A model generated the notes under the pieces. It saw only the letters and a list, made by a program, of their open reading frames with translations. It had not been told where the DNA came from and searched no databases. DNA of 64,000 nt, taken from Bacillota bacterium. Lineage in GTDB: Bacteria; Bacillota; SHA-98; UBA4971. Location: NCBI GenBank assembly GCA_030024085.1, contig JASEJE010000005.1, positions 8,735 to 72,734 on the forward strand, written 5' to 3'. Within the stretch, counting starts at the first letter, position 1. Each line of letters opens with the position of its first letter. A program made the translations under genes and the position numbers. Positions 1-64,000 of the stretch are shown piece by piece.

Positions 1-917
1 AGGGCGTCGTCGATACTGGTGGAGTTTCCGACGCACTCGAACACGAGGTCCGCCCCGCCCTGGACGATCCTCTTGCCCACCATGGGCTTCAGCACCTTGC
101 CGCCGAGGACGTCCGCGAGGTCCTTGAAGTAGTCGTCGCTCTCTCGCGAGCAGATTACGGCATCAGCTCCGAAGCTACGCGCAAGCTCCGCCTGGAACGG
201 GTACTTCGCCATCACGACCACCCGCGCCCGGCTCTCGAGGGCGCGCAGGGCGGCCACCACGGATATCCCGATGACTCCGGCTCCCATCACGAGGCAGGTG
301 TCGGAATCGTCTGGGAGATTGCGGAGGACCGGGTGGAGTGCGGAGCAAAACGCGTCCACCAGGGCCGCGTCTTCGAATGTTATGTCGTCATCGAGCGGGA
401 TGATCTGGGACCTGTGGGCGACGAAGCGCTCGCTCCAGCCACCCCCGGTGTCGCGACAAAGGCCTATGGCGAAGCCGGGCGACACGATTCCCTCGGTGAA
501 GTTCTGGCATAGCGAATAGTCGCCCCGCTTGCAGAACTCGCACGGCTCTGCTATCTCCCGCGGGCCGCAGGACAGGACCGGGTCCACGAGCACCCTCTGG
601 CCGACGCGGATATCGTCCACGTTGGCGCCCACATCCACGACGGTGCCGCAGTTCTCGTGGCCGAACGTGAACGGAAACGACACGTACGGGGATGAGCTTG
701 GACTATCGTGGAGCAGGATGAGGTTCAAGTCGCTCCCGCATATCCCAGAATAACGGGTCTTCACCTTCACCCAGTTGGGGCTGGGAAGCCTCGGCTCCCC
801 CACCTCGCCTAGGACCACCCCGGACAGCGGGCCGTAGAAAGCCTTCTCCGTGAGCGTGCCGGCCGCCTTGGAAAAGAGGTATCTGGGGACAGTGCCGAGG
901 AACTGGACGGCCTTCAT
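1..917 (-). CDS. tdh: Zn-dependent medium-chain dehydrogenase, L-threonine 3-dehydrogenase-like; the CDS is truncated at the window start (its 3' end lies before position 1)
   Basis: I translated the minus strand from the ATG at 915-917 (MKAVQFLGTV...). It carries the GHE catalytic-zinc motif (FGHENCGTV) and a Cys-rich structural-zinc loop (CGPREIAEPCEFCKRGDYSLC). Its start overlaps the kbl stop as ATGA. The kbl-tdh pairing is the classic threonine-degradation arrangement. Confidence 0.6.
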   Translation of the reverse strand, partial: MKAVQFLGTVPRYLFSKAAGTLTEKAFYGPLSGVVLGEVGEPRLPSPNWVKVKTRYSGICGSDLNLILLHDSPSSSPYVSFPFTFGHENCGTVVDVGANVDDIRVGQRVLVDPVLSCGPREIAEPCEFCKRGDYSLCQNFTEGIVSPGFAIGLCRDTGGGWSERFVAHRSQIIPLDDDITFEDAALVDAFCSALHPVLRNLPDDSDTCLVMGAGVIGISVVAALRALESRARVVVMAKYPFQAELARSFGADAVICSRESDDYFKDLADVLGGKVLKPMVGKRIVQGGADLVFECVGNSTSIDDA

Positions 918-2188
918 ACGGCGGTCCTCCTCGCCCCGATGACGCCGAGCTGCTGGCCGGCACGCTCGAGGCACTCCAGAGCGAAGTCGATGTCCTCATC
1001 GGTGTGGGACGCGAGCACGTTCGCCCGGAGCCTGCACGTCTTCGGCGGAACCGCAGGCGGCAGGATCGGGCAGATGAATATGCCCTCGTTATGCAGGAGC
1101 ATGGTGAGCCTGAGCGTGGTTTCCTCGTCGCCGATGACGATGGGGATCACTGAACTCTTCGTGTTGAGCGTGTTGTACCCAAGCTCATTGAGCCCCCCCA
1201 CGAACCTCTCGATATTGCGGCGGAGCTTGCCGATGCGCCACTTTTCCTCCTCGATGATGTCGAAAGCCTCGCGCGCGGCCGCGACTGCAGCAGGCGGAAG
1301 CGCCGCGGAGAACACGAACCCACGGGCGTTGTGGCGCAGGAACGAGATGAAGTCGGCCTTGCCGGCGACATACCCTCCGACAGCCGGGATGGTCTTTGAA
1401 AGGGACCCGGTGAGGATATGTATTGCCCCCGCGGGAAGCCCGAAATACTCCTGGATGCCATGGCCCGTCTCGCCAAGAACGCCAAGGGAGTGAGCCTCGT
1501 CCACGAGCAGCCACGCGTCGTACTTGTTCACGAGGTCGATGAGTTCCGGCACCGGCGCCACGTCGCCGTCCATGCTGTAGACGGCGTCGACGATGACCAG
1601 CTTGCCGCGGTACTTGTCCTTTGCGTCCGCGAGGATGCGCTCCACGTCATCAAGGTTGTTGTGGTCGAACCAGATGAACTCCGCCCCCGAGAGCCTGCAG
1701 CCGTCAACGAGGCTTGCGTGGGACAGCTTGTCGCATATGACGGCGTCGCCTCTTCCGACGAACGACCCTATGGTGGCGACATTGGCGAGAAAACCGCTGC
1801 TGAAGGCGATTGCGTCCTCAGTGCCCATGAACTTGGCCATCCTGCTCTCGAGGTCCACGTGGAGCTTCGTGGTGCCTGCGAGGATTCGCACGCCGTGGGT
1901 GCCCGTGCCGAACGCATCGGTGGCGCGGTTGGCGGCGGCGTTGATCCTGGGGTGGGTGATGAGCCCGAGATAGGAGTAAGACGAGAATATCACCTTCCAC
2001 CTGCCGCCGATCTCCACCCTCGCGCCATCGAGGGCGTCCACCTGCTGGAGGTAGAAGTAGAGGTCATCGTTCTTGACCTTGGAAAGCCTGCTGGAAAAGG
2101 CGTCTATCCTTCTTTGAAGGGAGTTCCTGGATACCGACATGACGTAGCCTCCTTGTGGCCGGGGCGTGGCCGAATTCTGGGAAGACAC
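914..2188 (-). CDS. kbl: Glycine C-acetyltransferase / 2-amino-3-ketobutyrate CoA ligase (alpha-oxoamine synthase family, PLP)
   Basis: 424-aa ORF with the PLP-lysine region SLSKTIPAVGGY and the overall alpha-oxoamine synthase architecture. It lies in an operon with the tdh-like gene. A BioF-type paralogue cannot be excluded from sequence alone. Confidence 0.75.
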   Translation of the reverse strand: MSSQNSATPRPQGGYVMSVSRNSLQRRIDAFSSRLSKVKNDDLYFYLQQVDALDGARVEIGGRWKVIFSSYSYLGLITHPRINAAANRATDAFGTGTHGVRILAGTTKLHVDLESRMAKFMGTEDAIAFSSGFLANVATIGSFVGRGDAVICDKLSHASLVDGCRLSGAEFIWFDHNNLDDVERILADAKDKYRGKLVIVDAVYSMDGDVAPVPELIDLVNKYDAWLLVDEAHSLGVLGETGHGIQEYFGLPAGAIHILTGSLSKTIPAVGGYVAGKADFISFLRHNARGFVFSAALPPAAVAAAREAFDIIEEEKWRIGKLRRNIERFVGGLNELGYNTLNTKSSVIPIVIGDEETTLRLTMLLHNEGIFICPILPPAVPPKTCRLRANVLASHTDEDIDFALECLERAGQQLGVIGARRTAV

Positions 2189-2356
2189 CCTGCCCTCAGT
2201 CTACCACCGGGCAGCGACCGGTGTCAACATTTTTGTGCACAACCATCCACCTCCATCGGGCTGGCGGAATCACCCACCAGTATGGTATGATCGACCCGCG
2301 ACCGCCCAGATCGCCCAGATCGCCGCGGCGTCCGGCGGCTCCAGAGAAAACAGCAG

Positions 2357-3115
2357 GTGGTGACCATTATGCAGCTTTCCCGAATCACGGAGCACCTCGA
2401 TTCTTATCTCCGTATCGCCGAAATCGATGACTCCTCAGTGAACGGGCTTCAGGTGGAGACAGACAGGGACATCACACGCATCGCAGCAGCGGTGGACGCG
2501 AGCCTCGACGCGTTCACGCGCGCACAGGAAGCCGGCGCCGAACTCCTCCTCGTCCACCACGGGCTTTTCTGGGAGAAGACGCCCCTGCGGGGGGCGCTCT
2601 ACCGGCGCGTCAGGTTCCTCATCGAAAACGGTATGGGCCTCTATGCCGCCCACCTGCCGCTGGACATGCACCCTGAGGTGGGCAACAACGCACAGCTTGC
2701 GAGGATGATCGGCCTGGCGAACGCAAGGCCTTTCCTCCGGTACAGGGGATCTCTCATCGGCCTCATCGGCCAGGTCGAGAAGACGAACGTGCAGGATTTC
2801 GCCGCCATCGTCGAGCGTCGCCTGGGCTCTCCAGCGAAGCTTCTCGACTTCGGAAGGCCTGATGTTGCGCGGGTCGCGATATGCAGCGGCGGGGGTGGGC
2901 CGGATCTCGCGCAGGCCGTCGAGGCAGGCGCAGACGTGTACCTCACCGGGGAGACCAGCCACGGGGCGGCAACCCTTGCGCGGGATGCCGCGATCAACGT
3001 CATCTTCGGCGGCCACTATGCCACCGAGACCCTCGGCCCCAGGGCGCTCGCAAAGCACCTCGAGGACACCTTCGGCATACCCACGGTTTTCATCGAAAGC
3101 CCGACCGGCCTGTAG
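2357..3115 (+). CDS. NIF3-family dinuclear metal-centre protein (YqfO/YbgI-like)
   Basis: 252-aa ORF (MQLSRITEHLDSYLRIAEIDDSSVNGLQVE...HHGLFW...), the typical NIF3 N-terminal and HHG motif region. It is divergent from kbl. Confidence 0.75.
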   Translation: MVTIMQLSRITEHLDSYLRIAEIDDSSVNGLQVETDRDITRIAAAVDASLDAFTRAQEAGAELLLVHHGLFWEKTPLRGALYRRVRFLIENGMGLYAAHLPLDMHPEVGNNAQLARMIGLANARPFLRYRGSLIGLIGQVEKTNVQDFAAIVERRLGSPAKLLDFGRPDVARVAICSGGGGPDLAQAVEAGADVYLTGETSHGAATLARDAAINVIFGGHYATETLGPRALAKHLEDTFGIPTVFIESPTGL

Positions 3116-3147
3116 GCTCCCCCAAAACATGTAAAGTCCCCTGTGGT

Positions 3148-3179
3148 GAGGGCGCCCCGCTCGGCCGCGGGGCGCCCTC
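3148..3179 (+). terminator. Perfect 12-bp GC stem-loop downstream of the NIF3 gene
   Basis: gagggcgccccg-ctcggccg-cggggcgccctc, about 30 nt after the stop at 3115. The downstream T tract is weak (attgg). Confidence 0.45.
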
Positions 3180-3241
3180 ATTGGCATGCCCTGGTCATGC
3201 AGAGATCTCTGAGCCCATGATAACTTTTCTTGATCTGGATA

Positions 3242-3270
3242 TTGACATTGTGAAGTGCCGGCTTTATGCT
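3242..3270 (+). promoter_or_regulatory. SigA-like promoter in an AT-rich island: -35 TTGACA (3242-3247), 17-nt spacer, -10 TATGCT (3265-3270)
   Basis: Only AT-rich stretch in this GC-rich neighbourhood. It sits ~60 nt upstream of the small ORF at 3330. Confidence 0.4.
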
Positions 3271-3329
3271 GTTAATGCAAGGCTTAATCTTATTGAGGTT
3301 ACCCAAAACCCCACGCGGAGGTGCTGGCC

Positions 3330-3500
3330 ATGTTCATTGTGCTGGGCGACGTGAGGATCGAGATAACGAGGGTACCACGTCCGAACGCCGAGGAAATGGC
3401 GAGGCGTACATACGAGAAGGTGAAGGCAGCAAAGGCATACGAGGATGCGCGGCGCATGTACGAGGTGAAGGCCCTCCGGTACGCCCCATGGGTCCGCTGA
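3330..3500 (+). CDS. Small hypothetical protein (56 aa, basic, helical)
   Basis: ATG at 3330 is preceded by GGAGGTG (3317-3323) with a 6-nt spacer. The third-codon positions are strongly G/C, as in the real genes. Translation: MFIVLGDVRIEITRVPRPNAEEMARRTYEKVKAAKAYEDARRMYEVKALRYAPWVR. It falls below the 60-aa cutoff of the ORF track. Confidence 0.4.
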   Translation: MFIVLGDVRIEITRVPRPNAEEMARRTYEKVKAAKAYEDARRMYEVKALRYAPWVR

Positions 3501-3606
3501 CGCAGCGGGCCGGGCTATCCCCCGATCTCGAAACAGGCGCGCAGACGAGACAGGGCCGCATGGACAGGAAAGGGCGCCGTCGCGGCCGTCGCGGCGCACG
3601 TAGGAG

Positions 3607-4782
3607 CTACGGCGCCTCGCCCACCGCGACCGTCGCCTTGACCACGCGACCATCCCGGTAAACCTCGAGATCAAGCCGGCCGCCGATTCCGGCGGACGTC
3701 ACGGCGTCGCGGAGGTCGGCAATGGTCTTGACCCTCTTGCCGCCGGCAGAGATGATAACATCTCCGCGACGAAGGCCCGCCGCCGCGGCGGGGCTTTGCC
3801 GCACATAGCTCACGATGGCAAGGCCGCTATCGACCGGAAGACGATAGTCGCGCGCGACATCAGGCGTTATCGCCCACACCTGCGTGATGCCGATCCACGG
3901 CCGCCGGACCTTGCCGTACTCGATTATCTCCGACGCGATCCTCCTTGCGGTCTTGATGGGAATCGCAAACCCTATGCCTTGCGCCTGCGAGATGATGGCG
4001 GTGTTGATCCCGACGACGGCGCCGGTCTCGTCTACGAGCGCGCCGCCGCTGTTCCCAGGGTTGATGGGGGCGTCGGTCTGGATGAGGTTCTCGAGGTATA
4101 TCCCCTGCTCCTCATCGAGGGGGAGAGATCTCCCGAGGGCGCTTATGACCCCGGCCGTCACCGTGTGGTCGAAGCCGAACGGGTTTCCGATCGCCACGGC
4201 GAGACCGCCCACTTGGATGGCATCCGAGTCGCCCAGGCTCGCCACGGGCAGGTTGTCGCCTTTCACCTGCAGCACGGCGACGTCTGTGTAGTAGTCGCCG
4301 CCCACCACGCTCGCAGTGAACTCTCGCCCGTCGCTCAGCACCACGCCGATCTGCGTGGCCTTCTCGATCACGTGATAGTTGGTGAGCACATAGCCTCGGC
4401 GGTCGAAGATGACCCCCGACCCGAGGCCCTCCTCCTGTTGGATCATGCGCTCGAAGAAGAAGTTGTAGAAAACCCTCTCGCGGAGCGTGGATATCTTCAC
4501 CACCGACGGGCCCACGTCTCTTGCGATGGCAGCCACGACAGAGCTCGTCGGTCTGCCCGTCGCCGGAGGCTGGGCGTCCCCGGCGGGCGCCCTGTCGGCC
4601 TGCCCCGCCCCTGCGTCCGGCCCCGGCACCTGGGGCAGGGCGGCCATCCGCCTGTCGACGGCGTTGAGGAGGATGCCACCCACGAGAAGCCCCCCGACGA
4701 CGGCTCCCGCCAGGGCCGCCAGAAAGTACGAGCCGAGAGGCCCGCGTCTCGTTCCGAAGCCGAACGAACTCATTGCCCTCAC
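3607..4782 (-). CDS. HtrA/DegP-family serine protease (trypsin-like domain plus PDZ) with N-terminal membrane anchor
   Basis: Catalytic-serine motif GNSGGAL, His/Asp region, C-terminal PDZ-like segment and an N-terminal hydrophobic stretch. Confidence 0.85.
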   Translation of the reverse strand: MRAMSSFGFGTRRGPLGSYFLAALAGAVVGGLLVGGILLNAVDRRMAALPQVPGPDAGAGQADRAPAGDAQPPATGRPTSSVVAAIARDVGPSVVKISTLRERVFYNFFFERMIQQEEGLGSGVIFDRRGYVLTNYHVIEKATQIGVVLSDGREFTASVVGGDYYTDVAVLQVKGDNLPVASLGDSDAIQVGGLAVAIGNPFGFDHTVTAGVISALGRSLPLDEEQGIYLENLIQTDAPINPGNSGGALVDETGAVVGINTAIISQAQGIGFAIPIKTARRIASEIIEYGKVRRPWIGITQVWAITPDVARDYRLPVDSGLAIVSYVRQSPAAAAGLRRGDVIISAGGKRVKTIADLRDAVTSAGIGGRLDLEVYRDGRVVKATVAVGEAP

Positions 4783-4812
4783 CTCGCGCCGGGCATCACA
4801 TGCTCCTGAGCG

Positions 4813-6249
4813 TCAAGCACGACCTGCCCCGCCGGTTTCGACCATCCGGCGGACGCTACCGAGGATGGCCGAGAGCCGCTCCTCTCCTGGAGCCTCCGCG
4901 TAGATCCTGACCACCGGCTCTGTGCCGGAGGCCCTCACGAGGAACCAGCTGCCGTCGACAAGCCGAGTCTTCACGCCATCTAGAGTCGATACATCCACCA
5001 CAGGCACGCCCGCGACGGCGCACGGAGGGGTGTCGCAGAGTATGCCGATGACCCTGTCCTTGGCCAGCCCGGCGACATGCAGGTCAACCCGGCGGCTATA
5101 GAAGGGGCCTACCTCGTCCATGAGGGCGCGGAGCGTCTCTTTGAGCGGCCGCCCGGTCACGGCGCGCATCTCGGCCACGAGCAGGCATGCAAGGATGCCG
5201 TCCTTTTCCGGCACGTGCCCGCCGATGCTGAGACCCCCGCTCTCCTCGCCGCCGATGACCACCTTCGCGCGCCTCATCTCCGCTGATATGTACTTGAAGC
5301 CGACGGGGGTCTCCCGCACCTCGAGCCCGCAAGCGCGCGCGACGGCGTCCACCATGTGGCTCGTGGCCACGGTCCGCACGGCGACGCCCTTCATGCCGCG
5401 GTTGCGCGCAAGGTGCGCCGTGAGGAGAGAAATGATCTGGTTCGGGGAGAGGAAGGTCCCGTCCTCGTCGATGATCCCGAACCTGTCAGCGTCGCCGTCG
5501 GTCGCAAGGCCGAGGTTCGCGCCGACCTCTCGCATCTTTGAAGCGAGGCCTTGGAGCCTCTTCTCTGATGGATCGGGAGGGCTCCCGCCGAAGAGAGGGT
5601 CCCTCCTATCATTTAGCACGAGCACGTCCTGGCCCTCCAGGATGCGGTCGAGGTATCCCCGCCCGGACGCGCAAAGGGCATCGTGCACGATGCGTAGCCG
5701 CGCGCGCCTGATGGCATCGAGGTCCACGAGGCGCGAAACATGGTCAACGTAGTCGTCCATGGGACTGAAGGACATGACCCCGTCCGCCTCGTCGGCCCCG
5801 CCCGCACCCCCAGCGCGCCTTATTTCGCCTGTGGCCTGTACCCTCGCGATATGCCTCTCGATCCCGTTCGTCACGTCAGGCATCGCGGGACCGCCGTACT
5901 CGGGGATCCACTTTACGCCATTGTACTCCGGTGGGTTATGGCTCGCAGTGAACATGACGGCCCCCGCATGCTTTCCGTGGACCACTGCGTGGGCCGCAAC
6001 GGGCGTCGGGGTATCGCGCGACGTCAGCCAGGCGTTTATGCCGTTCCCGGCAAGAACCGATGCTGCCTCCTGCGCGAACCTCTCCGACAGGAACCGCGCG
6101 TCGTACGCGACCACGACTCCCCTACCTGCCAGGCCCGCCTCGTGAAGGTAGTCGGCAATGGCCTGGATCACGACCCGGACGTTTGGAAACGTGAACTCCT
6201 CGCACATCACGGCACGCCAGCCGTCAGTGCCAAACCTGATGTTCGTCAC
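4813..6249 (-). CDS. Phosphoglucomutase/phosphomannomutase (alpha-D-phosphohexomutase family)
   Basis: N-terminal FGTDGWRA and the active-site serine loop TASHNPPEYNGVK. Confidence 0.85.
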   Translation of the reverse strand: MTNIRFGTDGWRAVMCEEFTFPNVRVVIQAIADYLHEAGLAGRGVVVAYDARFLSERFAQEAASVLAGNGINAWLTSRDTPTPVAAHAVVHGKHAGAVMFTASHNPPEYNGVKWIPEYGGPAMPDVTNGIERHIARVQATGEIRRAGGAGGADEADGVMSFSPMDDYVDHVSRLVDLDAIRRARLRIVHDALCASGRGYLDRILEGQDVLVLNDRRDPLFGGSPPDPSEKRLQGLASKMREVGANLGLATDGDADRFGIIDEDGTFLSPNQIISLLTAHLARNRGMKGVAVRTVATSHMVDAVARACGLEVRETPVGFKYISAEMRRAKVVIGGEESGGLSIGGHVPEKDGILACLLVAEMRAVTGRPLKETLRALMDEVGPFYSRRVDLHVAGLAKDRVIGILCDTPPCAVAGVPVVDVSTLDGVKTRLVDGSWFLVRASGTEPVVRIYAEAPGEERLSAILGSVRRMVETGGAGRA

Positions 6250-6315
6250 TCTCGCCGTCCTTTCGCGCCGCCGGCCCCGCCGTTTCTCCGCCGGCGCCGA
6301 AGCGATGTTCCGTTT

Positions 6316-6948
6316 TCAGTACTCGATCCCGCGCCGCGCCATGACGCCCTGCTCGAAGGGGTGTCTCACCTGGTGCATCTCCGTGATGAGGTCCGCTCTG
6401 TCGAGCACCTCTCGTGGCATGTTCCTGCCTGTGAGCACCAGCTCGACGTGGGGCTGCCTGTGCTCTATCACACCCACGATGTCGTCGACCGATATGAGAT
6501 CGAAATGCGCTGCAAGGGAGATCTCGTCGAGGACGAGTATGTCAGCTGACCCGCTCGCGGCCACATCGTTCGCCATGGCCAGCGCCCGGCGGGCAAGGTC
6601 CCTGTCCTCATCTTTCACCTCGCCCTTCCGCAGAAAGCACTCGCTGCACCCCCAGCATTCTGCGAAGCCCTGCCTTATCGCTGACGCCTTTCGACAGTCC
6701 CGCCCGAACTGGAAGAGCCGGACCTCCGGGTAGAGGCGCTCCAGGGCGAACAGCTCTCCGGTGTAGCTCGCCCCTTTTGCGAACTGGATCACCACCACGC
6801 GTAACCTGTGCCCCGCTGCCCGCAGGGCAAGCCCCAGGGCAGCAGTGGTCTTGCCCTTGCCATCGCCCGTGTACACCTGCACGAGGCCTCTCTCGAGGTC
6901 TGTCGGCGCCGTGCGGGCCTCAGGAAGATCCCTGGTCTTCTCGACAAC
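6316..6948 (-). CDS. Cob(I)yrinic acid a,c-diamide adenosyltransferase (CobA/CobO/BtuR family)
   Basis: P-loop VYTGDGKGKTTAALG and the C-terminal LDEISLA...TGRNMPREVLDRADLITEM...HPFEQGVMARRGIEY match the BtuR/CobO family. The ORF-track N-terminal extension to 7065 is probably not translated; I infer a GTG start near 6948 from alignment to BtuR length. Confidence 0.7.
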   Translation of the reverse strand, partial: VVEKTRDLPEARTAPTDLERGLVQVYTGDGKGKTTAALGLALRAAGHRLRVVVIQFAKGASYTGELFALERLYPEVRLFQFGRDCRKASAIRQGFAECWGCSECFLRKGEVKDEDRDLARRALAMANDVAASGSADILVLDEISLAAHFDLISVDDIVGVIEHRQPHVELVLTGRNMPREVLDRADLITEMHQVRHPFEQGVMARRGIEY

Positions 6949-6986
6949 GCCAAGCCCCAACCGGACTCCCCCCTCGCGCAAACGAC

Positions 6987-7796
6987 TCACCGCACCCCCG
7001 TGAGCGTCAGGCCCGGCACCAGCACCGCCTGGGGCCTCCCGTTCACTGGGTGCGGTCCGACGCACGATCTCACGCCGTATACCTCTTCGATGACCTGGGC
7101 AGTGATCACCTCACCGGGCGTGCCGGACGCCGCAAGATGCCCGTCCCTCAGCATCACTATTCTATCGCAATACTGCGCCGCAAGATTCACGTCATGTAGC
7201 ACGGCCACCACACCCAAGCCCTCCTGCCGCGAGAGGCCCAGGACGAGGTCCATGATCTCCACCTGATGCCTCGGGTCAAGGTGCGACGTGGGCTCGTCGA
7301 GCAGCAGAATCCGCGGCTCCTGGGCGAGCGCCCGCGCCACCATGACCCGCTGTCTCTCCCCGTAGGACAGCTCTGTGATGGGGCGCATTGCGAGACGCGC
7401 CACCTGCGTCGCCTCCATGGCCCGGACCGCAGCCTCGATGTCGCGCTGGGTCTCTCCGGCGAACCTTCCGAGATGAGGCCAGCGGCCCATGAGCACGATG
7501 TCCCTTACGCTGAACGAGAAAGGCGTGTATCCGTTCTGGGGGACGACCGCAACGCGCCGCGCCACGGCCCTTGCGCCCATCTTCCGCACGTCCTGTCCGT
7601 CGAGGGTCACCCTGCCAGCTGTCGGGCGCAGGGCCCCGGCCATCGCCCGCAAGAGAGTGGTCTTGCCGGACCCGTTCGGGCCGAGGACCCCCACGAGTTC
7701 GCCCCCGGCAACCGAGAGCGAAACTCCGTCCAACGCCGTTATTATACCGTACATGCAACGGATGGAAAACACGTCTAATCTCATACGTTTCACCAC
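6987..7796 (-). CDS. ABC transporter ATP-binding protein of an iron-siderophore/cobalamin-type importer (FecE/BtuD-like)
   Basis: Walker A GPNGSGKTTLL, signature LSYGERQRV, Walker B ILLLDEPTSHLD. Confidence 0.85.
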   Translation of the reverse strand: MVKRMRLDVFSIRCMYGIITALDGVSLSVAGGELVGVLGPNGSGKTTLLRAMAGALRPTAGRVTLDGQDVRKMGARAVARRVAVVPQNGYTPFSFSVRDIVLMGRWPHLGRFAGETQRDIEAAVRAMEATQVARLAMRPITELSYGERQRVMVARALAQEPRILLLDEPTSHLDPRHQVEIMDLVLGLSRQEGLGVVAVLHDVNLAAQYCDRIVMLRDGHLAASGTPGEVITAQVIEEVYGVRSCVGPHPVNGRPQAVLVPGLTLTGVR

Positions 7797-7906
7797 GTCC
7801 TGCCATGCCTCATCCAGTAGCTCTGGTCCTGTTCCGCCCTATCACGCTCCAGGCTGGCCGGCCGGGTGCGACCCACCCGGCCGGTCACGGCCTCCCTGCG
7901 CCGCCT

Positions 7907-9028
7907 TCACAGCGCCCCGGAGGTTTTCCGCCGCCTCAGTAGATACAAGAAGAACGGCCCGCCCGCAAGGGCCGTGATCACACCCACAGGGATCTCCCCC
8001 GGCGCGACGACCACGCGCGCAAGGGTGTCCGCGGCCACCAGGAAACCCGCCCCTGCGAACACGCACGCCGGCATGAGGACCTTGTGGTCCGGGCCCAGGA
8101 TGAGCCTCATCGTGTGAGGAACCACGAGGCCGACGAAGCCGATGATGCCGCCGACCGAGACGGCCGCGGCAGTGACGAGGGACGCCGCGAGTATAGCGAC
8201 GCGCTTGAACTCCTCGGGATCGAGCCCGAGGTAGCGTGCCTCCTCGTCGCCCAGGCTGATGAGGTTGAAGTCGCGCGCCAGCACCACGAGGGCTGCGATC
8301 CCTGCCGCCGTGTACGGGAACGCCATCTTCACGTGGGCGTACCCCTTGCCGGACAGGCTCCCCATGAGCCACATCATGGCCTCACGAAGCGTATCGCCGG
8401 ACACGACAAGGAGAAACGATATCACCGCCCACAGGAACGACCCCACCACCACGCCCGCAAGCAGGAACGTGTCGGTGGGGAGCCTGCCCGACACCCGTGC
8501 GATGGAATACACGACCACCATCGTGGCGACGGCGGTGATGAAGGCGAGGATCGGGACTGAGCCGACGCCCAGGACCGAGAGGGGCACGCCCGCCACCATC
8601 GCAATCGTCGCGCCGAGTCCCGCTCCGGCGGACACGCCGGCCACGTACGGGTCTGCGAGCGGGTTTCGAAGCAGGCCCTGGAGGGCCGCCCCGGCAACGG
8701 ACAGCGACGCCCCCACCATCGCCGAAAGCAGGATGCGCGGGAGCCGCACCTGAAGCAGGATTACCTCGTGGGACGCCGGCCACCAGGTAGGCTCGGCGCC
8801 CCTGCTCACAAAGGGTAGCCGTCGGAGGAGGATTCCCGCGACCTCGGCAGGCGGGATATGCACAGAGCCTATTCCGGCCGCAACCGCCATCACCAGGACG
8901 ACGGCCAGCGCAAGGAGGGGCAGATGGGCGGCATGCCAGACCGGGCGCACCCCCCCGGGCGCCCGGACACCGGAGACCCTCGCCGCGCGGGCGGCCCCCC
9001 GAACCTGGCCGGCCGATGCCGGGCCCAT
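7907..9028 (-). CDS. FecCD-family ABC permease (BtuC-like)
   Basis: Polytopic membrane protein with FecCD-family C-terminal region (...GFVGLVVPHTMRLILGPDHKVL...). The ORF-track start at 9172 is probably an over-extension. Confidence 0.8.
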   Translation of the reverse strand: MGPASAGQVRGAARAARVSGVRAPGGVRPVWHAAHLPLLALAVVLVMAVAAGIGSVHIPPAEVAGILLRRLPFVSRGAEPTWWPASHEVILLQVRLPRILLSAMVGASLSVAGAALQGLLRNPLADPYVAGVSAGAGLGATIAMVAGVPLSVLGVGSVPILAFITAVATMVVVYSIARVSGRLPTDTFLLAGVVVGSFLWAVISFLLVVSGDTLREAMMWLMGSLSGKGYAHVKMAFPYTAAGIAALVVLARDFNLISLGDEEARYLGLDPEEFKRVAILAASLVTAAAVSVGGIIGFVGLVVPHTMRLILGPDHKVLMPACVFAGAGFLVAADTLARVVVAPGEIPVGVITALAGGPFFLYLLRRRKTSGAL

Positions 9029-9168
9029 GGTTCGCCTCTTCCCGTCCCCATCCCCGCCCTGCCGGACCACAGCGCCGCCTGGCACCTTGCCGGAACAGTC
9101 CTCATCGCGATGCGCCTGGTTGTCGCCTTTCATGGGAGCTGTCACCGATACACCAACCTCTCCCTGCG

Positions 9169-10101
9169 TCACCTGAAGATCTCAGGATGGAACAGCCTGG
9201 CAAGGGCCTCGAGACCATCCACGAGCCTCGGGCCTGGCCGCACCAGGAGGTCCGGGTGTACCTCGTACACCTTCCCGTCCCTGTACGCCGATATCCGCTG
9301 CCACGCCGGGCGCGCCAGGGCCTCCGCCCTGTTGAAGTTCGTGAGGATGATTATCTCTGGATCGCGTTCTATCACGGTCTCCGGGCTGAACTGGGGCCAC
9401 TCCGAAGGCGCGTCGTGGGCGATGTTCTCGCCCCCTGCCGCCGATACCAGTTCGTCGACGAAAGTCCCCGGACCTGCCGTCATGAGCGGCTCGTTCCAGA
9501 TCTCCACGAACACCCTCGGCCTCTCCGATGTCTTGAGCCCACCGAGCTTCCTCGCGACCTGCTCCATCCTGGCCGAAAGCCTTTTCACCATCTCGGACGC
9601 CCGGTCCTCCTTGCCTGTGGCCTTCCCGATGAGGGTTATGGCCCGGAGGACCCCGTCGATGCTCTTCGGGTCCACCGCAAGCACCGTGACGCCGAGTTCG
9701 GAGAGCCTTGCGATCCCCTGGCGCTGAAGGCTTCCGACCGCCACCACGAGGTCGGGGCGCATGGCGACAATCTTCTCGTAGTCGAGCTGAATGGAGCCTA
9801 CCTTCGGTTTGGCCTTCGCTTCTTCGGGGTAATCGCAGGAATCGGTGACGCCGATGACCTTCTCGCCAAGACCCAGGGCGAACAGGATCTCGGTGTTGCT
9901 GGGGGCGATGGAAATGATGCGCTCAGGCGCGCGAGCGAGCACAACCTTTCTCCCGAGGTCGTCTATGACGCTGATCGCGGTCCCGGCTGATGCCCCGGCA
10001 CCGTGCGGGACGTACGACACGCACACGGCAAGAGCAAGCGCAGCGATGAATGCGAGAGCTGTTCGACGGCGCCGCGTTCGCGCTATCGTAAGTGATACCA
10101 T
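9169..10101 (-). CDS. Periplasmic-binding-protein (class III, BtuF/FhuD-like) substrate-binding component with signal peptide
   Basis: Signal peptide begins at MVSLTIARTRRRRTALAFIAALALA. The start ATG at 10099-10101 follows AGGAGG. The region ISIAPSNTEILFALGLGEKVIGVTDSCDYPEEAK is BtuF-like. Confidence 0.75.
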   Translation of the reverse strand: MVSLTIARTRRRRTALAFIAALALAVCVSYVPHGAGASAGTAISVIDDLGRKVVLARAPERIISIAPSNTEILFALGLGEKVIGVTDSCDYPEEAKAKPKVGSIQLDYEKIVAMRPDLVVAVGSLQRQGIARLSELGVTVLAVDPKSIDGVLRAITLIGKATGKEDRASEMVKRLSARMEQVARKLGGLKTSERPRVFVEIWNEPLMTAGPGTFVDELVSAAGGENIAHDAPSEWPQFSPETVIERDPEIIILTNFNRAEALARPAWQRISAYRDGKVYEVHPDLLVRPGPRLVDGLEALARLFHPEIFR

Positions 10102-10405
10102 GATACTTGCGAGCCTCCTTCCGTTGAACCGAACCGTCTGGTTGGCGCAGGAGAGTATCCCAGGATTCGACGGAGACCAGCCCGGGTCAGGTCGGGTGGG
10201 GTCGGGTCGCGGCATCCTCCTGAAGGCCACGGATTGCCGGCCGGGCCTGTACACTTACGTGTGGCTTCGACACGTCTGGCGCTCCGCTCCATGGACGCAG
10301 CGAGAAACGCGCGCCGGTGCCGGGGCGGAATGATCGCGCCCGCGACCCACCTGCTCTCCAGGTTGCAGCCGGAACCCTGCCACACGCCGCACGTCAGAAC
10401 GGCAA

Positions 10406-10428
10406 GGCCCCGGCCTTCGGCCGGGGCC
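10406..10428 (-). terminator. GC hairpin (ggccccggcc-ttc-ggccggggcc) followed on the minus strand by TTGCCGTTCT, a candidate riboswitch expression platform
   Basis: Located between the B12-box and the btuF-like start. The U-tract is weak. Confidence 0.3.
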
Positions 10429-10487
10429 TGTTGCTCGCGATAAAACAACCTGCCACTCCCCTTCACCGAAGGCGCAAGGTCACGCTG

Positions 10488-10740
10488 ACAGGCAGGTCTC
10501 CTGGCTTCCGGATCGTCGCATCCGCCCTGGGCCTTCCCCCGGCGCGCATCCCTCCGAGGTGCGGGTGACTCGCCGCACCGCCGGGCCTGGACACGCGGAC
10601 CGGAGTGACCGTGCAGGGCTGCTCCCCGGGTACAGTGGCGGGAACCGCGGGCTTGCAGGGCTTGGGATCGCCCTGCCGCCTCTTCCCTATTCTCCCCCGA
10701 TGGGGCACCTGCCAGCTTCAAATCTGGTATCCATTCTGGC
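10488..10740 (-). ncRNA. Cobalamin (B12) riboswitch
   Basis: Read on the minus strand it contains AATAGGGAAGA, GCGGTTCCCGCCACTGTA (core GCCACTG) and a near-perfect B12 box AAGCCAGGAGACCTGCC (plus-strand 10491-10507). It lies in the 5' leader of the btuF-btuC-btuD-btuR-like operon. Confidence 0.75.
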
Positions 10741-10864
10741 TCCATCCTCATTCTACCACGGGATGGCCGACGCAGCAATACCTGCCCCCCCAAGTGAGGA
10801 TGCAGAAGTGCTCCCAACTCTATCCTTCTCAAAGCGCCGCTTGGTGCGTCGTCGCCCAGTGTAA

Positions 10865-10917
10865 CACCGCAATCCCAACAGCCGTTGAAAGACTGGGAGG
10901 AACCAACGAACCCCCAC
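10865..10917 (+). repeat. Copy 1 of a ~50-nt repeated intergenic motif with palindromic core CCAACAGCCGTTG
   Basis: caccgcaatcccaacagccgttgaaagactgggaggaaccaacgaacccccac matches 28765-28816 at ~45/53 positions in the same orientation. Confidence 0.5.
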
Positions 10918-11094
10918 TTAGCCCGCGGAACGCCGGAAGGGACGGCCGGCGCTCATCTATGGGTCACCTACTTCACAGGGCCGCTCATACTATACTACTG
11001 GCCGCCTTCGACTCGGTTGCCCTGGGCAGTCCGCCTCCGAGTGGACAACTGGGCAGAACTGGGGACCGTGGCTGCCCGGAGGGAGAGTCAGCCT

Positions 11095-12321
11095 GTGCCG
11101 ATCCTGGGGAATGGCAACGAAGCGCCCGTCCCGCTTTCAGAGGCGCCCCTGGGCTCCGCGTGCCGCATCGTATGCCTGGTTGCTGCGGGGTTTTCGAGGA
11201 GGCGGCTTCTCGACGTGGGATTCGTCCCGGGAGCGTGCGTCGCCCCAGTGCGCCGCAGCCCTGCCGGCGATCCCACGGCGTATCGTGTGAAGGGCGCCCT
11301 CATCGCGGTTCGGGCGCAGGAGGCGAAGGAGATAATGGTGCACATCTTGCCGCCGGGGCTGCCCGCCGCCGGACGCGTGGTCTGGAACGATTCTCGCACC
11401 CCGGCCGTCGCCCCTGGCCCCGACTTCGACGCCGGCCTTGACCCCGGGTCCGGTACCGCATCTCTGACGGAGGTGAGTCCTGTGAGGTTCATGCACCACC
11501 CATCATTGCGCGTATCGTGCGGTGTTCGCAAGCCCCGGCCCGGCCGGTCGCAAGGTGCGCCCCCGCCTGTCTGCCGCACCGTCGCATTGGCGGGCAACCC
11601 TAACACGGGAAAGAGCACCGTCTTCAACGCCCTCACGGGGCTCGGCCAGCATACCGGCAACTGGCCGGGTAAGACCGTGGTCGTGGCGGAGGGCTTTTAT
11701 ACCCACCGTGGGACGACCTACCGTGTTGTCGATCTCCCCGGCACATACTCCCTCCTTGCCACGTCACCGGAGGAGGAAGTCGCGAGGGACTTCATATGCT
11801 TCGGCGAGGCCGACGCGACGGCCGTCGTGGCCGATGCAACATGCCTCGAGCGCAACCTCAATCTCGTCCTCCAGATCATGGAGATAAGGCCGCGAGTCGT
11901 GGTTTGCCTCAACCTCATGGACGAGGCGAGGCGCAAGGGGATCTCCGTGGACGCGAAAGGGCTTGCCTCGGAGCTCGGGGTCCCCGTCGTGCCTACCGCG
12001 GCGCGGGCGAGGCAGGGTCTCGCGGCGCTCATGGACGCTATAGCGGATGTGGCAAGCGGGCAGCTTCCCACAAGGCCGCTTGAGGTCACCTACAGCCCGG
12101 AGATCGAGGCGCTGGTGGGCGACATCGAACGGCCCCTTGCGGCGATCATGGGTGAGATCGCCCCAGGGATCTCCCTCCGCTGGCTCGCCCTCCGGCTCAT
12201 AGACGACGACCGCGGCCTTATCGAGGCGATCAACGAGAGGGTGAGCAAGAAACGAGCACAGGACACACGATCCAGGCGCGCGGCGCGTCCTGTGGCTGCG
12301 AGGAGCGGGATCCCGGCGTGA
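11095..12321 (+). CDS. feoB: FeoA domain fused in frame to the FeoB N-terminal GTPase plus GDI/helical domain (ferrous-iron transport)
   Basis: FeoA-like SH3 segment (LGSACRIVCLVAAG...VGFVPGACV...AYRVKGALIAVRAQEAKEIMV) and then the G-domain (ALAGNPNTGKSTVFNALTG, DLPGTYSL). The probable start is the GTG at 11095 after GGAGGGAGAG. The ORF-track start at 10885 reads through the repeat motif and is unlikely. Confidence 0.7.
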   Translation: MPILGNGNEAPVPLSEAPLGSACRIVCLVAAGFSRRRLLDVGFVPGACVAPVRRSPAGDPTAYRVKGALIAVRAQEAKEIMVHILPPGLPAAGRVVWNDSRTPAVAPGPDFDAGLDPGSGTASLTEVSPVRFMHHPSLRVSCGVRKPRPGRSQGAPPPVCRTVALAGNPNTGKSTVFNALTGLGQHTGNWPGKTVVVAEGFYTHRGTTYRVVDLPGTYSLLATSPEEEVARDFICFGEADATAVVADATCLERNLNLVLQIMEIRPRVVVCLNLMDEARRKGISVDAKGLASELGVPVVPTAARARQGLAALMDAIADVASGQLPTRPLEVTYSPEIEALVGDIERPLAAIMGEIAPGISLRWLALRLIDDDRGLIEAINERVSKKRAQDTRSRRAARPVAARSGIPA

Positions 12322-13718
12322 CTCGCGTGGCCAGCCGGCAGTTTCTCGATATCGTAGAGCAAGCCCGGCAGGCAAGATCACAGGTGCCGGGCGACGTCAG
12401 GGACCTCATGGTAACCAGGATATACGAGGTGGCCGGGACCATCTGCCAGAAGACGGTGCGCCGTGCGCCTCAACCAGCGCGCGATTGGGATACGCGCCTG
12501 GACGACGTCCTCACGTCGAGGCTTTTCGGGTACCCGTTCATGCTCGCCCTGCTGGGCGTGGTCTTCTGGATAACCCTGGTGGGCGCGAACGTCCCTTCAA
12601 GGCTACTGGCGGCCGCGCTCTTCTGGGGACAGGACCGGCTCCTGGACCTTTTCTCGTGGGCAAGTGCTCCCGCCTGGCTCACGGGCGTACTCGTCATGGG
12701 AGCGTATAGGGCGCTCGCATGGGTCGTGTCGGTCATGTTGCCGCCGATGGCGATATTCTTCCCGTGTTTCGCCCTGCTCGAGGACCTGGGCTACCTCCCA
12801 AGGGTGGCCTTCAACCTTGACGCCCTTTTCAAGCGCGCGGGCACCCACGGCAAGCAGGCCCTGACCATGTGCATGGGGTTCGGCTGCAACGCTGCGGGGG
12901 TGGTCTCGTGCCGCATAATCGACTCACCGCGCGAACGGCTCATTGCCATCCTCACCAACAACTTCGTGCCGTGCAACGGCCGGTTCCCGACCCTCATAGC
13001 CATGTCCGCCATGTTCTTCGGGGCGGGCCTGCGGGGCGGCACTGGCAGGGGTGGCTCCGCCGTGTCGCTCCTCGGCGCAGTGGTCCTCGGCATCGCCGTC
13101 ACGCTCGGCGTGTCGTGGCTCCTGTCGCGGACGTTGCTCCGCGGGGTTGCGTCCTCTTTCGTGCTCGAGCTCCCGTCGTACAGAAGACCCGAGGCCGTGA
13201 GGGTGATCGCGAGGTCCCTCCTCGACCGCGCCCTCTTCGTGCTTGTGAGGGCTGCGACGGTTGCGGCGCCCGCCGGGGCTGTGACGTGGGTGCTCGGGAA
13301 CGTGATGGCGGGCGGCGCAAGCCTGCTCGCCCGCGTGGCAGGCTTTTTTGATCCATTCGCACGCCTGATCGGGCTCGACGGACACATCCTCACCGCCTTC
13401 GTGCTCGGGCTACCCGCGAACGAGATAGTGATCCCCATCCTCCTGATGGGGTACTCCGGTGCCGGAGCCATGGTGGATGTCGGCGGGCTCGACGCCCTTC
13501 GAGCGGTGCTCGTGGCAAACGGGTGGACCCCGCTCACTGCGGCGTGCGTCATCCTGTTCTCCCTGCTCCACTATCCGTGCGCCACGACCCTCTGGACCAT
13601 CTGGCACGAGACCCGAAGCGCCAGGTGGACCGCGGTAGCGGCGCTCCTGCCGCTCGCCGTGGCCTGTGCAGTGTGCTTCACCGCGGCTTCCGCCGCAAGG
13701 CTCCTCGGACTGACGTGA
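12318..13718 (+). CDS. feoB: FeoB C-terminal part (linker plus polytopic gate/membrane domain)
   Basis: The N-terminus aligns to the FeoB linker (DLMVTRIYEVAGTICQKTV...DTRLDDVLTSRLFGYPFMLALLG resembles E. coli ...ARYQCIAAICDVV...DKIVLNRFLGLPIFL). It is followed by multiple TM helices. The GTG start overlaps the upstream TGA (GTGA). Confidence 0.7.
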   Translation: MTRVASRQFLDIVEQARQARSQVPGDVRDLMVTRIYEVAGTICQKTVRRAPQPARDWDTRLDDVLTSRLFGYPFMLALLGVVFWITLVGANVPSRLLAAALFWGQDRLLDLFSWASAPAWLTGVLVMGAYRALAWVVSVMLPPMAIFFPCFALLEDLGYLPRVAFNLDALFKRAGTHGKQALTMCMGFGCNAAGVVSCRIIDSPRERLIAILTNNFVPCNGRFPTLIAMSAMFFGAGLRGGTGRGGSAVSLLGAVVLGIAVTLGVSWLLSRTLLRGVASSFVLELPSYRRPEAVRVIARSLLDRALFVLVRAATVAAPAGAVTWVLGNVMAGGASLLARVAGFFDPFARLIGLDGHILTAFVLGLPANEIVIPILLMGYSGAGAMVDVGGLDALRAVLVANGWTPLTAACVILFSLLHYPCATTLWTIWHETRSARWTAVAALLPLAVACAVCFTAASAARLLGLT

Positions 13719-13750
13719 GGGCCGTCGGCCGCACGCAACCAGACACGCGT

Positions 13751-14947
13751 CTACACTCTCGCCAGGGCCTGGTCGAGGTCGGCGATGACGTCCTCCGGGT
13801 CCTCGAGGCCCACCGAGACCCGCACCAGCGCCTCGCTGAACCCGAACTCGGCGAGCCGCTCCCTCGGATACTCGCGGTGCGTCATGGACGCCGGATGCTC
13901 CACGAGGGTCTCCGCATCTCCCAGGCTCACCGCGATGGTGCACAGTCGCAGGGCGTCCATGAAGCGGACCGCGGCGTTATAGCCGCCCTTCACCTCGAAG
14001 GACACGATGCCTCCGCACCCACGCATCTGGCGCGTGACAAGCTCGCGTTGGGGGAAGTCATCGAGCCCCGGATACAGCACGCGCTCCACGTTCGGGTGGC
14101 CCGCCAGGAACCTCGCCACCGCCAGCGCGTTGCTGGCATGACGCTCCATTCGAATGCCGAGGGTCTTGAGACCCCGCAGGAAAAGCCACGCGTTGAAGGG
14201 CGCCAGCACCCCGCCGAGGTCACACAGGAAGTCGAAGCGCAGCCGGAAAACGTAGTCAGGGTCGCGCGCAACCGCCACCCCGCCCAGAGCGTCGCCGTGG
14301 CCGCCGATGTACTTGGTGCACGAATGCACCACCACGTCCGCCCCGAGAGCAAGCGGGTTCTGGAAATAGGGCGTCGCGAACGTGTTGTCCACGACCACCG
14401 TGGCTCCGCGACGATGGGCTGCCTCCGCGGCGGCGGCGATGTCCACAAGCTCAAGGCTTGGGTTGGCGGGGGTTTCAAGGTACACAACCTTCGTCGCGTC
14501 GGTCAGGCCGGCCTCGAGCGCGCCGGGGCGTGCGAGGTCGGCGAACCTAGCGCTTATGCCATATCGCGGCAGGAAGTGGGTCACCACGTGGTAAGTCGAG
14601 CCGTAGAGCGTGCGCGATGTCACGAGCTCGTCCCCCGCCTCCAGAAGCGACAGCAGTACGGACGAGATCGCTGCCATCCCAGATGAGAAGGCCACGGCCT
14701 TCTCGCCCTTCTCCAGGACGGCCATCTTCTGCTCGAACAGCCGCAGGGTCGGGTTGTTGCCGCGAGTGTACACGTACTCTGCGGACTCCCCCGAGAACAC
14801 CTTCTGGGCATGGGCAACGCTGTCGAACACGAAGGTGGACGTCTGGTAGATCGGGGGGTTCAAAGCGCCGAGGGCATGCTTACCGTCCCATCCGGCGTGG
14901 ATCGCCTGCGTATCGAACCCCAGGTTTCGGCCTGCCTCCTTGCTCAT
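13751..14947 (-). CDS. Cys/Met-metabolism PLP-dependent enzyme (cystathionine gamma-lyase / methionine gamma-lyase / O-acetylhomoserine sulfhydrylase family)
   Basis: MSKEAGRNLGFDTQAIHAG...NPPIYQTSTFVF and the PLP-lysine region HSCTKYIGGHGDALGG. The start ATG is at 14945-14947. Confidence 0.8.
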   Translation of the reverse strand: MSKEAGRNLGFDTQAIHAGWDGKHALGALNPPIYQTSTFVFDSVAHAQKVFSGESAEYVYTRGNNPTLRLFEQKMAVLEKGEKAVAFSSGMAAISSVLLSLLEAGDELVTSRTLYGSTYHVVTHFLPRYGISARFADLARPGALEAGLTDATKVVYLETPANPSLELVDIAAAAEAAHRRGATVVVDNTFATPYFQNPLALGADVVVHSCTKYIGGHGDALGGVAVARDPDYVFRLRFDFLCDLGGVLAPFNAWLFLRGLKTLGIRMERHASNALAVARFLAGHPNVERVLYPGLDDFPQRELVTRQMRGCGGIVSFEVKGGYNAAVRFMDALRLCTIAVSLGDAETLVEHPASMTHREYPRERLAEFGFSEALVRVSVGLEDPEDVIADLDQALARV

Positions 14948-15252
14948 CCCGTGTTCACCATCCCATCTATGTACGGGTTCATGAACCCGCTGGCTTTCTC
15001 CACTTCGCGGCAACGCTGCAGGGTGAAGGTCAGGCGAGGCGCCCCGCCCTAGCAAGCGCCGGCAACCCTAACACCCCCAAGAAAAGTGGCGAAAACTTAT
15101 GGCGCCATACTTAGGCAAAACCAACGGTTTCGTTCAGAGAGTCCCACGAGCTCTCCAGCAGGTTCGGGGCAGCGATCTCAAGACTCACACCCATGCACGG
15201 TGCGGAGGCTGGGTCTTCCAGACGCTGCCTCCGGCCTCGCTCGGGCGTGAAG

Positions 15253-16224
15253 CTACGACACACCGCCACCGAAATCCAGCAGGACCTTGAGGCTTCCCCG
15301 CCTTCCCGCCTCTTCGAACGCCTCTATCGCACAGGCCGCCGGGAAGACGCCATCGATGAGGCTCGCGGTATCGATCCTCCGTTCTTCCAGGAGCCGCATG
15401 GCAGGTGGAAACGGTCCGCACCTGGAGCCGACGCACGTCGCCTCATTGACCACCACCGGCGAGAGGTTCGTAGGGGCCTCGCCGTGAAACGTGCTCTTGA
15501 GGACGATCGTGCCGCGCGGGCGCACAAGAGCCACCGCCTCCGCCAGCCCCGACGGGCTTCCAGTGCACTCCACCACCACGTCAGCCCTCCGCGACAAGGC
15601 CGGGGACCCGGAGAGCGCTGTCTCGATGCCGGCCTTTCGCGCGATGTCCAGTTTCTCCTCGTGTCGTCCGACGAGGATCACGTGGTGCCCCGAGGCGTGG
15701 ACAGCCTGGGCCACGAGAAGGCCGAGCTTTCCGTCGCCGAGCACCACGACACTATCCGACGGGCGAATGTGGACCTGCTCCAGCACTTCCACTGCCGCCG
15801 CGAGAGGCTCGGTGAAGACGGCCTCGCGGTCGCTCACCGACCCCGGGACGGGATGGAGGTTTTCGCACGGCAACACCGTGTAATCAGCGAAGCACCCGGG
15901 CCACGCGCGCATTCCCATGGTGCGGATGCGCTGGCAGTGCCGGGGGTAGCCCATGCGGCACATGGGGCACTCCCCGCAGGGTATGTTTATCTCGCCGACC
16001 ACTCTGTTACCCACAAGGGCCGGCTCATCCGCATCCTCCACCGTCCCGACGAACTCATGGCCCAGGATGCCGGTATACCCGAGGTATCCTCGGGTGATCT
16101 CAAGGTCGGTGTTGCATATGCCCGCGAGCCGCACCCGCACAAGGGCCTCGCCTTTGCCTCTTCCAGGGACGGGAAAGCCGTCTTGCACCAGGAGGCGCTC
16201 ACCGTCGAAGACAACCGCGCGCAC
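15253..16224 (-). CDS. Zn-dependent alcohol dehydrogenase (medium-chain dehydrogenase/reductase family)
   Basis: GHEFVGTV catalytic-zinc motif, a Cys-rich structural-zinc loop (CGECPMCRMGYPRHC) and a Rossmann GDGKLG. Confidence 0.75.
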   Translation of the reverse strand: MRAVVFDGERLLVQDGFPVPGRGKGEALVRVRLAGICNTDLEITRGYLGYTGILGHEFVGTVEDADEPALVGNRVVGEINIPCGECPMCRMGYPRHCQRIRTMGMRAWPGCFADYTVLPCENLHPVPGSVSDREAVFTEPLAAAVEVLEQVHIRPSDSVVVLGDGKLGLLVAQAVHASGHHVILVGRHEEKLDIARKAGIETALSGSPALSRRADVVVECTGSPSGLAEAVALVRPRGTIVLKSTFHGEAPTNLSPVVVNEATCVGSRCGPFPPAMRLLEERRIDTASLIDGVFPAACAIEAFEEAGRRGSLKVLLDFGGGVS

Positions 16225-16252
16225 AAAACCTCACCCTCTCGATCCTTCCGGC

Positions 16253-16996
16253 TCACCCTTCCTCGCCCGCAAGCCGTGCCACGGCGTCAAGGGCGATCTC
16301 GGCCTCGAGCTCGATGGCTTTCGCCACCACCTCGCGGTTGGGATTGTAGGCGTCGCCCTCGAACTCGACAGCCACGCCGTCCACGGCGAGGATCGCACCT
16401 GCGCACACCCCACGCAGCGCCGCCACTATGAGGAGCGCCGAGACCTCCATCTCGACCCCTATGGCTCCCGCGCGGCTCATCTCGGCGTTCGGGAGCGGCA
16501 GGATGCCCGGGTAAAATGCCCCCACCGAAAGCACCACGCCTCTCGAGATCCTCGCGCCGCGCGCAAGACCCACCCCGTAAAGGGCATCTGCGACCCTGCT
16601 GTCGGCAATAGCGGGAAAGGACAGGGGGACAAGCTGGTCCGTCACCCCGTCCTCTCGCACGGCACCCGTGGCCACGATGAGGTCCCCGTCCACGATGGAG
16701 CGGCTCAGCGACCCGGCTGTTCCGACCCTGATGAGGACCCTGGCGCCAGCCTTGATGAGATCCTCGAAACATACGCATGCCCCGGCCGCCCCAACGCCGT
16801 GGGATGCGATCGTCACGGGCGTGCCCCGATACACACCGTTTACAACGCGGTACTCGCGGTTGTACGCAACCTCGCGGGCATCCTCAAGGTGCTTCGCGAT
16901 GACGCGAGTCCTTCCAGGATCACCACAGACGATTGCGTACTGCGAGACCTGGCCCGGGTAGACCTTCAATATCGGTAACATTCTCTCGTTGGCCAT
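16253..16996 (-). CDS. Purine/uridine nucleoside phosphorylase, PNP/UDP family 1 (DeoD-type)
   Basis: GDPGRTRVIAKHLEDAREV (compare DeoD [20 protein letters not shown]) and RVGTAGSL. The start is at MANERMLPIL. Confidence 0.8.
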   Translation of the reverse strand: MANERMLPILKVYPGQVSQYAIVCGDPGRTRVIAKHLEDAREVAYNREYRVVNGVYRGTPVTIASHGVGAAGACVCFEDLIKAGARVLIRVGTAGSLSRSIVDGDLIVATGAVREDGVTDQLVPLSFPAIADSRVADALYGVGLARGARISRGVVLSVGAFYPGILPLPNAEMSRAGAIGVEMEVSALLIVAALRGVCAGAILAVDGVAVEFEGDAYNPNREVVAKAIELEAEIALDAVARLAGEEG

Positions 16997-17183
16997 CTTC
17001 ACCCCCCCAACACACATGTCTTGCACATACATTCTCCGGAGGGCACCCGATATCGCGGGTCAGCCGCATATTCCACGGGTGACCGGCCCGATTTCCCGCG
17101 GGAACCTGCCTGGGGCGGCCCGGCCGGCTCCATCCCGGCTCCGGTCATCGAACCGCCCCAGGCCATGCCGGCTTGTGGCCGGC

Positions 17184-17954
17184 CTACAGAAGACAGCCCA
17201 CTACAAGAGCGATGATAAACGGAACAAGCCCGATCTGAACACCAACGCCGTAGGAGCCTACCCCGAACCCCGCAAGCTTTGCGCCATAGGCCCCCGTAGA
17301 TATCAGAAGGCCTACGACAAGGCCGCCGAAGGCGCCCGCCCACGTGAGGGTCTGCCCCACTGCAGGGCGCCTCACGGGCGAGATGTCGTCCTCATCCATG
17401 ACCTCGGTCCACAGGAGGTCCCACTTCTTGATACGGGGATAGAGAAGCAGGATGAGAGGCGGCCCGAGGATGATGGGCACCGCGGCGTTGTTCAGGAAGA
17501 TGATGCTGCCGAGCACCGCGAACGGGAGCATCCGCAGCACCTCAAGCCCCCAGGCTATGATGGTCGCACACGCCGCGCTGGAAACGATGAGCGCAAGAGC
17601 ATAGTGAAGGAAGTCCTTGCCCGACTTTATGGTCGCCTCTTTCCTCAGCGCCTGCCACACTTTATACAACACGATCCCCTGGAACAGATTGCCGAAGAAG
17701 CCGAAGAAGCTCCCTGGTCCGAGAGTCCCGAAGAAGTCGCCGATAAGGTTCCCGAATGCGAGACCCCACGCGCCGGCGGGCCCGAAGAACAGCGGGAACG
17801 TAGCAGCGATGATCTGCGCCGGGCGGAACTCGGTGATACCAGGGATGATGGGAATGCCTTTGAACGGTATGAGGATGGCCGCGTAAACCGCAGCAGTCAG
17901 GGCCGTGAGCATCACCATCTTCGTGTTCTTCCACATGGTGAACATCTCTCTCAT
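17184..17954 (-). CDS. Polytopic membrane protein, candidate ECF-transporter substrate-capture (S) component
   Basis: 256 aa with about 6 predicted TM helices and Gly/Phe-rich loops (FGPAGAWGLAFGNLIGDFFGTLGPGSFFGFFGN). It is encoded in the same operon as the EcfT and EcfA-A' genes. The family assignment is an inference. Confidence 0.45.
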   Translation of the reverse strand: MREMFTMWKNTKMVMLTALTAAVYAAILIPFKGIPIIPGITEFRPAQIIAATFPLFFGPAGAWGLAFGNLIGDFFGTLGPGSFFGFFGNLFQGIVLYKVWQALRKEATIKSGKDFLHYALALIVSSAACATIIAWGLEVLRMLPFAVLGSIIFLNNAAVPIILGPPLILLLYPRIKKWDLLWTEVMDEDDISPVRRPAVGQTLTWAGAFGGLVVGLLISTGAYGAKLAGFGVGSYGVGVQIGLVPFIIALVVGCLL

Positions 17955-18108
17955 GGTAACAACTCCTCTCCTTTTACGGTTGTTGCATGATCATTTCTGT
18001 CACGTGTCGCATTTCGCTTTCACTCATCGATCCCTCATGCCAGTCGTCTCATGCGACCTAGGTCGCGCCTGTGATACCACCTGCGACATTGCCTACAAGC
18101 CAGACCAA

Positions 18109-19152
18109 TCATTTGCTGTGCTCGACCTCGGCCATCTCCTTCAGGCTCTCCCGGTACGGAGGGCGAGCCACGCCTCTCTCGGTGATGATTGCCGTAACAT
18201 ATCGTGCAGGAGTAACGTCAAACGCCGGGTTGAAGACCGCCACGTGCTGGGGAGCCACCCGATGCCCGAGGATCTCCACCACCTCCCTCGGATCCCTTTC
18301 CTCGATGGGGATATCCCGACCGGTCGCGCAGGCAAGGTCCAGCGTTGAGACGGGGGCCGCGACGTAGAACGGGATCCCGTTCTCCTTCGCAAGCACCGCC
18401 ACGCTGTACGTGCCTATCTTGTTCGCGACATCCCCGTTCGCTGCGATCCTGTCGGCCCCCACGATGACGCAGTCGACCTTGCCAAGGCTCATGACGTAGC
18501 CAGCCACGTTATCCGTGATGAGCGTTACAGGGATACCGTCCTCCACAAGCTCGAACGCGGTGAGCCTCGCGCCCTGGAGATATGGCCGGGTTTCATCGGC
18601 GAAAACGTGGACACGCTTTCCCTGCTCCACCGCGGCGCGCACGATACCCAGCGCTGTGCCGTACCCGGCCGTAGCGAGGGCGCCGGCGTTGCAGTGAGTA
18701 AGCACGGTCACCGGGTCCCCCAGGAGGCTCGCCCCGTTCCTGCCTATCTGCCGGTTGGCCTCCACGTCTTCCTCCTCCGTCTCCCGGGCAGCCGCCTCCA
18801 TAACCTCGGGAATCCTGCACCAATCTGGGCACCCAAGGGCAACGTCCAGCATCTTTCCCACGGCCCACGCGAGGTTCACAGCTGTGGGCCTCGCGGCTGT
18901 GAGATCCCGTGCCGCCTCTCTCAAGCGTTCGATGTACACGGCACGCTCGCCCGCATGGAACTCACGAGACGCGAGGACCATGCCATATGCGGCGCTTATC
19001 CCGATGGCCGGCGCTCCCCGCACCTTCATCGTGCGGATTGCATCGCCTACGTCCCGGTAACTCCTGCAGGTGACATACTCCTTTTCGAGCGGAAGCCGGG
19101 TCTGGTCGAGAAGCTCGAGAGCGCTCCCGTCCCAGACGAGTGCTTTCAGCAT
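18109..19152 (-). CDS. mtnA: S-methyl-5-thioribose-1-phosphate isomerase family (MtnA / eIF-2B-like)
   Basis: [27 protein letters not shown]...[19 protein letters not shown]. The start ATG is at 19150-19152; the ORF-track extension to 19356 is probably untranslated. Confidence 0.8.
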
Positions 19153-19247
19153 GTCGTATTTCCCCCTCTTGCGGTCCGATCTCGCGCTCTGCCGACTCTG
19201 AACCTGCGCCGCAGCAGCAGCACATGAACACCGAGCGCGCGGGCCGC

Positions 19248-20057
19248 TCACTTCATGAGGCCGCGGATAAGCGTCCGCCCGGTCAGCGTGAGATACGTGT
19301 TTGCGACCACCAGGGCGAGGAACAGCCCCACCACAACGGTTTCCCGGGCGGTCCATTTGAATCTCAGGTAAAACGTGCGTTTCGTGGACGCACCGAACCC
19401 CTTCCCCTCGAGCGCCATGGCAAGGCCGTCGCTGCTCCTGATGGCGGTGAGGAATATGGGCACGAGAAGTGGAATGTACTTCCGTACACGCTCGATGAAG
19501 GACCCCGAGTCGATGTCAAGGCCCCTGGATCTCTGCGCCTGGGCGATGGTGGCGCCGGCTCCCACGAATGTCGGCACGAGGCGAAGCGCCGTCGAGAACG
19601 CGAACGCCATCGGATATGGTAGGCCCAGCAATATGAGCCCTTGCGAGATCTCCTCATTCTTGGTGGTAGACAGGAATACCATTCCTGCGATGATCATGGC
19701 GTCCAGCTTCAGGCCTGTGCCGATGCCGTACAGGATGGATTGCCTCGAGACCCGCCAGATGAGGACGTCTGTCCCCTTCGCGAAAAAGGTCCAGACCAGG
19801 GTCGAGAATATGAAGATGAAGAACAGGATCTGCCGTATCCGCCTGAGGTTCTCGAGAGATCTCGCCGCTGCGCCGTATGCCAGGATGACGGCGAAAGCCC
19901 CTGCAACCCAGAGCGGGTGCTGGTTGAGCAGAGGCAGCGCAAATGAGAAGAGAAGCACGAACAGCTTGGCCCTGGGATCCATCCGGTGGATCGGAGTATC
20001 TTTGTCAAGGTACAGGTACAGGTTCACTTCCTTGCCCCCTCTTCCCGTCCCACGCAT
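19248..20057 (-). CDS. ECF transporter transmembrane (T) component (EcfT/CbiQ family)
   Basis: 269-aa polytopic protein with the CbiQ/EcfT-type conserved cytoplasmic loop region ([16 protein letters not shown]). It is adjacent to the duplicated ATPase. Confidence 0.8.
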
Positions 20058-21748
20058 GCCACGAGCTCATCCACGGTGAGAACCGGAAGCCCGAGCCTGG
20101 CGCCGAAGCGCACGATCTGCGGCGGCTTGAGGAACACGTCGGCAAGCTCTTTCTCGCGGACGAACACGTCCCTCACGGGTCCGTCCATCACCACCTGCCC
20201 CTCCTTGAGCACTACGGCACGGTGGGCGTATGCTGCCGTCACCCACATGCTGTGGGTGACAATAATGATCGTGTGGCCCATCTCGTTCAGCCTTTTTATG
20301 AGGTCCATCATGCTTTCTTGCTCTTTGTAGTCGAGGCCCGTAGTCGGCTCGTCGAGGATGATGACTTCAGGCTTCGCTGCAAGCACCGATGCCACGGCCA
20401 CGCGCTGGCGTTGCCCCTTCGTGAGCGAGAACGGATCTTCCTCTTCGCTCCCGGTAAGCCCCACGGCCTCGAGGGCATCGACAACCCGCGCCTTCACCTC
20501 CCCCTCCGGCACGCCGAACAGCCTTGGCCCGTACGCGACCTCGTCAAACACGGTCTGCGCGAAGATCTGGTGGTCCGGGTTCTGGAACACGTAGCCCACC
20601 GTCTTGCTCAGCTCGAACATGCTGGTGGCCCGCGTGTCCCTGGCGTTCACCACGACCTCGCCGCCGGTGGGTGCAAGCAGGCCATTGAAATGCTTGACAA
20701 GCGTCGTCTTGCCGCTGCCGTTCTGGCCGAGCACCGCGACGAACTCTCCTCGCCGGATGGTGAGGTCCACGCCCCTCAAGGCCTCAAGCCCGTTTTCGTA
20801 GCGGTGAACGAGGTTCCTGACCTCAATCACGGGGTCGCCGTAGCCCGCCTGCTGCTGCCGGGTCTTCTCCGACACCAGGGAGTCCAGCCTTCTCCTGTCG
20901 GCGGCGAGGCCCAGCCTCTCCCAGGCAGAGAGGCCCTCCTCCACGGTGAGCGGAAGCTCGCCCCCATCGAGGGATGCCCCTGGCCCGAGGGATGCGAAGA
21001 ACTCCGCAACCTCGAGGGGCTTGACGGAACACTCTTCGAGCAGCGCGGGACTCGCCAGGATGGCCCGCGCGTTCCCCTCTGCCACGATCCGGCCGTCACG
21101 CATGAGGACGATCCTGTCGGCTTTGAGAGCCTCCTCGGTCTCATGCTCCACTATGAGCATGGTCATGTTCTTCTCCCGGCTGAGCTCGTCGGCTACCTGG
21201 AATACGTCGAACTTGCCGATGGGGTCCAGGTCAGTGGTAGGCTCGTCCATGCATATGATCCGTGGCTGGATCGACAGCGCCGAGGCAATGGCGAGCCGCT
21301 GCTTCTGGCCACCGGAGAGCGTGGCGGGCTGTCTCGCCTCGAAGCCATCCAGGCGTACCCTCTTGAGGGTGGCGTGGATGCGCCGCCCTATCTCGTCGGG
21401 GTCAACGCCGAAGTTCTCGGGACCAAAGGCCACCTCGAGCTCGACGTTAGTGGAAAAGATCTGCGTCTCGAAGTCCTGGAAGACAAGGACGATGTCCCTC
21501 GCGAGATCGCTGACCTTGTGCTTCTTGGTAGGTACGCCGAACACTCTGACCTCGCCCGAGTATTTTCCTTTCTTGAAGTTCGGGATGAGCCCGTTCAAGG
21601 TGAGGCAGAACGTAGATTTCCCGGCGCCACTCGGGCCCATCAGAACGACGAACTCCCCGGGGCTTATTGCGAGGTCTACCCCGGAGATGGCCTCGCGCTC
21701 GCTGCCCTTGTACGCAAAGGACAGGCCCTGGACCTCGACAGCGTTCAT
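20024..21748 (-). CDS. ECF transporter ATPase, fused tandem EcfA-EcfA' (two ABC domains)
   Basis: Two Walker A motifs (GPSGAGKST; GQNGSGKTT), two LSGGQ-type signatures (LSGGQKQR; LTKGQRQR) and two Walker B (ICMDEPTTDLD; IILDEPTTGLD). Confidence 0.85.
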   Translation of the reverse strand: MNAVEVQGLSFAYKGSEREAISGVDLAISPGEFVVLMGPSGAGKSTFCLTLNGLIPNFKKGKYSGEVRVFGVPTKKHKVSDLARDIVLVFQDFETQIFSTNVELEVAFGPENFGVDPDEIGRRIHATLKRVRLDGFEARQPATLSGGQKQRLAIASALSIQPRIICMDEPTTDLDPIGKFDVFQVADELSREKNMTMLIVEHETEEALKADRIVLMRDGRIVAEGNARAILASPALLEECSVKPLEVAEFFASLGPGASLDGGELPLTVEEGLSAWERLGLAADRRRLDSLVSEKTRQQQAGYGDPVIEVRNLVHRYENGLEALRGVDLTIRRGEFVAVLGQNGSGKTTLVKHFNGLLAPTGGEVVVNARDTRATSMFELSKTVGYVFQNPDHQIFAQTVFDEVAYGPRLFGVPEGEVKARVVDALEAVGLTGSEEEDPFSLTKGQRQRVAVASVLAAKPEVIILDEPTTGLDYKEQESMMDLIKRLNEMGHTIIIVTHSMWVTAAYAHRAVVLKEGQVVMDGPVRDVFVREKELADVFLKPPQIVRFGARLGLPVLTVDELVACVGREEGARK

Positions 21749-22512
21749 GAGGTTCGAATGCCCCCTTCTGTTCTCATGGCTCTCCTGATGACTGAAAAGT
21801 GGAAGAAATCCGGATGGAAGTAGTCTTCGCCGAACGCCACAGCATCGCCGTCCTCACTATAGTGGACCTGCTCAAGAAGCAGTAGTGGTTGTCCCTCGGT
21901 AAGCCCCAGCTTTCGCGAAAGCGCCCTATCGGCACCGACAGGTCGGATGTCAGCCCTAACCAGCTCCACCTGGATACGCTGGGCGGCAAGCATCCTGAAG
22001 AGCGAACCCGCATACCTTGTGAGAAACTCCTCCGGCGAAAGCAGGCGGGGCACCAGCCTGGCTGGCACTCTGTCCCTTCCGTAGACGACGGGCTGCCCGT
22101 CCGCGGTCCTTATCCGGTCAAAGGTAACTATATCGAGGTCGTCACCAAGCCCAAGCCGCTCCGCAAGCCGCGCGTCCGCGCGCTCCGACCTCACTACAAG
22201 GGAGGTGGTCCCAGGCTGCATGCCCAGTTGCCTGATGAGATCTGTGATGCTCGAAAGCTCCTCGATGCCGCTCTGTATCATCCCGGCGCGGCGTCTCACG
22301 AACGACCCTACGCCATGCTTTCGAGCGATGATGCCCTGGTTCTCGAGCACCCTGAGGGCTTCCCGGACCGTCGAGCGGCTTACGCCGAGCCTAGTGGCCA
22401 GTTCCTGCTCAGACGGCAGCCGGTCACCCGGCTGATGCGCAGCTTCGATCATGGCGACGATTTCATCCTTCACCTGCAGGAAGATGGGTCTTGCCACCAC
22501 CGGCACGGGCAA
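21745..22512 (-). CDS. GntR-family transcriptional regulator (HutC-subfamily-like, HTH plus UTRA effector domain)
   Basis: N-terminal HTH (RLPSEQELATRLGVSRSTVREALRVL). It is the first gene of the operon with the ECF/mtnA genes. TTG or GTG start near 22506-22512. Confidence 0.8.
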   Translation of the reverse strand: MPVPVVARPIFLQVKDEIVAMIEAAHQPGDRLPSEQELATRLGVSRSTVREALRVLENQGIIARKHGVGSFVRRRAGMIQSGIEELSSITDLIRQLGMQPGTTSLVVRSERADARLAERLGLGDDLDIVTFDRIRTADGQPVVYGRDRVPARLVPRLLSPEEFLTRYAGSLFRMLAAQRIQVELVRADIRPVGADRALSRKLGLTEGQPLLLLEQVHYSEDGDAVAFGEDYFHPDFFHFSVIRRAMRTEGGIRTS

Positions 22513-22718
22513 TCCTCCTCTGAAGGCGGGCTCTGCACCATAGGCGCCACTTCGTTACCTCCGAGGCCTTTCGCATGCTCGCCGTTGGAAAGCCTACCGG
22601 GCCTGCCGGGCCTTAAGACCCGCGACCCCGCCACAACCCCAGCCCGTCCGGCCGCGGGCCCTGATGCTGCTATGCCTCTTGTAAGCTCGCGCCACGTGTC
22701 TGGTCCCGTGATGCCTGG

Positions 22719-22735
22719 CGACCAGACGTTGGTCG
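22719..22735. promoter_or_regulatory. Inverted repeat CGACCA-N5-TGGTCG, candidate GntR/HutC-type operator in the leader of the GntR gene
   Basis: Perfect 6-bp arms. The GACCA...TGGTC architecture resembles HutC/NagR-type operators. It lies ~210 nt upstream of the regulator start. Confidence 0.3.
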
Positions 22736-23107
22736 TCCGGCAACTCTGCCTGCACTCCTCTTCGATGCAGCCGGTCACTTTCCTGCTGAATCATAGCACA
22801 TATTTACGATGTATTCGCCTGTTACTATCTGGCACTGACTCCTGACGCTGGCCTCTCCCGAGCTACAACCCGGCCCTGAGGCCTGCGTGCTTTTCGCTTC
22901 ACTTTGGCCTGCCGGCGGCAGGCGGGGACATCCGGGCGTTCCTGCCGCACGCGAGAGGCCCCCGTACGATATCTCAGGCTTCAGCCTCGGCTGTTCCCAC
23001 GATACCGACCATCGCACTGGCGTCTTGAGGTGCCCCGCTCTGACTCAAAGAGACATCCCGGACGAATCCCGGCCTCCTAACTTCCCATCCGCTCCTGCCG
23101 CCGGAGG

Positions 23108-23659
23108 TCACCCGATTCTGTACCTGCGCACGCCCTCTTCGTAAAGGTCGTTCCCGTACATGTCGTTGACCACAACAGCCGGGAAGCCTTCCACGGTGAG
23201 CTTCCTGATAGCCTCGGGGCCGAGGTCTTCGTATGCCACAATCTCCGATGCCTTCACGCACTTGGCGAGAAGCGCGCCAGCACCGCCGATGGCGGCGAAG
23301 TACACTGCCTTGAACCTGACCATGGCGTCCCTGACGGCCTGAGAGCGGCTCCCCTTGCCGATCATACCTTTGAGCCCATCCTCCATGAGAAGCGGGGCGT
23401 ACGAGTCCATTCTGTAGCTTGTGGTCGGCCCCGCTGATCCGATCGGCTTTCCGGGGCGCGCCGGTGCCGGGCCGACGTAGTATATGATCTGCCCCCGGAT
23501 GTCCATGGGAAGCTCTTTCCCCTCGGCAAGCAAGGCCACCAGCCTCTTATGTGCGGCATCCCGCGCAGTGTACAGGACTCCCGATATCCTCACGTTGTCG
23601 CCAGCCTTCAGCCTGGCAACGACTTCATCAGTGAGCGGAGTAGATATTTCGATGGCCAC
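23108..23659 (-). CDS. Fe-S hydro-lyase beta subunit (class I fumarate hydratase / L(+)-tartrate dehydratase beta type)
   Basis: The C-terminal domain family pattern (...GPEAIRKLTVEGFPAVVVNDMYGNDLYEEG) matches the FumB-C/TtdB family. The GTG start at 23657-23659 follows GAAGGAGG. Confidence 0.7.
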   Translation of the reverse strand: MAIEISTPLTDEVVARLKAGDNVRISGVLYTARDAAHKRLVALLAEGKELPMDIRGQIIYYVGPAPARPGKPIGSAGPTTSYRMDSYAPLLMEDGLKGMIGKGSRSQAVRDAMVRFKAVYFAAIGGAGALLAKCVKASEIVAYEDLGPEAIRKLTVEGFPAVVVNDMYGNDLYEEGVRRYRIG

Positions 23660-23685
23660 CTGTGATGCCTCCTTCAACTGGGCGC

Positions 23686-24579
23686 TCAGAGCACAACGGT
23701 TTCGTGCGGGCCGACGTGGCAGTTGAGGTTCACCGCCACGGGCATGCTTGCGATATGGCACGGCGCATACTCGATGTTGACAGCAAGCGCCGTGGTCCTC
23801 CCGCCAAACCCCTGCGGCCCGATGCCAAGATTGTTGATCTCTGTGAGGAGTTCCTCTTCCAGCTTCGCGTACACCGGGTCAGGGTTGTGGGACCCTACAG
23901 GGCGCAGGAGCGCCTTCTTTGCGAGTAGCGCTACGCGGTCAAAGGTCCCTCCGATCCCGACCCCGACCACCACCGGGGGGCAGGGGTTGGAGCCGGCCTT
24001 CTGGACGCGCTCCACGACGAACTTCTTCACGCCCTCCACCCCGGCCGCAGGCGTCAGCATGGCGACGCCGCTCATGTTCTCCGCGCCGCCGCCCTTGGGC
24101 GCCACCGTTATCTTGACATTCGTGCCGGGGACGATATCGACATAGATCATGGCAGGCGTGTTGTCCCCAGTGTTCACCCTCTTGAAAAGGGGGTCGTTCA
24201 CCAGGGACTTCCGAAGGTATCCTTCGGTGTAGCCCTGTCTCACGCCCTCGTTGATGGCCGCATAAAGGTCGCCGCCGACGAAGTGGACGTCCTGCCCTAC
24301 CTCAAGAAAGACCATCGCCACTCCCGTGTCCTGGCATGCAGGGACCCCTTCTTCCCGTGCGATGCGGTGGTTCTCGAGTATCTGCTTGAGGACCTCCCTG
24401 CCCACAGGGGACTCCTCCGTCTCCACCGCGCGTTCGAGCGCGCCTATGGTCTCGCGCGGAACGTTGCAGTTCGCGCTGACACACAACTTCTTCATCGCAG
24501 CTGTGACGTCCGATACATGGATCTCCCGTAACCCGTTGCACCCCATACGATCGCCTCCAATCCGTCCGGATCCGGCCAC
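23686..24579 (-). CDS. Fe-S hydro-lyase alpha subunit (class I fumarate hydratase / tartrate dehydratase alpha type)
   Basis: Cys-containing N-terminal catalytic domain (...ACQDTGVAMVFLEVGQDV...). It sits immediately upstream of the beta subunit. The true start is probably an internal Met (~24546). Confidence 0.7.
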   Translation of the reverse strand: MAGSGRIGGDRMGCNGLREIHVSDVTAAMKKLCVSANCNVPRETIGALERAVETEESPVGREVLKQILENHRIAREEGVPACQDTGVAMVFLEVGQDVHFVGGDLYAAINEGVRQGYTEGYLRKSLVNDPLFKRVNTGDNTPAMIYVDIVPGTNVKITVAPKGGGAENMSGVAMLTPAAGVEGVKKFVVERVQKAGSNPCPPVVVGVGIGGTFDRVALLAKKALLRPVGSHNPDPVYAKLEEELLTEINNLGIGPQGFGGRTTALAVNIEYAPCHIASMPVAVNLNCHVGPHETVVL

Positions 24580-24625
24580 TCCTCATCCCCTGCCCGTCGG
24601 GTGCTTGCAAGGTGGGCACCCGCCC

Positions 24626-25981
24626 TCACTTGCCCGTCACGGACACACCTTCGAGCTGGATGTAAGGCAGCCTCATGTCGCCGATGGTTACTGCTTCTCT
24701 TGATACGGCCACTATGTGTGCGAATAGTTCGTAGATGTTTCCTGCGATCATCACCTCTTTGACTGGCTTTGCGACCTCGCCGTGCTCGACGTAATGGCCG
24801 CCCTTGACCACGCCGGAGAAATCGCCGCTTACGGGGTCGAGGTTGCCCGAGAACCTGTTGACTATGAGGCCCTTCGGGGTGTTCCGGACCATCTCGTCAA
24901 GGGAAATCGTGCCGGGCGCAACGACGAGGTTGGTCGTTCCGATGCCGGGCGTGGTCTGGTCGCTCCCGACCGCGCGCCCGTTAGACCGAACGCCGTCTTT
25001 GCGCGCAGTATAGCAGTTGTAGAGATAGTGTCCAAGCACCCCGCCTCCGATGATCTCAAGCGGCTCAGGCGGCACCCCTTCGCGATCGAACGAGGTCGAG
25101 CCCACGCCCCCAGGAATGCGCGGGTCGTCGGTGACGCGAAGAAGCCCCGACGCCACGTTCGCCCCGAGCTTCCCCGCCCATCGGGACCTTCCGTTCTGGA
25201 CGTTTTCGGCGCTCACCGAAAACACGATGGGCTCCGCGATGAGTTCGCCGCCGGCGTAGGGCGTGATTATCACGGCCCCCTTGAAGCTGGGGATGGTCGT
25301 CGCCCCAAGAGCCTTCACAACCTTCTCGGCGAGCCGCCGCCCGCTCGCCTCCGGGTCGATGTCCGCCAGGACGCACGATCCTGAGTACTCCACGTCGAAC
25401 GACGACACATCGTCGCCGTCGCGGGCGAATCCCATGCCCACACACGACAAACTGGTTCCTCTCTCCGACAGGCGCACGCCCTCCGAGTTCACGATGGCGC
25501 GCTCGCCGACCTGCACGACGAAGCTGGCGGAGTCGATGGTGACGCGACGGTCGTATCCCCTCGCCGACTCCACGAACCTGCGCCCGAGGTCGAGCGCGTC
25601 TTCCAGCGCAAGGCCCTCCGCCCTCTCATCGTAAATCCCGGGCACCGGCCGCGTCTCCGACGGCTCCGGAAGTACGTGGTTCGGGTCCTCCGGCGATGCC
25701 GCCGCTATGGCAAGCGCCGCGCAGATGGCATCGTCCACAGCCTCGTCTGTCAGCACGTTCGTTGCGGAAAACCCCTGTCTTGCGCCGCGGATCACGCGCA
25801 CCCCGACCCCCTCGTAGGTGTCGCCCTTGGGCACCTGGAGGTCGTTCTTCTCGAAGACCGCCTCGAGCTTGCGCGTCCTAAGGTAATAAACCTCGGCCTC
25901 GTCAGCACCCCTCGCCCTTGCGCGGTGCACGAGTTCATCGCAGAGTTCCACGCCCTTCATGCCACGCCCTCCTTCACTCAT
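24626..25981 (-). CDS. TldD/PmbA-family metalloprotease (PmbA/TldE-like)
   Basis: 451-aa protein of the PmbA/TldD fold. It is paired with a TldD paralogue, as in tldD/tldE modules. Confidence 0.75.
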   Translation of the reverse strand: MSEGGRGMKGVELCDELVHRARARGADEAEVYYLRTRKLEAVFEKNDLQVPKGDTYEGVGVRVIRGARQGFSATNVLTDEAVDDAICAALAIAAASPEDPNHVLPEPSETRPVPGIYDERAEGLALEDALDLGRRFVESARGYDRRVTIDSASFVVQVGERAIVNSEGVRLSERGTSLSCVGMGFARDGDDVSSFDVEYSGSCVLADIDPEASGRRLAEKVVKALGATTIPSFKGAVIITPYAGGELIAEPIVFSVSAENVQNGRSRWAGKLGANVASGLLRVTDDPRIPGGVGSTSFDREGVPPEPLEIIGGGVLGHYLYNCYTARKDGVRSNGRAVGSDQTTPGIGTTNLVVAPGTISLDEMVRNTPKGLIVNRFSGNLDPVSGDFSGVVKGGHYVEHGEVAKPVKEVMIAGNIYELFAHIVAVSREAVTIGDMRLPYIQLEGVSVTGK

Positions 25982-27350
25982 GGCGTCCGCCGATGGTCAC
26001 GCGGCACCGGAGGTACGGCCCACCCGCGTCGACCTTCGCAGGTTGCCACTTCCCGCAATGACCCGAACCCAGGTTCAGCTCGAAGTCGCCGGAAACCGCA
26101 TCCACGCTCTTCAGCACCTCGAACGCCTGGCCGGAGATGGTTATGCCCTTGACAAGCTCGCCGACCTTCCCGTGCCTCACCCGGTATGCCTCCGAGATCC
26201 CGAACATGAACTCGGCGGTGGCGTCAGCCTGCCCCCCCTGCCCCATTTCCTTGAGGAAGAAGCCATCCTCGATACCAGCGACCATATCGTCGAGCTTCGA
26301 GGCGCCGGGGAGGATGAACGTATTTGTCATCCTTATGATCGGCTCATCGCGGTAAGTGAACGCCCGCGCGTTGCCACGCGGCACCGTGTCGAATGCAGCC
26401 GCCGACTCGCGGCTGTGAAGGTAGTTCCGAAGGACTCCCTTATCGATGACGACCGTCCGCTCGCCCAGCACGCCCTCGTCGTCCACGAGCGCCATACCTG
26501 CTGCGCCACGCATCGTGCCGTCGTCCACCAGCGTCACGAGGTCGGACGCGACCTTCTCGGCGATCTTGTCCTTCACGACGGACCCGCTTTGTACGAAGTC
26601 TGCTTCGACCGTGTGCCCTATGGCCTCGTGGGACAGCACCCCCACAAGCTGCGGGTCGAGGATGACGGTGTACTGACCGCCCTTCGCATAGCCTGCGTCG
26701 AGTTTCCTTACGGCGAGGTCAACGGCCTCGTCAACCATCTTGTTGAGGTCCCGCTTTCTCATGAGGTCATGCCAGCCGCCGGTGACCCCCCAGCCCTTGG
26801 CGCCGGTCTCGCGCTCATCGCCCCGTCCGACCGTGACGAATACGTGGAAACTGGGCTTGTGGTCCACGATGTGCGCCTCGGCGCCATCGGACGTCACGAT
26901 ATACTTCTCATCTGCATATTCGGTGTAGATCACGATGCTTCCCACAACGAGCGGCGAGACCTCGCGCATGCGTTTCTCGGCAGCCATAACGACTCCAATC
27001 TTCGTAGCTATGTCCGGCTCGTCTTCGCGGGCCTGGTAGATGAACTCCCCTTTCCCGAGGCGGGCCGGCGCAAGCCTCGCCTTCTCCCGCCTCAGGCGGG
27101 CGCCCGCCCTCGCTGCGTCGGACGCCTCGGCGATGGCTTTCACGAGCCCTTCCCGGGTTACATCTGTGGTCGAAACGAACCCCCACGACCCATCGACGAG
27201 GCATCGCACGCCGGCACCCGCCAGGGTGCGCCGCTCCACGCGCTTGAGCGTGCCGTTCCGCGCATCGATGGCTGTCTGGAGCCGCCTGTGGTATCTGATC
27301 TCCGCGTAACCCGGCGCTCCTGCCAGAGCCGACTTCAATAGATCGAGCAT
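25974..27350 (-). CDS. TldD-family metalloprotease
   Basis: HEAIGHTVEAD (HExxxH-like TldD motif) and the overall TldD architecture. The start is at MLDLLKSAL. Confidence 0.8.
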   Translation of the reverse strand: MLDLLKSALAGAPGYAEIRYHRRLQTAIDARNGTLKRVERRTLAGAGVRCLVDGSWGFVSTTDVTREGLVKAIAEASDAARAGARLRREKARLAPARLGKGEFIYQAREDEPDIATKIGVVMAAEKRMREVSPLVVGSIVIYTEYADEKYIVTSDGAEAHIVDHKPSFHVFVTVGRGDERETGAKGWGVTGGWHDLMRKRDLNKMVDEAVDLAVRKLDAGYAKGGQYTVILDPQLVGVLSHEAIGHTVEADFVQSGSVVKDKIAEKVASDLVTLVDDGTMRGAAGMALVDDEGVLGERTVVIDKGVLRNYLHSRESAAAFDTVPRGNARAFTYRDEPIIRMTNTFILPGASKLDDMVAGIEDGFFLKEMGQGGQADATAEFMFGISEAYRVRHGKVGELVKGITISGQAFEVLKSVDAVSGDFELNLGSGHCGKWQPAKVDAGGPYLRCRVTIGGRHE

Positions 27351-27529
27351 GACTCCACCTTCCTTCCTCATCAATCCGGTCCTCGCCAATCCCGGACCTG
27401 GCGGCCTACCGCGTGGGCACCACCCCATGCCAGCATAGACATGGCAGGCCTTCCCCCTCGAAGGGCCCGCCGCCTCTCACTAACGCGCTGCCGCGTGCCT
27501 CGTCCGCCGCGCGAAACCCCTCCCTGTAG

Positions 27530-28399
27530 TCACGGCCCCCCACGCGCCGTATCCACCCGGAACGTGGTCCCGTCCGTGGTGACGACCACGTCGCCGTCAA
27601 CGTCGGTGCGGTACACCCTGTCTGTGTAGTCCGCCAGGTTCAGGAGGGTTATCCGGTGAGGATGGCCGTACGAGTTCCCCGCCCCGACCAGGATCACCGC
27701 AACAGCAGGCTTCGCCGCCTTGAGAAACCATGGGCTCGACGAGGTCCTGCTCCCGTGGTGGGCAACCTTGAGGACCGCCGCGCGAAGGTCCGCCCCGCTC
27801 TTCAGCATGGCGTTCTCTGCGTCCCTCTCCGCATCGCCTGTGAAGAGGAAGCTGACTTTGCCATATTCCAGCCTGACTACGACGGAGCAGTCGTTCATGT
27901 TCTCCGGAAGCGGCTCTGTTGGGTGCAGGATCCTGGCGGCGAACCCGGGGCCGAGATCGATGCTATCCCCCGCCCGCCCCAGGCGGAACCGGATGTTCTT
28001 CTGGTCTATAAGGGTGAGGAATCGCTCGTACGTCGCCGTCGTGTGGACTTTCCCCGAATCCACCACGAGGCCCACCGGGAACGCGCGAAGCACCTCCACA
28101 AGACCGCCTATGTGGTCTGCATGAGGATGGGTGGCCACCAGCACGTCGATCTTCGCGACCTCCTGCTCTTTCAGGTAGGCGATCAGCCGCTCGGACGCAT
28201 CAGCCGGGCCACCATCGATGAGCATCGTCTTTCCCGAGGGGGCCAGGATGAGGATGGAGTCGCCCTGGCCGACATCGATGAAGTGGACCGCAAGACGCCC
28301 AGCCCCGCTTCCGGTGCCCGCACCCGCTGCGTCTGCCCCCATCATGGCAGCCCAGAGCGTCATCGCTGCAAGCGCCACAAGGGCCGCAGCCATCGGCAT
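27530..28399 (-). CDS. Membrane-anchored/secreted MBL-fold metallo-hydrolase (ComEC C-terminal-domain-like)
   Basis: HFIDVGQGDSILI...VLVATHPHADHIGGL and an N-terminal hydrophobic segment (MPMAAALVALAAMTLWAA). Confidence 0.7.
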   Translation of the reverse strand: MPMAAALVALAAMTLWAAMMGADAAGAGTGSGAGRLAVHFIDVGQGDSILILAPSGKTMLIDGGPADASERLIAYLKEQEVAKIDVLVATHPHADHIGGLVEVLRAFPVGLVVDSGKVHTTATYERFLTLIDQKNIRFRLGRAGDSIDLGPGFAARILHPTEPLPENMNDCSVVVRLEYGKVSFLFTGDAERDAENAMLKSGADLRAAVLKVAHHGSRTSSSPWFLKAAKPAVAVILVGAGNSYGHPHRITLLNLADYTDRVYRTDVDGDVVVTTDGTTFRVDTARGGP

Positions 28400-28764
28400 C
28401 CCTGTCGCAGTGCGGGGCAGACGGGCGGCGCGCGTCGGCGCGCCCCCCTGCCGGGTTCCTGGATGAGGGTTACGGTGGCACCTGCGCCGCGGCTGCCCCG
28501 GGCTCGTCAGAATCCCCTTTACGAACGCGGTGGCTCTCATGTGCCAGCCTCCTGCCCTGTGGTGCTGCGCCGCCCTTTTGCATTAGCCCAGCGCTAATAC
28601 TTCATCGCCCGGCCACCGAACTCCTGCACATTCGCGGAAAAGTCGCCGCCTGTTGCAGATGGCAGCGAGCCATGACGCATACCTTGAATGAGGATGGCGG
28701 AGCGCGCTTCGCCAGAATCCAGCCTGTCGGGCAAGTACGCGGATTCTGACACCACTCGCACGGC

Positions 28765-28816
28765 CACCGCGAGCCCAACAGCCGTTGGAAAACGCGGAGG
28801 AGCTAACGAACCCCGA
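28765..28816 (+). repeat. Copy 2 of the repeated intergenic motif (core CCAACAGCCGTTGG)
   Basis: caccgcgagcccaacagccgttggaaaacgcggaggagctaacgaaccccgac. It is exactly 17,900 bp from copy 1, in the same orientation. Confidence 0.5.
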
Positions 28817-28871
28817 CCTGGAGCCAGAGAGGCCGGACAGGCTGGTACGCCCCTTTGAGCGAAACCCACAT

Positions 28872-30362
28872 TCAGCCCAACGCCTGGATCGCGCTCTCCA
28901 GCGCCTGCACCTTCTTCTCCTCGACAACGTACACGAGCCCCCTGCCTGTTGCAGTGGCATAGTGCCCACCACCACCGCGAGCGCCCGCTCCCGCTCCCAC
29001 TTTCAGCTCCAGGACCTTGCCGTCGCCAAGGTCGAGTTCCACGCGGACCCTGGGTCGGTCGAGGCCGTAGCGGGCGTCGTCGGCCCCGGCCACCGCGCCC
29101 TGGACCACCATGGCCACGGTGACGTCGCGCACGGCTGACAGGAGCTTACCCATGTCCTCGGACGAATACCGCTTTTCGCCCGTCTTGAGCTGCCACTTCT
29201 CGCCCTCCTTGACGACCTCGGGCGCCTGCGGCGCGGGCGTGCCGCGAGGCAGTATCCCAGCTGCCGCCCCGGTACCCAGGTCAGGGTGCACGGCCTTCCA
29301 TTCCTTGCCCTCTTTCAGGAAGGCCACGGCCTTCCCCTGGTCCACGCAGGTGACGCGCAGGAGATCGTCATCGTCCCATGATAGAAGGTCCTTCTTGACG
29401 AGGTCAAACACCCCGGTTTCAAGAGGCGAGAATGCCGCCGGGCTCGCCAGGTACACTGAGGGGGAGTCGGAGGTACGCGCGTAAAACCCCTTGCCATCAG
29501 GGCCGGGTGCGCCCACGAACAGCTCGAACGGCGACGACCGCTCAGAGCTGTGAGCGTCCACGCGCAGCCTCGGGCGGTCGAGGCCCCATCTCGCGAGGTC
29601 TTTGCCCTCGTCGTCCACGAACTTGCTGACGCTGAGGCCCGTGAGATCCCAGACGAGGTCACTCACTTTCCACCTGTCGGCCACGTCGTCGAAGGGGTGG
29701 ACGATGCGCCACTCGCCCTCTCCCTCGCCCTTTTTCTCCAGCCTGATATCCTGCCCTCCGGGCGCAACGAGGCGCAGGGCGGTGACGGAATCGCTCGAAA
29801 CCCCCAAGATCTGACGCTCGCGCAGGTCGTCGAGGGTTTTTGCAAGGGCCGACACGGTGCTCGACGCAAGAATATACACAGGATCGCCATCGGCCAGCCT
29901 GGCGTAGCGTGCGCCTCCGACAGGCGTCTCGGCCCCCACGAGAAGGGTCTTTCCCCCCTGCTTTGTGTCGAGGGTGACCTTGAGCCACGGGGACGCAAGC
30001 CCGAACGCGTCGAGATCATCCGCGCCGGCGCTGGCCGTCACCTTCTTCTCGCATTTCAGGTTCCTGGCAGCGTCAACGAGGGCGTCGACAGCGGCCTTGC
30101 TGGCCGCCAGGCGCCTCGGATACGCGATCTCCCACTTGCCCCCTCCGTCGCCCGTGGCGTCGCCCTCGTCCGCGTTCCTCGCGATCTCCACCCGCCCGGA
30201 CGCCTGCTCTATGGCAACGCGCGTCACGTCATCAGCTGGCACATTGACGAGGACCTTATCCGCATCCTTGTCCGGCGGCCTCACGCCCTCAACGAAAAGG
30301 ATGTACGCCCCGAGGACTACCAGCACTGCAAGGGCGGCAAGAGTGCCTGCGAACTTCCTCAT
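28872..30362 (-). CDS. DUF4340-like protein with N-terminal membrane anchor (GldG-associated accessory protein)
   Basis: N-terminal TM helix (MRKFAGTLAALAVLVVLGAYILF), then a large soluble region. Its end abuts the GldG-like gene by 4 nt, as in ABC-2/GldG clusters. Confidence 0.5.
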   Translation of the reverse strand: MRKFAGTLAALAVLVVLGAYILFVEGVRPPDKDADKVLVNVPADDVTRVAIEQASGRVEIARNADEGDATGDGGGKWEIAYPRRLAASKAAVDALVDAARNLKCEKKVTASAGADDLDAFGLASPWLKVTLDTKQGGKTLLVGAETPVGGARYARLADGDPVYILASSTVSALAKTLDDLRERQILGVSSDSVTALRLVAPGGQDIRLEKKGEGEGEWRIVHPFDDVADRWKVSDLVWDLTGLSVSKFVDDEGKDLARWGLDRPRLRVDAHSSERSSPFELFVGAPGPDGKGFYARTSDSPSVYLASPAAFSPLETGVFDLVKKDLLSWDDDDLLRVTCVDQGKAVAFLKEGKEWKAVHPDLGTGAAAGILPRGTPAPQAPEVVKEGEKWQLKTGEKRYSSEDMGKLLSAVRDVTVAMVVQGAVAGADDARYGLDRPRVRVELDLGDGKVLELKVGAGAGARGGGGHYATATGRGLVYVVEEKKVQALESAIQALG

Positions 30363-31936
30363 AGGTTACGCCTCCTCAGCCAGATACCGCCGCCCACCAG
30401 CACGAACAAGAGCGGAAGCCCGACGACCGTGGAGTAGAACACGAAGGCCACCTGCGTATCCGTGAGGAACACCTGATTGTAGCTGGGGGACTTGGCCCGT
30501 ACGGTGATGGACTCCTCCTTACCCACGAGCCAGCTCACGGAGTTCATGAAGAGGTCGATGTTCCCCTGGAACGTCACGACGTCGTTGTCGAGGAAGCTCG
30601 CATTGCCCACCACGAGCATCCTCGCTCTCGACCCGGCGACGCCCTTGCCCGTCGCCTTCTCGCCTGCTTCCTCAGTCGCCCCCTCCGCACCATCGCTTGC
30701 AGGCGCGTCCGACGCACCTTTCGCGCCTTCAACGGCTTCTGCGCCTCCCGCGCCTTCCGCGCCGGCCTTGGCCTCCAGGGTGCGCTCAACAGCGTACGCG
30801 AGCACAAGGGGCCCTTTGATGTCGGTCTTCGCGTCGAACGACACCCGCTTCGCCGCAAGGTCAGTCTCACCCCACGACTCACCGGAGGTTTCGAGGAGCG
30901 CCGTCAGAGTAACGCCCGAGTCTCTCGTGTCCTTCACCTCATACAGGCTCCGGCTCCTCGGCAGCACGCACCCGAGTTTCGCGGTGACGAGTTTCATGGT
31001 GATGTCGTGGTACCGCACCTCGGGAATCGGGCTCCCTGCGTCAAGGAAGTAGTGACTCGCAGGGTCGATGACCACATCATCGTGCATGCCCACGCCCCAC
31101 CTGGCAACCATGGCCTTGAGGTTCGAAAGCTGCCCTTTCTGCCGGAGCGGCTCGGCGAGCACCATGACGCTGCCGCCACGGTTGACATAATCCTGGACTG
31201 CCTCGACCTCTTTCGGCGCAAGGTCCTTTTGAGGGCCCGCTATCACCAGGAGCGCCGCATCCTGGGGGACCTTGCCTTCGGTCGCCAGGTTGACGGTTTT
31301 CGTGGTGTACCCCTCGCCCTCGAGGAACGACCTCGCCTGCCAGTAGTCCTGCACGAGGTCGCGCTCATCGTGACCCACGAGGAAGTAGACGGACTTCTCC
31401 TCCTCCTGAAGCACGCCGATTATCGCGCGAGTGAACGCTTGCTCTCCTGCAAACCCCGGCATCTGGGACTCGCCGCTGTACTCTACGAGGTCGTACTGCA
31501 TCACCTTGCGGGACTCCGACCCCGACTCAACCACGGACGTGCCATATGCAGTGATCTCGTACTGTTTCGCAAGCGACGGGTTCTTGTCCGGATCGACGAA
31601 CGACACGGATATCTTGGGGGACAGCCGCGTGTACTCCTTGAGAAGGTCCTTCACCATCTCGCCCATGGCATCCCCCTCAGGGAAGAAGGCCGTTATCTTG
31701 ATGTCCCGGTCGATCTTGCGAAGGACCTGGCGCGTCTCCTCCGAGAGGGTGTACATCTTGTTTTGCGTAAGGTCCAGCTTGGCCGGGTGACGCGCCACGA
31801 TGAAGTTCACCATGAGAACTATCCCAACCACGGCGCATGTCAGCACCAGAGCATTGGACCCATAGCGCATCCTGCGGCTCAGCATGAACCTGCGCACCGG
31901 GCACGCGCGAGGAATCGCAAGTCTCATGCGCTCCAC
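30359..31936 (-). CDS. GldG-like ABC-type auxiliary component (N- and C-terminal TM helices flanking a large extracytoplasmic domain)
   Basis: Typical start VLTCAVVGIVLMVNFIVARHPAKLDLTQNKMYTLSEET and a C-terminal TM (LPLLFVLVGGGIWLRRR). Confidence 0.6.
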   Translation of the reverse strand: MERMRLAIPRACPVRRFMLSRRMRYGSNALVLTCAVVGIVLMVNFIVARHPAKLDLTQNKMYTLSEETRQVLRKIDRDIKITAFFPEGDAMGEMVKDLLKEYTRLSPKISVSFVDPDKNPSLAKQYEITAYGTSVVESGSESRKVMQYDLVEYSGESQMPGFAGEQAFTRAIIGVLQEEEKSVYFLVGHDERDLVQDYWQARSFLEGEGYTTKTVNLATEGKVPQDAALLVIAGPQKDLAPKEVEAVQDYVNRGGSVMVLAEPLRQKGQLSNLKAMVARWGVGMHDDVVIDPASHYFLDAGSPIPEVRYHDITMKLVTAKLGCVLPRSRSLYEVKDTRDSGVTLTALLETSGESWGETDLAAKRVSFDAKTDIKGPLVLAYAVERTLEAKAGAEGAGGAEAVEGAKGASDAPASDGAEGATEEAGEKATGKGVAGSRARMLVVGNASFLDNDVVTFQGNIDLFMNSVSWLVGKEESITVRAKSPSYNQVFLTDTQVAFVFYSTVVGLPLLFVLVGGGIWLRRRNL

Positions 31937-32637
31937 CTCCTGGAGTCGATGGTCCTTACAGCAAGGAACAGGAAGACGAACACGAAGCTGAGATAGTACA
32001 AGGTGTGAGAAAGGTCTATGATTCCCTTCTGGAAGTCGTCGAAGTGCTTCAGAATGGATAGCATCGATATCGCTTGCCCGACGGGTCCTGTGACGGCCGC
32101 GCTGACCCAGCTCAAGATCCAGAAGAGAAGAAGGATGCCGAACCCCACGATCCCGGCGACCATCTGATTCTCAGTGAGCGCGGATGCAAAAGTCCCCGCC
32201 GCAAGGCAGGCTGCGCCGAACAGGAACATGCCGAGGTAGCCTGAGTAGATGGGGCCCATGTCGGGGCTGCCGTAGTGCCTGAGGATGGCAGGGTAGATGA
32301 GGGTGACCGCCAGGAACACGAGGTAGGTGAGGACGCTCGCAAGGTACTTCCCGACCACGATCGAGGTGATGCTGACAGGAGACGTCAGGAGAAGCTCATC
32401 TGTGCCGAGCTTCTTCTCTTCCGCAAGCAACCGCATGGTGAGCACCGGGGCCACGAAGATGAACGTGACCGCCATGTTTCCGAGTGTCCCCTGCATGCTC
32501 GCGCTCCTCGTCGCGAAGAGGAGGATGGAGAAGAAGTACCCGGAGAGCACGAGGAACACCGCTCCCGTGACATAAGCAATGGGCGAGAGGAAGTATGCCG
32601 CCACCTCTCGCTTGAAGATGGACCATGTCTTAAGCAC
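31924..32637 (-). CDS. ABC-2 family transporter permease (GldF-like)
   Basis: Six-TM permease (IFKREVAAYFLSPIAYV...). It overlaps the upstream ATPase end. The ORF-track start at 32697 is probably an over-extension. Confidence 0.7.
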   Translation of the reverse strand: MLKTWSIFKREVAAYFLSPIAYVTGAVFLVLSGYFFSILLFATRSASMQGTLGNMAVTFIFVAPVLTMRLLAEEKKLGTDELLLTSPVSITSIVVGKYLASVLTYLVFLAVTLIYPAILRHYGSPDMGPIYSGYLGMFLFGAACLAAGTFASALTENQMVAGIVGFGILLLFWILSWVSAAVTGPVGQAISMLSILKHFDDFQKGIIDLSHTLYYLSFVFVFLFLAVRTIDSRRWSA

Positions 32638-33652
32638 TTGCCGCCACCTCCGATGCGTCGTCCAGCTTCTCCTCGGTGGTGAGCCTGAGGAATACATCCT
32701 CGAGGCTGAGGTCGACGAACCTCATCTCCAGGATGGGCCATCCGCGCTCGGCCATTTTGAAGAAGAGCGCCTCACGCACATCCGCCGCAAGTTCCGTCTC
32801 GACAGACAGAACCGCCTCGCCGGCCGGCCCGCCTGGCGTGCCGGCGCCGCTTCCCGCCTCCCCGACCGAGACCGACCTCACGCCGGCAAGCGCGCCCACC
32901 TCCGCCACGACCCCGTCCCTCGGGCCGCGCACGCGCACCGCAAGGCATCGCGATCCGCGCAGCCTGCGCGCCAGGCCCTCCGGCGTGTCGATGGCGACGA
33001 GGCGGCCGTTGTTTATGATCACGACCCTGCCGCACACCATGCTCACCTCGGGCAGAACGTGCGAGCTAAGGATGATCGTGTGCTTGCTTCCGAGGCCGCG
33101 GACAAGCTCCCGGATCTCTATGATCTGCCTCGGGTCGAGCCCCACGGTGGGCTCGTCCAGTATGAGGACGTCAGGGTCTCCGAGGAGCGCCTGGGCAAGC
33201 CCCACCCTCTGCTTGAACCCGCGCGAGATGTTCTGGATGAGACGCCCGTAGACCGGGCCCAGGCCGCACGCCTCCACGACCCTGGCGATGTGCCCCGAAC
33301 GTCGGGACCTGGGGATACCCTTGATTTCGCACACGAAGTGCAGGTAACCCCTGACCGTCATCTCGCGGTAGAGGGGCGGGTTCTCGGGAAGGTACCCGAT
33401 CCTCCGCCTCGCCTCCATAGGGTCCTCGAACACGTCGTACCCCGCGACCCTGACGGTGCCCGAGGTCGCCGCCAGGTACCCGGTTATGATCCGCATCGTC
33501 GTGGTCTTCCCGGCGCCGTTCGGCCCGAGAAACCCGAGGATCTCGCCCTTCTCCACGGAGAATGTGAGATCCTCAACCCCTCTTGCCCTGCCATACGTTT
33601 TGGTGAGGTTCTTCACCTCGATCACAGCAACGTGTTCCCCCTTTCCGTTCAT
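32630..33652 (-). CDS. ABC transporter ATP-binding protein (GldA-like)
   Basis: Walker A GPNGAGKTTT, signature (SRGFKQRV) and Walker B ILDEPTVGLD. It has a C-terminal extension typical of ABC-2 ATPases. Confidence 0.85.
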   Translation of the reverse strand: MNGKGEHVAVIEVKNLTKTYGRARGVEDLTFSVEKGEILGFLGPNGAGKTTTMRIITGYLAATSGTVRVAGYDVFEDPMEARRRIGYLPENPPLYREMTVRGYLHFVCEIKGIPRSRRSGHIARVVEACGLGPVYGRLIQNISRGFKQRVGLAQALLGDPDVLILDEPTVGLDPRQIIEIRELVRGLGSKHTIILSSHVLPEVSMVCGRVVIINNGRLVAIDTPEGLARRLRGSRCLAVRVRGPRDGVVAEVGALAGVRSVSVGEAGSGAGTPGGPAGEAVLSVETELAADVREALFFKMAERGWPILEMRFVDLSLEDVFLRLTTEEKLDDASEVAASA

Positions 33653-33689
33653 TGCGCATCACGGATCATTTCATTGCGCATCACAGATC
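33648..33689. repeat. Tandem 20-nt direct repeat (TTCATTGCGCATCAC[G/A]GATC, 2 copies, period 22) overlapping the start codon of the GldA-like gene
   Basis: ttcattgcgcatcacggatc-at-ttcattgcgcatcacagatc. On the minus strand each copy carries CAATGAA[A/C]; the upstream copy encodes the mini-uORF ATG AAA TGA. Confidence 0.4.
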
Positions 33690-34104
33690 TCGCGCGTCCC
33701 CGCACGTTTCGCGCGCCTCGACCCGAGGCGGCGGTGTCGCGATCCAAGGGGACCAAAAACCCGTCACGGGCGAAGGCGGGGCGCGCACCCACATCCGGGA
33801 CGGGCGGTCGCAACGTGCCTCGCTGGAAGACCACTCCAATAGAACGGTGGAGCGTGGGCGAAAGTTCCAGCCCGCGCGAACCTGCCCCCAGCGTCAGCGC
33901 CTATGCAGATCACCACGAATTCGCGCTGCTTTTCAGCGCGCAGGTCCTCGCCAGGGTTGCCGGTGTTGCCTTCCGGGGACAGCGCGCGCGGTGAGATGCG
34001 TTCGAATTCGGCGCTTTGAGGCCAGCCAGATTCCAGGCGCCCCGCCCCGGCAATCACCGGCAACGCAGCAACTACCGGAAAACGGACCAAGGATCAGCGC
34101 ACCC

Positions 34105-34911
34105 TCACTTGGGGCGTCGTACTTGGCTGCTCAGAACGTACGACGCCATCTCGAAAGCGATGAGGGCGGCTCCGTACGCCCCGGCGAACTGCGCCTCCTC
34201 CGGGACTGTCACCCGACAGGAGAGCCTCTCCTCCAGCGACCTCCTGACGCCGTCGTTCCGGCTCACGCCCCCGGTCATGACCACCCCGCCGCCCAGCCCT
34301 ACCCGGTGCACCATCCCCGCCAGCCTGTCAGCCACCGCGTCACACAGGCCTTTGATTATCGGCTCCGGGACCACGCCACGAGAGAGCAGGCTTATGACCT
34401 CGGACTCAGCGAAAACCGTGCAGGTGCTGGAGATCCTCGCAGCCTCCTTCGCCTTTCGCCACCTCATGCCGAACTCCTCCAGCGGAACGTTCAGCCTCGC
34501 GGCCATCACCTCGAGAAACCTTCCGGTGCCCGCCGCGCACTTGTCGTTCATCACGAAGTCCGCGACCATGCCGTCGTCGTCCAGCCGGATGACTTTCGAG
34601 TCTTGGCCTCCGACGTCCACCACCACCCGCGCTGACGGAACGAGCGCCCGCGCGCCACGGGCGTGGCACGTAATCTCGGTCACCGTCCTCGCGACACCGG
34701 TCACTCTGTCCCTCCCGTACCCGGTCGCCACGAGGGCCGCAAGATTGTCATGGCCTACACCCGCTGCACCGCAAACGATGCGAAGGCATTCGTCCGCCGC
34801 GGCGGCAAGATCCACCCCAGTGGGCATCGCGTGCCTTGCCACACAATTCCTGTCACTCAGGAGGACAGCCTTGGTGGTTGTTGACCCGACGTCTACTCCC
34901 GCGACAAACAC
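34105..34911 (-). CDS. CoA-substrate-specific enzyme activase (BadF/BadG/BcrA/BcrD ATPase family; HgdC/HadI-like activator of 2-hydroxyacyl-CoA dehydratases)
   Basis: N-terminal acetate/sugar-kinase-type ATPase motif MFVAGVDVGSTTTKAVLL, a cysteine region for the bridging [4Fe-4S] cluster, and 268 aa length typical of HgdC/HadI. Confidence 0.75.
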   Translation of the reverse strand: MFVAGVDVGSTTTKAVLLSDRNCVARHAMPTGVDLAAAADECLRIVCGAAGVGHDNLAALVATGYGRDRVTGVARTVTEITCHARGARALVPSARVVVDVGGQDSKVIRLDDDGMVADFVMNDKCAAGTGRFLEVMAARLNVPLEEFGMRWRKAKEAARISSTCTVFAESEVISLLSRGVVPEPIIKGLCDAVADRLAGMVHRVGLGGGVVMTGGVSRNDGVRRSLEERLSCRVTVPEEAQFAGAYGAALIAFEMASYVLSSQVRRPK

Positions 34912-34917
34912 CCTCTG

Positions 34918-36234
34918 TCACCCGCCCCTCCGCGCACCGAGAAGCTCGATAAAGGCCCCTAGCCTGGTGATGGCCTGCGCCTCGCTGCCGCACCTCGCAT
35001 CCACCCCGTCCCCGTCGAGGTTGAGGAAGGGAATGCCCTTTTCCTTGAGTTCCGTGGCCAGGATCGCTGCCCCGCCGTTGGACTGCCTGCACCCCCACTG
35101 TGCGAACTGCACCACACCGTCGATGGAGTACTCGTCCACGAGTCTCGCGATGGCTTCGAGCCGACGCTCGATCGGGCCCCAGCCGAAGTTTGACATCATC
35201 TTCTCCGCAAGGCTCGCGAATGGATCACGGAGGTCGAGACTGGGCCAGTATGCGAAGCTGTACTCCTCGAAAGCCACCGACGAAGCGCAGTCGCCTTCGA
35301 GATACTTGAACACCCCCGTATCATAGTAGGGCCTCAGGTTCAGCCACAGGAGCCTGTGTCGCTCCTCCCGGATGGGGAAGTCACCTGCGGCGATCGTCCT
35401 CTCGAGATGCAGCCGAAGCGCGCGATAGAACGGCGAAAGGCCGGGGCTTCCCCACGACCACAGGAACAGAAGGACGTAGTTCAGCGCCTCGGACCCACGC
35501 CACGGAGCCGGCACGTTTCGCCTCAGTGCCGAGACTCGCTCGTATTCGGCAAGAGCTTCGTTGGAGCGGCGAAGCGCCTGCGCGAGCCCCTCGAGGGAAA
35601 GCCCCGGCACGCGCCGTGCGAGGTCCCCCGCCACCTGCTCGATCTGGGAAGCAAGCCACCGCGTGGCCCGGTCGGAAGGCACGTACGGGACGCCCAGCAT
35701 GTAGAACGGGCATCCGGCGAGCCGGCTGATGTGAAAGAGCGACCTTTTTCCCCCGTCGCACAGGTGGGACGTGACGATGACGGCGGACGGGCGCGGCAGA
35801 AGACCCGCCGCGGCTCCGCCCAGGCCCGCCCGGTGGAAGCTGCAAAGGTCCGGCGAGTACCAGAGGGCCTCGCAGGCCGAGAGGCTCCTTGCGGCAAGGT
35901 CGGAGGCTGCCGCAAGCCCGGCTGCGGCCTCAGGCAGGAACGGCACGCCGCCGAGGCCGTAAACCAGCTCGGTGGGTACGAAGGCGCTCGTGAATATGCA
36001 GGGCCTGCGGCCGAGATAGGCATCGGCGAAATCAGAGAGCACGCATCTTATCGCCGCGACCTGGTATGCCTTCGCCCCGCGCAGCTCAAGCAGAGGAAGC
36101 GCCGCGGAGGCGACCTGGTAGGCCCAGCGCCTGCGCAGCAGGACCTCCGGCCGGGCCACCGCCCACCGGGCCGCTCGCCCGGCCGCTCGGCGGGCCGTCC
36201 GCCGGAGCCTCGATGGGATGCCGAGGTGCATCAT
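34918..36234 (-). CDS. 2-Hydroxyacyl-CoA dehydratase-family subunit (HgdB/HadC-like)
   Basis: ~430-aa Cys-containing protein immediately upstream of the activase with a 4-nt overlap with the partner subunit. The family call is by architecture and context; I did not verify the conserved Cys ligands by alignment. Confidence 0.55.
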   Translation of the reverse strand: MMHLGIPSRLRRTARRAAGRAARWAVARPEVLLRRRWAYQVASAALPLLELRGAKAYQVAAIRCVLSDFADAYLGRRPCIFTSAFVPTELVYGLGGVPFLPEAAAGLAAASDLAARSLSACEALWYSPDLCSFHRAGLGGAAAGLLPRPSAVIVTSHLCDGGKRSLFHISRLAGCPFYMLGVPYVPSDRATRWLASQIEQVAGDLARRVPGLSLEGLAQALRRSNEALAEYERVSALRRNVPAPWRGSEALNYVLLFLWSWGSPGLSPFYRALRLHLERTIAAGDFPIREERHRLLWLNLRPYYDTGVFKYLEGDCASSVAFEEYSFAYWPSLDLRDPFASLAEKMMSNFGWGPIERRLEAIARLVDEYSIDGVVQFAQWGCRQSNGGAAILATELKEKGIPFLNLDGDGVDARCGSEAQAITRLGAFIELLGARRGG

Positions 36235-37493
36235 CCCAGCCCCAACCGTCCTTCCAGCATCTCCCTGAAGGCCGTGACGCGGGTAAGGGTCTGGCCCGAT
36301 ATGGCTGACCCATAATCGCCCTCCAGAAAGAGCATGGGCAGCCCTTCACCCTCGCCCACCTGCCCCTTCAGCTCTGCAAAATCGTAATACGCGTGGTCGC
36401 AAAACTTCGGCGCGAAATATACGATCCCCTGGGCCCCCGATGAACGGGCGAGTGCCCAGAGACGCCGCGCTCGCGCATCTCCCGCGAACATCCTGGGACA
36501 CGCGGGCTTACTGAGGTATGCGCGGGCGAGCACGCGGAACGGATCAGGTCGCGCCCCGCCAGGACCATCCGCGTCCGCGCACGCGCGCGCCCCATCCGCC
36601 CCATTCTCCGTCTCATGAGGGCCTGCGTCCACCGGGACCTCGAGGCCGAAGCTGCGCGACCCGAGGCACGAATCGACGAAAGCCACCGCAAGCCCTGCGT
36701 CCTCGAGGACGCCGAGAAGCGCGGGTTCCAGGAGGCACGTCCCCGAAACCCCAACACGCACGCCCTGGTCCCTTGCACGTCCATCTCCGGTGGCGTCGGC
36801 GCGGTGCATCGTTCTCTCAAGCACGGCCGCAGCTCTCGCCAGCGCCCTGGCAGCTTCATCTCCGTCCCCTAGACCCCTTCTGCCATCTGGCTGCGCGGCA
36901 ATGCGAGGGTCCTCGAGGTCACCCTTCAACTCCCCTCCAAGGGCGTCGTTCACCCCGAGCGTCAGGTACATCGCATCCACAGCCGACATATGGCCGGCCG
37001 CCTGAAGCTCGAACACCCGCAAAAGCCCGCTCCGGAGCCGGTTCATGGAGCGCGTGACGGCAAGAAGCCTCCGCTGGAACGACGGACCGTCCACACTGTC
37101 CACGAGTGTCCCGACCCCACCCCGTTCGCGGCCTGATATCCCCGCAAGACCCTGGGCGAACTCCCTCAGCACCTCGGCATAGTAGGCCTCGGCACCGCTG
37201 CCGCAAGCTCGGGGCACATCTACGAAATGGACCTCTCGGGCAAGGCCGAAGTAGCGCAGCGCATCGCAGGCGCGCCTCATGGCATCGCAGGAACCGGCCA
37301 TGGCGATGCGCTCGTCTTGCAGGTATTCACGGGCGAACGCCTTCGCGTACGAGCAGAAGTCACGCGGAAGATAGGCCTCGCAGGAGGGACCCGGTCCCCA
37401 GAACACGGCCCTCTTCGCTGGCATCCCGAGGGCAAGCGGGATCTCAAGTGGCACATAACCGCACGAGACCAGAACCAATCGAATTCCTCCCAT
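36231..37493 (-). CDS. 2-Hydroxyacyl-CoA dehydratase-family subunit (HgdA/HadB-like)
   Basis: 420-aa partner subunit (MGGIRLVLVSCGYVPLEIPLALGMPAKRAVFWGP...). Same caveats as the HgdB-like gene. Confidence 0.55.
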   Translation of the reverse strand: MGGIRLVLVSCGYVPLEIPLALGMPAKRAVFWGPGPSCEAYLPRDFCSYAKAFAREYLQDERIAMAGSCDAMRRACDALRYFGLAREVHFVDVPRACGSGAEAYYAEVLREFAQGLAGISGRERGGVGTLVDSVDGPSFQRRLLAVTRSMNRLRSGLLRVFELQAAGHMSAVDAMYLTLGVNDALGGELKGDLEDPRIAAQPDGRRGLGDGDEAARALARAAAVLERTMHRADATGDGRARDQGVRVGVSGTCLLEPALLGVLEDAGLAVAFVDSCLGSRSFGLEVPVDAGPHETENGADGARACADADGPGGARPDPFRVLARAYLSKPACPRMFAGDARARRLWALARSSGAQGIVYFAPKFCDHAYYDFAELKGQVGEGEGLPMLFLEGDYGSAISGQTLTRVTAFREMLEGRLGLG

Positions 37494-37674
37494 GAAAGCA
37501 GCCTGTCACTGCGCGTCAGCGGATGAGTCTACTATTCCTCACAAATCGCGCCTTCTCCTGCCGGTCACCCTCAAGCCGGGGCCGCCGCAGCTGACTCAGG
37601 TGAGCGGGCCAGCGTGGTCTCCAGACCGGTACTTTCCGGAAGAGGCATAATGCTGCAATGCTGCAAATTCGCCC

Positions 37675-37702
37675 TTGACAGGAAGGGCCGAACGGGTATA
37701 CT
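37675..37702 (+). promoter_or_regulatory. SigA-like promoter: -35 TTGACA (37675-37680), 16-nt spacer, -10 TATACT (37697-37702), reading toward leuA
   Basis: Consensus -35 and a 5/6 -10 with canonical spacing, in the AT-richer divergent intergenic region. It predicts a ~315-nt leader. Confidence 0.4.
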
Positions 37703-37709
37703 TTAAGGC

Positions 37710-38025
37710 CATATACATACATATGCTTGCCGTTGGTTGGCGACTAGCAGGTAATACACTCGCGTGTGCCGACCATCGCCGCACCCGCTGTGCATATGTA
37801 TGCATCGCGCTAAGTGTGAGTTCAGAAATCCATGCCGGTTTGGGAGAAGATTCCGGGTCGCCGGTGCTTGCTAGGGCGGGGCGTCGAGAATTTGGCCAGC
37901 CTTAAGCGCCAAATTCGAACGAGGCTCACCGCACGCGCCGTCCCCGGAGGGCAACACCGGCAACCCTGGAAAAGTGGCGGTGATTTCTGAACCCACACTT
38001 AGAGAACAAGAGGAGGGAAGAAGCA
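37710..38025 (+). promoter_or_regulatory. Long structured 5' leader of the leuA-like operon (candidate attenuator/riboswitch-like element)
   Basis: Nested long-range inverted repeats. GTTCAGAAATC (37820-37830) is the reverse complement of GATTTCTGAAC (37982-37992), and CATACATATGC (37716-37726) of GCATATGTATG (37792-37802). There is also an internal 9-bp hairpin (37888-37916). No T-box sequence or Leu-rich leader peptide was found. Confidence 0.3.
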
Positions 38026-39174
38026 TTGAATGAGAGAGACAAGAAGGTGCTGATCGTTGACACGACGCTACGTGATGGGGAGCAGACAGCAGGCGTCGTG
38101 TTTGCCCGCACGGAGAAACTGCGGATCGCGAGGATGCTTGACGAAATCGGGGTGGACCAGATTGAGGCCGGGATCCCCGCCATGGGTGGCGACGAGAAGG
38201 AGGCGGTCAAGTCAATCGCCCACGCGGGTCTCGAGGCCAGCATCATGGCCTGGAACAGGGCCGTAATCTCAGACATAGATGCCTCGGTCGAGTGCGGAGT
38301 GGATGCCGTAGCCGTATCCATTTCGGTTTCGGACATACACATCCTTCACAAGCTCCGGGTGACACGCCAGCAGGTCCTTGACGCCATGACACAGGCGGTG
38401 GTTCATGCAGCACAGCACGGCCTGTACATATCCGTGAACGCCGAGGACGCGAGCCGCGCTGAGCCCGCCTTCCTCCTCGAGTTCGCCATGGCGGCGAAGA
38501 GCGCGGGCGCGAACAGGCTCCGCTACTGCGACACCGTCGGCCTGCTGGACCCCTTGACCATGTATGACCGCGTCAAAACCCTTCGCGAGCAGACCGGGCT
38601 CGACATCGAGACCCATACCCACAACGACTTCGGAATGGCGACCGCTAACGCCCTGACAGGCGTGCAGGCGGGTGCCAGGTACGTCGGGGTCACGGTAAAC
38701 GGTCTCGGTGAGCGAGCAGGCAACGCGGCTCTCGAGGAGGTCGTGATGGCCCTCAAGCACATCTTCGGCATCGACCTCGGGATCAAGACCACCAGGTTCA
38801 GGGAGATTTCCGAGTATGTGGCGAAGGCCTCGGGCAGGGAGATACCGCCCTCGAAGCCCATTGTCGGCGCAAACACGTTCGCCCATGAGTCGGGCATCCA
38901 TGCAGATGGAGTCCTGAAGAATCCCAGAACGTACGAAGTCTTCCCGCCCGAGGAGGTAGGGCTCCAGCGGCAGATCATCATCGGGAAGCACTCCGGGAAG
39001 CACGCGCTCAAGGCGAAGTTCCTTGAATATGGCATCAACCTCACAGACGAGCAGGCGGCAGCCATGTTGCCCGCAGTGCGCACCGCTGCGGTAAACCTCA
39101 AGCGCCCCCTCTTCGATAAGGAGCTTGTATACATATACGAGGACGCCATGAGGGACATGTCCGCTCACAGGTAG
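38026..39174 (+). CDS. LeuA/CimA/NifV-family 2-oxoacid:acetyl-CoA condensing enzyme (short form, no C-terminal regulatory domain)
   Basis: TTG start after AGGAGGG. It has the DRE-TIM aldolase motifs (VDTTLRDGEQ; HTHNDFGMATAN). At 382 aa it lacks the LeuA allosteric domain, which is consistent with citramalate/homocitrate synthase-type enzymes. Confidence 0.8.
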   Translation: MNERDKKVLIVDTTLRDGEQTAGVVFARTEKLRIARMLDEIGVDQIEAGIPAMGGDEKEAVKSIAHAGLEASIMAWNRAVISDIDASVECGVDAVAVSISVSDIHILHKLRVTRQQVLDAMTQAVVHAAQHGLYISVNAEDASRAEPAFLLEFAMAAKSAGANRLRYCDTVGLLDPLTMYDRVKTLREQTGLDIETHTHNDFGMATANALTGVQAGARYVGVTVNGLGERAGNAALEEVVMALKHIFGIDLGIKTTRFREISEYVAKASGREIPPSKPIVGANTFAHESGIHADGVLKNPRTYEVFPPEEVGLQRQIIIGKHSGKHALKAKFLEYGINLTDEQAAAMLPAVRTAAVNLKRPLFDKELVYIYEDAMRDMSAHR

Positions 39175-39210
39175 CGAGCGGCGCCAGCGCATAAGGGAGG
39201 CATCGTCAGC

Positions 39211-40467
39211 TTGGGAAAGACCATCGCCGAGAAGATCCTCTCAAGCCACTCGGGCATCGACGCGCGTGCCGGAGACATCGTCCTCGCTGACGTGGACTTC
39301 GTGATGGGGCAGGACGGGACATCGCCTCTCGCCATCAAGGCGTTCCGCGAAATGGGCGGCGAGAGAGTCTTCGACCCCGCGAAGGTCGCCATGGTGATAG
39401 ACCACGGCGCGCCCAGCCCCAACGAAGGCACGGCCAACCTGCACAGGCTCATGAGGGACTTCGCCAGAGAGCAAGGCATCATCCTCTATGACATCGGCGA
39501 GGGCGTGTGTCATCAACTCATCCCAGAGCGCGGGCACGTTCTGCCAGGAGACCTCGTCATAGGAGCAGACTCACATACCTGCACCTATGGCGGCCTCGGC
39601 GCGTTCTCCACCGGGGTAGGGTCCACCGATCTCGCGGCAGCCCTTATCACGGGCAAGACGTGGCTCAAGGTGCCGGAGAGCATGCGGATCGTGTGCAAAG
39701 GCCGGCTGCCGGCGGGGACGTACAGCAAGGACCTGGCGCTACACCTTGTCGGCAGGCTCACAGCCTCCGGTGCCGCATACGTGTCGTGTGAGTTCTGCGG
39801 CGAGGCCGTGGAGCTTCTTGGCGTGGATGGCAGGCTCACGCTCTGCAACATGGCGGTGGAGACGGGTGCGAAGGCCGGGATCATCGCTCCCAGCGGCGAG
39901 GTGCTTGCATGGGTGCGCGGTCGCTCGAAGAAGAAGTTTCGTCCGGTCTTCGCCGACGAAGGGGCTTCCTACGTGGACGAGCGCGAGCACGACGTCTCAC
40001 GTCTCGCGCCACAGGTAGCCCGTCCACACAGGGTGGACCAGGTATGCGATGCGTCGGACCTCGCGGGGACCGAGGTTCACCAGGCCTTCATTGGCACCTG
40101 CACAAATGGCCGTCTGGAAGACCTCCGCGTCGCTGCGACGATACTCGAAGGAAGGAAGATACACCCCTCTGTGCGCCTCGTGGTGGCGCCGGCGTCCAGA
40201 CAGGTCCTCATGGACGCGATGCGCGAGGGCGTGCTGAAGATCCTCCTGGAGGCGGGTGCCGCAGTAGTGGTCCCCGGCTGTGGGCCGTGCGTCGGCACGC
40301 ATGCCGGCGTGCCCGCGGGCGGCGAGGTCGTGATATCCACCGCCAACCGCAATTTCAAGGGAAGAATGGGCAATTCCTCGGCCGAGATATACCTCGCCTC
40401 ACCCGCGACGGTGGCGGCCTCGGCCATCACAGGAAAGATCACGGACCCCAGGAAGTTCCTCGGGTAA
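39211..40467 (+). CDS. leuC: 3-Isopropylmalate/(homo)aconitase-type dehydratase large subunit (LeuC/HACN family, ~418-aa type)
   Basis: MGKTIAEKILSSHSG...VMGQDGTSPLAIKAF and the aconitase-family Cys ligands (GTCTNGRLEDL, VVPGCGPCVG). Confidence 0.85.
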   Translation: MGKTIAEKILSSHSGIDARAGDIVLADVDFVMGQDGTSPLAIKAFREMGGERVFDPAKVAMVIDHGAPSPNEGTANLHRLMRDFAREQGIILYDIGEGVCHQLIPERGHVLPGDLVIGADSHTCTYGGLGAFSTGVGSTDLAAALITGKTWLKVPESMRIVCKGRLPAGTYSKDLALHLVGRLTASGAAYVSCEFCGEAVELLGVDGRLTLCNMAVETGAKAGIIAPSGEVLAWVRGRSKKKFRPVFADEGASYVDEREHDVSRLAPQVARPHRVDQVCDASDLAGTEVHQAFIGTCTNGRLEDLRVAATILEGRKIHPSVRLVVAPASRQVLMDAMREGVLKILLEAGAAVVVPGCGPCVGTHAGVPAGGEVVISTANRNFKGRMGNSSAEIYLASPATVAASAITGKITDPRKFLG

Positions 40468-40519
40468 CGGGCAAGAAAAGGCCCGGCCAACGGTTGGTTA
40501 TCACAGGGGTGATGGCTAA

Positions 40520-41023
40520 GTGGTCTTGAGAGGAAGATCCCACAGGTTCGGCGACGACATCAATACCGACTACATCATCGCCGGGAAGTACAAGTTCAAG
40601 ACGCTCGACATGGACGAACTCGCGAGGCACGTGATGGAGGACCTTGACCCTGGATTCCATGCGAGGCTCAAGCCTGGCGACTTCATCGTGGCAGGGAAGA
40701 ACTTCGGGTGCGGCTCTTCCCGGGAGCAGGCGCCGCTTGCCCTCATCCACGCGAAGGTCGGCGCGGTCATCGCAGCATCGTTCGCCAGGCTCTTCTACAG
40801 AAACGCGGTGAACACCGGACTGCCCGTGGTGGAGTGCGACACCGGCAGCATTCTCGACGGGGACGAGCTCGAGGTCGACCTTAGCCGCGGCACCGTGCGC
40901 AACCTCACGCGCGGCACCACCGTCAGGGCAAGCCCTCTTCCCCCGTTCATGCAGCGAATCTTCGAGGACGGTGGTCTTGCGGCCCATATCCGCAAGCACG
41001 GGGGATTCCACCTTGGCACATGA
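40520..41023 (+). CDS. leuD: 3-Isopropylmalate/(homo)aconitase-type dehydratase small subunit
   Basis: MVLRGRSHRFGDDINTDYIIAGKYKF and GKNFGCGSSREQAPLAL, the typical LeuD swivel-domain motifs. Confidence 0.85.
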   Translation: MVLRGRSHRFGDDINTDYIIAGKYKFKTLDMDELARHVMEDLDPGFHARLKPGDFIVAGKNFGCGSSREQAPLALIHAKVGAVIAASFARLFYRNAVNTGLPVVECDTGSILDGDELEVDLSRGTVRNLTRGTTVRASPLPPFMQRIFEDGGLAAHIRKHGGFHLGT

Positions 41024-41127
41024 TGTTGCCGTGTCAACCGCACGAAGCCACCGCACCCGCCCACCTGGGGGCTAGGGGTCTTCCGTGGTCATCAATAGCG
41101 TCCGCGTAGCGGGGGTGGAAATAGACC

Positions 41128-42132
41128 GTGTCGCACAGAGTAACGCTCATCCTCGGGGACGGCATCGGTCCCGAAGTGGTCCTCGCGGCAAAGCGAGTGC
41201 TCGAAGCCACCGGAGCCGCGATCGAGTGGGAACAGGTGCAGGCAGGTGCGGAAATGCTGGCGCGCTGCGGCACTCCGCTCCCCGACGAGGTCGTCGAGTC
41301 GGTGCGACGGACCGGCGTCGCGCTCAAAGGCCCCGTCACGACGCCTGTAGCGAGCGGGTTCCGCAGCGTCAATGTGGGTCTGCGTGTTGCTCTCGACCTT
41401 TATGCCAATGTCCGCCCGGTTAGAACGCTGCCCGGCGTGCCCGGAAGGTATGCTCGAGTGGACCTCGTGATCTTTCGAGAGGCCACTGAGGACGTATACG
41501 CGGGCAAGGAGCGATGGGTGGACGAGGACACGGCAGAAACGGTCAAGGTCATTACCCGAAGGGGCTCGGAACGCATCGCCCGCGCCGCGATGGAGTTCGC
41601 CAGGCGCGAGGGACGACGTCGGGTGACCTGCGGCCACAAGGCCAATATCATGAAGCTCACTGATGGGCTTTTCCTCGACTGCGCCTGCACGGTGGCCCGC
41701 GACTACCGGGAGATCGAGTTCGACGATCGCATCATCGACGCCCTGTGCATGCAGCTCGTCATGGCACCAGAGAGCTTCGACGTGCTGCTCCTGCCCAATC
41801 TGTACGGGGACATCGTGTCGGACCTCGCGTCGGGACTTGCAGGCGGGCTGGGACTCGCTCCCGGGGCCAACATCGGGGACGAAATAGCCGTCTTCGAGCC
41901 CGTCCACGGAAGTGCCCCCGAGCTCGCGGGGCGAGGGATCGCAAATCCCATCGCCACGATCCTGTCCGCCGCCATGATGCTGCGACACCTCGAAGAGGCT
42001 GAACGCGCCGCCGCCGTTGAAGCTGCGGTTATGAAGGTGCTGGCCGAAGGCCGCGTGCTTACTCCCGACCTCGGCGGCAAGGCCACCACCGACAAAATGG
42101 CGGATGCCATAATCGCTGCGCTTCCTACCTGA
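41128..42132 (+). CDS. leuB: 3-Isopropylmalate dehydrogenase / isocitrate-homoisocitrate dehydrogenase family
   Basis: [14 protein letters not shown]-terminus and [27 protein letters not shown], the family signature. Confidence 0.85.
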
Positions 42133-44974
42133 CCGGGTCGAAGCGGCGCAACCTGAGGGAGTTGGTCACGACCGACACCGACGAGAACGCCATGGCCGCT
42201 CCGGCGATCACCGGAGAGAGAAGGCCGAAAGCCGCGAGCGGGATGCCAATTACATTGTAGATGAAGGCCCAGAACAGGTTCTGGCGGATGGTTGCCATGG
42301 TGCGTCGGCTGAGGCGGATGGCCGCGGCCACGGCGCGAAGGTCCCCTCGAATGAGCGTGATATCCGCCGCCTCCATGGCTATGTCGGTGCCTGTCCCCAT
42401 GGCAATCCCGACATCAGCCGCGGCGAGGGCCGGCGCGTCGTTGATGCCGTCGCCGACCATGGCCACGACCCTGCCCTCGGCACGCAGCCGCTCCACCTCC
42501 CTCGCCTTGTCGCCCGGGAGCACCTCTGCGAGCACCCTCTCGATGCCCACCTGGCGCGCGATTGCCCGCGCCGTGCGCTCGTTGTCGCCCGTTATCATGA
42601 CGAGGTCCACGCCCAGGGCACGAAGGGCCCTGACGGCCTCCCGCGAAGTCTCCTTCACAGTATCAGCCACGCCGATGACACCGAGGGCCTGTCCGTCCGC
42701 CGCCACGAGCATCGCGGTCTGCCCCTGCGCCTCCATGGAGCGCCGTGCCTCATCAAGACCACAAGGCACGTCCACGCCGTTCTCCTCGAGGAGACGTCGC
42801 GTCCCGACGAGTACGACGGTGCCGTCCACCTGGGCGCGGATGCCCTTCCCCGGGATCGCCTCGAACTGCGTGGGCTCCGCCGGCTCGATCCCGAGGGCGT
42901 GGGCCCGCCGCACGATGGCCGCGCCGAGCGGGTGCTCAGACCGCATCTCGGCCGACGCCGCCAGCCTCAGCATCTCGCGGGCCGGGTCGCACCCGCCGCG
43001 AGGCCCGACCTGCGCCCGTGATGTCGCCGACGCGTTTCCCGCTGCTGCCTGCTCTGCCGTGAGCGCAACCCCAGCTGGGATCCCAGTCGCGGTCGTAACC
43101 TCGGCCGTTGCCGCCGCCGCAGGTGCAGCCGTTGCCGTTGCCACAACCGCGGCTGTTGACGTTCCCGCAGCTTGGGCCGTTGCCTCGCTTACCACCTCCG
43201 GCTCGCCCCTGGTAATGGTCCCGGTCTTATCGAACACCACGGTATCGATCTTGTGCGCCCTTTCGAGATGCTCCGCACCACGGATGAGGATGCCGGCCTC
43301 GGCCCCCCTCCCCGTGCCCACCATGATGGCAGTTGGCGTGGCAAGGCCGAGGGCGCACGGGCACGCGATCACCAGCACCGCCGTGAACGCAAAGAACGCG
43401 CGGCCGGGATCACCCGTGACGATGAGCCACCCTACGAGGGCCACGAGCGCCACCCCGAGCACCACCGGGACGAAGTACCCCGCGACAACGTCGGCGACGC
43501 GCTGGATGGGCGCTTTCGACCCCTGCGCCTCTTCCACCATCCGTACGATCTGGGAGAGAACGGTGTCCCTTCCCACCCTGGTCGCACGGAGTTTGAACGA
43601 CCCGTGCCTGTTGACCGTCGCCCCCGTGACCTCGTCGCCGGGGCCCTTCTCCATAGGAATGCTTTCGCCGGTGAGCATGGACTCGTCCACGACCGAGGTG
43701 CCCTCGAGTATAACCCCGTCCACCGGTATCCTCTCGCCGGGCTTCACGACAACTACGTCGCCCACCCGCACCTCGTCCGTGGGCACGTCCACCTCCTTGC
43801 CATCGCGCACCACGTGCGCAACCCGGGGCGCAAGGCCCATGAGCTTTCTTATGGCCTCAGAGGTTCTGCCCTTCGCCCGGGCCTCGAGGAGCCGCCCAAG
43901 GAGCACAAGGGTGATGACCACGGCTGAAGACTCGTAGTAGACGTGGCCTCGACCCACGAACGTCTGGTATACGCTGAACCCGTATGCTGCCGTGGTGCCC
44001 AGCGCAACGAGCACGTCCATGTTCGGGGAGCGCGCCCGAAGAGCCGCCAGCGCCCCTGTGTAGAACTGCCACCCGGCCACGAACTGCACCGGCGTGGCGA
44101 GGGCGAACTGGAAGAGTGGGTCGGTGAAAGGCGAGGGCAGGTGTACGCCCAAGAGGTGGGAAAGCATGAGAGTGAGGAGGGGCGCCGACAAAGCCGCCGC
44201 CAGGACAAAAAGGGCCCTCTGGCGCCTTATCTCGGCTTCGCGACGGCGCTCTTCCCTGTCCTTCGCGGCACCCGCCTCTTCACCTTCGCGGACCTCGCGG
44301 GCCTCGTACCCCGCATCGTGGACGACTCTCACAAGATCGGCAGGAGAGGTCTCGTCGGGGCTGTAGCGGACCGTGGCCCTCTCGGTGGCAAGATTCACTG
44401 CTGCGTCGATGACGCCCGGGGCGCGCCGAAGCGCCCGCTCCACCCTGGCCACGCACGAGGCGCACGTCATGCCCGAAACAGCGAGGGTGGCAGTGGCGAG
44501 GCCCACGTCGTAGCCAACGTCGCGGACCCTGTCGACGAGCGCGGACGCGCTAGTGCGGGACGGGTCGTACACAACGGTAGCGCGCTCGGTGGCAAGGTTG
44601 ACGCGGGCCGAGAGCACGCCCTCGGACCTCGCGAGCGTTCGCTCGACCCGGGCGGCGCACGACGCGCACGTCATACCGGTGATCCGGAGCGTGATGCGCC
44701 TCTCGTCACCGCGAGACCCGGCAGCCCCCGAGCTCGGCCCCGGCAGCCGTGCCTTCCCTGGCACAGCGCTGTCCTGACCGCCCTCCCTTTGCGCCTCAGG
44801 CAGCATCACGGGGCATTCGTCGGCTGCGCTCCTCACGGGCCCGGACCCGGCGGACGCAGCGTCGCCTGCACCGCCCTCCACCAGTGTGCACTCCTCTTTC
44901 ACCAGTGCATCCTCCTCCCGCGTGATGCTTCGCTCCAGGACCTCTCCCCCCTGGCCTCTCCTTTCCGCTCCCAC
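42125..44974 (-). CDS. Heavy-metal (Cu+/Ag+-type) P1B-ATPase with two N-terminal HMA domains
   Basis: Two GMTCASC(A/V)ARVE metal-binding domains, the CPC motif ([12 protein letters not shown]), DKTGTIT phosphorylation site, TGDN and GDGINDAP. There is an unusual Ala/Thr-rich insertion after DKTGTIT. Confidence 0.85.
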
Positions 44975-44999
44975 GATGGAGTTCCCTCCTCGCCACGGG

Positions 45000-45950
45000 C
45001 TACGCCCAGCGCTTTTCCACCCTCACATCCTTGAAATAGTAGGTGCAGATTTCCTCGTGCCGACGCCCTGCCTTCGCCATGTTGTGGGCGCCCCACTGGC
45101 TCATCCCGACGCCGTGGCCGAAACCCTTGCCGCTCATGCGCACCTGGCCGTCACGAACCTCAAGGCTCGTTATGAAGTTAGACCTCATGCGCATCGGGTC
45201 GAGGGCCACCCGGAGGTCGTTGCCGCCGATCGTGACATCCCCGCCGGAGTGGCGGATGGTTATCGTCTGGGCACGCCCTGAAGGACCCCGCCTTGCTATG
45301 GTCATGCCGGTTATCCCCCTGACCGGGATCCCGATCTTGTTCAGAGCAGCCTCGATCTCGGCCGTGCTGAACGTCGCCGACCAGACGCGGTCCTCGGCAG
45401 GGACGTCCGACGTCATGTCGGGGCTTTTCTTGACCACGGTGTAGGGCGGCTCGGGACCGCGGAAGTTCAGGCCTTCCTTGGCGAGGGCCGTGATACCCCC
45501 GGCGTTCGAGTGGAACCACGCGTCGACGAGCTTGCCGTTGTGGGTGAGCACCTTCCCCCGCGTCTCACGGACGGCTGATCTGATTACGTCGTTTATGTTC
45601 TCCGGTTTGAATTCCTGGGCCTGCTTGAACCCTGCCTGAATGTCCGAACCCATCGGTCCCTTCCCGCGCTTCTCCTCAAGGGTCTTCAGGGCGAACGTCC
45701 GCGCCACGATCGCCTGGGCCGCGAGAGCCTCCCTCGGCCAGTAGTTCCTCATCTCTCCCGCCACCACGGCGGCCACGTACTCCTCCATGGGCATCGCCTG
45801 GACCCGCTTCTGGTCCGCGAGGTAGACCCTTATCGTGGGCTCTTTCGCGAGGGCCGTCCTCCTTCCCCTCGACAACCCGACCACTACGAGCACCACGACA
45901 AGAAGACCGATTCCAAGCCAGAGCAAGCTCCTGTTTCTGTTCCCATCCAC
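45000..45950 (-). CDS. spoIID: SpoIID/LytB-domain protein (stage II sporulation protein D-like lytic transglycosylase)
   Basis: N-terminal TM ([18 protein letters not shown]) and the SpoIID domain (...[23 protein letters not shown]...). The GTG start near 45950 follows GGAGG. Confidence 0.75.
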
Positions 45951-46119
45951 CTCTATCAGCCTCCGTCCTGCGCAACTTGTCTCGTGCTGCCACTTCCCTT
46001 TTGCTCTGTGGCTATTATGCGCAGAACAGAGGACCCATAGCAGCCGTGCTCGGTGGAGATGTCCCGGCTGGCTCTCGGCCAACAAGCACACAGTAGCTCC
46101 GTCTGTAACGAAGCGCATC

Positions 46120-47037
46120 TCAGTCGGCTTCTGACAGGTACCTCTCGCCGCCGTCAGGAAAGATCACGACCACGAGGCGCCCCTCGTTCTCGGGCCGCCC
46201 TGCGACGCGCACGGCGGCCGCAAGCGCCGCGCCCGAGGAGATGCCTGCCAGGATGCCCTCCTCCCTGGCAAGCCTGCCGGCCGTCAGAACGGCGTCAGCG
46301 CTTGACACAGGCACGACCTCATCTATGATGCCGACGTTCAACACGTCAGGCACAAACCCTGCGCCGATGCCCTGGATGCCGTGCCGTCCGGCCGGTCCGC
46401 CCCCGAGCACCCGGGACTCCTCCGGCTCCACCGCAACGACGCGCAGGCAAGGTTTCTTGGCCTTGAGAACTTCGCCCACCCCCGTGATGGTTCCGCCTGT
46501 ACCCACCCCCGCGACCAGCACGTCCACCTTGCCGTCGGTATCCTCCCAGATCTCCCTCGCCGTCGTTCTGCGATGGATGTCAGGGTTTGCGGGATTTGTA
46601 AACTGCTGGGGCATGAACGCCCCAGGCGTTGAACCCGCGATGGCTGCGGCCCGGCGCACCGCCCCGGCCATCCCCTCCCCGGCGGGGGTAAGCACAACCT
46701 CTGCGCCGTAAGCCTCGAGGATCCTGCGCCTCTCGACGCTCATGGATTCAGGCATGGTCACGATGAGGCGCAGGCCGCGCGATGCGCAGAGCATGGCAAG
46801 GGCGATCCCCGTGTTGCCGCTGGTTGGCTCCACGACGACCGACCCTGGTCCAAGCCTGCCATCCTTCTCCGCTGCGAGGAGCATCCCAAGGGCGGTGCGG
46901 TCCTTCACGCTCCCGCCTGGGTTCATGAATTCCAGCTTCGCCGCGATCTGCGCCTGTAGCCCTCCCGCGATCCGACGGATCCTGACAAGGGGTGTCCTCC
47001 CGATGATGTCCTGCACGCTCTCGGCGATTCTTGCCAC
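46120..47037 (-). CDS. cysK: Cysteine synthase / O-acetylserine sulfhydrylase (PLP fold type II)
   Basis: IGRTPLVRI...[15 protein letters not shown] (PLP-Lys), GNTGIALA and GTGGTITG. The ORF-track N-terminal extension to 47163 is unlikely; the GTG start is ~47037-47046. Confidence 0.8.
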
Positions 47038-47289
47038 GACAATCACTCTCCTCGAACGCTCCTGCTGCCGGTGCGCGCCGCCACCAGCCGCAACATGCGC
47101 GCTCCACTCTCCACGCTGCCTTGCAGGCACGCCCCTGCATCCCAGCGCGCGGTCCTGAAACACTCAGCGGCTGTTCTGCCCGCCGACTCCTTCCGGTCGC
47201 GTTCCGCGTAAGCTCGGCCTGCACTCCGCATGCCCTGTCGGTTCCAAAGCCCGGTCCGGCGTCAACCCCTGGCGCACCGCGTCCTCATG

Positions 47290-47298
47290 TGCTATAAT
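47290..47298 (+). promoter_or_regulatory. Extended -10 promoter element TGCTATAAT upstream of cysE
   Basis: TGnTATAAT match in the divergent cysK/cysE intergenic region, followed by the palindrome AATACTAGGGTATT (47316-47329). Confidence 0.35.
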
Positions 47299-47456
47299 AC
47301 AGCAAACCCAAGTAAAATACTAGGGTATTGTGGGGGTGTGCCGGCGCAACCTGTGGACGGGAAGGCGCGCTGTATGGACTTTGTCCGCGTGTCGAGTGCT
47401 GGCCGCCATGGCAAAGCCGCACGGATTCCTGAATTCATAGTTGGGGGGAGCTTCCC

Positions 47457-48122
47457 ATGTTTGAGCGCATTCGCGAGGACATCAAGGTCGTATTCGAGCG
47501 GGACCCCGCAGCCAAGAACGTGCTCGAGGTCATCCTGTGCTACCCCGGGCTTCATGCTGTCATAGGGTACAGGATCGCCCATTTCTTCTATGAGAAGAAG
47601 ATGTTCGTCATCGCAAGGCTCATCTCACACGTGGTGCGCTTCCTGACCGGGATAGAGATCCACCCTGGAGCGCGCATCGGACACCGCCTTTTCATCGACC
47701 ACGGCATGGGCGTCGTGATCGGCGAGACCACGGAGATCGGCGACGACGTCACCATCTACCAGGGGGTGACCCTCGGCGGCACCGGCAAGGAGAAGGGTAA
47801 GCGCCATCCGACCATTGGGAACCGCGTGGTCATAGCCGCCGGAGCGAAGGTACTGGGGTCATTCGAGGTCGGTGATGAGGCGAAGATCGGCGCCGGAGCC
47901 GTGGTGCTGAGGCCGGTGCCGGCCGGTGCGACCGTGGTGGGCGTGCCGGGCAGGGTCGTCGCCAGGTACGGCAAGCGCGTCCCGGGTATTGACCTCAACC
48001 ACCAGAACCTGCCAGACCCCGTCCAGTCGGCGCTTGAAGCCCTCAGCCACAGGATACAGGAACTCGAGGAGCGGCTGGAGAGCCTGGAGAAGGACTCGGA
48101 GGCCCGCTGTCTAATATCGTAA
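47457..48122 (+). CDS. cysE: Serine O-acetyltransferase
   Basis: SATase N-terminal helical domain and left-handed beta-helix hexapeptide repeats ([40 protein letters not shown]). Confidence 0.85.
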
Positions 48123-48337
48123 GGCAAAAGAGAAACCACAGGCAAATGCAAAGGCGCGCCTTCGCGGCGCTCTCCACGTGGTCGCAGCACGCAGGCCACG
48201 GCGCGGCGCGCTGTCGGTCTTGTCGGCCGCCGCGCTGCCCACGCGGCGGCGCGCGACGGGCCGGCGGCACCGCCTCCGGGGAGGCCCCGAGACGGCTGCC
48301 CGTGGCAACGGCCTCAAGTCCCAGGGAGGGGAGCACG

Positions 48338-48748
48338 ATGAACGAGGTTCTGGGGCGGATCAGGGAGTTCCACGGCCATCTTGGTCCGTACGTAGTTATC
48401 GGTTACAGGATGGGGCTCCTTGCCCTCGAACAGCTCCGCGCGAAGAAGTACTTCGGCATCACGGTCGAGTCATTCGCAGGAGATACACCCCCGGTTTCCT
48501 GCATGAACGACGGGCTGCAGCTCTCAACGGGCTGCACGTTCGGTAAGGGCAACATCAGGAACATCGCGTCCGGCGACCCATGCGCAAGAATCACATCTGG
48601 CGGGAGAGCCGTGGTCGTCAGGCTCAAACTCGCTGTACAGCGGTCCCTCCCCGACGTCCTCAAGCATGAAAACGAGGGGGCCGCTGCGGAGCACATCTTC
48701 GGCCTTGCAGACGAAGAGCTCTTCGACTGGGAGCCGGCGACGGACTGA
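48338..48748 (+). CDS. FmdE-domain (formylmethanofuran dehydrogenase subunit E-like) small protein
   Basis: FHGHLGPYVVIGYRMG resembles the FmdE-family HGH...GYR motif. The start ATG at 48338 follows GGGAGGGGAG. The ORF-track extension to 48146 is unlikely. Confidence 0.5.
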   Translation: MNEVLGRIREFHGHLGPYVVIGYRMGLLALEQLRAKKYFGITVESFAGDTPPVSCMNDGLQLSTGCTFGKGNIRNIASGDPCARITSGGRAVVVRLKLAVQRSLPDVLKHENEGAAAEHIFGLADEELFDWEPATD

Positions 48749-48877
48749 ACGCGCCAGGGTCACATACCGCCAGTCACTCACCCGGCCCGCCACTTTGGAC
48801 CGGATCGGGTCGGGTTTACGGCTCGGCGGACAGAGCAGCGTCTACCCGCGATGAACTCCGCGGAACCAGCCTGACCA

Positions 48878-51838
48878 TTAGCTTTCCTCGTGGCTCCTTC
48901 GGAGCACCTCAACGACGCCCCGCCCCCCGTCGACAACTACGAGATCCCCGGTGTGCAGCCTGGTCGTCGCCCCTTCGACCTGCAGCACCGCTGGAATTCC
49001 GTACTCCCTGGCAACCACAGCGCTATGGGACAGAAGGCCTCCCTCTTCAAGCACGATGGCAGACGCAACGTTGAAAAGGGGCATCCAGCCGGGGTTTGCA
49101 AAGGGCGCCACCAGGACCTCGCTTTTCCGGAGGGTGCCCGCCTCGTCGAGAGATCGGATCACCCTGGCGACGCCGCGAACCACCCCTGCCGAGCAGCCCA
49201 CGCCCGTATACGCCTGATGCGCGCTCTCAGCCTCCGTCACGGGAGCAGGCCTGGTATTCTGGCGGTTGAGGTATACCATGGCGACTGTATCCTCCGTGCT
49301 CCGTGCGCGAGGAGCCAGAGAACGCTTTGTGAGAATGCGAGCAGGCCCCGGCTGGATCACAGGTGGAGGGACGAAGTTCCTGTACGCCACGGGGATGCGG
49401 CGCCTTCTCTTGACCGTCTCAAGTACCTTCCGAAAGTCAGCTGACCCCTCAAGCAAGCCGAGCACTTCATCGCGGGACATCCAGAAGATGTCGTCGTCCA
49501 CGCCGAGCATGCCCCTTGCCGCCCAGCGCCTCCCCTGCTCCTTGAGGAAGCGCCTCGTATGGTACCTGGCGCGGCTGAGATACACGCGGGTTTCCTCGCG
49601 CCACCACGCAAGATGCCTCACCAGTTCGAGCTGCGCGCGGAAGCCGCGAAGCCGGAAGGCGTTGAGCCAGGCGGCCCACCCCGGCGACCGCAGCATACAG
49701 GCGGCGACCTCTTCCTCCTCCCTGCGCACCTGCTCCTGGCGGGCTATCTGCAGCCGCGGGTCCTCCCCGACCTCTCCAGACAAACATGCCTGCAGCATCG
49801 AGAGAGGGAGGGCCACGTCCTCGGACCATCTTGGAACAGCGAGGTCCTCGTCAACCTCCGACATATAGCGGAACTGCGAGATGCACGCGGTGAATTGTCT
49901 CCAGAACTCCCCCAAATCGGGCGGCTCGCCGCCGGTGGTACACGAGCCGTCCCCGGCCTCGGCCTCCCATCTTCTGAACACCTCCGAAAGCTCCCGGGGC
50001 GACAGCCTCTTCAGAGTGTCTGCAACCACGGGCCTTGCCTCGGCAAACCTGGCAAGCTCCCAGAGAGCAGCCAGGGGCCTCGCCGTGGCCATTCGGGAGA
50101 TGCCGGTGAGAAGACGGGCCTCGGATACCGCCCTGCCTGCTTTTTTCGCGTGCCTGTTGAGCTTCTCTACCGTGGCATGAAAGTCGTCCTGGGCCTGCGT
50201 CCCGAGGAGAGAGATCACGAGGGCCCAACGGTTGGCCCGCCAGTGCAGGTCGATGGCGAACTTTGCCCACGACTTGAGGTCCGCGTCGTCAAGCGCTTCC
50301 GGCTTGACCTCGTCCCACTTGCGCTCATTTGCGTCGAACCATGAGATAAAACGTCTAGCCTCCTCGACCGCGAGCCGGTAATGCTTCTTCAGAGCGAAAA
50401 GCGAGGGAAGCGCGCGCAGGACCGTCGCAGGCGTCCATGGGGTCACATCTCCGTCCCCTTCATATGAGGGGACGATCCCGACCGTCCGGTCGAAGGCACG
50501 CTCCCTGAAACCTGGGACCCGCGCCGCCACCCGCTTGGCCGCCCCCACGTTCCAGTAGCCGTGGCCGAAGAACGTCGCTGCCCACCTGGTGCCTGCGTCC
50601 TCCTTACGGTACAGCCTTATGCGCTTGAAGACCTCGTCCATCGCTCGGGCAAAATCGTGGTGGAAAGACATGGACTGGCTCAGATAAGAGGCAAACCCAG
50701 GCATCACCTCCCTGAAGTTCGCCGACGTCCACTCACCGAAATCTGCCGCGAAAGAAAAGGCTGTGAGGGGACGCGCCTGAAGTATGAAGATCTCGCTACC
50801 AGACAGGGCCCACTCGATATCTTGGGGCAGGCCATACCCCTCCTGGATCTTCTCGCCCAGTCGGGCAAGGTGTAGCAGAGCCCCGTCATCGAGCGTGCGC
50901 TTCGTCCGCATCTCGTCAGGCACAGGTGTTGGCCCCGCACCACCGGGCGCCACCATAACCTTCTTGTCGCTCACCCGCACATCCACAACCGCTTCGGCCC
51001 AGGTGTCTACCAGGAATCTGTCAGGCGTGGCGAGGCCCGCCACCAGCGCCTCGCCCAGTCCCCAGGTGGCCTCAACCAGCATCTCGTTCTCCTTGCCAGA
51101 CTGGGGATTGAGGGTAAAGAGGATGCCGCTCACCTCCGCGGGCACCTCGAGCTGCACGACTACGGCCATAGCCTGCTCCAAGTGGCCCCGACCACGCCGT
51201 GTCTCGCGATGCGGCGAGTACCCGCGCGTTCTCTCCCCATTCAGCGATCCCCAACAGGCGAGGACGGCCTCGACCAGGGCATCCCAGTCCTCGACTCCGA
51301 GGACCGTGTCGTACTGTCCCGCATGCGAAGACCCCACCTCATCCTCTACGTTAGCAGAGGATCGTACAGCACAAGACGCAGCCGGATGAAAGCGAAGAAG
51401 CTCCTCGTAGGCCTCGCGGACCGCGCTCCACAGCCTGGACGCCATGTCCCGCTGCGGCCCAGAGTCGGCCCCGCACCCGGCATCCGTGGTCGGCAGCTCC
51501 CCGCCCGCGGCGCTTGAGTCGCCTGGCACGCTCATGGGCGAGAGCAACGCTCTGCTCTCGGGCTCCGCTATCCCCCGCGCATCACAGTGGTCCCCTGCCG
51601 CATGCCGAAGATAGGCTGCGGTCGTGATGACAAACCCTCGGGGCACCGGCAACCCTGCGCGGAGCAGCCTGGCGAGGTTGCGCGCCTTCCCGCCCACGAG
51701 GGCATCATGCTCGGGTCCGATCTCGTCAAGCCTCAAAACGTAGGGATCCACCTGGACGTTTCCTCCATGGCCCTGGTCACTTTCAGGGGATGTACGGGGC
51801 CGGCACCCCGGCGGCGACCATGCTCTCCACCAGGTCAA
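48878..51838 (-). CDS. PEP-utilising enzyme of the PEP-synthase / rifampin-phosphotransferase-like family (N-terminal PPDK-type ATP-grasp, central helical domain, C-terminal phosphohistidine swivel domain)
   Basis: N-terminal LVGGKARNLARLLRAGLPVPRGFVIT (PPDK_N) and C-terminal GGLLSHSAVVAREYGIPAV (mobile His domain). The 986-aa length and domain order match RPH/PpsA-like proteins. Confidence 0.65.
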   Translation of the reverse strand: MTWWRAWSPPGCRPRTSPESDQGHGGNVQVDPYVLRLDEIGPEHDALVGGKARNLARLLRAGLPVPRGFVITTAAYLRHAAGDHCDARGIAEPESRALLSPMSVPGDSSAAGGELPTTDAGCGADSGPQRDMASRLWSAVREAYEELLRFHPAASCAVRSSANVEDEVGSSHAGQYDTVLGVEDWDALVEAVLACWGSLNGERTRGYSPHRETRRGRGHLEQAMAVVVQLEVPAEVSGILFTLNPQSGKENEMLVEATWGLGEALVAGLATPDRFLVDTWAEAVVDVRVSDKKVMVAPGGAGPTPVPDEMRTKRTLDDGALLHLARLGEKIQEGYGLPQDIEWALSGSEIFILQARPLTAFSFAADFGEWTSANFREVMPGFASYLSQSMSFHHDFARAMDEVFKRIRLYRKEDAGTRWAATFFGHGYWNVGAAKRVAARVPGFRERAFDRTVGIVPSYEGDGDVTPWTPATVLRALPSLFALKKHYRLAVEEARRFISWFDANERKWDEVKPEALDDADLKSWAKFAIDLHWRANRWALVISLLGTQAQDDFHATVEKLNRHAKKAGRAVSEARLLTGISRMATARPLAALWELARFAEARPVVADTLKRLSPRELSEVFRRWEAEAGDGSCTTGGEPPDLGEFWRQFTACISQFRYMSEVDEDLAVPRWSEDVALPLSMLQACLSGEVGEDPRLQIARQEQVRREEEEVAACMLRSPGWAAWLNAFRLRGFRAQLELVRHLAWWREETRVYLSRARYHTRRFLKEQGRRWAARGMLGVDDDIFWMSRDEVLGLLEGSADFRKVLETVKRRRRIPVAYRNFVPPPVIQPGPARILTKRSLAPRARSTEDTVAMVYLNRQNTRPAPVTEAESAHQAYTGVGCSAGVVRGVARVIRSLDEAGTLRKSEVLVAPFANPGWMPLFNVASAIVLEEGGLLSHSAVVAREYGIPAVLQVEGATTRLHTGDLVVVDGGRGVVEVLRRSHEES

Positions 51839-53162
51839 GCGCCCGGTCCATCGCGTCGAGCACCTCGTCCACTTCGGCAGGCTGTATTATGAGGGGCGGC
51901 ATTATCTGCATCGCCCTCGGGCGAAAGTCGGAGAACACGGCAATTACACCGTTCTTGCCGAGGGCATAAGTCATCATGGCGCCAAGCCTGTCCTCCGCAA
52001 GCTCGAAGGCCATCATCAGCCCGCGTCGCCTCCAGCCCGCCACGGTCTCCGGGTGTTTCCCCTTCAGCCGAGCGAACCCACCCTCGAAACGCAGGCCCAT
52101 CTCCTCCACGTGGTCCAGGAACCCGGGGCGGCAGATCTCGTCAAGCATCGCCAGGGCGCACACGCACCCCAGGTCCGCGCCGCCGAAAGAGGTCAGGTGC
52201 ACAAACGGGTTCCGCTTGAAGAACTCATCCACGTGCTCCCTGTAGCATGCCGCAGATAAAGGGTAAACGCCGCCGCTCATCCCCTTGCCCAGGACCAGGA
52301 TGTCCGGGACCACGCCCCACTCATCGATGGCCCACAGGCGGCCTGTCCGCCCGAGCCCGGCCTGCACCTCGTCGAGGATGAGTAGAGCGCCCTTGCTATC
52401 GCAGATCTTCCTGACAGCCGGGTAGAAGTCGTCAGGTGGAATGATGATCCCCGCCGTGGCCGGGATAGTCTCGAATGTCACGGCGGCCGTAGTCTCATCG
52501 ACAGCACGCCTTACGGCGTCAATGTCTCCGAAAGGCACCTGGGTGAATCCGGGCATGAGCGGCTCAAAGTGCCTCTTGAAGCGGGCATCCCCTGCTGAAA
52601 GAGCAAATCCCGTGTGACCATGGTAACCGTCAATCGCCGAGACGATTCCCGGGCGGCCCGTGTAACCTCGGGCCAGCTTGATGGCGACATCGCACGCCTC
52701 GCCGCCGCTCGGTGTGAAGAAGCTATACGTGATGTCGCCGGGAGTGAGCTCGGCGAGCCGGGCAGCCAGCCTGGCCCGCTGTTCGCTGAGGAGCATGTGG
52801 TCCCCGATGTCGAGAACATCGAGCGCTTCCTTCAGCGCGTTCACCACGGCGGGCGGCCGGTGCCCAAGGTTGAACACGCCGCCGCTCGACCGGCAGTTGA
52901 TGTACCTCTTGCCGTCGAGGTCCCAGACGTACACCCCTTCGCGCCTGCCAGGAACTGCGTCGAACCCGAGGGCCCGGTACACCGCGACTCTGCCCGGCGA
53001 CACAAAGCTCACGAAATCCTCGATTATCGACGCCTGCGGCCTGGCGCCAATGAGGCCTGTCCCATTGTCATGTGTGCGGCATGGCCCCGAGCGTGCCTGC
53101 TTGTTTTTGCCAGGTCGTCCCACATCGATCCCCCCAGAGAAGCCAGCCTGGCGTAAGCTCAT
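51783..53162 (-). CDS. Class-III (omega/ornithine/GABA-type) PLP-dependent aminotransferase
   Basis: LILDEVQAGLGRTGRLWAIDEWGVVPDILVLGKGMSGG (PLP-Lys region). The true start is probably internal (~53060); the N-terminal 35-45 aa of the ORF look untranslated. Confidence 0.8.
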   Translation of the reverse strand: MSLRQAGFSGGIDVGRPGKNKQARSGPCRTHDNGTGLIGARPQASIIEDFVSFVSPGRVAVYRALGFDAVPGRREGVYVWDLDGKRYINCRSSGGVFNLGHRPPAVVNALKEALDVLDIGDHMLLSEQRARLAARLAELTPGDITYSFFTPSGGEACDVAIKLARGYTGRPGIVSAIDGYHGHTGFALSAGDARFKRHFEPLMPGFTQVPFGDIDAVRRAVDETTAAVTFETIPATAGIIIPPDDFYPAVRKICDSKGALLILDEVQAGLGRTGRLWAIDEWGVVPDILVLGKGMSGGVYPLSAACYREHVDEFFKRNPFVHLTSFGGADLGCVCALAMLDEICRPGFLDHVEEMGLRFEGGFARLKGKHPETVAGWRRRGLMMAFELAEDRLGAMMTYALGKNGVIAVFSDFRPRAMQIMPPLIIQPAEVDEVLDAMDRALDLVESMVAAGVPAPYIP

Positions 53163-53368
53163 GTGTACGCCCGCGAGCTTCCCACTCTACCTCCCCACGC
53201 TCTTCCGCCCCATGACGCCGGCCGCACGGGTACAAGACCCGCCCTTGCCGGTGTAGCAACGGCCCGTCTTGCCCAGCAATTGGCTGTGACATGGCGGCCA
53301 CGGCCGGCAGCCTCGACGTCCTCTACCGACGCGTGCTCCTGCTTCCTGGGACCAATGACCGCCAGTGA

Positions 53369-53803
53369 TCACCTTCTCTCGCGCATCGGTTCGGAACGAC
53401 AAGTGGACACACCCGCAACCCACCTGCCGATGACGATCCCTCCCAGGACACACGGGAGCAGCAAAAGCCCGTCGGCCGCCAATGAGTTTCGGAGCGCAGC
53501 GCGCACAACACCAGCCCTCTCAATCGCCGACGCCGGCAGAGCCACGAGGGAAGGTGCCAGTATCGGAGACAGCACCAGGACAACCGCGACGCACCCTATC
53601 ACCTCGTGAATGCTCATCCGGGCAGGCCCTATAGCCACGCCGCCCAGCACGGGGATGAGCAGGCTCCACGCGGAAGGCACAGGGGTGAAGTCCCCGAGCT
53701 GAAGCACGGCTAGGCATATCGAGCCCATGCCAGCGAGAAGAATGGCGCGCACGGCAACCCCAGCAGCTCTCATGCCGCGCCTCGGTGTCTCCTCACGCAC
53801 CAT
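53369..53803 (-). CDS. Hypothetical small polytopic membrane protein (~4 TM)
   Basis: Hydrophobic segments throughout. It overlaps the upstream hypothetical gene by 11 nt, which suggests an operon. No recognisable motif. Confidence 0.35.
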   Translation of the reverse strand: MVREETPRRGMRAAGVAVRAILLAGMGSICLAVLQLGDFTPVPSAWSLLIPVLGGVAIGPARMSIHEVIGCVAVVLVLSPILAPSLVALPASAIERAGVVRAALRNSLAADGLLLLPCVLGGIVIGRWVAGVSTCRSEPMRERR

Positions 53804-54347
53804 CGCCCACTTTCACCTCCCCCTTCACCGGAACGCGCAGCAACTTCCCCCCTCGCGGGAGCGCGACCTCGAGGACAACGTCACCGGCGAATCGCACGCC
53901 GACGCTTTCGCCGTCCGCCTCTCCCGCCGGACGCGCCTCTTCGACGGCGAGCACGCCTGCAACGAGTTCGCGCGGGGCCTCTTTTGTCACGGTGATACGT
54001 GTCCGAGCGCCAGCACCGGCGCCAGCCACGGGCTCAACCACCATCTCTCCGGGCAGCGTGAAGAAATACCCGAGGTGCCTCCCGTCGCGGTCCAAGGTGA
54101 ATTCAACCCTCTCCACCGTACTCCCGAATCCGACCTTCGGCGACTGCATCACGATAACCGCGCGCAGCACGGTGGTCTCCTTCTCTTGCAGGAGGCTCGC
54201 CGTCTCAAGCGAGGCTCGTATCTCGCGTGTCCAGCTTGCATACTCAAAGTACCGGCGCTCGGTGGCTGCAAAAAGGACAAGAGTCCCGATGAACGCAACC
54301 ACGAGCGTCGCCCAGGACCACACCCCGTGGACTTCCCTAGCGGACAC
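53793..54347 (-). CDS. Hypothetical protein with single N-terminal TM anchor and soluble beta-rich domain
   Basis: WSWATLVVAFIGTLVLFAA TM, then a ~150-aa soluble region. No recognisable motif. Confidence 0.35.
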   Translation of the reverse strand: MSAREVHGVWSWATLVVAFIGTLVLFAATERRYFEYASWTREIRASLETASLLQEKETTVLRAVIVMQSPKVGFGSTVERVEFTLDRDGRHLGYFFTLPGEMVVEPVAGAGAGARTRITVTKEAPRELVAGVLAVEEARPAGEADGESVGVRFAGDVVLEVALPRGGKLLRVPVKGEVKVGDGA

Positions 54348-54462
54348 CAGGTCTCACCTCGCCTTCCCAGGGCCGCGCCTCCGGGCTCCCATGGCCGGGA
54401 CGCGAGTCGCCCGCGCACCGGACATCGCTTTACCCACGCACCGACCCGCCTGGCTCCAGGGT

Positions 54463-55476
54463 CTACAGCTGGTGGCACGCAGCAAAGTGGCCACCTGACA
54501 CCTCTCTCGGAGCCGGGTGGTCCTGCTCCGCGCACGTGCTCTTCGCCACAGGGCACCGCTCGTAGAACCGGCACCTGCGCGGCGGGTTTATTGGCTTGCT
54601 TACGCCTCCCTTGATGGTCGGGACAGGCCTCTTCACGGCCGGGTCAGGAACGGGAACGGCCGATATGAGCGCCCTGGTATAAGGATGAAGCGGCTCCTTG
54701 ATGATCTCTTCAGCCTCGGCCACCTCAACGATCTTGCCAAGGTACATTACGGCAATCCTGTCGCAAAGATACCTCGCGACCGCAAGATCGTGGGTGATAT
54801 AGAGGTAGCTGATTCCCAGATCCTCGCGAAGCTGTGCAAGGAGTTTCATGATGCCCGTGCGAATTGATACATCCAGCATCGACGTGGGCTCGTCCGCCAC
54901 CACGAAGGTGGGATTCATTACGAGGGCCCTCGCGATGGCAACGCGCTGCCGCTGCCCGCCCGATAGCTCATGAGGGAACCGGAACAGGAACGCAGAGGGC
55001 GGAGAGATGCCGACCAGGCTCAGCATCTCGGCCACGCGCTGCTCCCGTTCCTCGAGGTTACCCATGCCATTCACGTTCAGAGGTTCCGCCACTATGTCGA
55101 AGATGGTCATCCTGGGGTCCAGCGACTCGTATGGATCCTGGAAGATCATCTGGATCTTCTTGCGGAACTCCGCCATGTCGGCCCCCTGTATCTTCGAGAC
55201 ATCGGCGTTGTCCACGAAAATGCGCCCGGTCGTCGGGAAAGTGAGGCGCGCGATGAGCCGACCCGTCGTCGTCTTTCCGCAACCCGACTCCCCGACGAGC
55301 CCGAGGACCTCGCCTCGTTTGACCTCGAAGCTCACGTTATCGACGGCGTGCAGGAGCAACTGCCGGCGCTGGAATAAGCCTCGCGACACAGGATAGTACT
55401 TACAGAGATGCTCCACGCGCAGGATGGCGTCGGCTGCATCAGCTGTTGCTGGAAGTGCCAAGCTGATCACCTCCAT
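54463..55476 (-). CDS. Oligopeptide/dipeptide ABC transporter ATP-binding protein (OppF/DppF-like)
   Basis: Walker A GESGCGKTT, signature LSGGQRQR, Walker B VVADEPTSMLD and the C-terminal oligopeptide-ABC-type Cys cluster (CRFYERCPVAKSTC). The start is at MEVISLA. Confidence 0.85.
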   Translation of the reverse strand: MEVISLALPATADAADAILRVEHLCKYYPVSRGLFQRRQLLLHAVDNVSFEVKRGEVLGLVGESGCGKTTTGRLIARLTFPTTGRIFVDNADVSKIQGADMAEFRKKIQMIFQDPYESLDPRMTIFDIVAEPLNVNGMGNLEEREQRVAEMLSLVGISPPSAFLFRFPHELSGGQRQRVAIARALVMNPTFVVADEPTSMLDVSIRTGIMKLLAQLREDLGISYLYITHDLAVARYLCDRIAVMYLGKIVEVAEAEEIIKEPLHPYTRALISAVPVPDPAVKRPVPTIKGGVSKPINPPRRCRFYERCPVAKSTCAEQDHPAPREVSGGHFAACHQL

Positions 55477-56482
55477 CGGCCGCTTTCCCTGACCGGACTT
55501 GCCCGACCCACGTGCCGCCGATCTCGACCGGGTTGTGACATGTGCAGTAATGCCCGGGGCAGATCTCCCTCCACATAGGATCTGCCTTGCTGCATTCGGC
55601 GCTCGCCCGGTCACACCGCGGGTGGAACCGGCATCCCGAGGGCGGGTCAAGCAGGTTCGGCGGCTCGCCCGGGATCGTGGCAAGCTCATGCTTCTCCCCA
55701 AGGATGCTGGGGTAAGCCCTCATGAGCGCATACGTGTATGGGTGCCGGGGTCTCTTGAACACGTCGTCTGCCTGGCCCAGCTCGACAAGCTTGCCTGCAT
55801 ACATCACAGCCACCACGTCACTGACCTCGGCAATAACGGAGACGTCATGAGAGATGTAAATCATGCTCATGTTGATCTTTCGCCTTATCTGGTCCATCTC
55901 GCGCAGGATCTTGTCCTGTACTATAACGTCCAGTGCTGTGGTAGGCTCATCGGCGATAATCATCTTGGGGTTACACGCAAGAGCCATTGCGATGACGGCC
56001 CTCTGCTTCATGCCACCGCTGTACTCATGGGGATAGTGGTACATGCGTTCCTTCGGAATCCCCACGAGCTCAAACAATGACCTGACCCTTGCCCAGGCCT
56101 CTTCCTCGCTGGTTTCAGGCTCGTGGGTCACTATGGCCTCTACTATCTGGTTTCCCACACGATACACAGGGTTCAGGGAGTTCATCGCCGCCTGGAATAT
56201 CATGGCGACGCCTTTCCATCGCATCTTTCTAACTTCCCCGTCGGTCATCGAGTAGATGTCGCGGCCCTCGAAGAGGATCCGGCCCCTGACCACCTTCGAG
56301 TTGTAAGGGAGCAGCTTCATTACCGACATGGCAATGGACGTTTTCCCGCATCCGGACTCTCCTACGAGCCCGAGGGCCTGCCCTCGCGCCAGGGATAACG
56401 TCACGCCGTCAACCGCCTGCACCCAGCCGGCCTTTGTACGGTAATGCATGGTGAAATCGTCGAGCTTAAGCAGGGGGTCCAT
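55439..56482 (-). CDS. Oligopeptide/dipeptide ABC transporter ATP-binding protein (OppD/DppD-like)
   Basis: GESGCGKTS, YSGGMKQR, IIADEPTTALD and a C-terminal Cys motif (CRFHPRCDRASAEC). Confidence 0.85.
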   Translation of the reverse strand: MDPLLKLDDFTMHYRTKAGWVQAVDGVTLSLARGQALGLVGESGCGKTSIAMSVMKLLPYNSKVVRGRILFEGRDIYSMTDGEVRKMRWKGVAMIFQAAMNSLNPVYRVGNQIVEAIVTHEPETSEEEAWARVRSLFELVGIPKERMYHYPHEYSGGMKQRAVIAMALACNPKMIIADEPTTALDVIVQDKILREMDQIRRKINMSMIYISHDVSVIAEVSDVVAVMYAGKLVELGQADDVFKRPRHPYTYALMRAYPSILGEKHELATIPGEPPNLLDPPSGCRFHPRCDRASAECSKADPMWREICPGHYCTCHNPVEIGGTWVGQVRSGKAADGGDQLGTSSNS

Positions 56483-56486
56483 CCTG

Positions 56487-57449
56487 TCACCTCTTTCTCA
56501 GCCGCGGATTTACAACTTCATCGAGCCCTCTGCCCACCATATAGAAGGCGGCACAGAACAGCGTGATCGCGAGCCCGGAAGGCAGCCACAACCACCAGTA
56601 CTTGCCGAAGTCGAAGAGGTAACCGGCCGCTTCAGCAGTGTGGATCATCATTCCCCAGCTCATGTCGATGTTCAAGACGCCGAAAAACGACAGGGTCGCC
56701 TCGCTCAAGATGGCCCCGGTGACGTTGAACATCATGTATAGAAACGACAGCGGAAGCACGTTGGGGATGATGTGCGCGCGGATTATGTGGAAGCTGCTCC
56801 CTCCGGCCACACGGGCCGCGTCGATATACGGCCTGACTTTGACGGAGAGCGCCTGCGCCTTCAGGATGATCGTTATGCCCCCGAATCCCCCCAGCACACC
56901 GAGGATTATCGCGAATGGGAAGAAGGTCAGCCGCACCATCGAGCCCACAACCACAAGCAGCGGTATGAACGGAAAGAGCATCATGATGTCGGCCACCCGC
57001 ATGAAGAACGTGTCGGTGAACCCGCCATAGTAAGCAGCCACCGTGCCGATGACGGTGCCGATCACAACGGTGATGAGCGCTGAGAGCACGCCCAGCAGAA
57101 ACTCCCGGCCCGTGCTGAACATGAGTTGGGCCAGGATGTCCCGGCCAATGGGGTCGGTGCCGAGAAGGTGCGCCTTCGTCGGCGGTGAGGGATGGAGTAG
57201 CATAGGATCAAACCCCACCACAGGGTGGTAGATCAGAGGATCCCACACCGTGTTTATCATGATGGGCCAGAGCGCGCCGAACACGCCGAATAACAGAATA
57301 ACGATCAACCCGAGCATGCCGATGCGACTTTCCCGGAACACGGCCCAGTTCTGCGAAAGCCCGCGCATGGTGAGCTTCCACCTTATTCTCCAGAGCGGCT
57401 CCCTCAGGACGGCGGCCTCCGCTTGCGGGCTTGGTGCCAGTTGTCTCAT
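56487..57449 (-). CDS. ABC peptide/nickel-type permease (OppC/DppC-like)
   Basis: Six-TM BPD-transporter permease with the EAA-like region and typical OppC N-terminus. Confidence 0.8.
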   Translation of the reverse strand: MRQLAPSPQAEAAVLREPLWRIRWKLTMRGLSQNWAVFRESRIGMLGLIVILLFGVFGALWPIMINTVWDPLIYHPVVGFDPMLLHPSPPTKAHLLGTDPIGRDILAQLMFSTGREFLLGVLSALITVVIGTVIGTVAAYYGGFTDTFFMRVADIMMLFPFIPLLVVVGSMVRLTFFPFAIILGVLGGFGGITIILKAQALSVKVRPYIDAARVAGGSSFHIIRAHIIPNVLPLSFLYMMFNVTGAILSEATLSFFGVLNIDMSWGMMIHTAEAAGYLFDFGKYWWLWLPSGLAITLFCAAFYMVGRGLDEVVNPRLRKR

Positions 57450-57479
57450 GTTTCCTCACCTGCCTTGCCACACGTCGTT

Positions 57480-58664
57480 CTAACCCTCGGCCGCGGGCTG
57501 TCCCGTGTAGGCGATGCGAGGGTCGAGTACCGCATACAGAATGTCTGCAACAAAGTGCGCTATGAGCAGGAACACTCCCGTGAACGCGAGAGCTCCCGTC
57601 GCAAGCGGATAGTCGTTTGCGAGCGCAGAGTGGAAGAGGACCTGACCCAGGCCCGGCCAGGAGAACATGGTCTCCGTGACAAGGCCGCCGCTCATGGAGC
57701 TCGCCAGGCTGAGCACCAGGCTCGTCACAGTCGGCAGTATCGCGGTCCGCGCAGCATACCTGTCCCTCACGATCGTGTCAGGGAGACCCTTGGCGTGAGC
57801 TGCCATGACGTAGTCCTCCTGCACGGTCTCGAGCATGGAGTCACGCATGAGAAGCATAGTGCCCGCGAAGCTGATAAGCGTGAGCGTGCACACAGGAAGG
57901 ACCATGTGATTGACTATGTCCCAGATATAGACGAGCAATCCTGCGCGCGAAGCCGCCAGCAGGGCTACCGCGACCAGCACAGAGCCCGAAAGCCACGCCA
58001 GCGCCACGTTTCGGCGGGTACGCTTGAGGCCCCGCAGAAAGGCATAGAAGATGAGGAACAGACCTATTGCGACCGCGCCACCCCCGTACACCATATAGCC
58101 GAAAACCGTATTGGCCGAGAAGGGCGCCCCTTGCCATAGCTTGGGCTCTATGAACTGGTTAAGGGGAAGGAGCCTAAGGGTGTAGGCAAAGATCCAGATA
58201 AGCACCAGGGCCAGCAGAGGATAGAAGGCGGTCCAGAATGTTATGCCAACGACTGTTGCAGCATAGTCCACCACCCTGCCGCGGCGCCATGCAATGACCC
58301 GTCCCATGACGTAGCCAACGTAGAACGAAAGAACATGCGCGGTGAGGAAGAGAACGAAGGTCCTCGGCAATCGCTCCATCAAGATATCCCACACCGGCCG
58401 GGGGTAATGGGAGAATGACACCCCAAGCTCTCCCCTGAAGAAGTTCTTGACGTAAGTCAGGTACTGCATCACGACCCCCTGGTCGAGCCCGAGCTGCTTC
58501 CTCAACTCCTCCCTGGCCGCCTGTGGAACCTTGGGATTCGCCAGGTACATCTGGGTGATATCGCCCGGCATGGCCTGGAGCAAGAAGTAGACCAGGGTTA
58601 TGTATATCAGGAGGGTCAGGATGACCTGTCCCAGCCTGCTCAAAACGTATCGGCGCATTTCCAT
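57480..58664 (-). CDS. ABC peptide/nickel-type permease (OppB/DppB-like)
   Basis: MEMRRYVLSRLGQVILTLLIYITLVYFLLQAMPGD, the typical OppB N-terminus, with BPD-transporter-family TMs. Confidence 0.8.
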   Translation of the reverse strand: MEMRRYVLSRLGQVILTLLIYITLVYFLLQAMPGDITQMYLANPKVPQAAREELRKQLGLDQGVVMQYLTYVKNFFRGELGVSFSHYPRPVWDILMERLPRTFVLFLTAHVLSFYVGYVMGRVIAWRRGRVVDYAATVVGITFWTAFYPLLALVLIWIFAYTLRLLPLNQFIEPKLWQGAPFSANTVFGYMVYGGGAVAIGLFLIFYAFLRGLKRTRRNVALAWLSGSVLVAVALLAASRAGLLVYIWDIVNHMVLPVCTLTLISFAGTMLLMRDSMLETVQEDYVMAAHAKGLPDTIVRDRYAARTAILPTVTSLVLSLASSMSGGLVTETMFSWPGLGQVLFHSALANDYPLATGALAFTGVFLLIAHFVADILYAVLDPRIAYTGQPAAEG

Positions 58665-58800
58665 CCCTCGATCTTTGCCAGATTTGGCCCGGTTGACGCA
58701 GCCTCCCCGCGAAACTCAACAAACCAGAGCGGGCCTGGGGCACCCCAGGCCCGCTCGTGAGAGGTCGCAGCTCGACTTGCGCCCGGGATGCGACTTCCCG

Positions 58801-60681
58801 TCAGTCGAGCATCTTGACAGTGCTCGTGAGCGCCCCAACGTACTGCAGGCCGCTCAGGACCTTCGTGTACGGGTACTGGGCACGGTCCGACCTGTAGGCC
58901 TCGATTATTGGGGTGTCAAAGAGCACGACGTAGGGTAGCTCATCCGCGAGGATCTCCTGCAGCTTGAACGCCTTCTGGCGGGCTTTCTCCATGTCGGCCT
59001 CTTTGACGAAGTCGTCCGCCAGCTTATCGAAATCCGGGTTACTGTAGCCCACGGCGTTGAAGCCGCCCGGCTCTGCTTGTTCACTGTGGAAGAAGAACTT
59101 CATGTGATCCGGATACAGGCTCAGGCTCCAGCCCATCATGAACGCGTCGAAGTCCTGCTCATCGAAGACCTTCGAGCTGACCACGTTGAACTCGGTGGGC
59201 ACGGCCTCAATCGGGATGCCGACCTCCTTAAGCCAGGAGGCGATATTCAGACCGAACGTGTAGCGGAGAGGATCATAGCCCGCCGTCATGATCATGAACT
59301 CGAACTCAGGCATCTTCTTGCCGTCCGGCATGATGAGCCCCTTGCCGCGCTTGAGGACCTTGTCCTTCTCAAGATCCACCTGAGGCTCGACTTCCCACTT
59401 GAACCCGGCCTTCTTCAGGAGCTTCACCGCTTCGGCTATCTTCTGAGAGCGGGTAAGCCCCTTCCCCCACTGCGGCACGTCCTTGTTGTACCAGTAAGCG
59501 TTTCCGGGTGGCACGACCGAGTACTGCGGGAACGCGATCCCCTGCAGTACCTTCTCACAGATGTACTCCCGGTCAATGAGGGTAGCCACCGCCTGGCGGA
59601 ACTCCTTGATGTTGAAGGGGTACTTCCGCAGGTTGAAGGCCATGAACCGGAAGCCGTTGACGTTGTTCTCGATCAGCGCCACATTGGGCGCCTTCTTCAG
59701 CTGCTCCTGGAAGCCGCGCTGCAGGCCAAGGGAGTTCAGCACGAAGTCAACCTGCCCACCGGTCAGGGAAAGCACAGCCGCGCTCTGGTTCTGGAATATT
59801 CGGTACAGCGTGCCGGTCGCGTCCGGACCATCGGTGATCTTGAGCTGGACCTTCCCTTCGGGCTTGCCGCTCTGCCACTTAAACCCGGTCTTCGGGTTCT
59901 CAACGGTGACGACGCCGTTCTCATAGAACGTGGTAACCTCACCCTTGCCGCTGTACACAGGGTTGGGCACGTTCTGCCAGAATGCGCCCTTCTCCCAGTG
60001 CCCGAACTTCCACGGACCGGCCGTGGGTTGCTTCTCCGGCTCGTGAGCGAACAGCTCCTTCACGGGATCGGCAGCCTTCTTCGCCTTCTCGAAGATGGGC
60101 TCCCAGTACTTCTTGTTAACGATGTAGTTCTGGAGCACTCCGTACTGCCACTGAGAGAGCCCGGGCTTATCCTTAAGGATGAACTTCACTGTGTAGTCGT
60201 CTACCTTCTCCACGCGCTCGAGAACGGTCGGATCCACGATGCTGGGCCAGTTCCCGCCGAGCTTGTTGGGGTCCATCTCAAGAACGGCATTGTAGCTGAA
60301 CACGACGTCATCGGCAGTGAGCGGAGTATTGTCGCTCCATTTGATGTCTTTACGCATCTTGACGATGGACGTGTAGTAGGTCTTGTCGCCGATCTTCTCC
60401 TCTTTCAGCGGGCTCGGCATATCGGCCGCTGCGGACGGCACGAACGCCCAGGTCGGAGCGGCGTTCCCGTAAAGGGACGTATAGTACTGGCTGTTGGAGA
60501 CAAACGTGTTCCACACTGTCGAGCTCGGGCCTAGAGACGAGTACAGGTTTATGGTGGTGGGATCGGCGAAAATAGCCATCTCATATAGCTTTCCCTGGCC
60601 CGCAAACCCGGTCGAAGCAACGCCTGCCACAAGGAACACGAAAAGCAACCCGGCAAGGATTCCCTTCCAGAATCTCCTCAT
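58801..60681 (-). CDS. Extracellular solute-binding protein, family 5 (OppA/DppA-like), with signal peptide
   Basis: Signal/anchor MRRFWKGILAGLLFVFLVAGVASTGFA. The 626-aa size and motifs fit SBP_bac_5. Confidence 0.8.
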   Translation of the reverse strand: MRRFWKGILAGLLFVFLVAGVASTGFAGQGKLYEMAIFADPTTINLYSSLGPSSTVWNTFVSNSQYYTSLYGNAAPTWAFVPSAAADMPSPLKEEKIGDKTYYTSIVKMRKDIKWSDNTPLTADDVVFSYNAVLEMDPNKLGGNWPSIVDPTVLERVEKVDDYTVKFILKDKPGLSQWQYGVLQNYIVNKKYWEPIFEKAKKAADPVKELFAHEPEKQPTAGPWKFGHWEKGAFWQNVPNPVYSGKGEVTTFYENGVVTVENPKTGFKWQSGKPEGKVQLKITDGPDATGTLYRIFQNQSAAVLSLTGGQVDFVLNSLGLQRGFQEQLKKAPNVALIENNVNGFRFMAFNLRKYPFNIKEFRQAVATLIDREYICEKVLQGIAFPQYSVVPPGNAYWYNKDVPQWGKGLTRSQKIAEAVKLLKKAGFKWEVEPQVDLEKDKVLKRGKGLIMPDGKKMPEFEFMIMTAGYDPLRYTFGLNIASWLKEVGIPIEAVPTEFNVVSSKVFDEQDFDAFMMGWSLSLYPDHMKFFFHSEQAEPGGFNAVGYSNPDFDKLADDFVKEADMEKARQKAFKLQEILADELPYVVLFDTPIIEAYRSDRAQYPYTKVLSGLQYVGALTSTVKMLD

Positions 60682-61290
60682 TGAAGCCTAACCTCCTTCT
60701 TACCTTCCCAAAGTTGTTCTCCGGAACCCTCTGCTCCCGATCTCTGCAAGAGCGCAAGACAGACCGCCAGGCCCTCCTCTGGTAGCCTGCTTACCACCTC
60801 CTTCGCTGAACTAGTCTGCATGACGCACAGTTGTGAGTCGTTGACAGACTGCAAATTGCGGAAGTAATCACTGCATGGGTCTACCCGATGATTCGCCTTA
60901 CCATAATTCGCTCTACTTGTCTGGAATCCTTCCGGATCAGGGTAAACTTGTCGAGCCCGATGCAGTTCTATCTATCCTGCTCCTCCAGAGCCGTCAGTGG
61001 ACTCGCTGCCAGTTCGCCCCAGCCATAGATTCTAGTTCCACATGACTTTCAGTTTTCCTCCCGCCCGGTGCGCCTCCGGTGCGGATTTCGCACCGCTCCG
61101 TCCGGAGCACAGCAAACCCGAGTGTGGGCTGGTTGCCCGGTGCACCAGGAAACCGCCCTTCCCGGGCCGATTCCTGACCCGCTGACTACCATGGCTCCTC
61201 AACGCGCTGGCCAAGCCACAAACTACCATGGTCATCTGTCGCCGCAGGTCGTATAATGGGACAGTGACCTCAAGAGAAAGGAGGATGGTC

Positions 61291-62199
61291 ATGAGAAGCC
61301 GTGCGTACCGCATACTCGGCCTTGCCGTTGTGGTAGTTCTCGTGGGCGCTGCATCGCTGTACTGGGTTGTCTCGATGGGCCACGACGCTCCCGTCGGCAG
61401 CGGTGTCGGCACCGACGCAGTCTCATCGATAGCGCAACCTGATTACAGACCGCTCAAAGCTGAGCTCGAGACGTATATGGGGTCGCAGCCCGCGGTGTAC
61501 GGCGTGTATTTCCGCGACCTCATGTCAGGGACAAGCTTCGGGATCAACGAACGCGAGCCCATTACCGCAGCAAGCACCGTAAAGGTGCCTGCGGTGCTCT
61601 ACCTGAACCACCTCGTCGCCGAGGGCCGGGCAAGCTGGGACGACCGCGTCGTGTACAACGGCGCCACAGACTACCAGGATGGCGCCGGGATATTGCAGTT
61701 CTCAGCGAGGGATGGAGACAGCTACTCCCTTCGCACACTGGCGAACCTGGCCATCACGATCAGCGATAATGTAGCGTACCGTATGCTGGTTCGACACCTC
61801 GGAAAGGACAACATCGCAGCGTTCATGCGGGATCTAGGTGGGCGCACCGTGTTCCCCGATGGGCGCAACATCACATGTGCAAAGGACATGGCGGTATACA
61901 TGCAGGGTGTGCTCGATTTCGAGCGGCGTCATCCGGATCTCGGGTCCCGCCTCCTGGATGACATGGCGCACCCCATCTACCACGTCGGTTTGCCGGGCAA
62001 GCTGCCGCCGCACGTGGTAGTGGCGCACAAGGAAGGCGATGTGTCGGGGGTCGCCAACGATGTCGGTATCGTTTTCGCACGCAGGCCGTATGTCCTTGTC
62101 GTGCTCTCAAAGGACGTTCCCGACATCGACCAGGGTTTCGCCACAATCGCCGAGATCTCGCGAATGGTGTACGACTACCAGAGCAGCGTGGCCGCGTAA
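61291..62199 (+). CDS. Class-A beta-lactamase-like serine hydrolase with N-terminal TM anchor
   Basis: Ser-x-x-Lys AASTVK, SDN loop ITISDNV and HKEGD in place of KTG. The ATG at 61291 follows AAGGAGG. A TGnTATAAT-like element (cgTATAAT) lies at ~61252. Confidence 0.65.
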   Translation: MRSRAYRILGLAVVVVLVGAASLYWVVSMGHDAPVGSGVGTDAVSSIAQPDYRPLKAELETYMGSQPAVYGVYFRDLMSGTSFGINEREPITAASTVKVPAVLYLNHLVAEGRASWDDRVVYNGATDYQDGAGILQFSARDGDSYSLRTLANLAITISDNVAYRMLVRHLGKDNIAAFMRDLGGRTVFPDGRNITCAKDMAVYMQGVLDFERRHPDLGSRLLDDMAHPIYHVGLPGKLPPHVVVAHKEGDVSGVANDVGIVFARRPYVLVVLSKDVPDIDQGFATIAEISRMVYDYQSSVAA

Positions 62200-62225
62200 C
62201 CTCATCTGGTGACCGCGGCGCCCGG

Positions 62226-62248
62226 ACCAGGCACCCGGGCCCACCGGG
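62226..62248. terminator. GC hairpin (gcccgg-N8-ccgggc) in the convergent gap between the beta-lactamase-like gene and the DUF4097 gene
   Basis: Possible bidirectional terminator. There is no clear U-tract. Confidence 0.25.
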
Positions 62249-62294
62249 GAACCGGCGACGGCCGGGCGACCATCGCGCGGCCACCCGGCTCCCC

Positions 62295-63386
62295 TTATAC
62301 CTCCGTTCCACCCGCACGAATCGTCCGCACCCTAAGCTCGCCCGAGCCGACATCCGCGATGATACGCAACTTCACCGGGGCCGTGTCAAAGCGTTCAGAG
62401 TGCTCGAATTCCCGGTCCTGGTAGCGTCGTCCATCGACGTACACAGTGCCCGATCCTTTGCGGCCGGTTATCGTGAACCCCGCTTCCGCAGGTATCCTGA
62501 CCTCAAGCTCCCCAGAGCCAACACCCAATCTCACGTCCACAACCCCTGACACCCACCCCCCGTCGAGGTCCACCCTGGCGCTCCCGGAGCCAACTTTCAC
62601 CTCAACGTCGCGCGGCTTGAAATCGCCTAGCCTTGTGACCTCCACGCTTCCCGATCCCACCTCGCATGTAAAGGCCTCGCTTGGTTCGGCAAGAGCCCCC
62701 GTCGCCCGGCAAGACAGCGTGCCGCTGCCGATATCGAGTCGTAGCTCTCGAACCTTCGTGCGGCCAAGCTCTACGGTGCCGTCTCCCGAGCCAAGATCCA
62801 CGAGGATGTCGGTGGCGACGCCGGAGTCTGCGAGTTGGATCTCGTGCCTGTTCTGGGGATGCGGGAAGCGGATACCGAACGTGCGGCCACCTTTCTCGGC
62901 GTAGTCCAGTACCAACGTCCCCCCTGACATCCTCTGGGAAAGGCGCGGCTCGTCCTCAGGCATGTAGTAGGTCGCCTGCGTGAATAGAAAACCTGGTCTC
63001 TCGCTCTCGCCGATGCTTACCCTGCTGGACCCCAGCGACACGTGCAGGCGGACCGCCTCCGGCTGGTACGCCCCGGCAGGCACCTCGAACGTTCGCGTCC
63101 TTGCCTCGGAGACCCCCCAGAGCCGTCCGCCGGGAGCCCAGCCGCCCGCCGAAAGGGCGACCGCAGCCCCCACGACGAGCAGCAGGACGATGGCTGCGAA
63201 CCACCCGCCACCCGCCCTGGTGCCGCTCCCTTCGAGAATCAGGGACACGCCGAAGAGGACGAGAATGACCGGCCACAGAACGCGGATTGCGTCACCAAGG
63301 CTCCAGCTGATAAGACCCAGGTTATTGGCGAGCAAGACCAGGCCGATCAGAATGAGTACCACGGCGAACACTCGTCTTCCAGACAT
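62295..63386 (-). CDS. DUF4097/'toastrack' beta-helix protein with N-terminal multi-TM region (LiaF-like architecture)
   Basis: N-terminal TMs (VFAVVLILIGLVLLANNLGLI...), then repeated xGSG(x)V/L-E-V strands (IGSGTLSC, VGSGSVEV, LGSGDGTVEL, VGSGELEV). The start is at MSGRRVF. Confidence 0.55.
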   Translation of the reverse strand: MSGRRVFAVVLILIGLVLLANNLGLISWSLGDAIRVLWPVILVLFGVSLILEGSGTRAGGGWFAAIVLLLVVGAAVALSAGGWAPGGRLWGVSEARTRTFEVPAGAYQPEAVRLHVSLGSSRVSIGESERPGFLFTQATYYMPEDEPRLSQRMSGGTLVLDYAEKGGRTFGIRFPHPQNRHEIQLADSGVATDILVDLGSGDGTVELGRTKVRELRLDIGSGTLSCRATGALAEPSEAFTCEVGSGSVEVTRLGDFKPRDVEVKVGSGSARVDLDGGWVSGVVDVRLGVGSGELEVRIPAEAGFTITGRKGSGTVYVDGRRYQDREFEHSERFDTAPVKLRIIADVGSGELRVRTIRAGGTEV

Positions 63387-63713
63387 TCGTACCACCCCTC
63401 GAAGAAGTCGCTGCTTTTCGGCATGCATGCCACGAAGTCCCGAAAACCGCCTTCTCAACTCAGGCGTCGGGGTCGCAGTCGCCTGGCCGCGTCCGCGAAG
63501 GACGTGGCAAGCTCGCGCCACAGTCGTGCGTGCACGTTGCAGCAAGCGCCACGAACAGTGAGCGGCAGCTCTGCCGCTCGACGGTCGAGCGTAGCACCAG
63601 TGATCCAGCGACTGCTACGAAGCTGTCGGAGGTCATCGAGCCCGCAACAGGCAGCGGCGCTGAGCGCCGCCCCGGGCGAGGCTTGTTTCCCTGCGTCCCC
63701 GAGAGTATGTAGT

Positions 63714-64000
63714 TCAATACTGGCGTGGGAGATCCTTTCGAATGTCATGCGAAGTTATGCTTACCGTGTTTCCCCGCCGCTCCACGCGACCGTCCACCAC
63801 AAGGATGGGGCTTGTGAACATCACTCCCCCGCACCGCCTGTACACGTCCTCGAACACCGTCACGTCGATGAGGCCGGTCTCGTCTTCGAGGGAGAGGAAA
63901 ACCACGATCCTGCCGCTTCGCGTGGGTGGGCGGTGCGGCCTTATCACCATCCCAGCCACCCGCACGCCGGCGCCGGGCTCCATCTCCTTCGCGGCTGCGG
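63714..64000 (-). CDS. C-terminal OB-fold region of a DnaE-type DNA polymerase III alpha subunit (possibly error-prone DnaE2/ImuC); the CDS is truncated at the window end (its 5' start lies beyond position 64000)
   Basis: GVRVAGMVIRPHRPPTRSGRIVVFLSLEDETGLIDVTVFEDVY matches the conserved OB-domain pattern at the DnaE C-terminus. The ORF runs off the window. Confidence 0.45.
   Translation of the reverse strand, partial: AAAKEMEPGAGVRVAGMVIRPHRPPTRSGRIVVFLSLEDETGLIDVTVFEDVYRRCGGVMFTSPILVVDGRVERRGNTVSITSHDIRKDLPRQY

Follow-up and report, generated by a model that had tools for sequence, protein, structure and literature searches.

Which reaction would call for an ATP-dependent activase and two dehydratase-like subunits encoded side by side, with no genes of a known pathway around them? 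The question is raised by three genes in a 64-kb stretch of DNA (the window), which a preliminary description had read as an orphan activase plus two HGD-D-like subunits of the HgdAB/HadBC dehydratase type. The trio belongs to the benzoyl-CoA-reductase/2-hydroxyacyl-CoA-dehydratase/double-cubane-protein superfamily and, as judged from sequence comparison, is probably an iron-sulfur enzyme powered by ATP that is widely conserved among anaerobes and has hitherto been uncharacterised. A literature search by accession of family members returned no match.

The three-gene locus and its surroundings

The three minus-strand open reading frames lay exactly where they had been reported (Table 1), and Pfam bore out an activase (BcrAD_BadFG, 1.6e-62) with two HGD-D proteins, here called the A-like (2.8e-58) and B-like (1.8e-42) subunits. 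The activase begins with VFVAGVDVGSTTTK. The true start of the B gene is probably the TTG at 37478, giving 415 aa, because a GGGAGG Shine-Dalgarno sequence precedes this codon by 7 nt and because 99% of the query aligns at 100% identity with a database protein of 415 aa. Of the 4-nt overlaps described earlier, the one at the B/A junction was present as an ATGA start/stop overlap, whereas a 6-nt gap separates the A stop codon from the activase start. Between the activase stop codon (~335 nt away) and the ABC ATPase gene (which begins ~107 nt further downstream) there is a terminator-like hairpin, so that the trio and the ABC-2 system are probably transcribed separately; the evidence is weak, as this is a pattern match from a scan that gave 2 such sites in the region vs 3.4 expected by chance.

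Table 1. Features of the locus (positions in the window)
Feature	Position	Strand	Remarks
B-like subunit, HGD-D family	36231..37493	-	420 aa ORF; predicted [8Fe-9S] double-cubane carrier
B-like Cys C11, C47, C69 (420-aa numbering)	codons 37461-63, 37353-55, 37287-89	-	
B-like Cys C276, C332, C365 (420-aa numbering)	codons 36666-68, 36498-500, 36399-401	-	
A-like subunit, HGD-D family	34918..36234	-	438 aa; predicted catalytic, substrate-binding, open-site [4Fe-4S]
A-like Cys C131, C159, C382	codons 35842-44, 35758-60, 35089-91	-	
Activase ("archerase"), HgdC/HadI-type	34105..34911	-	268 aa, GTG start
Terminator-like hairpin, then T-run	33759..33771	-	consensus scan and sequence reading

We scanned the ~50 predicted genes of the entire window with Pfam and found among them no CoA-transferase, acyl-CoA dehydrogenase, ETF, D-2-hydroxyacid dehydrogenase or enoyl-CoA hydratase. 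Benzoyl-CoA pathway genes were absent from all 64 kb, and tblastn detected no second activase or HGD-D gene in the window. Thus, the reported lack of known-pathway partner genes held over the full stretch. The divergent cluster, however, was not of the leuA/cimA type that had been proposed; it contains a NifV-type homocitrate/Re-citrate-synthase-like gene (TIGR02660, 527 bits vs a cutoff of 463), together with HacA/B-family subunits and an ICDH/HICDH-like dehydrogenase.

Predicted cofactor ligands and folds of the subunits

The activase scored 270.5 bits with the NCBIfam acyl-CoA dehydratase activase model TIGR00241 (cutoff, 125.4), and its sequence matches in the PDB were MbdQ (1.6e-65), HadI (2.7e-64), HgdC (4.9e-60) and DCCP-R (9e-47). 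Both of its Cys motifs align with those of the PDB activases, and it is expected to be an ASKHA-fold ATPase homodimer that one [4Fe-4S] cluster bridges via C125 (NDKCAAGTG) and C164 (STCTVFAESE).

Checking the Cys ligands of the large subunits, we found all of them kept: six in B and three in A, each invariant in 74/74 family members. The six B-like Cys residues align one-to-one with the [8Fe-9S] ligands Cys36/73/100/263/293/327 of BzdN (PMC11971306) and also with the double-cubane ligands of DCCP, and their median spacing is C-x35-C-x26-C-x160-C-x30-C-x32-C, compared with 36/26/162/29/33 in BzdN. An AF2 model of the B-like subunit (pLDDT 82.9) matched DCCP best (6eno, 6e-18), followed by BzdN (8s02_B, 5.7e-17) and then HadC (1e-14); its low-confidence inserts (residues 126-128, 190-208 and 292-311) are specific to the lineage of the window protein. 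From the Cys pattern, B is predicted to carry a BzdN-like [8Fe-9S] double cubane.

The A-like family carries the signatures CSFHR (131-135) and WGCRQ (380-384). In the alignment with BzdO, C131 pairs with Cys95 and C382 with Cys380, and C159 is one residue off Cys128. The AF2 model (pLDDT 92.8) matched HadB (3o3m, TM 0.79/0.86) and BzdO (8s02_A, TM 0.76), both of them CoA-ester-binding subunits, above DCCP, BzdN and HadC. A is therefore predicted to hold an open-site [4Fe-4S] cluster with three Cys ligands, as in BzdO and HadB, but the fold matches a dehydratase subunit as well as a reductase subunit and so favours neither reaction type. Around the predicted substrate site, as placed by BzdO alignment only, most of the invariant residues are polar or charged. 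Against the reading preferred below, the catalytic His131 of BzdO is not conserved in the A-like subunit (HMMER alignment), and there is one activase vs two different ATPase subunits in true class I benzoyl-CoA reductases.

When set against the NCBIfam equivalog models, each with its own cutoff, neither HGD-D subunit reached a curated family threshold. All scores were far below: 46 bits for HadB (cutoff, 750), 32 for HadC (700), 48 for BzdO (449), 42.5 for BzdN (454), and 65.5 and 66.3 for double_cubane (NF040772; 350). Because B has six Cys residues with BzdN-like spacing and a model closer to DCCP and BzdN than to HadC, we predict the cofactor set of a Bzd-type benzoyl-CoA reductase core with a single HAD/DCCP-style activase. 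The annotation "2-hydroxyacyl-CoA dehydratase" is thus right only in part: the superfamily, the activase and the two HGD-D subunits stand, but B has six invariant Cys residues where HadC and HgdB have three.

Conservation and fused relatives

The gene order B-A-activase was kept in the fetched loci of species from at least six phyla (Bacillota, Thermodesulfobacteriota, Chloroflexota, Spirochaetota, Actinomycetota and Armatimonadota). The activase adjoined A in 61/74 loci having enough sequence after the A gene; in the other 13 there was none within the fetched flank. Fusions of B with A (e.g., P0283) and of A with the activase (P0329, P0371) occurred among relatives. No neighbour was common to all 82 related loci, and the neighbours gave no hint of the substrate. 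Since the order recurs across phyla without such a neighbour, the orphan status that had been noted in the window is a trait of the whole family. Among 57 operonic neighbours of related loci there was no CoA-transferase, D-2-hydroxyacid dehydrogenase, acyl-CoA dehydrogenase or ETF. CoA ligases recurred beside the trio in 11 loci (AMP-binding type in 6, PaaK-like in 5), and other occasional neighbours were L-LDH-like (7 loci), IorAB (5-7) and aminotransferase (5) genes. Hosts such as Moorella and Halothermothrix are not known to degrade benzoate.

A-like domains were also found in assembly-line proteins (profile E-values, 1e-75 to 1e-94), directly after the carrier domain in the NRPS layout C-A-PCP-HGD-D (P0345, P0363, P0403) and in the PKS layout KS-ACP-ACP-HGD-D (P0400). 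Both of the NRPS/PKS loci examined had their own adjacent activase and B-like gene, and one NRPS-linked relative adjoined an SDR/KR gene. Of the invariant core, the fused domains retain E89, E102, C131, R135, C159, D160, R294, W297, E324, WGCR, D409, D412, R424 and E430. With an identity of only 30-35% and departures at six positions that are otherwise invariant, they form a sister clade and are not orthologues. Their B-like partners have lost two of the six Cys residues, so it looks functional that the stand-alone family strictly retains the full set.

Proposed reaction and known systems

Our preferred reading, which we consider about evenly balanced between right and wrong, is that the trio is a self-contained three-component ATP-dependent electron-injection ("archerase") enzyme with a thioester substrate, and a stoichiometric two-electron reductase in preference to a dehydratase. 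We infer the electron path as follows. The activase, a homodimer bridged by one [4Fe-4S] cluster, would be reduced by ferredoxin or flavodoxin and, upon ATP hydrolysis, would pass an electron of very low potential on to the heterodimer of B and A. There, the BzdN-like double cubane of B would relay the electron and could store more than one, and the [4Fe-4S] cluster of A, through its one non-Cys-ligated iron, would bind the carbonyl oxygen of an acyl-CoA or possibly acyl-carrier-protein thioester. A ketyl-type radical would form on this substrate, and a small, polar compound activated as a thioester would thereby undergo stoichiometric two-electron reduction. The carrier-domain fusions, the HadB and BzdO matches and the recurrent CoA ligases all point to a thioester. 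Reduction is more likely than redox-neutral 2-hydroxyacyl-CoA dehydration because, to our knowledge, the double cubane has to date been seen in reductases only, and because the activase is nearly always encoded beside B and A and is fused to A in some relatives. HADs have lost the double cubane, which BzdN uses to accumulate at least two electrons (PMC11971306). On the other side of the balance stand the 13 loci with no activase in the fetched flank, the sister-clade position of the carrier-fused domains and the lack of a conserved neighbour that hints at the substrate.

A genuine redox-neutral dehydratase, as first described, would take a substrate made by enzymes encoded elsewhere and merely park its single recycled electron on the double cubane. 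We regard this as rather unlikely. In its favour, HadB fits the A-like model slightly more closely than do the subunits of any reductase, the single activase is of the HadI/HgdC type (220 and 206 bits), 2-oxo/2-hydroxy-acid genes and CoA ligases are occasional neighbours, and the SDR/KR gene fits a route from 2-oxo through 2-hydroxy to enoyl on a carrier protein. However, the six invariant Cys residues of B, the low HadB and HadC scores and the partner genes missing from both the window and the operonic neighbours argue against it, as do the A-activase fusions, which suggest a permanent 1:1 complex. HADs act on (R)-2-hydroxyacyl-CoA, whereas the LDH-type neighbours belong to an L-specific family. 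Characterised HADs are without the double cubane (PMC11971306, PMC7317905).

It is improbable that the trio is a DCCP-like small-molecule reductase in which the B double cubane is the active site for an unsaturated or N/S-containing small molecule and A is a structural or electron-transfer partner. Both subunits score highest with the double_cubane model and DCCP is the top structural match of B, and DCCP and YjiLM, too, are typically encoded in operons that stand alone and whose neighbours vary (PMC7317905). Yet those scores are far under the cutoff, and DCCP forms a homodimer and carries a 7-Cys motif, the seventh Cys of which is absent here, where a strongly conserved 3-Cys subunit is always present. 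A is the more conserved partner, with many invariant polar residues that suggest an active site in A, and it is A, not B, that sits on the carrier protein in the NRPS/PKS fusions.

There is a similarly slim chance that the trio acts with a radical-SAM/SPASM neighbour to modify a lipid or a cofactor, with a membrane or cofactor substrate in place of a free acyl-CoA, for example by PlsA/Ger-like ester or acyl-group reduction. One orthologous family (36-88% pairwise identity) adjoins the trio in 12/82 loci spanning Halanaerobiales, Thermoanaerobacterales, Syntrophomonadaceae and Thermodesulfobacteriota, upstream in Firmicutes and downstream in delta lineages, so that order varies while adjacency is kept; and the reduction of lipid esters is within the reach of enzymes of the BCR/HAD type, as PlsA and Ger show (PMC13159169). 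But this neighbour is missing from the window, its family is far bigger than that of the trio (>7,400 matches at 1e-30) and stands alone in other genomes (including Desulfothermobacter acidiphilus, with the trio elsewhere in the same genome), its similarity to Tes is distant (7tol, 1e-4), and no identity with Mss could be shown.

The trio can be compared with its closest known systems. Plasmalogen synthase (PlsA/PlsR) and glycerol ester reductase (Ger) share the superfamily, a strictly anaerobic setting, a lack of pathway neighbours and the activase-dependent, ATP-dependent reduction at an ester or thioester carbonyl that we propose here. Unlike the separate full-length HGD-D subunits of the window, with no DUF2229 match, they are large multidomain proteins in which two activase domains are fused with DUF2229 and fragmented HGD-D segments, and the BBD(H) layout is their hallmark (BBDHDDH; PMC13159169). 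DCCP/DCCP-R (PDB 6ENO, 7YYL) and E. coli YjiM/YjiL resemble the trio in the six double-cubane Cys residues and in the stand-alone operon with an adjacent single activase, but DCCP has its additional Cys94, and the second subunit, with distal sub-cluster ligands lost, is obligatory here. HadBC/HadI and HgdAB/HgdC (PDB 3O3M, 4EHT, 1HUX) have the same plan of alpha, beta and a single homodimeric activator, with the catalytic three-Cys open [4Fe-4S] cluster in common; they differ in pathway context and in HadC, whose three-Cys [4Fe-4S] cluster has a sulfhydryl on the fourth iron. Finally, compared with BzdNO (the class I benzoyl-CoA reductase core, with the BzdPQ ATPase module; PDB 8S02; PMC11971306), the trio has one activase gene instead of two different ATPase subunits, HMM scores about a tenth of the equivalog cutoffs and no conserved His131, and it lacks a ferredoxin (BzdM) and dienoyl-CoA pathway genes. 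It shares with BzdNO two HGD-D-fold subunits in a heterodimer, the six-Cys double-cubane subunit, a second subunit with three Cys for an open-site [4Fe-4S] cluster at Cys95/128/380 and electron delivery by an ASKHA-type ATPase, and BzdNO gave the best PDB sequence matches of both subunits (7.8e-14 and 1.3e-12).

Genes of the trio and their surroundings

The trio consists of a B-like HGD-D subunit, an A-like HGD-D subunit and an activase, which are consecutive ORFs transcribed in that order between 34105 and 37493 in a window of about 64% G+C. The preliminary description of an activase with two dehydratase-like subunits was borne out by the ORFs and by Pfam with small corrections, and the finding is real rather than an artefact. 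Of the 4-nt overlaps that had been claimed between the genes, the one at the B/A junction is present (an ATGA overlap), and the A/activase junction proved to be a 6-nt spacer. The B gene most likely starts at TTG 37478, five codons inside the 420-aa ORF, because a GGGAGG Shine-Dalgarno sequence is found 7 nt before it and because a database protein that is 100% identical to B over the aligned region has 415 aa. A weak terminator-like hairpin lies between the trio and the downstream ABC-2 genes. Using tblastn over the 64 kb, we detected no second activase gene and no second HGD-D pair, and an Rfam search of 37300-38200 at E up to 1 gave no riboswitch or leader RNA ahead of the trio.

The activase begins VFVAGVDVGSTTTK and scored 270.5 bits against the NCBIfam model TIGR00241, "acyl-CoA dehydratase activase" (cutoff, 125.4). 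It contains both cluster-bridging Cys motifs, C125 (NDKCAAGTG) and C164 (STCTVFAESE), which aligned with those of HadI and MbdQ. By these sequence features, it is a canonical HgdC/HadI/MbdQ-type ASKHA ATPase.

Positions of the features discussed (numbered along the window unless a related locus is named)
Feature	Position	Strand	Length	Remark
B-like gene	36231-37493	-	420 aa	Pfam HGD-D (PF06050), 1.8e-42
A-like gene	34918-36234	-	438 aa	Pfam HGD-D, 2.8e-58
Activase gene	34105-34911	-	268 aa	Pfam BcrAD_BadFG, 1.6e-62
Divergent cluster	38026-42132	+		Synthase, HacA/HacB-family aconitase subunits, isocitrate/homoisocitrate-type dehydrogenase
Sigma-70-like promoter match	37675-37702	+		TTGACA-16-TATACT
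Terminator-like hairpin	33771-33759			Weak
Inverted repeat copies	33917-34108 and 37810-38002		About 125-190 nt	Either side of trio
Cobalamin riboswitch RF00174	10474-10727	-		62 bits, E 5.9e-13; only Rfam match in window
Periplasmic-binding-protein gene	9169-10254
FecCD gene	7907-9172
ABC-ATPase gene	6987-7796
PPDK_N protein	48878-51838	-	986 aa
FmdE-domain protein	48146-48748	+	200 aa
L083, NRPS fusion	560-5146		1528 aa
L083, activase	5143-5922
L083, B-like gene	12233-13351
L084, PKS fusion	1525-7539		2004 aa
L084, activase	7576-8379
L084, B-like gene	8543-9658
L001, radical-SAM/SPASM gene	7179-8567

The surroundings were examined by Pfam and NCBIfam scans that covered the window from end to end and took in about 50 predicted genes. 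Downstream of the trio lie genes for a GldA-like ABC ATPase, an ABC-2 permease, a GldG-like auxiliary protein, a DUF4340 protein, an MBL-fold protein and TldD/PmbA. In these scans of the 64 kb, no CoA-transferase, acyl-CoA dehydrogenase, ETF, D-2-hydroxyacid dehydrogenase or enoyl-CoA hydratase was found, and the context of the benzoyl-CoA pathway (ferredoxin, dienoyl-CoA hydratase and downstream genes) was absent from the window as well. The orphan status proposed for the trio thus holds against a complete known pathway nearby, as there is none within about 27-34 kb on either side.

Upstream and divergent from the trio are a NifV-type gene, HacA/B-family aconitase subunits and an ICDH/HICDH-like dehydrogenase, followed by a P-type ATPase, SpoIID, CysK, serine acetyltransferase and others. 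This cluster had been read as leuA/cimA-leuCD-leuB, an assignment that we revise. Its first gene encodes a 382-aa NifV-type homocitrate/Re-citrate-synthase-like enzyme without the LeuA regulatory domain (TIGR02660, 527 bits; cutoff, 463), and the product of the cluster is likely 2-oxoglutarate or 2-oxoadipate, not leucine precursors. The promoter match facing this cluster is strong. We considered a functional link between the trio and the cluster and rejected it, since the layout is common only to the three closest relatives. Look-alike layouts in two distant loci (L020 and L065) contain LeuA/CimA-type genes of 503-508 aa that are 38-39% identical to the 382-aa gene of the window and are not orthologous, so they do not support the link. 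The adjacency of the trio and the divergent cluster is therefore treated as coincidence.

The trio is bracketed by an inverted repeat, in which a 66-nt segment is 89% and a 58-nt segment 74% complementary. One copy begins at the stop codon of the activase gene and the other lies inside the divergent intergenic region, where it is bounded by a 32-nt inverted repeat (CTAAGTGTGAGTTCAGAAATCC). That these are the ends of a cassette or transposon was ruled out: in the closest relative, L017, the upstream copy is missing and the downstream one is 96% identical, and fragments occur elsewhere in the related locus L011 and in the window at about 15037-15068. The repeat consequently looks like a dispersed MITE/REP-like element and not a boundary of the trio.

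Two further loci of the window were recorded in passing. The cobalamin riboswitch lies directly upstream of the periplasmic-binding-protein, FecCD and ABC-ATPase operon, which is presumably a corrinoid uptake system. In the 986-aa protein, a PPDK_N ATP-binding domain is followed at the C-terminus by a PEP-utilizers mobile domain, and the adjoining 200-aa FmdE-domain protein had no NCBIfam match.

Cluster ligands and structure models of the two subunits

Conservation of Cys was examined in an alignment of 74 B/A pairs. B contains exactly six invariant Cys residues (C11, C47, C69, C276, C332 and C365), present in all 74 members; no further column of the alignment has Cys in at least 30% of the sequences, and the seventh Cys of DCCP, the double-cubane cluster protein, was accordingly not found. 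In a HMMER alignment to the solved chain of BzdN, a subunit of the Bzd-type benzoyl-CoA reductase, the six fall residue for residue on Cys36/73/100/263/293/327, which are the ligands of its [8Fe-9S] double cubane (PMC11971306), and they also aligned with the ligand Cys of DCCP. The spacing is similar, with a family median of C-x35-C-x26-C-x160-C-x30-C-x32-C in B and 36/26/162/29/33 in BzdN. A contains three invariant Cys residues (C131, C159 and C382; 74/74), of which C131 and C382 aligned by HMMER with BzdO Cys95 and Cys380, with C159 one residue off Cys128. BzdO Cys95/128/380 are the ligands of an open-site [4Fe-4S]-OH2 cluster. The conserved Cys ligands anticipated for the two subunits are thus present throughout the family. 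The motifs CSFHR and WGCRQ of A are family specific. Of the BzdO active-site residues that surround the benzoyl ring (Trp46, Glu65 and His131), His131 falls on a Gly of A, and Glu65 adjoins a gap with the invariant E102 nearby, as placed by HMMER alignment only.

The structure model of A (pLDDT 92.8) matched HadB best (TM 0.79/0.86), followed by BzdO/MbdO (0.76-0.78), and matched DCCP, BzdN and HadC less well. That of B, predicted with database homologues (pLDDT 82.9), matched DCCP (6e-18) and BzdN (5.7e-17) and then HadC (1e-14). In this lineage, B carries three inserts rich in Gly, Ala, Asp and Arg (residues about 115-135, 185-215 and 285-315) that are absent from most members and predicted to be disordered (pLDDT <50 at 126-128, 190-208 and 292-311). 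They lengthen two of the Cys intervals, from the third to the fourth and from the fourth to the fifth, and leave the ligands untouched.

Family spread, neighbors and fusions

Word-indexed searches returned 130 homologues of A and 36 of B, mostly without a name or with a generic one; their sources include Bacillota MAGs, Halothermothrix orenii, Moorella/Neomoorella, Thermanaeromonas and Desulfotomaculum-type organisms. When one genome per species was scanned with a pattern, a relative was encoded at 232 loci. Of these loci, 80 were fetched, and their record titles place about 49 in Bacillota, 15 in Thermodesulfobacteriota/"Deltaproteobacteria," 7 in Chloroflexota, 2 each in Spirochaetota and Actinomycetota, 1 in Armatimonadota and 4 elsewhere. 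A profile searched exhaustively against 1.84 billion representatives had 807 matches at E up to 1e-30. The B-A-activase order is conserved, and by tblastn the activase directly follows A in 61 of the 74 loci with enough sequence there. The other 13 appear to form two groups, Syntrophomonadaceae and an "LDH-neighbour" group. Each related locus has one adjacent activase or none.

To survey the neighbors, 1,139 ORFs were clustered all versus all, and 57 operonic neighbors were scanned with Pfam. A universal neighbor was sought and not found, no family occurring in more than 5 of the 57, and the Pfam scan of these 57 yielded no CoA-transferase, D-2-hydroxyacid dehydrogenase or acyl-CoA dehydrogenase/ETF. 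Because no partner is universal across the related loci, the orphan character that had been noted for this genome is a property of the family and not of this genome alone. Minor recurrent neighbors were L-LDH-like genes (7 loci), AMP-forming acyl-CoA synthetase (6), aminotransferase (5) and IorA/IorB with a PaaK-like CoA ligase (5-7). The CoA-ligase, IOR, LDH and aminotransferase genes would fit an acyl-CoA with a 2-oxo or 2-hydroxy acid as its source, but they occur too sporadically to carry such a conclusion.

In 12 of the 82 loci (L001, L030, L039, L042, L044, L048, L051, L052, L054, L066, L070 and L077), which represent at least three lineages, the trio has a neighbor from one orthologous radical-SAM/SPASM family of about 460-500 aa; this gene lies upstream of the trio in Firmicutes and downstream of it in delta lineages. 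Members of the family have an N-terminal extension of about 100 aa and reach no NCBIfam cutoff, NirJ2 and AhbD being the best matches. Highly conserved, the family is also very large (>7,400 matches at 1e-30).

Fusions were observed among the best 150 of the 807 profile matches, with domains assigned by Pfam. B-A fusions exist (e.g., protein P0283) and support a B-A complex, and A-activase fusions (P0329, P0371 and P0405) suggest a permanent 1:1 association. An A-like domain also directly follows the phosphopantetheine carrier in NRPS proteins of about 1,500 aa with the order TubC_N-C-A-PCP-HGD-D (P0345, P0363 and P0403) and in a PKS protein with the order DH-KR-KS-ACP-ACP-HGD-D (P0400). In both carrier-fusion loci examined (L083 and L084), the fusion gene is followed by an activase gene, with a stand-alone B-like gene nearby; the L083 cluster also contains an SDR/KR gene and an MMPL transporter. 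These fusions suggest that radical chemistry may also take place on NRPS/PKS-tethered intermediates. We found no report of BCR/HAD-type radical domains within NRPS/PKS assembly lines in the searched literature.

The fused A-like domains are 30-35% identical to family members and retain E89, E102, C131, R135, C159, D160, R294, W297 and E324, as well as WGCR, D409, D412, R424 and E430. Because they sit directly behind a carrier and keep these core residues, we read the shared catalytic core as probably acting on thioester-tethered acyl groups. They differ from stand-alone A at H134, R238, E323, W330, R358 and Q384, which are candidate substrate-specificity residues. These positions are polar or basic in the stand-alone family, a hint that the acyl group is small and polar and perhaps carboxylated. 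When placed by alignment only, W330 adjoins BzdO Leu302, and the counterparts of R383/Q384 are BzdO Glu381/Gly382, which lie at the cluster (PMC11971306). The B-like partners of the fused domains keep four of the six Cys, with C11 and C276 replaced by Ser. Given this loss in the carrier-linked partners, the strict retention of all six in stand-alone B is probably functionally meaningful.

Proposed reaction and comparison with known systems

The components, ligand patterns, folds, conservation and fusions of the trio family were directly observed; we infer all cofactor and chemistry assignments from sequence. In the scheme that we propose, reduced ferredoxin or flavodoxin would reduce the activase dimer, and ATP hydrolysis would push an electron onto the double cubane of B. 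This cluster would act as a relay, where more than one electron may accumulate, and the electron would move on to the open [4Fe-4S] cluster of A, which would bind the thioester carbonyl and yield a ketyl-type radical.

To our knowledge, double cubanes have so far been found only in reductases, and we know of very few proteins with an [8Fe-9S] double cubane, those structurally characterized being DCCP and BzdN. Because of this restriction, because both double cubanes are described as lost in HADs, the 2-hydroxyacyl-CoA dehydratases (PMC11971306), and because the activase is encoded next to B and A and is sometimes fused to A, we favor a stoichiometric two-electron reduction, which we hold to be nearly an even prospect. 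A redox-neutral dehydration, as in HadBC/HadI, with which the trio shares its gene logic and the use of one activator, appears unlikely on the same grounds. Lipid modification, suggested by the radical-SAM/SPASM neighbor, is a minor rival, as that family is absent from the window, is found without the trio alongside elsewhere and showed no firm connection to Mss or Tes (Tes 7tol match only 1e-4).

Returning to the reductive reading, a broader proposal can be offered tentatively. The trio may represent a widespread, unstudied class of ATP-driven double-cubane reductases, with a BzdNO-like core and a single HAD-type activase. In strict anaerobes, it would take part in core metabolism by reducing a common thioester, polar and non-aromatic, with two electrons in a Birch-like or ketyl-type reaction; the in-line tailoring or release domain behind NRPS/PKS carriers would come from a sister clade. 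If this prediction holds, a heterodimeric double-cubane family is present in acetogens, syntrophs, sulfate reducers, Dehalococcoidia and halophilic fermenters, and the trio, being conserved, operon-complete and of expressible size, offers a tractable system. If true, it would also address the role of double cubanes outside aromatic-ring reduction and which hard reduction these anaerobes spend ATP on. The names "2-hydroxyacyl-CoA dehydratase subunit D" and "2-hydroxyglutaryl-CoA dehydratase" likely mislead metabolic reconstructions of organisms with the trio. The trio merits experimental follow-up.

The comparison with curated families upheld membership of the superfamily through Pfam and TIGR00241, and no curated HadB or HadC cutoff was reached. 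The scores were 46.1 for HadB (NF052455; cutoff, 750) and 32.2 for HadC (NF052456; cutoff, 700). The equivalog models of the benzoyl-CoA reductase gave 47.7 for BzdO (cutoff, 448.6), 42.5 for BzdN (453.8) and 179.8 for BzdQ (380.2), and the two subunits scored 65.5 and 66.3 bits against double_cubane (NF040772; cutoff, 350). The searched literature, queried also by accession (ACL70357/9, WP_012636540/2 and B8CYI8/J0), contained no paper describing or characterizing the trio family. A similarly annotated gene pair has been listed in Thermoanaerobacterales by annotation alone (PMC8760340), and the classification of Jeoung et al. covers 7-Cys DCCPs and 3-Cys alpha/beta clusters and includes no 6-Cys plus 3-Cys heterodimer (PMC7317905).

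The trio lacks at least one defining feature of each known system. It shares with HADs a predicted catalytic alpha-type subunit with a three-Cys open-site [4Fe-4S] cluster. However, the HAD beta subunit has three Cys only and no double cubane, three Cys of HadC holding its [4Fe-4S] cluster, in which the fourth iron carries a sulfhydryl (PMC7317905), whereas the beta-like B of the trio has six, and the HgdAB/HadBC-type architecture first assigned to the trio is not supported as stated. The HAD pathway context is likewise missing from the window and from the 57 operonic neighbors. DCCP/DCCP-R resembles the trio in its stand-alone operon and single activase, but DCCP/YjiM is a homodimer with the 7-Cys motif CX19CX18-19CX29CX166-170CX32-34CX32C, whereas the trio has two subunits, with six Cys in B and three in A. 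PlsA/PlsR and Ger combine two BcrAD_BadFG, DUF2229 and HGD-D segments (BBD...; PMC13159169); in contrast, each trio subunit has one full-length HGD-D domain, the single activase is separate and Pfam gave no PF09989 match. BzdNO(PQ) matches the trio in its cluster set, a six-Cys BzdN-type and a three-Cys BzdO-type subunit, but uses two different ATPase subunits, BzdP and BzdQ, where the trio has a single activase gene. The trio is thus a distinct subfamily with the predicted metal content of the BzdNO core and a single activase.
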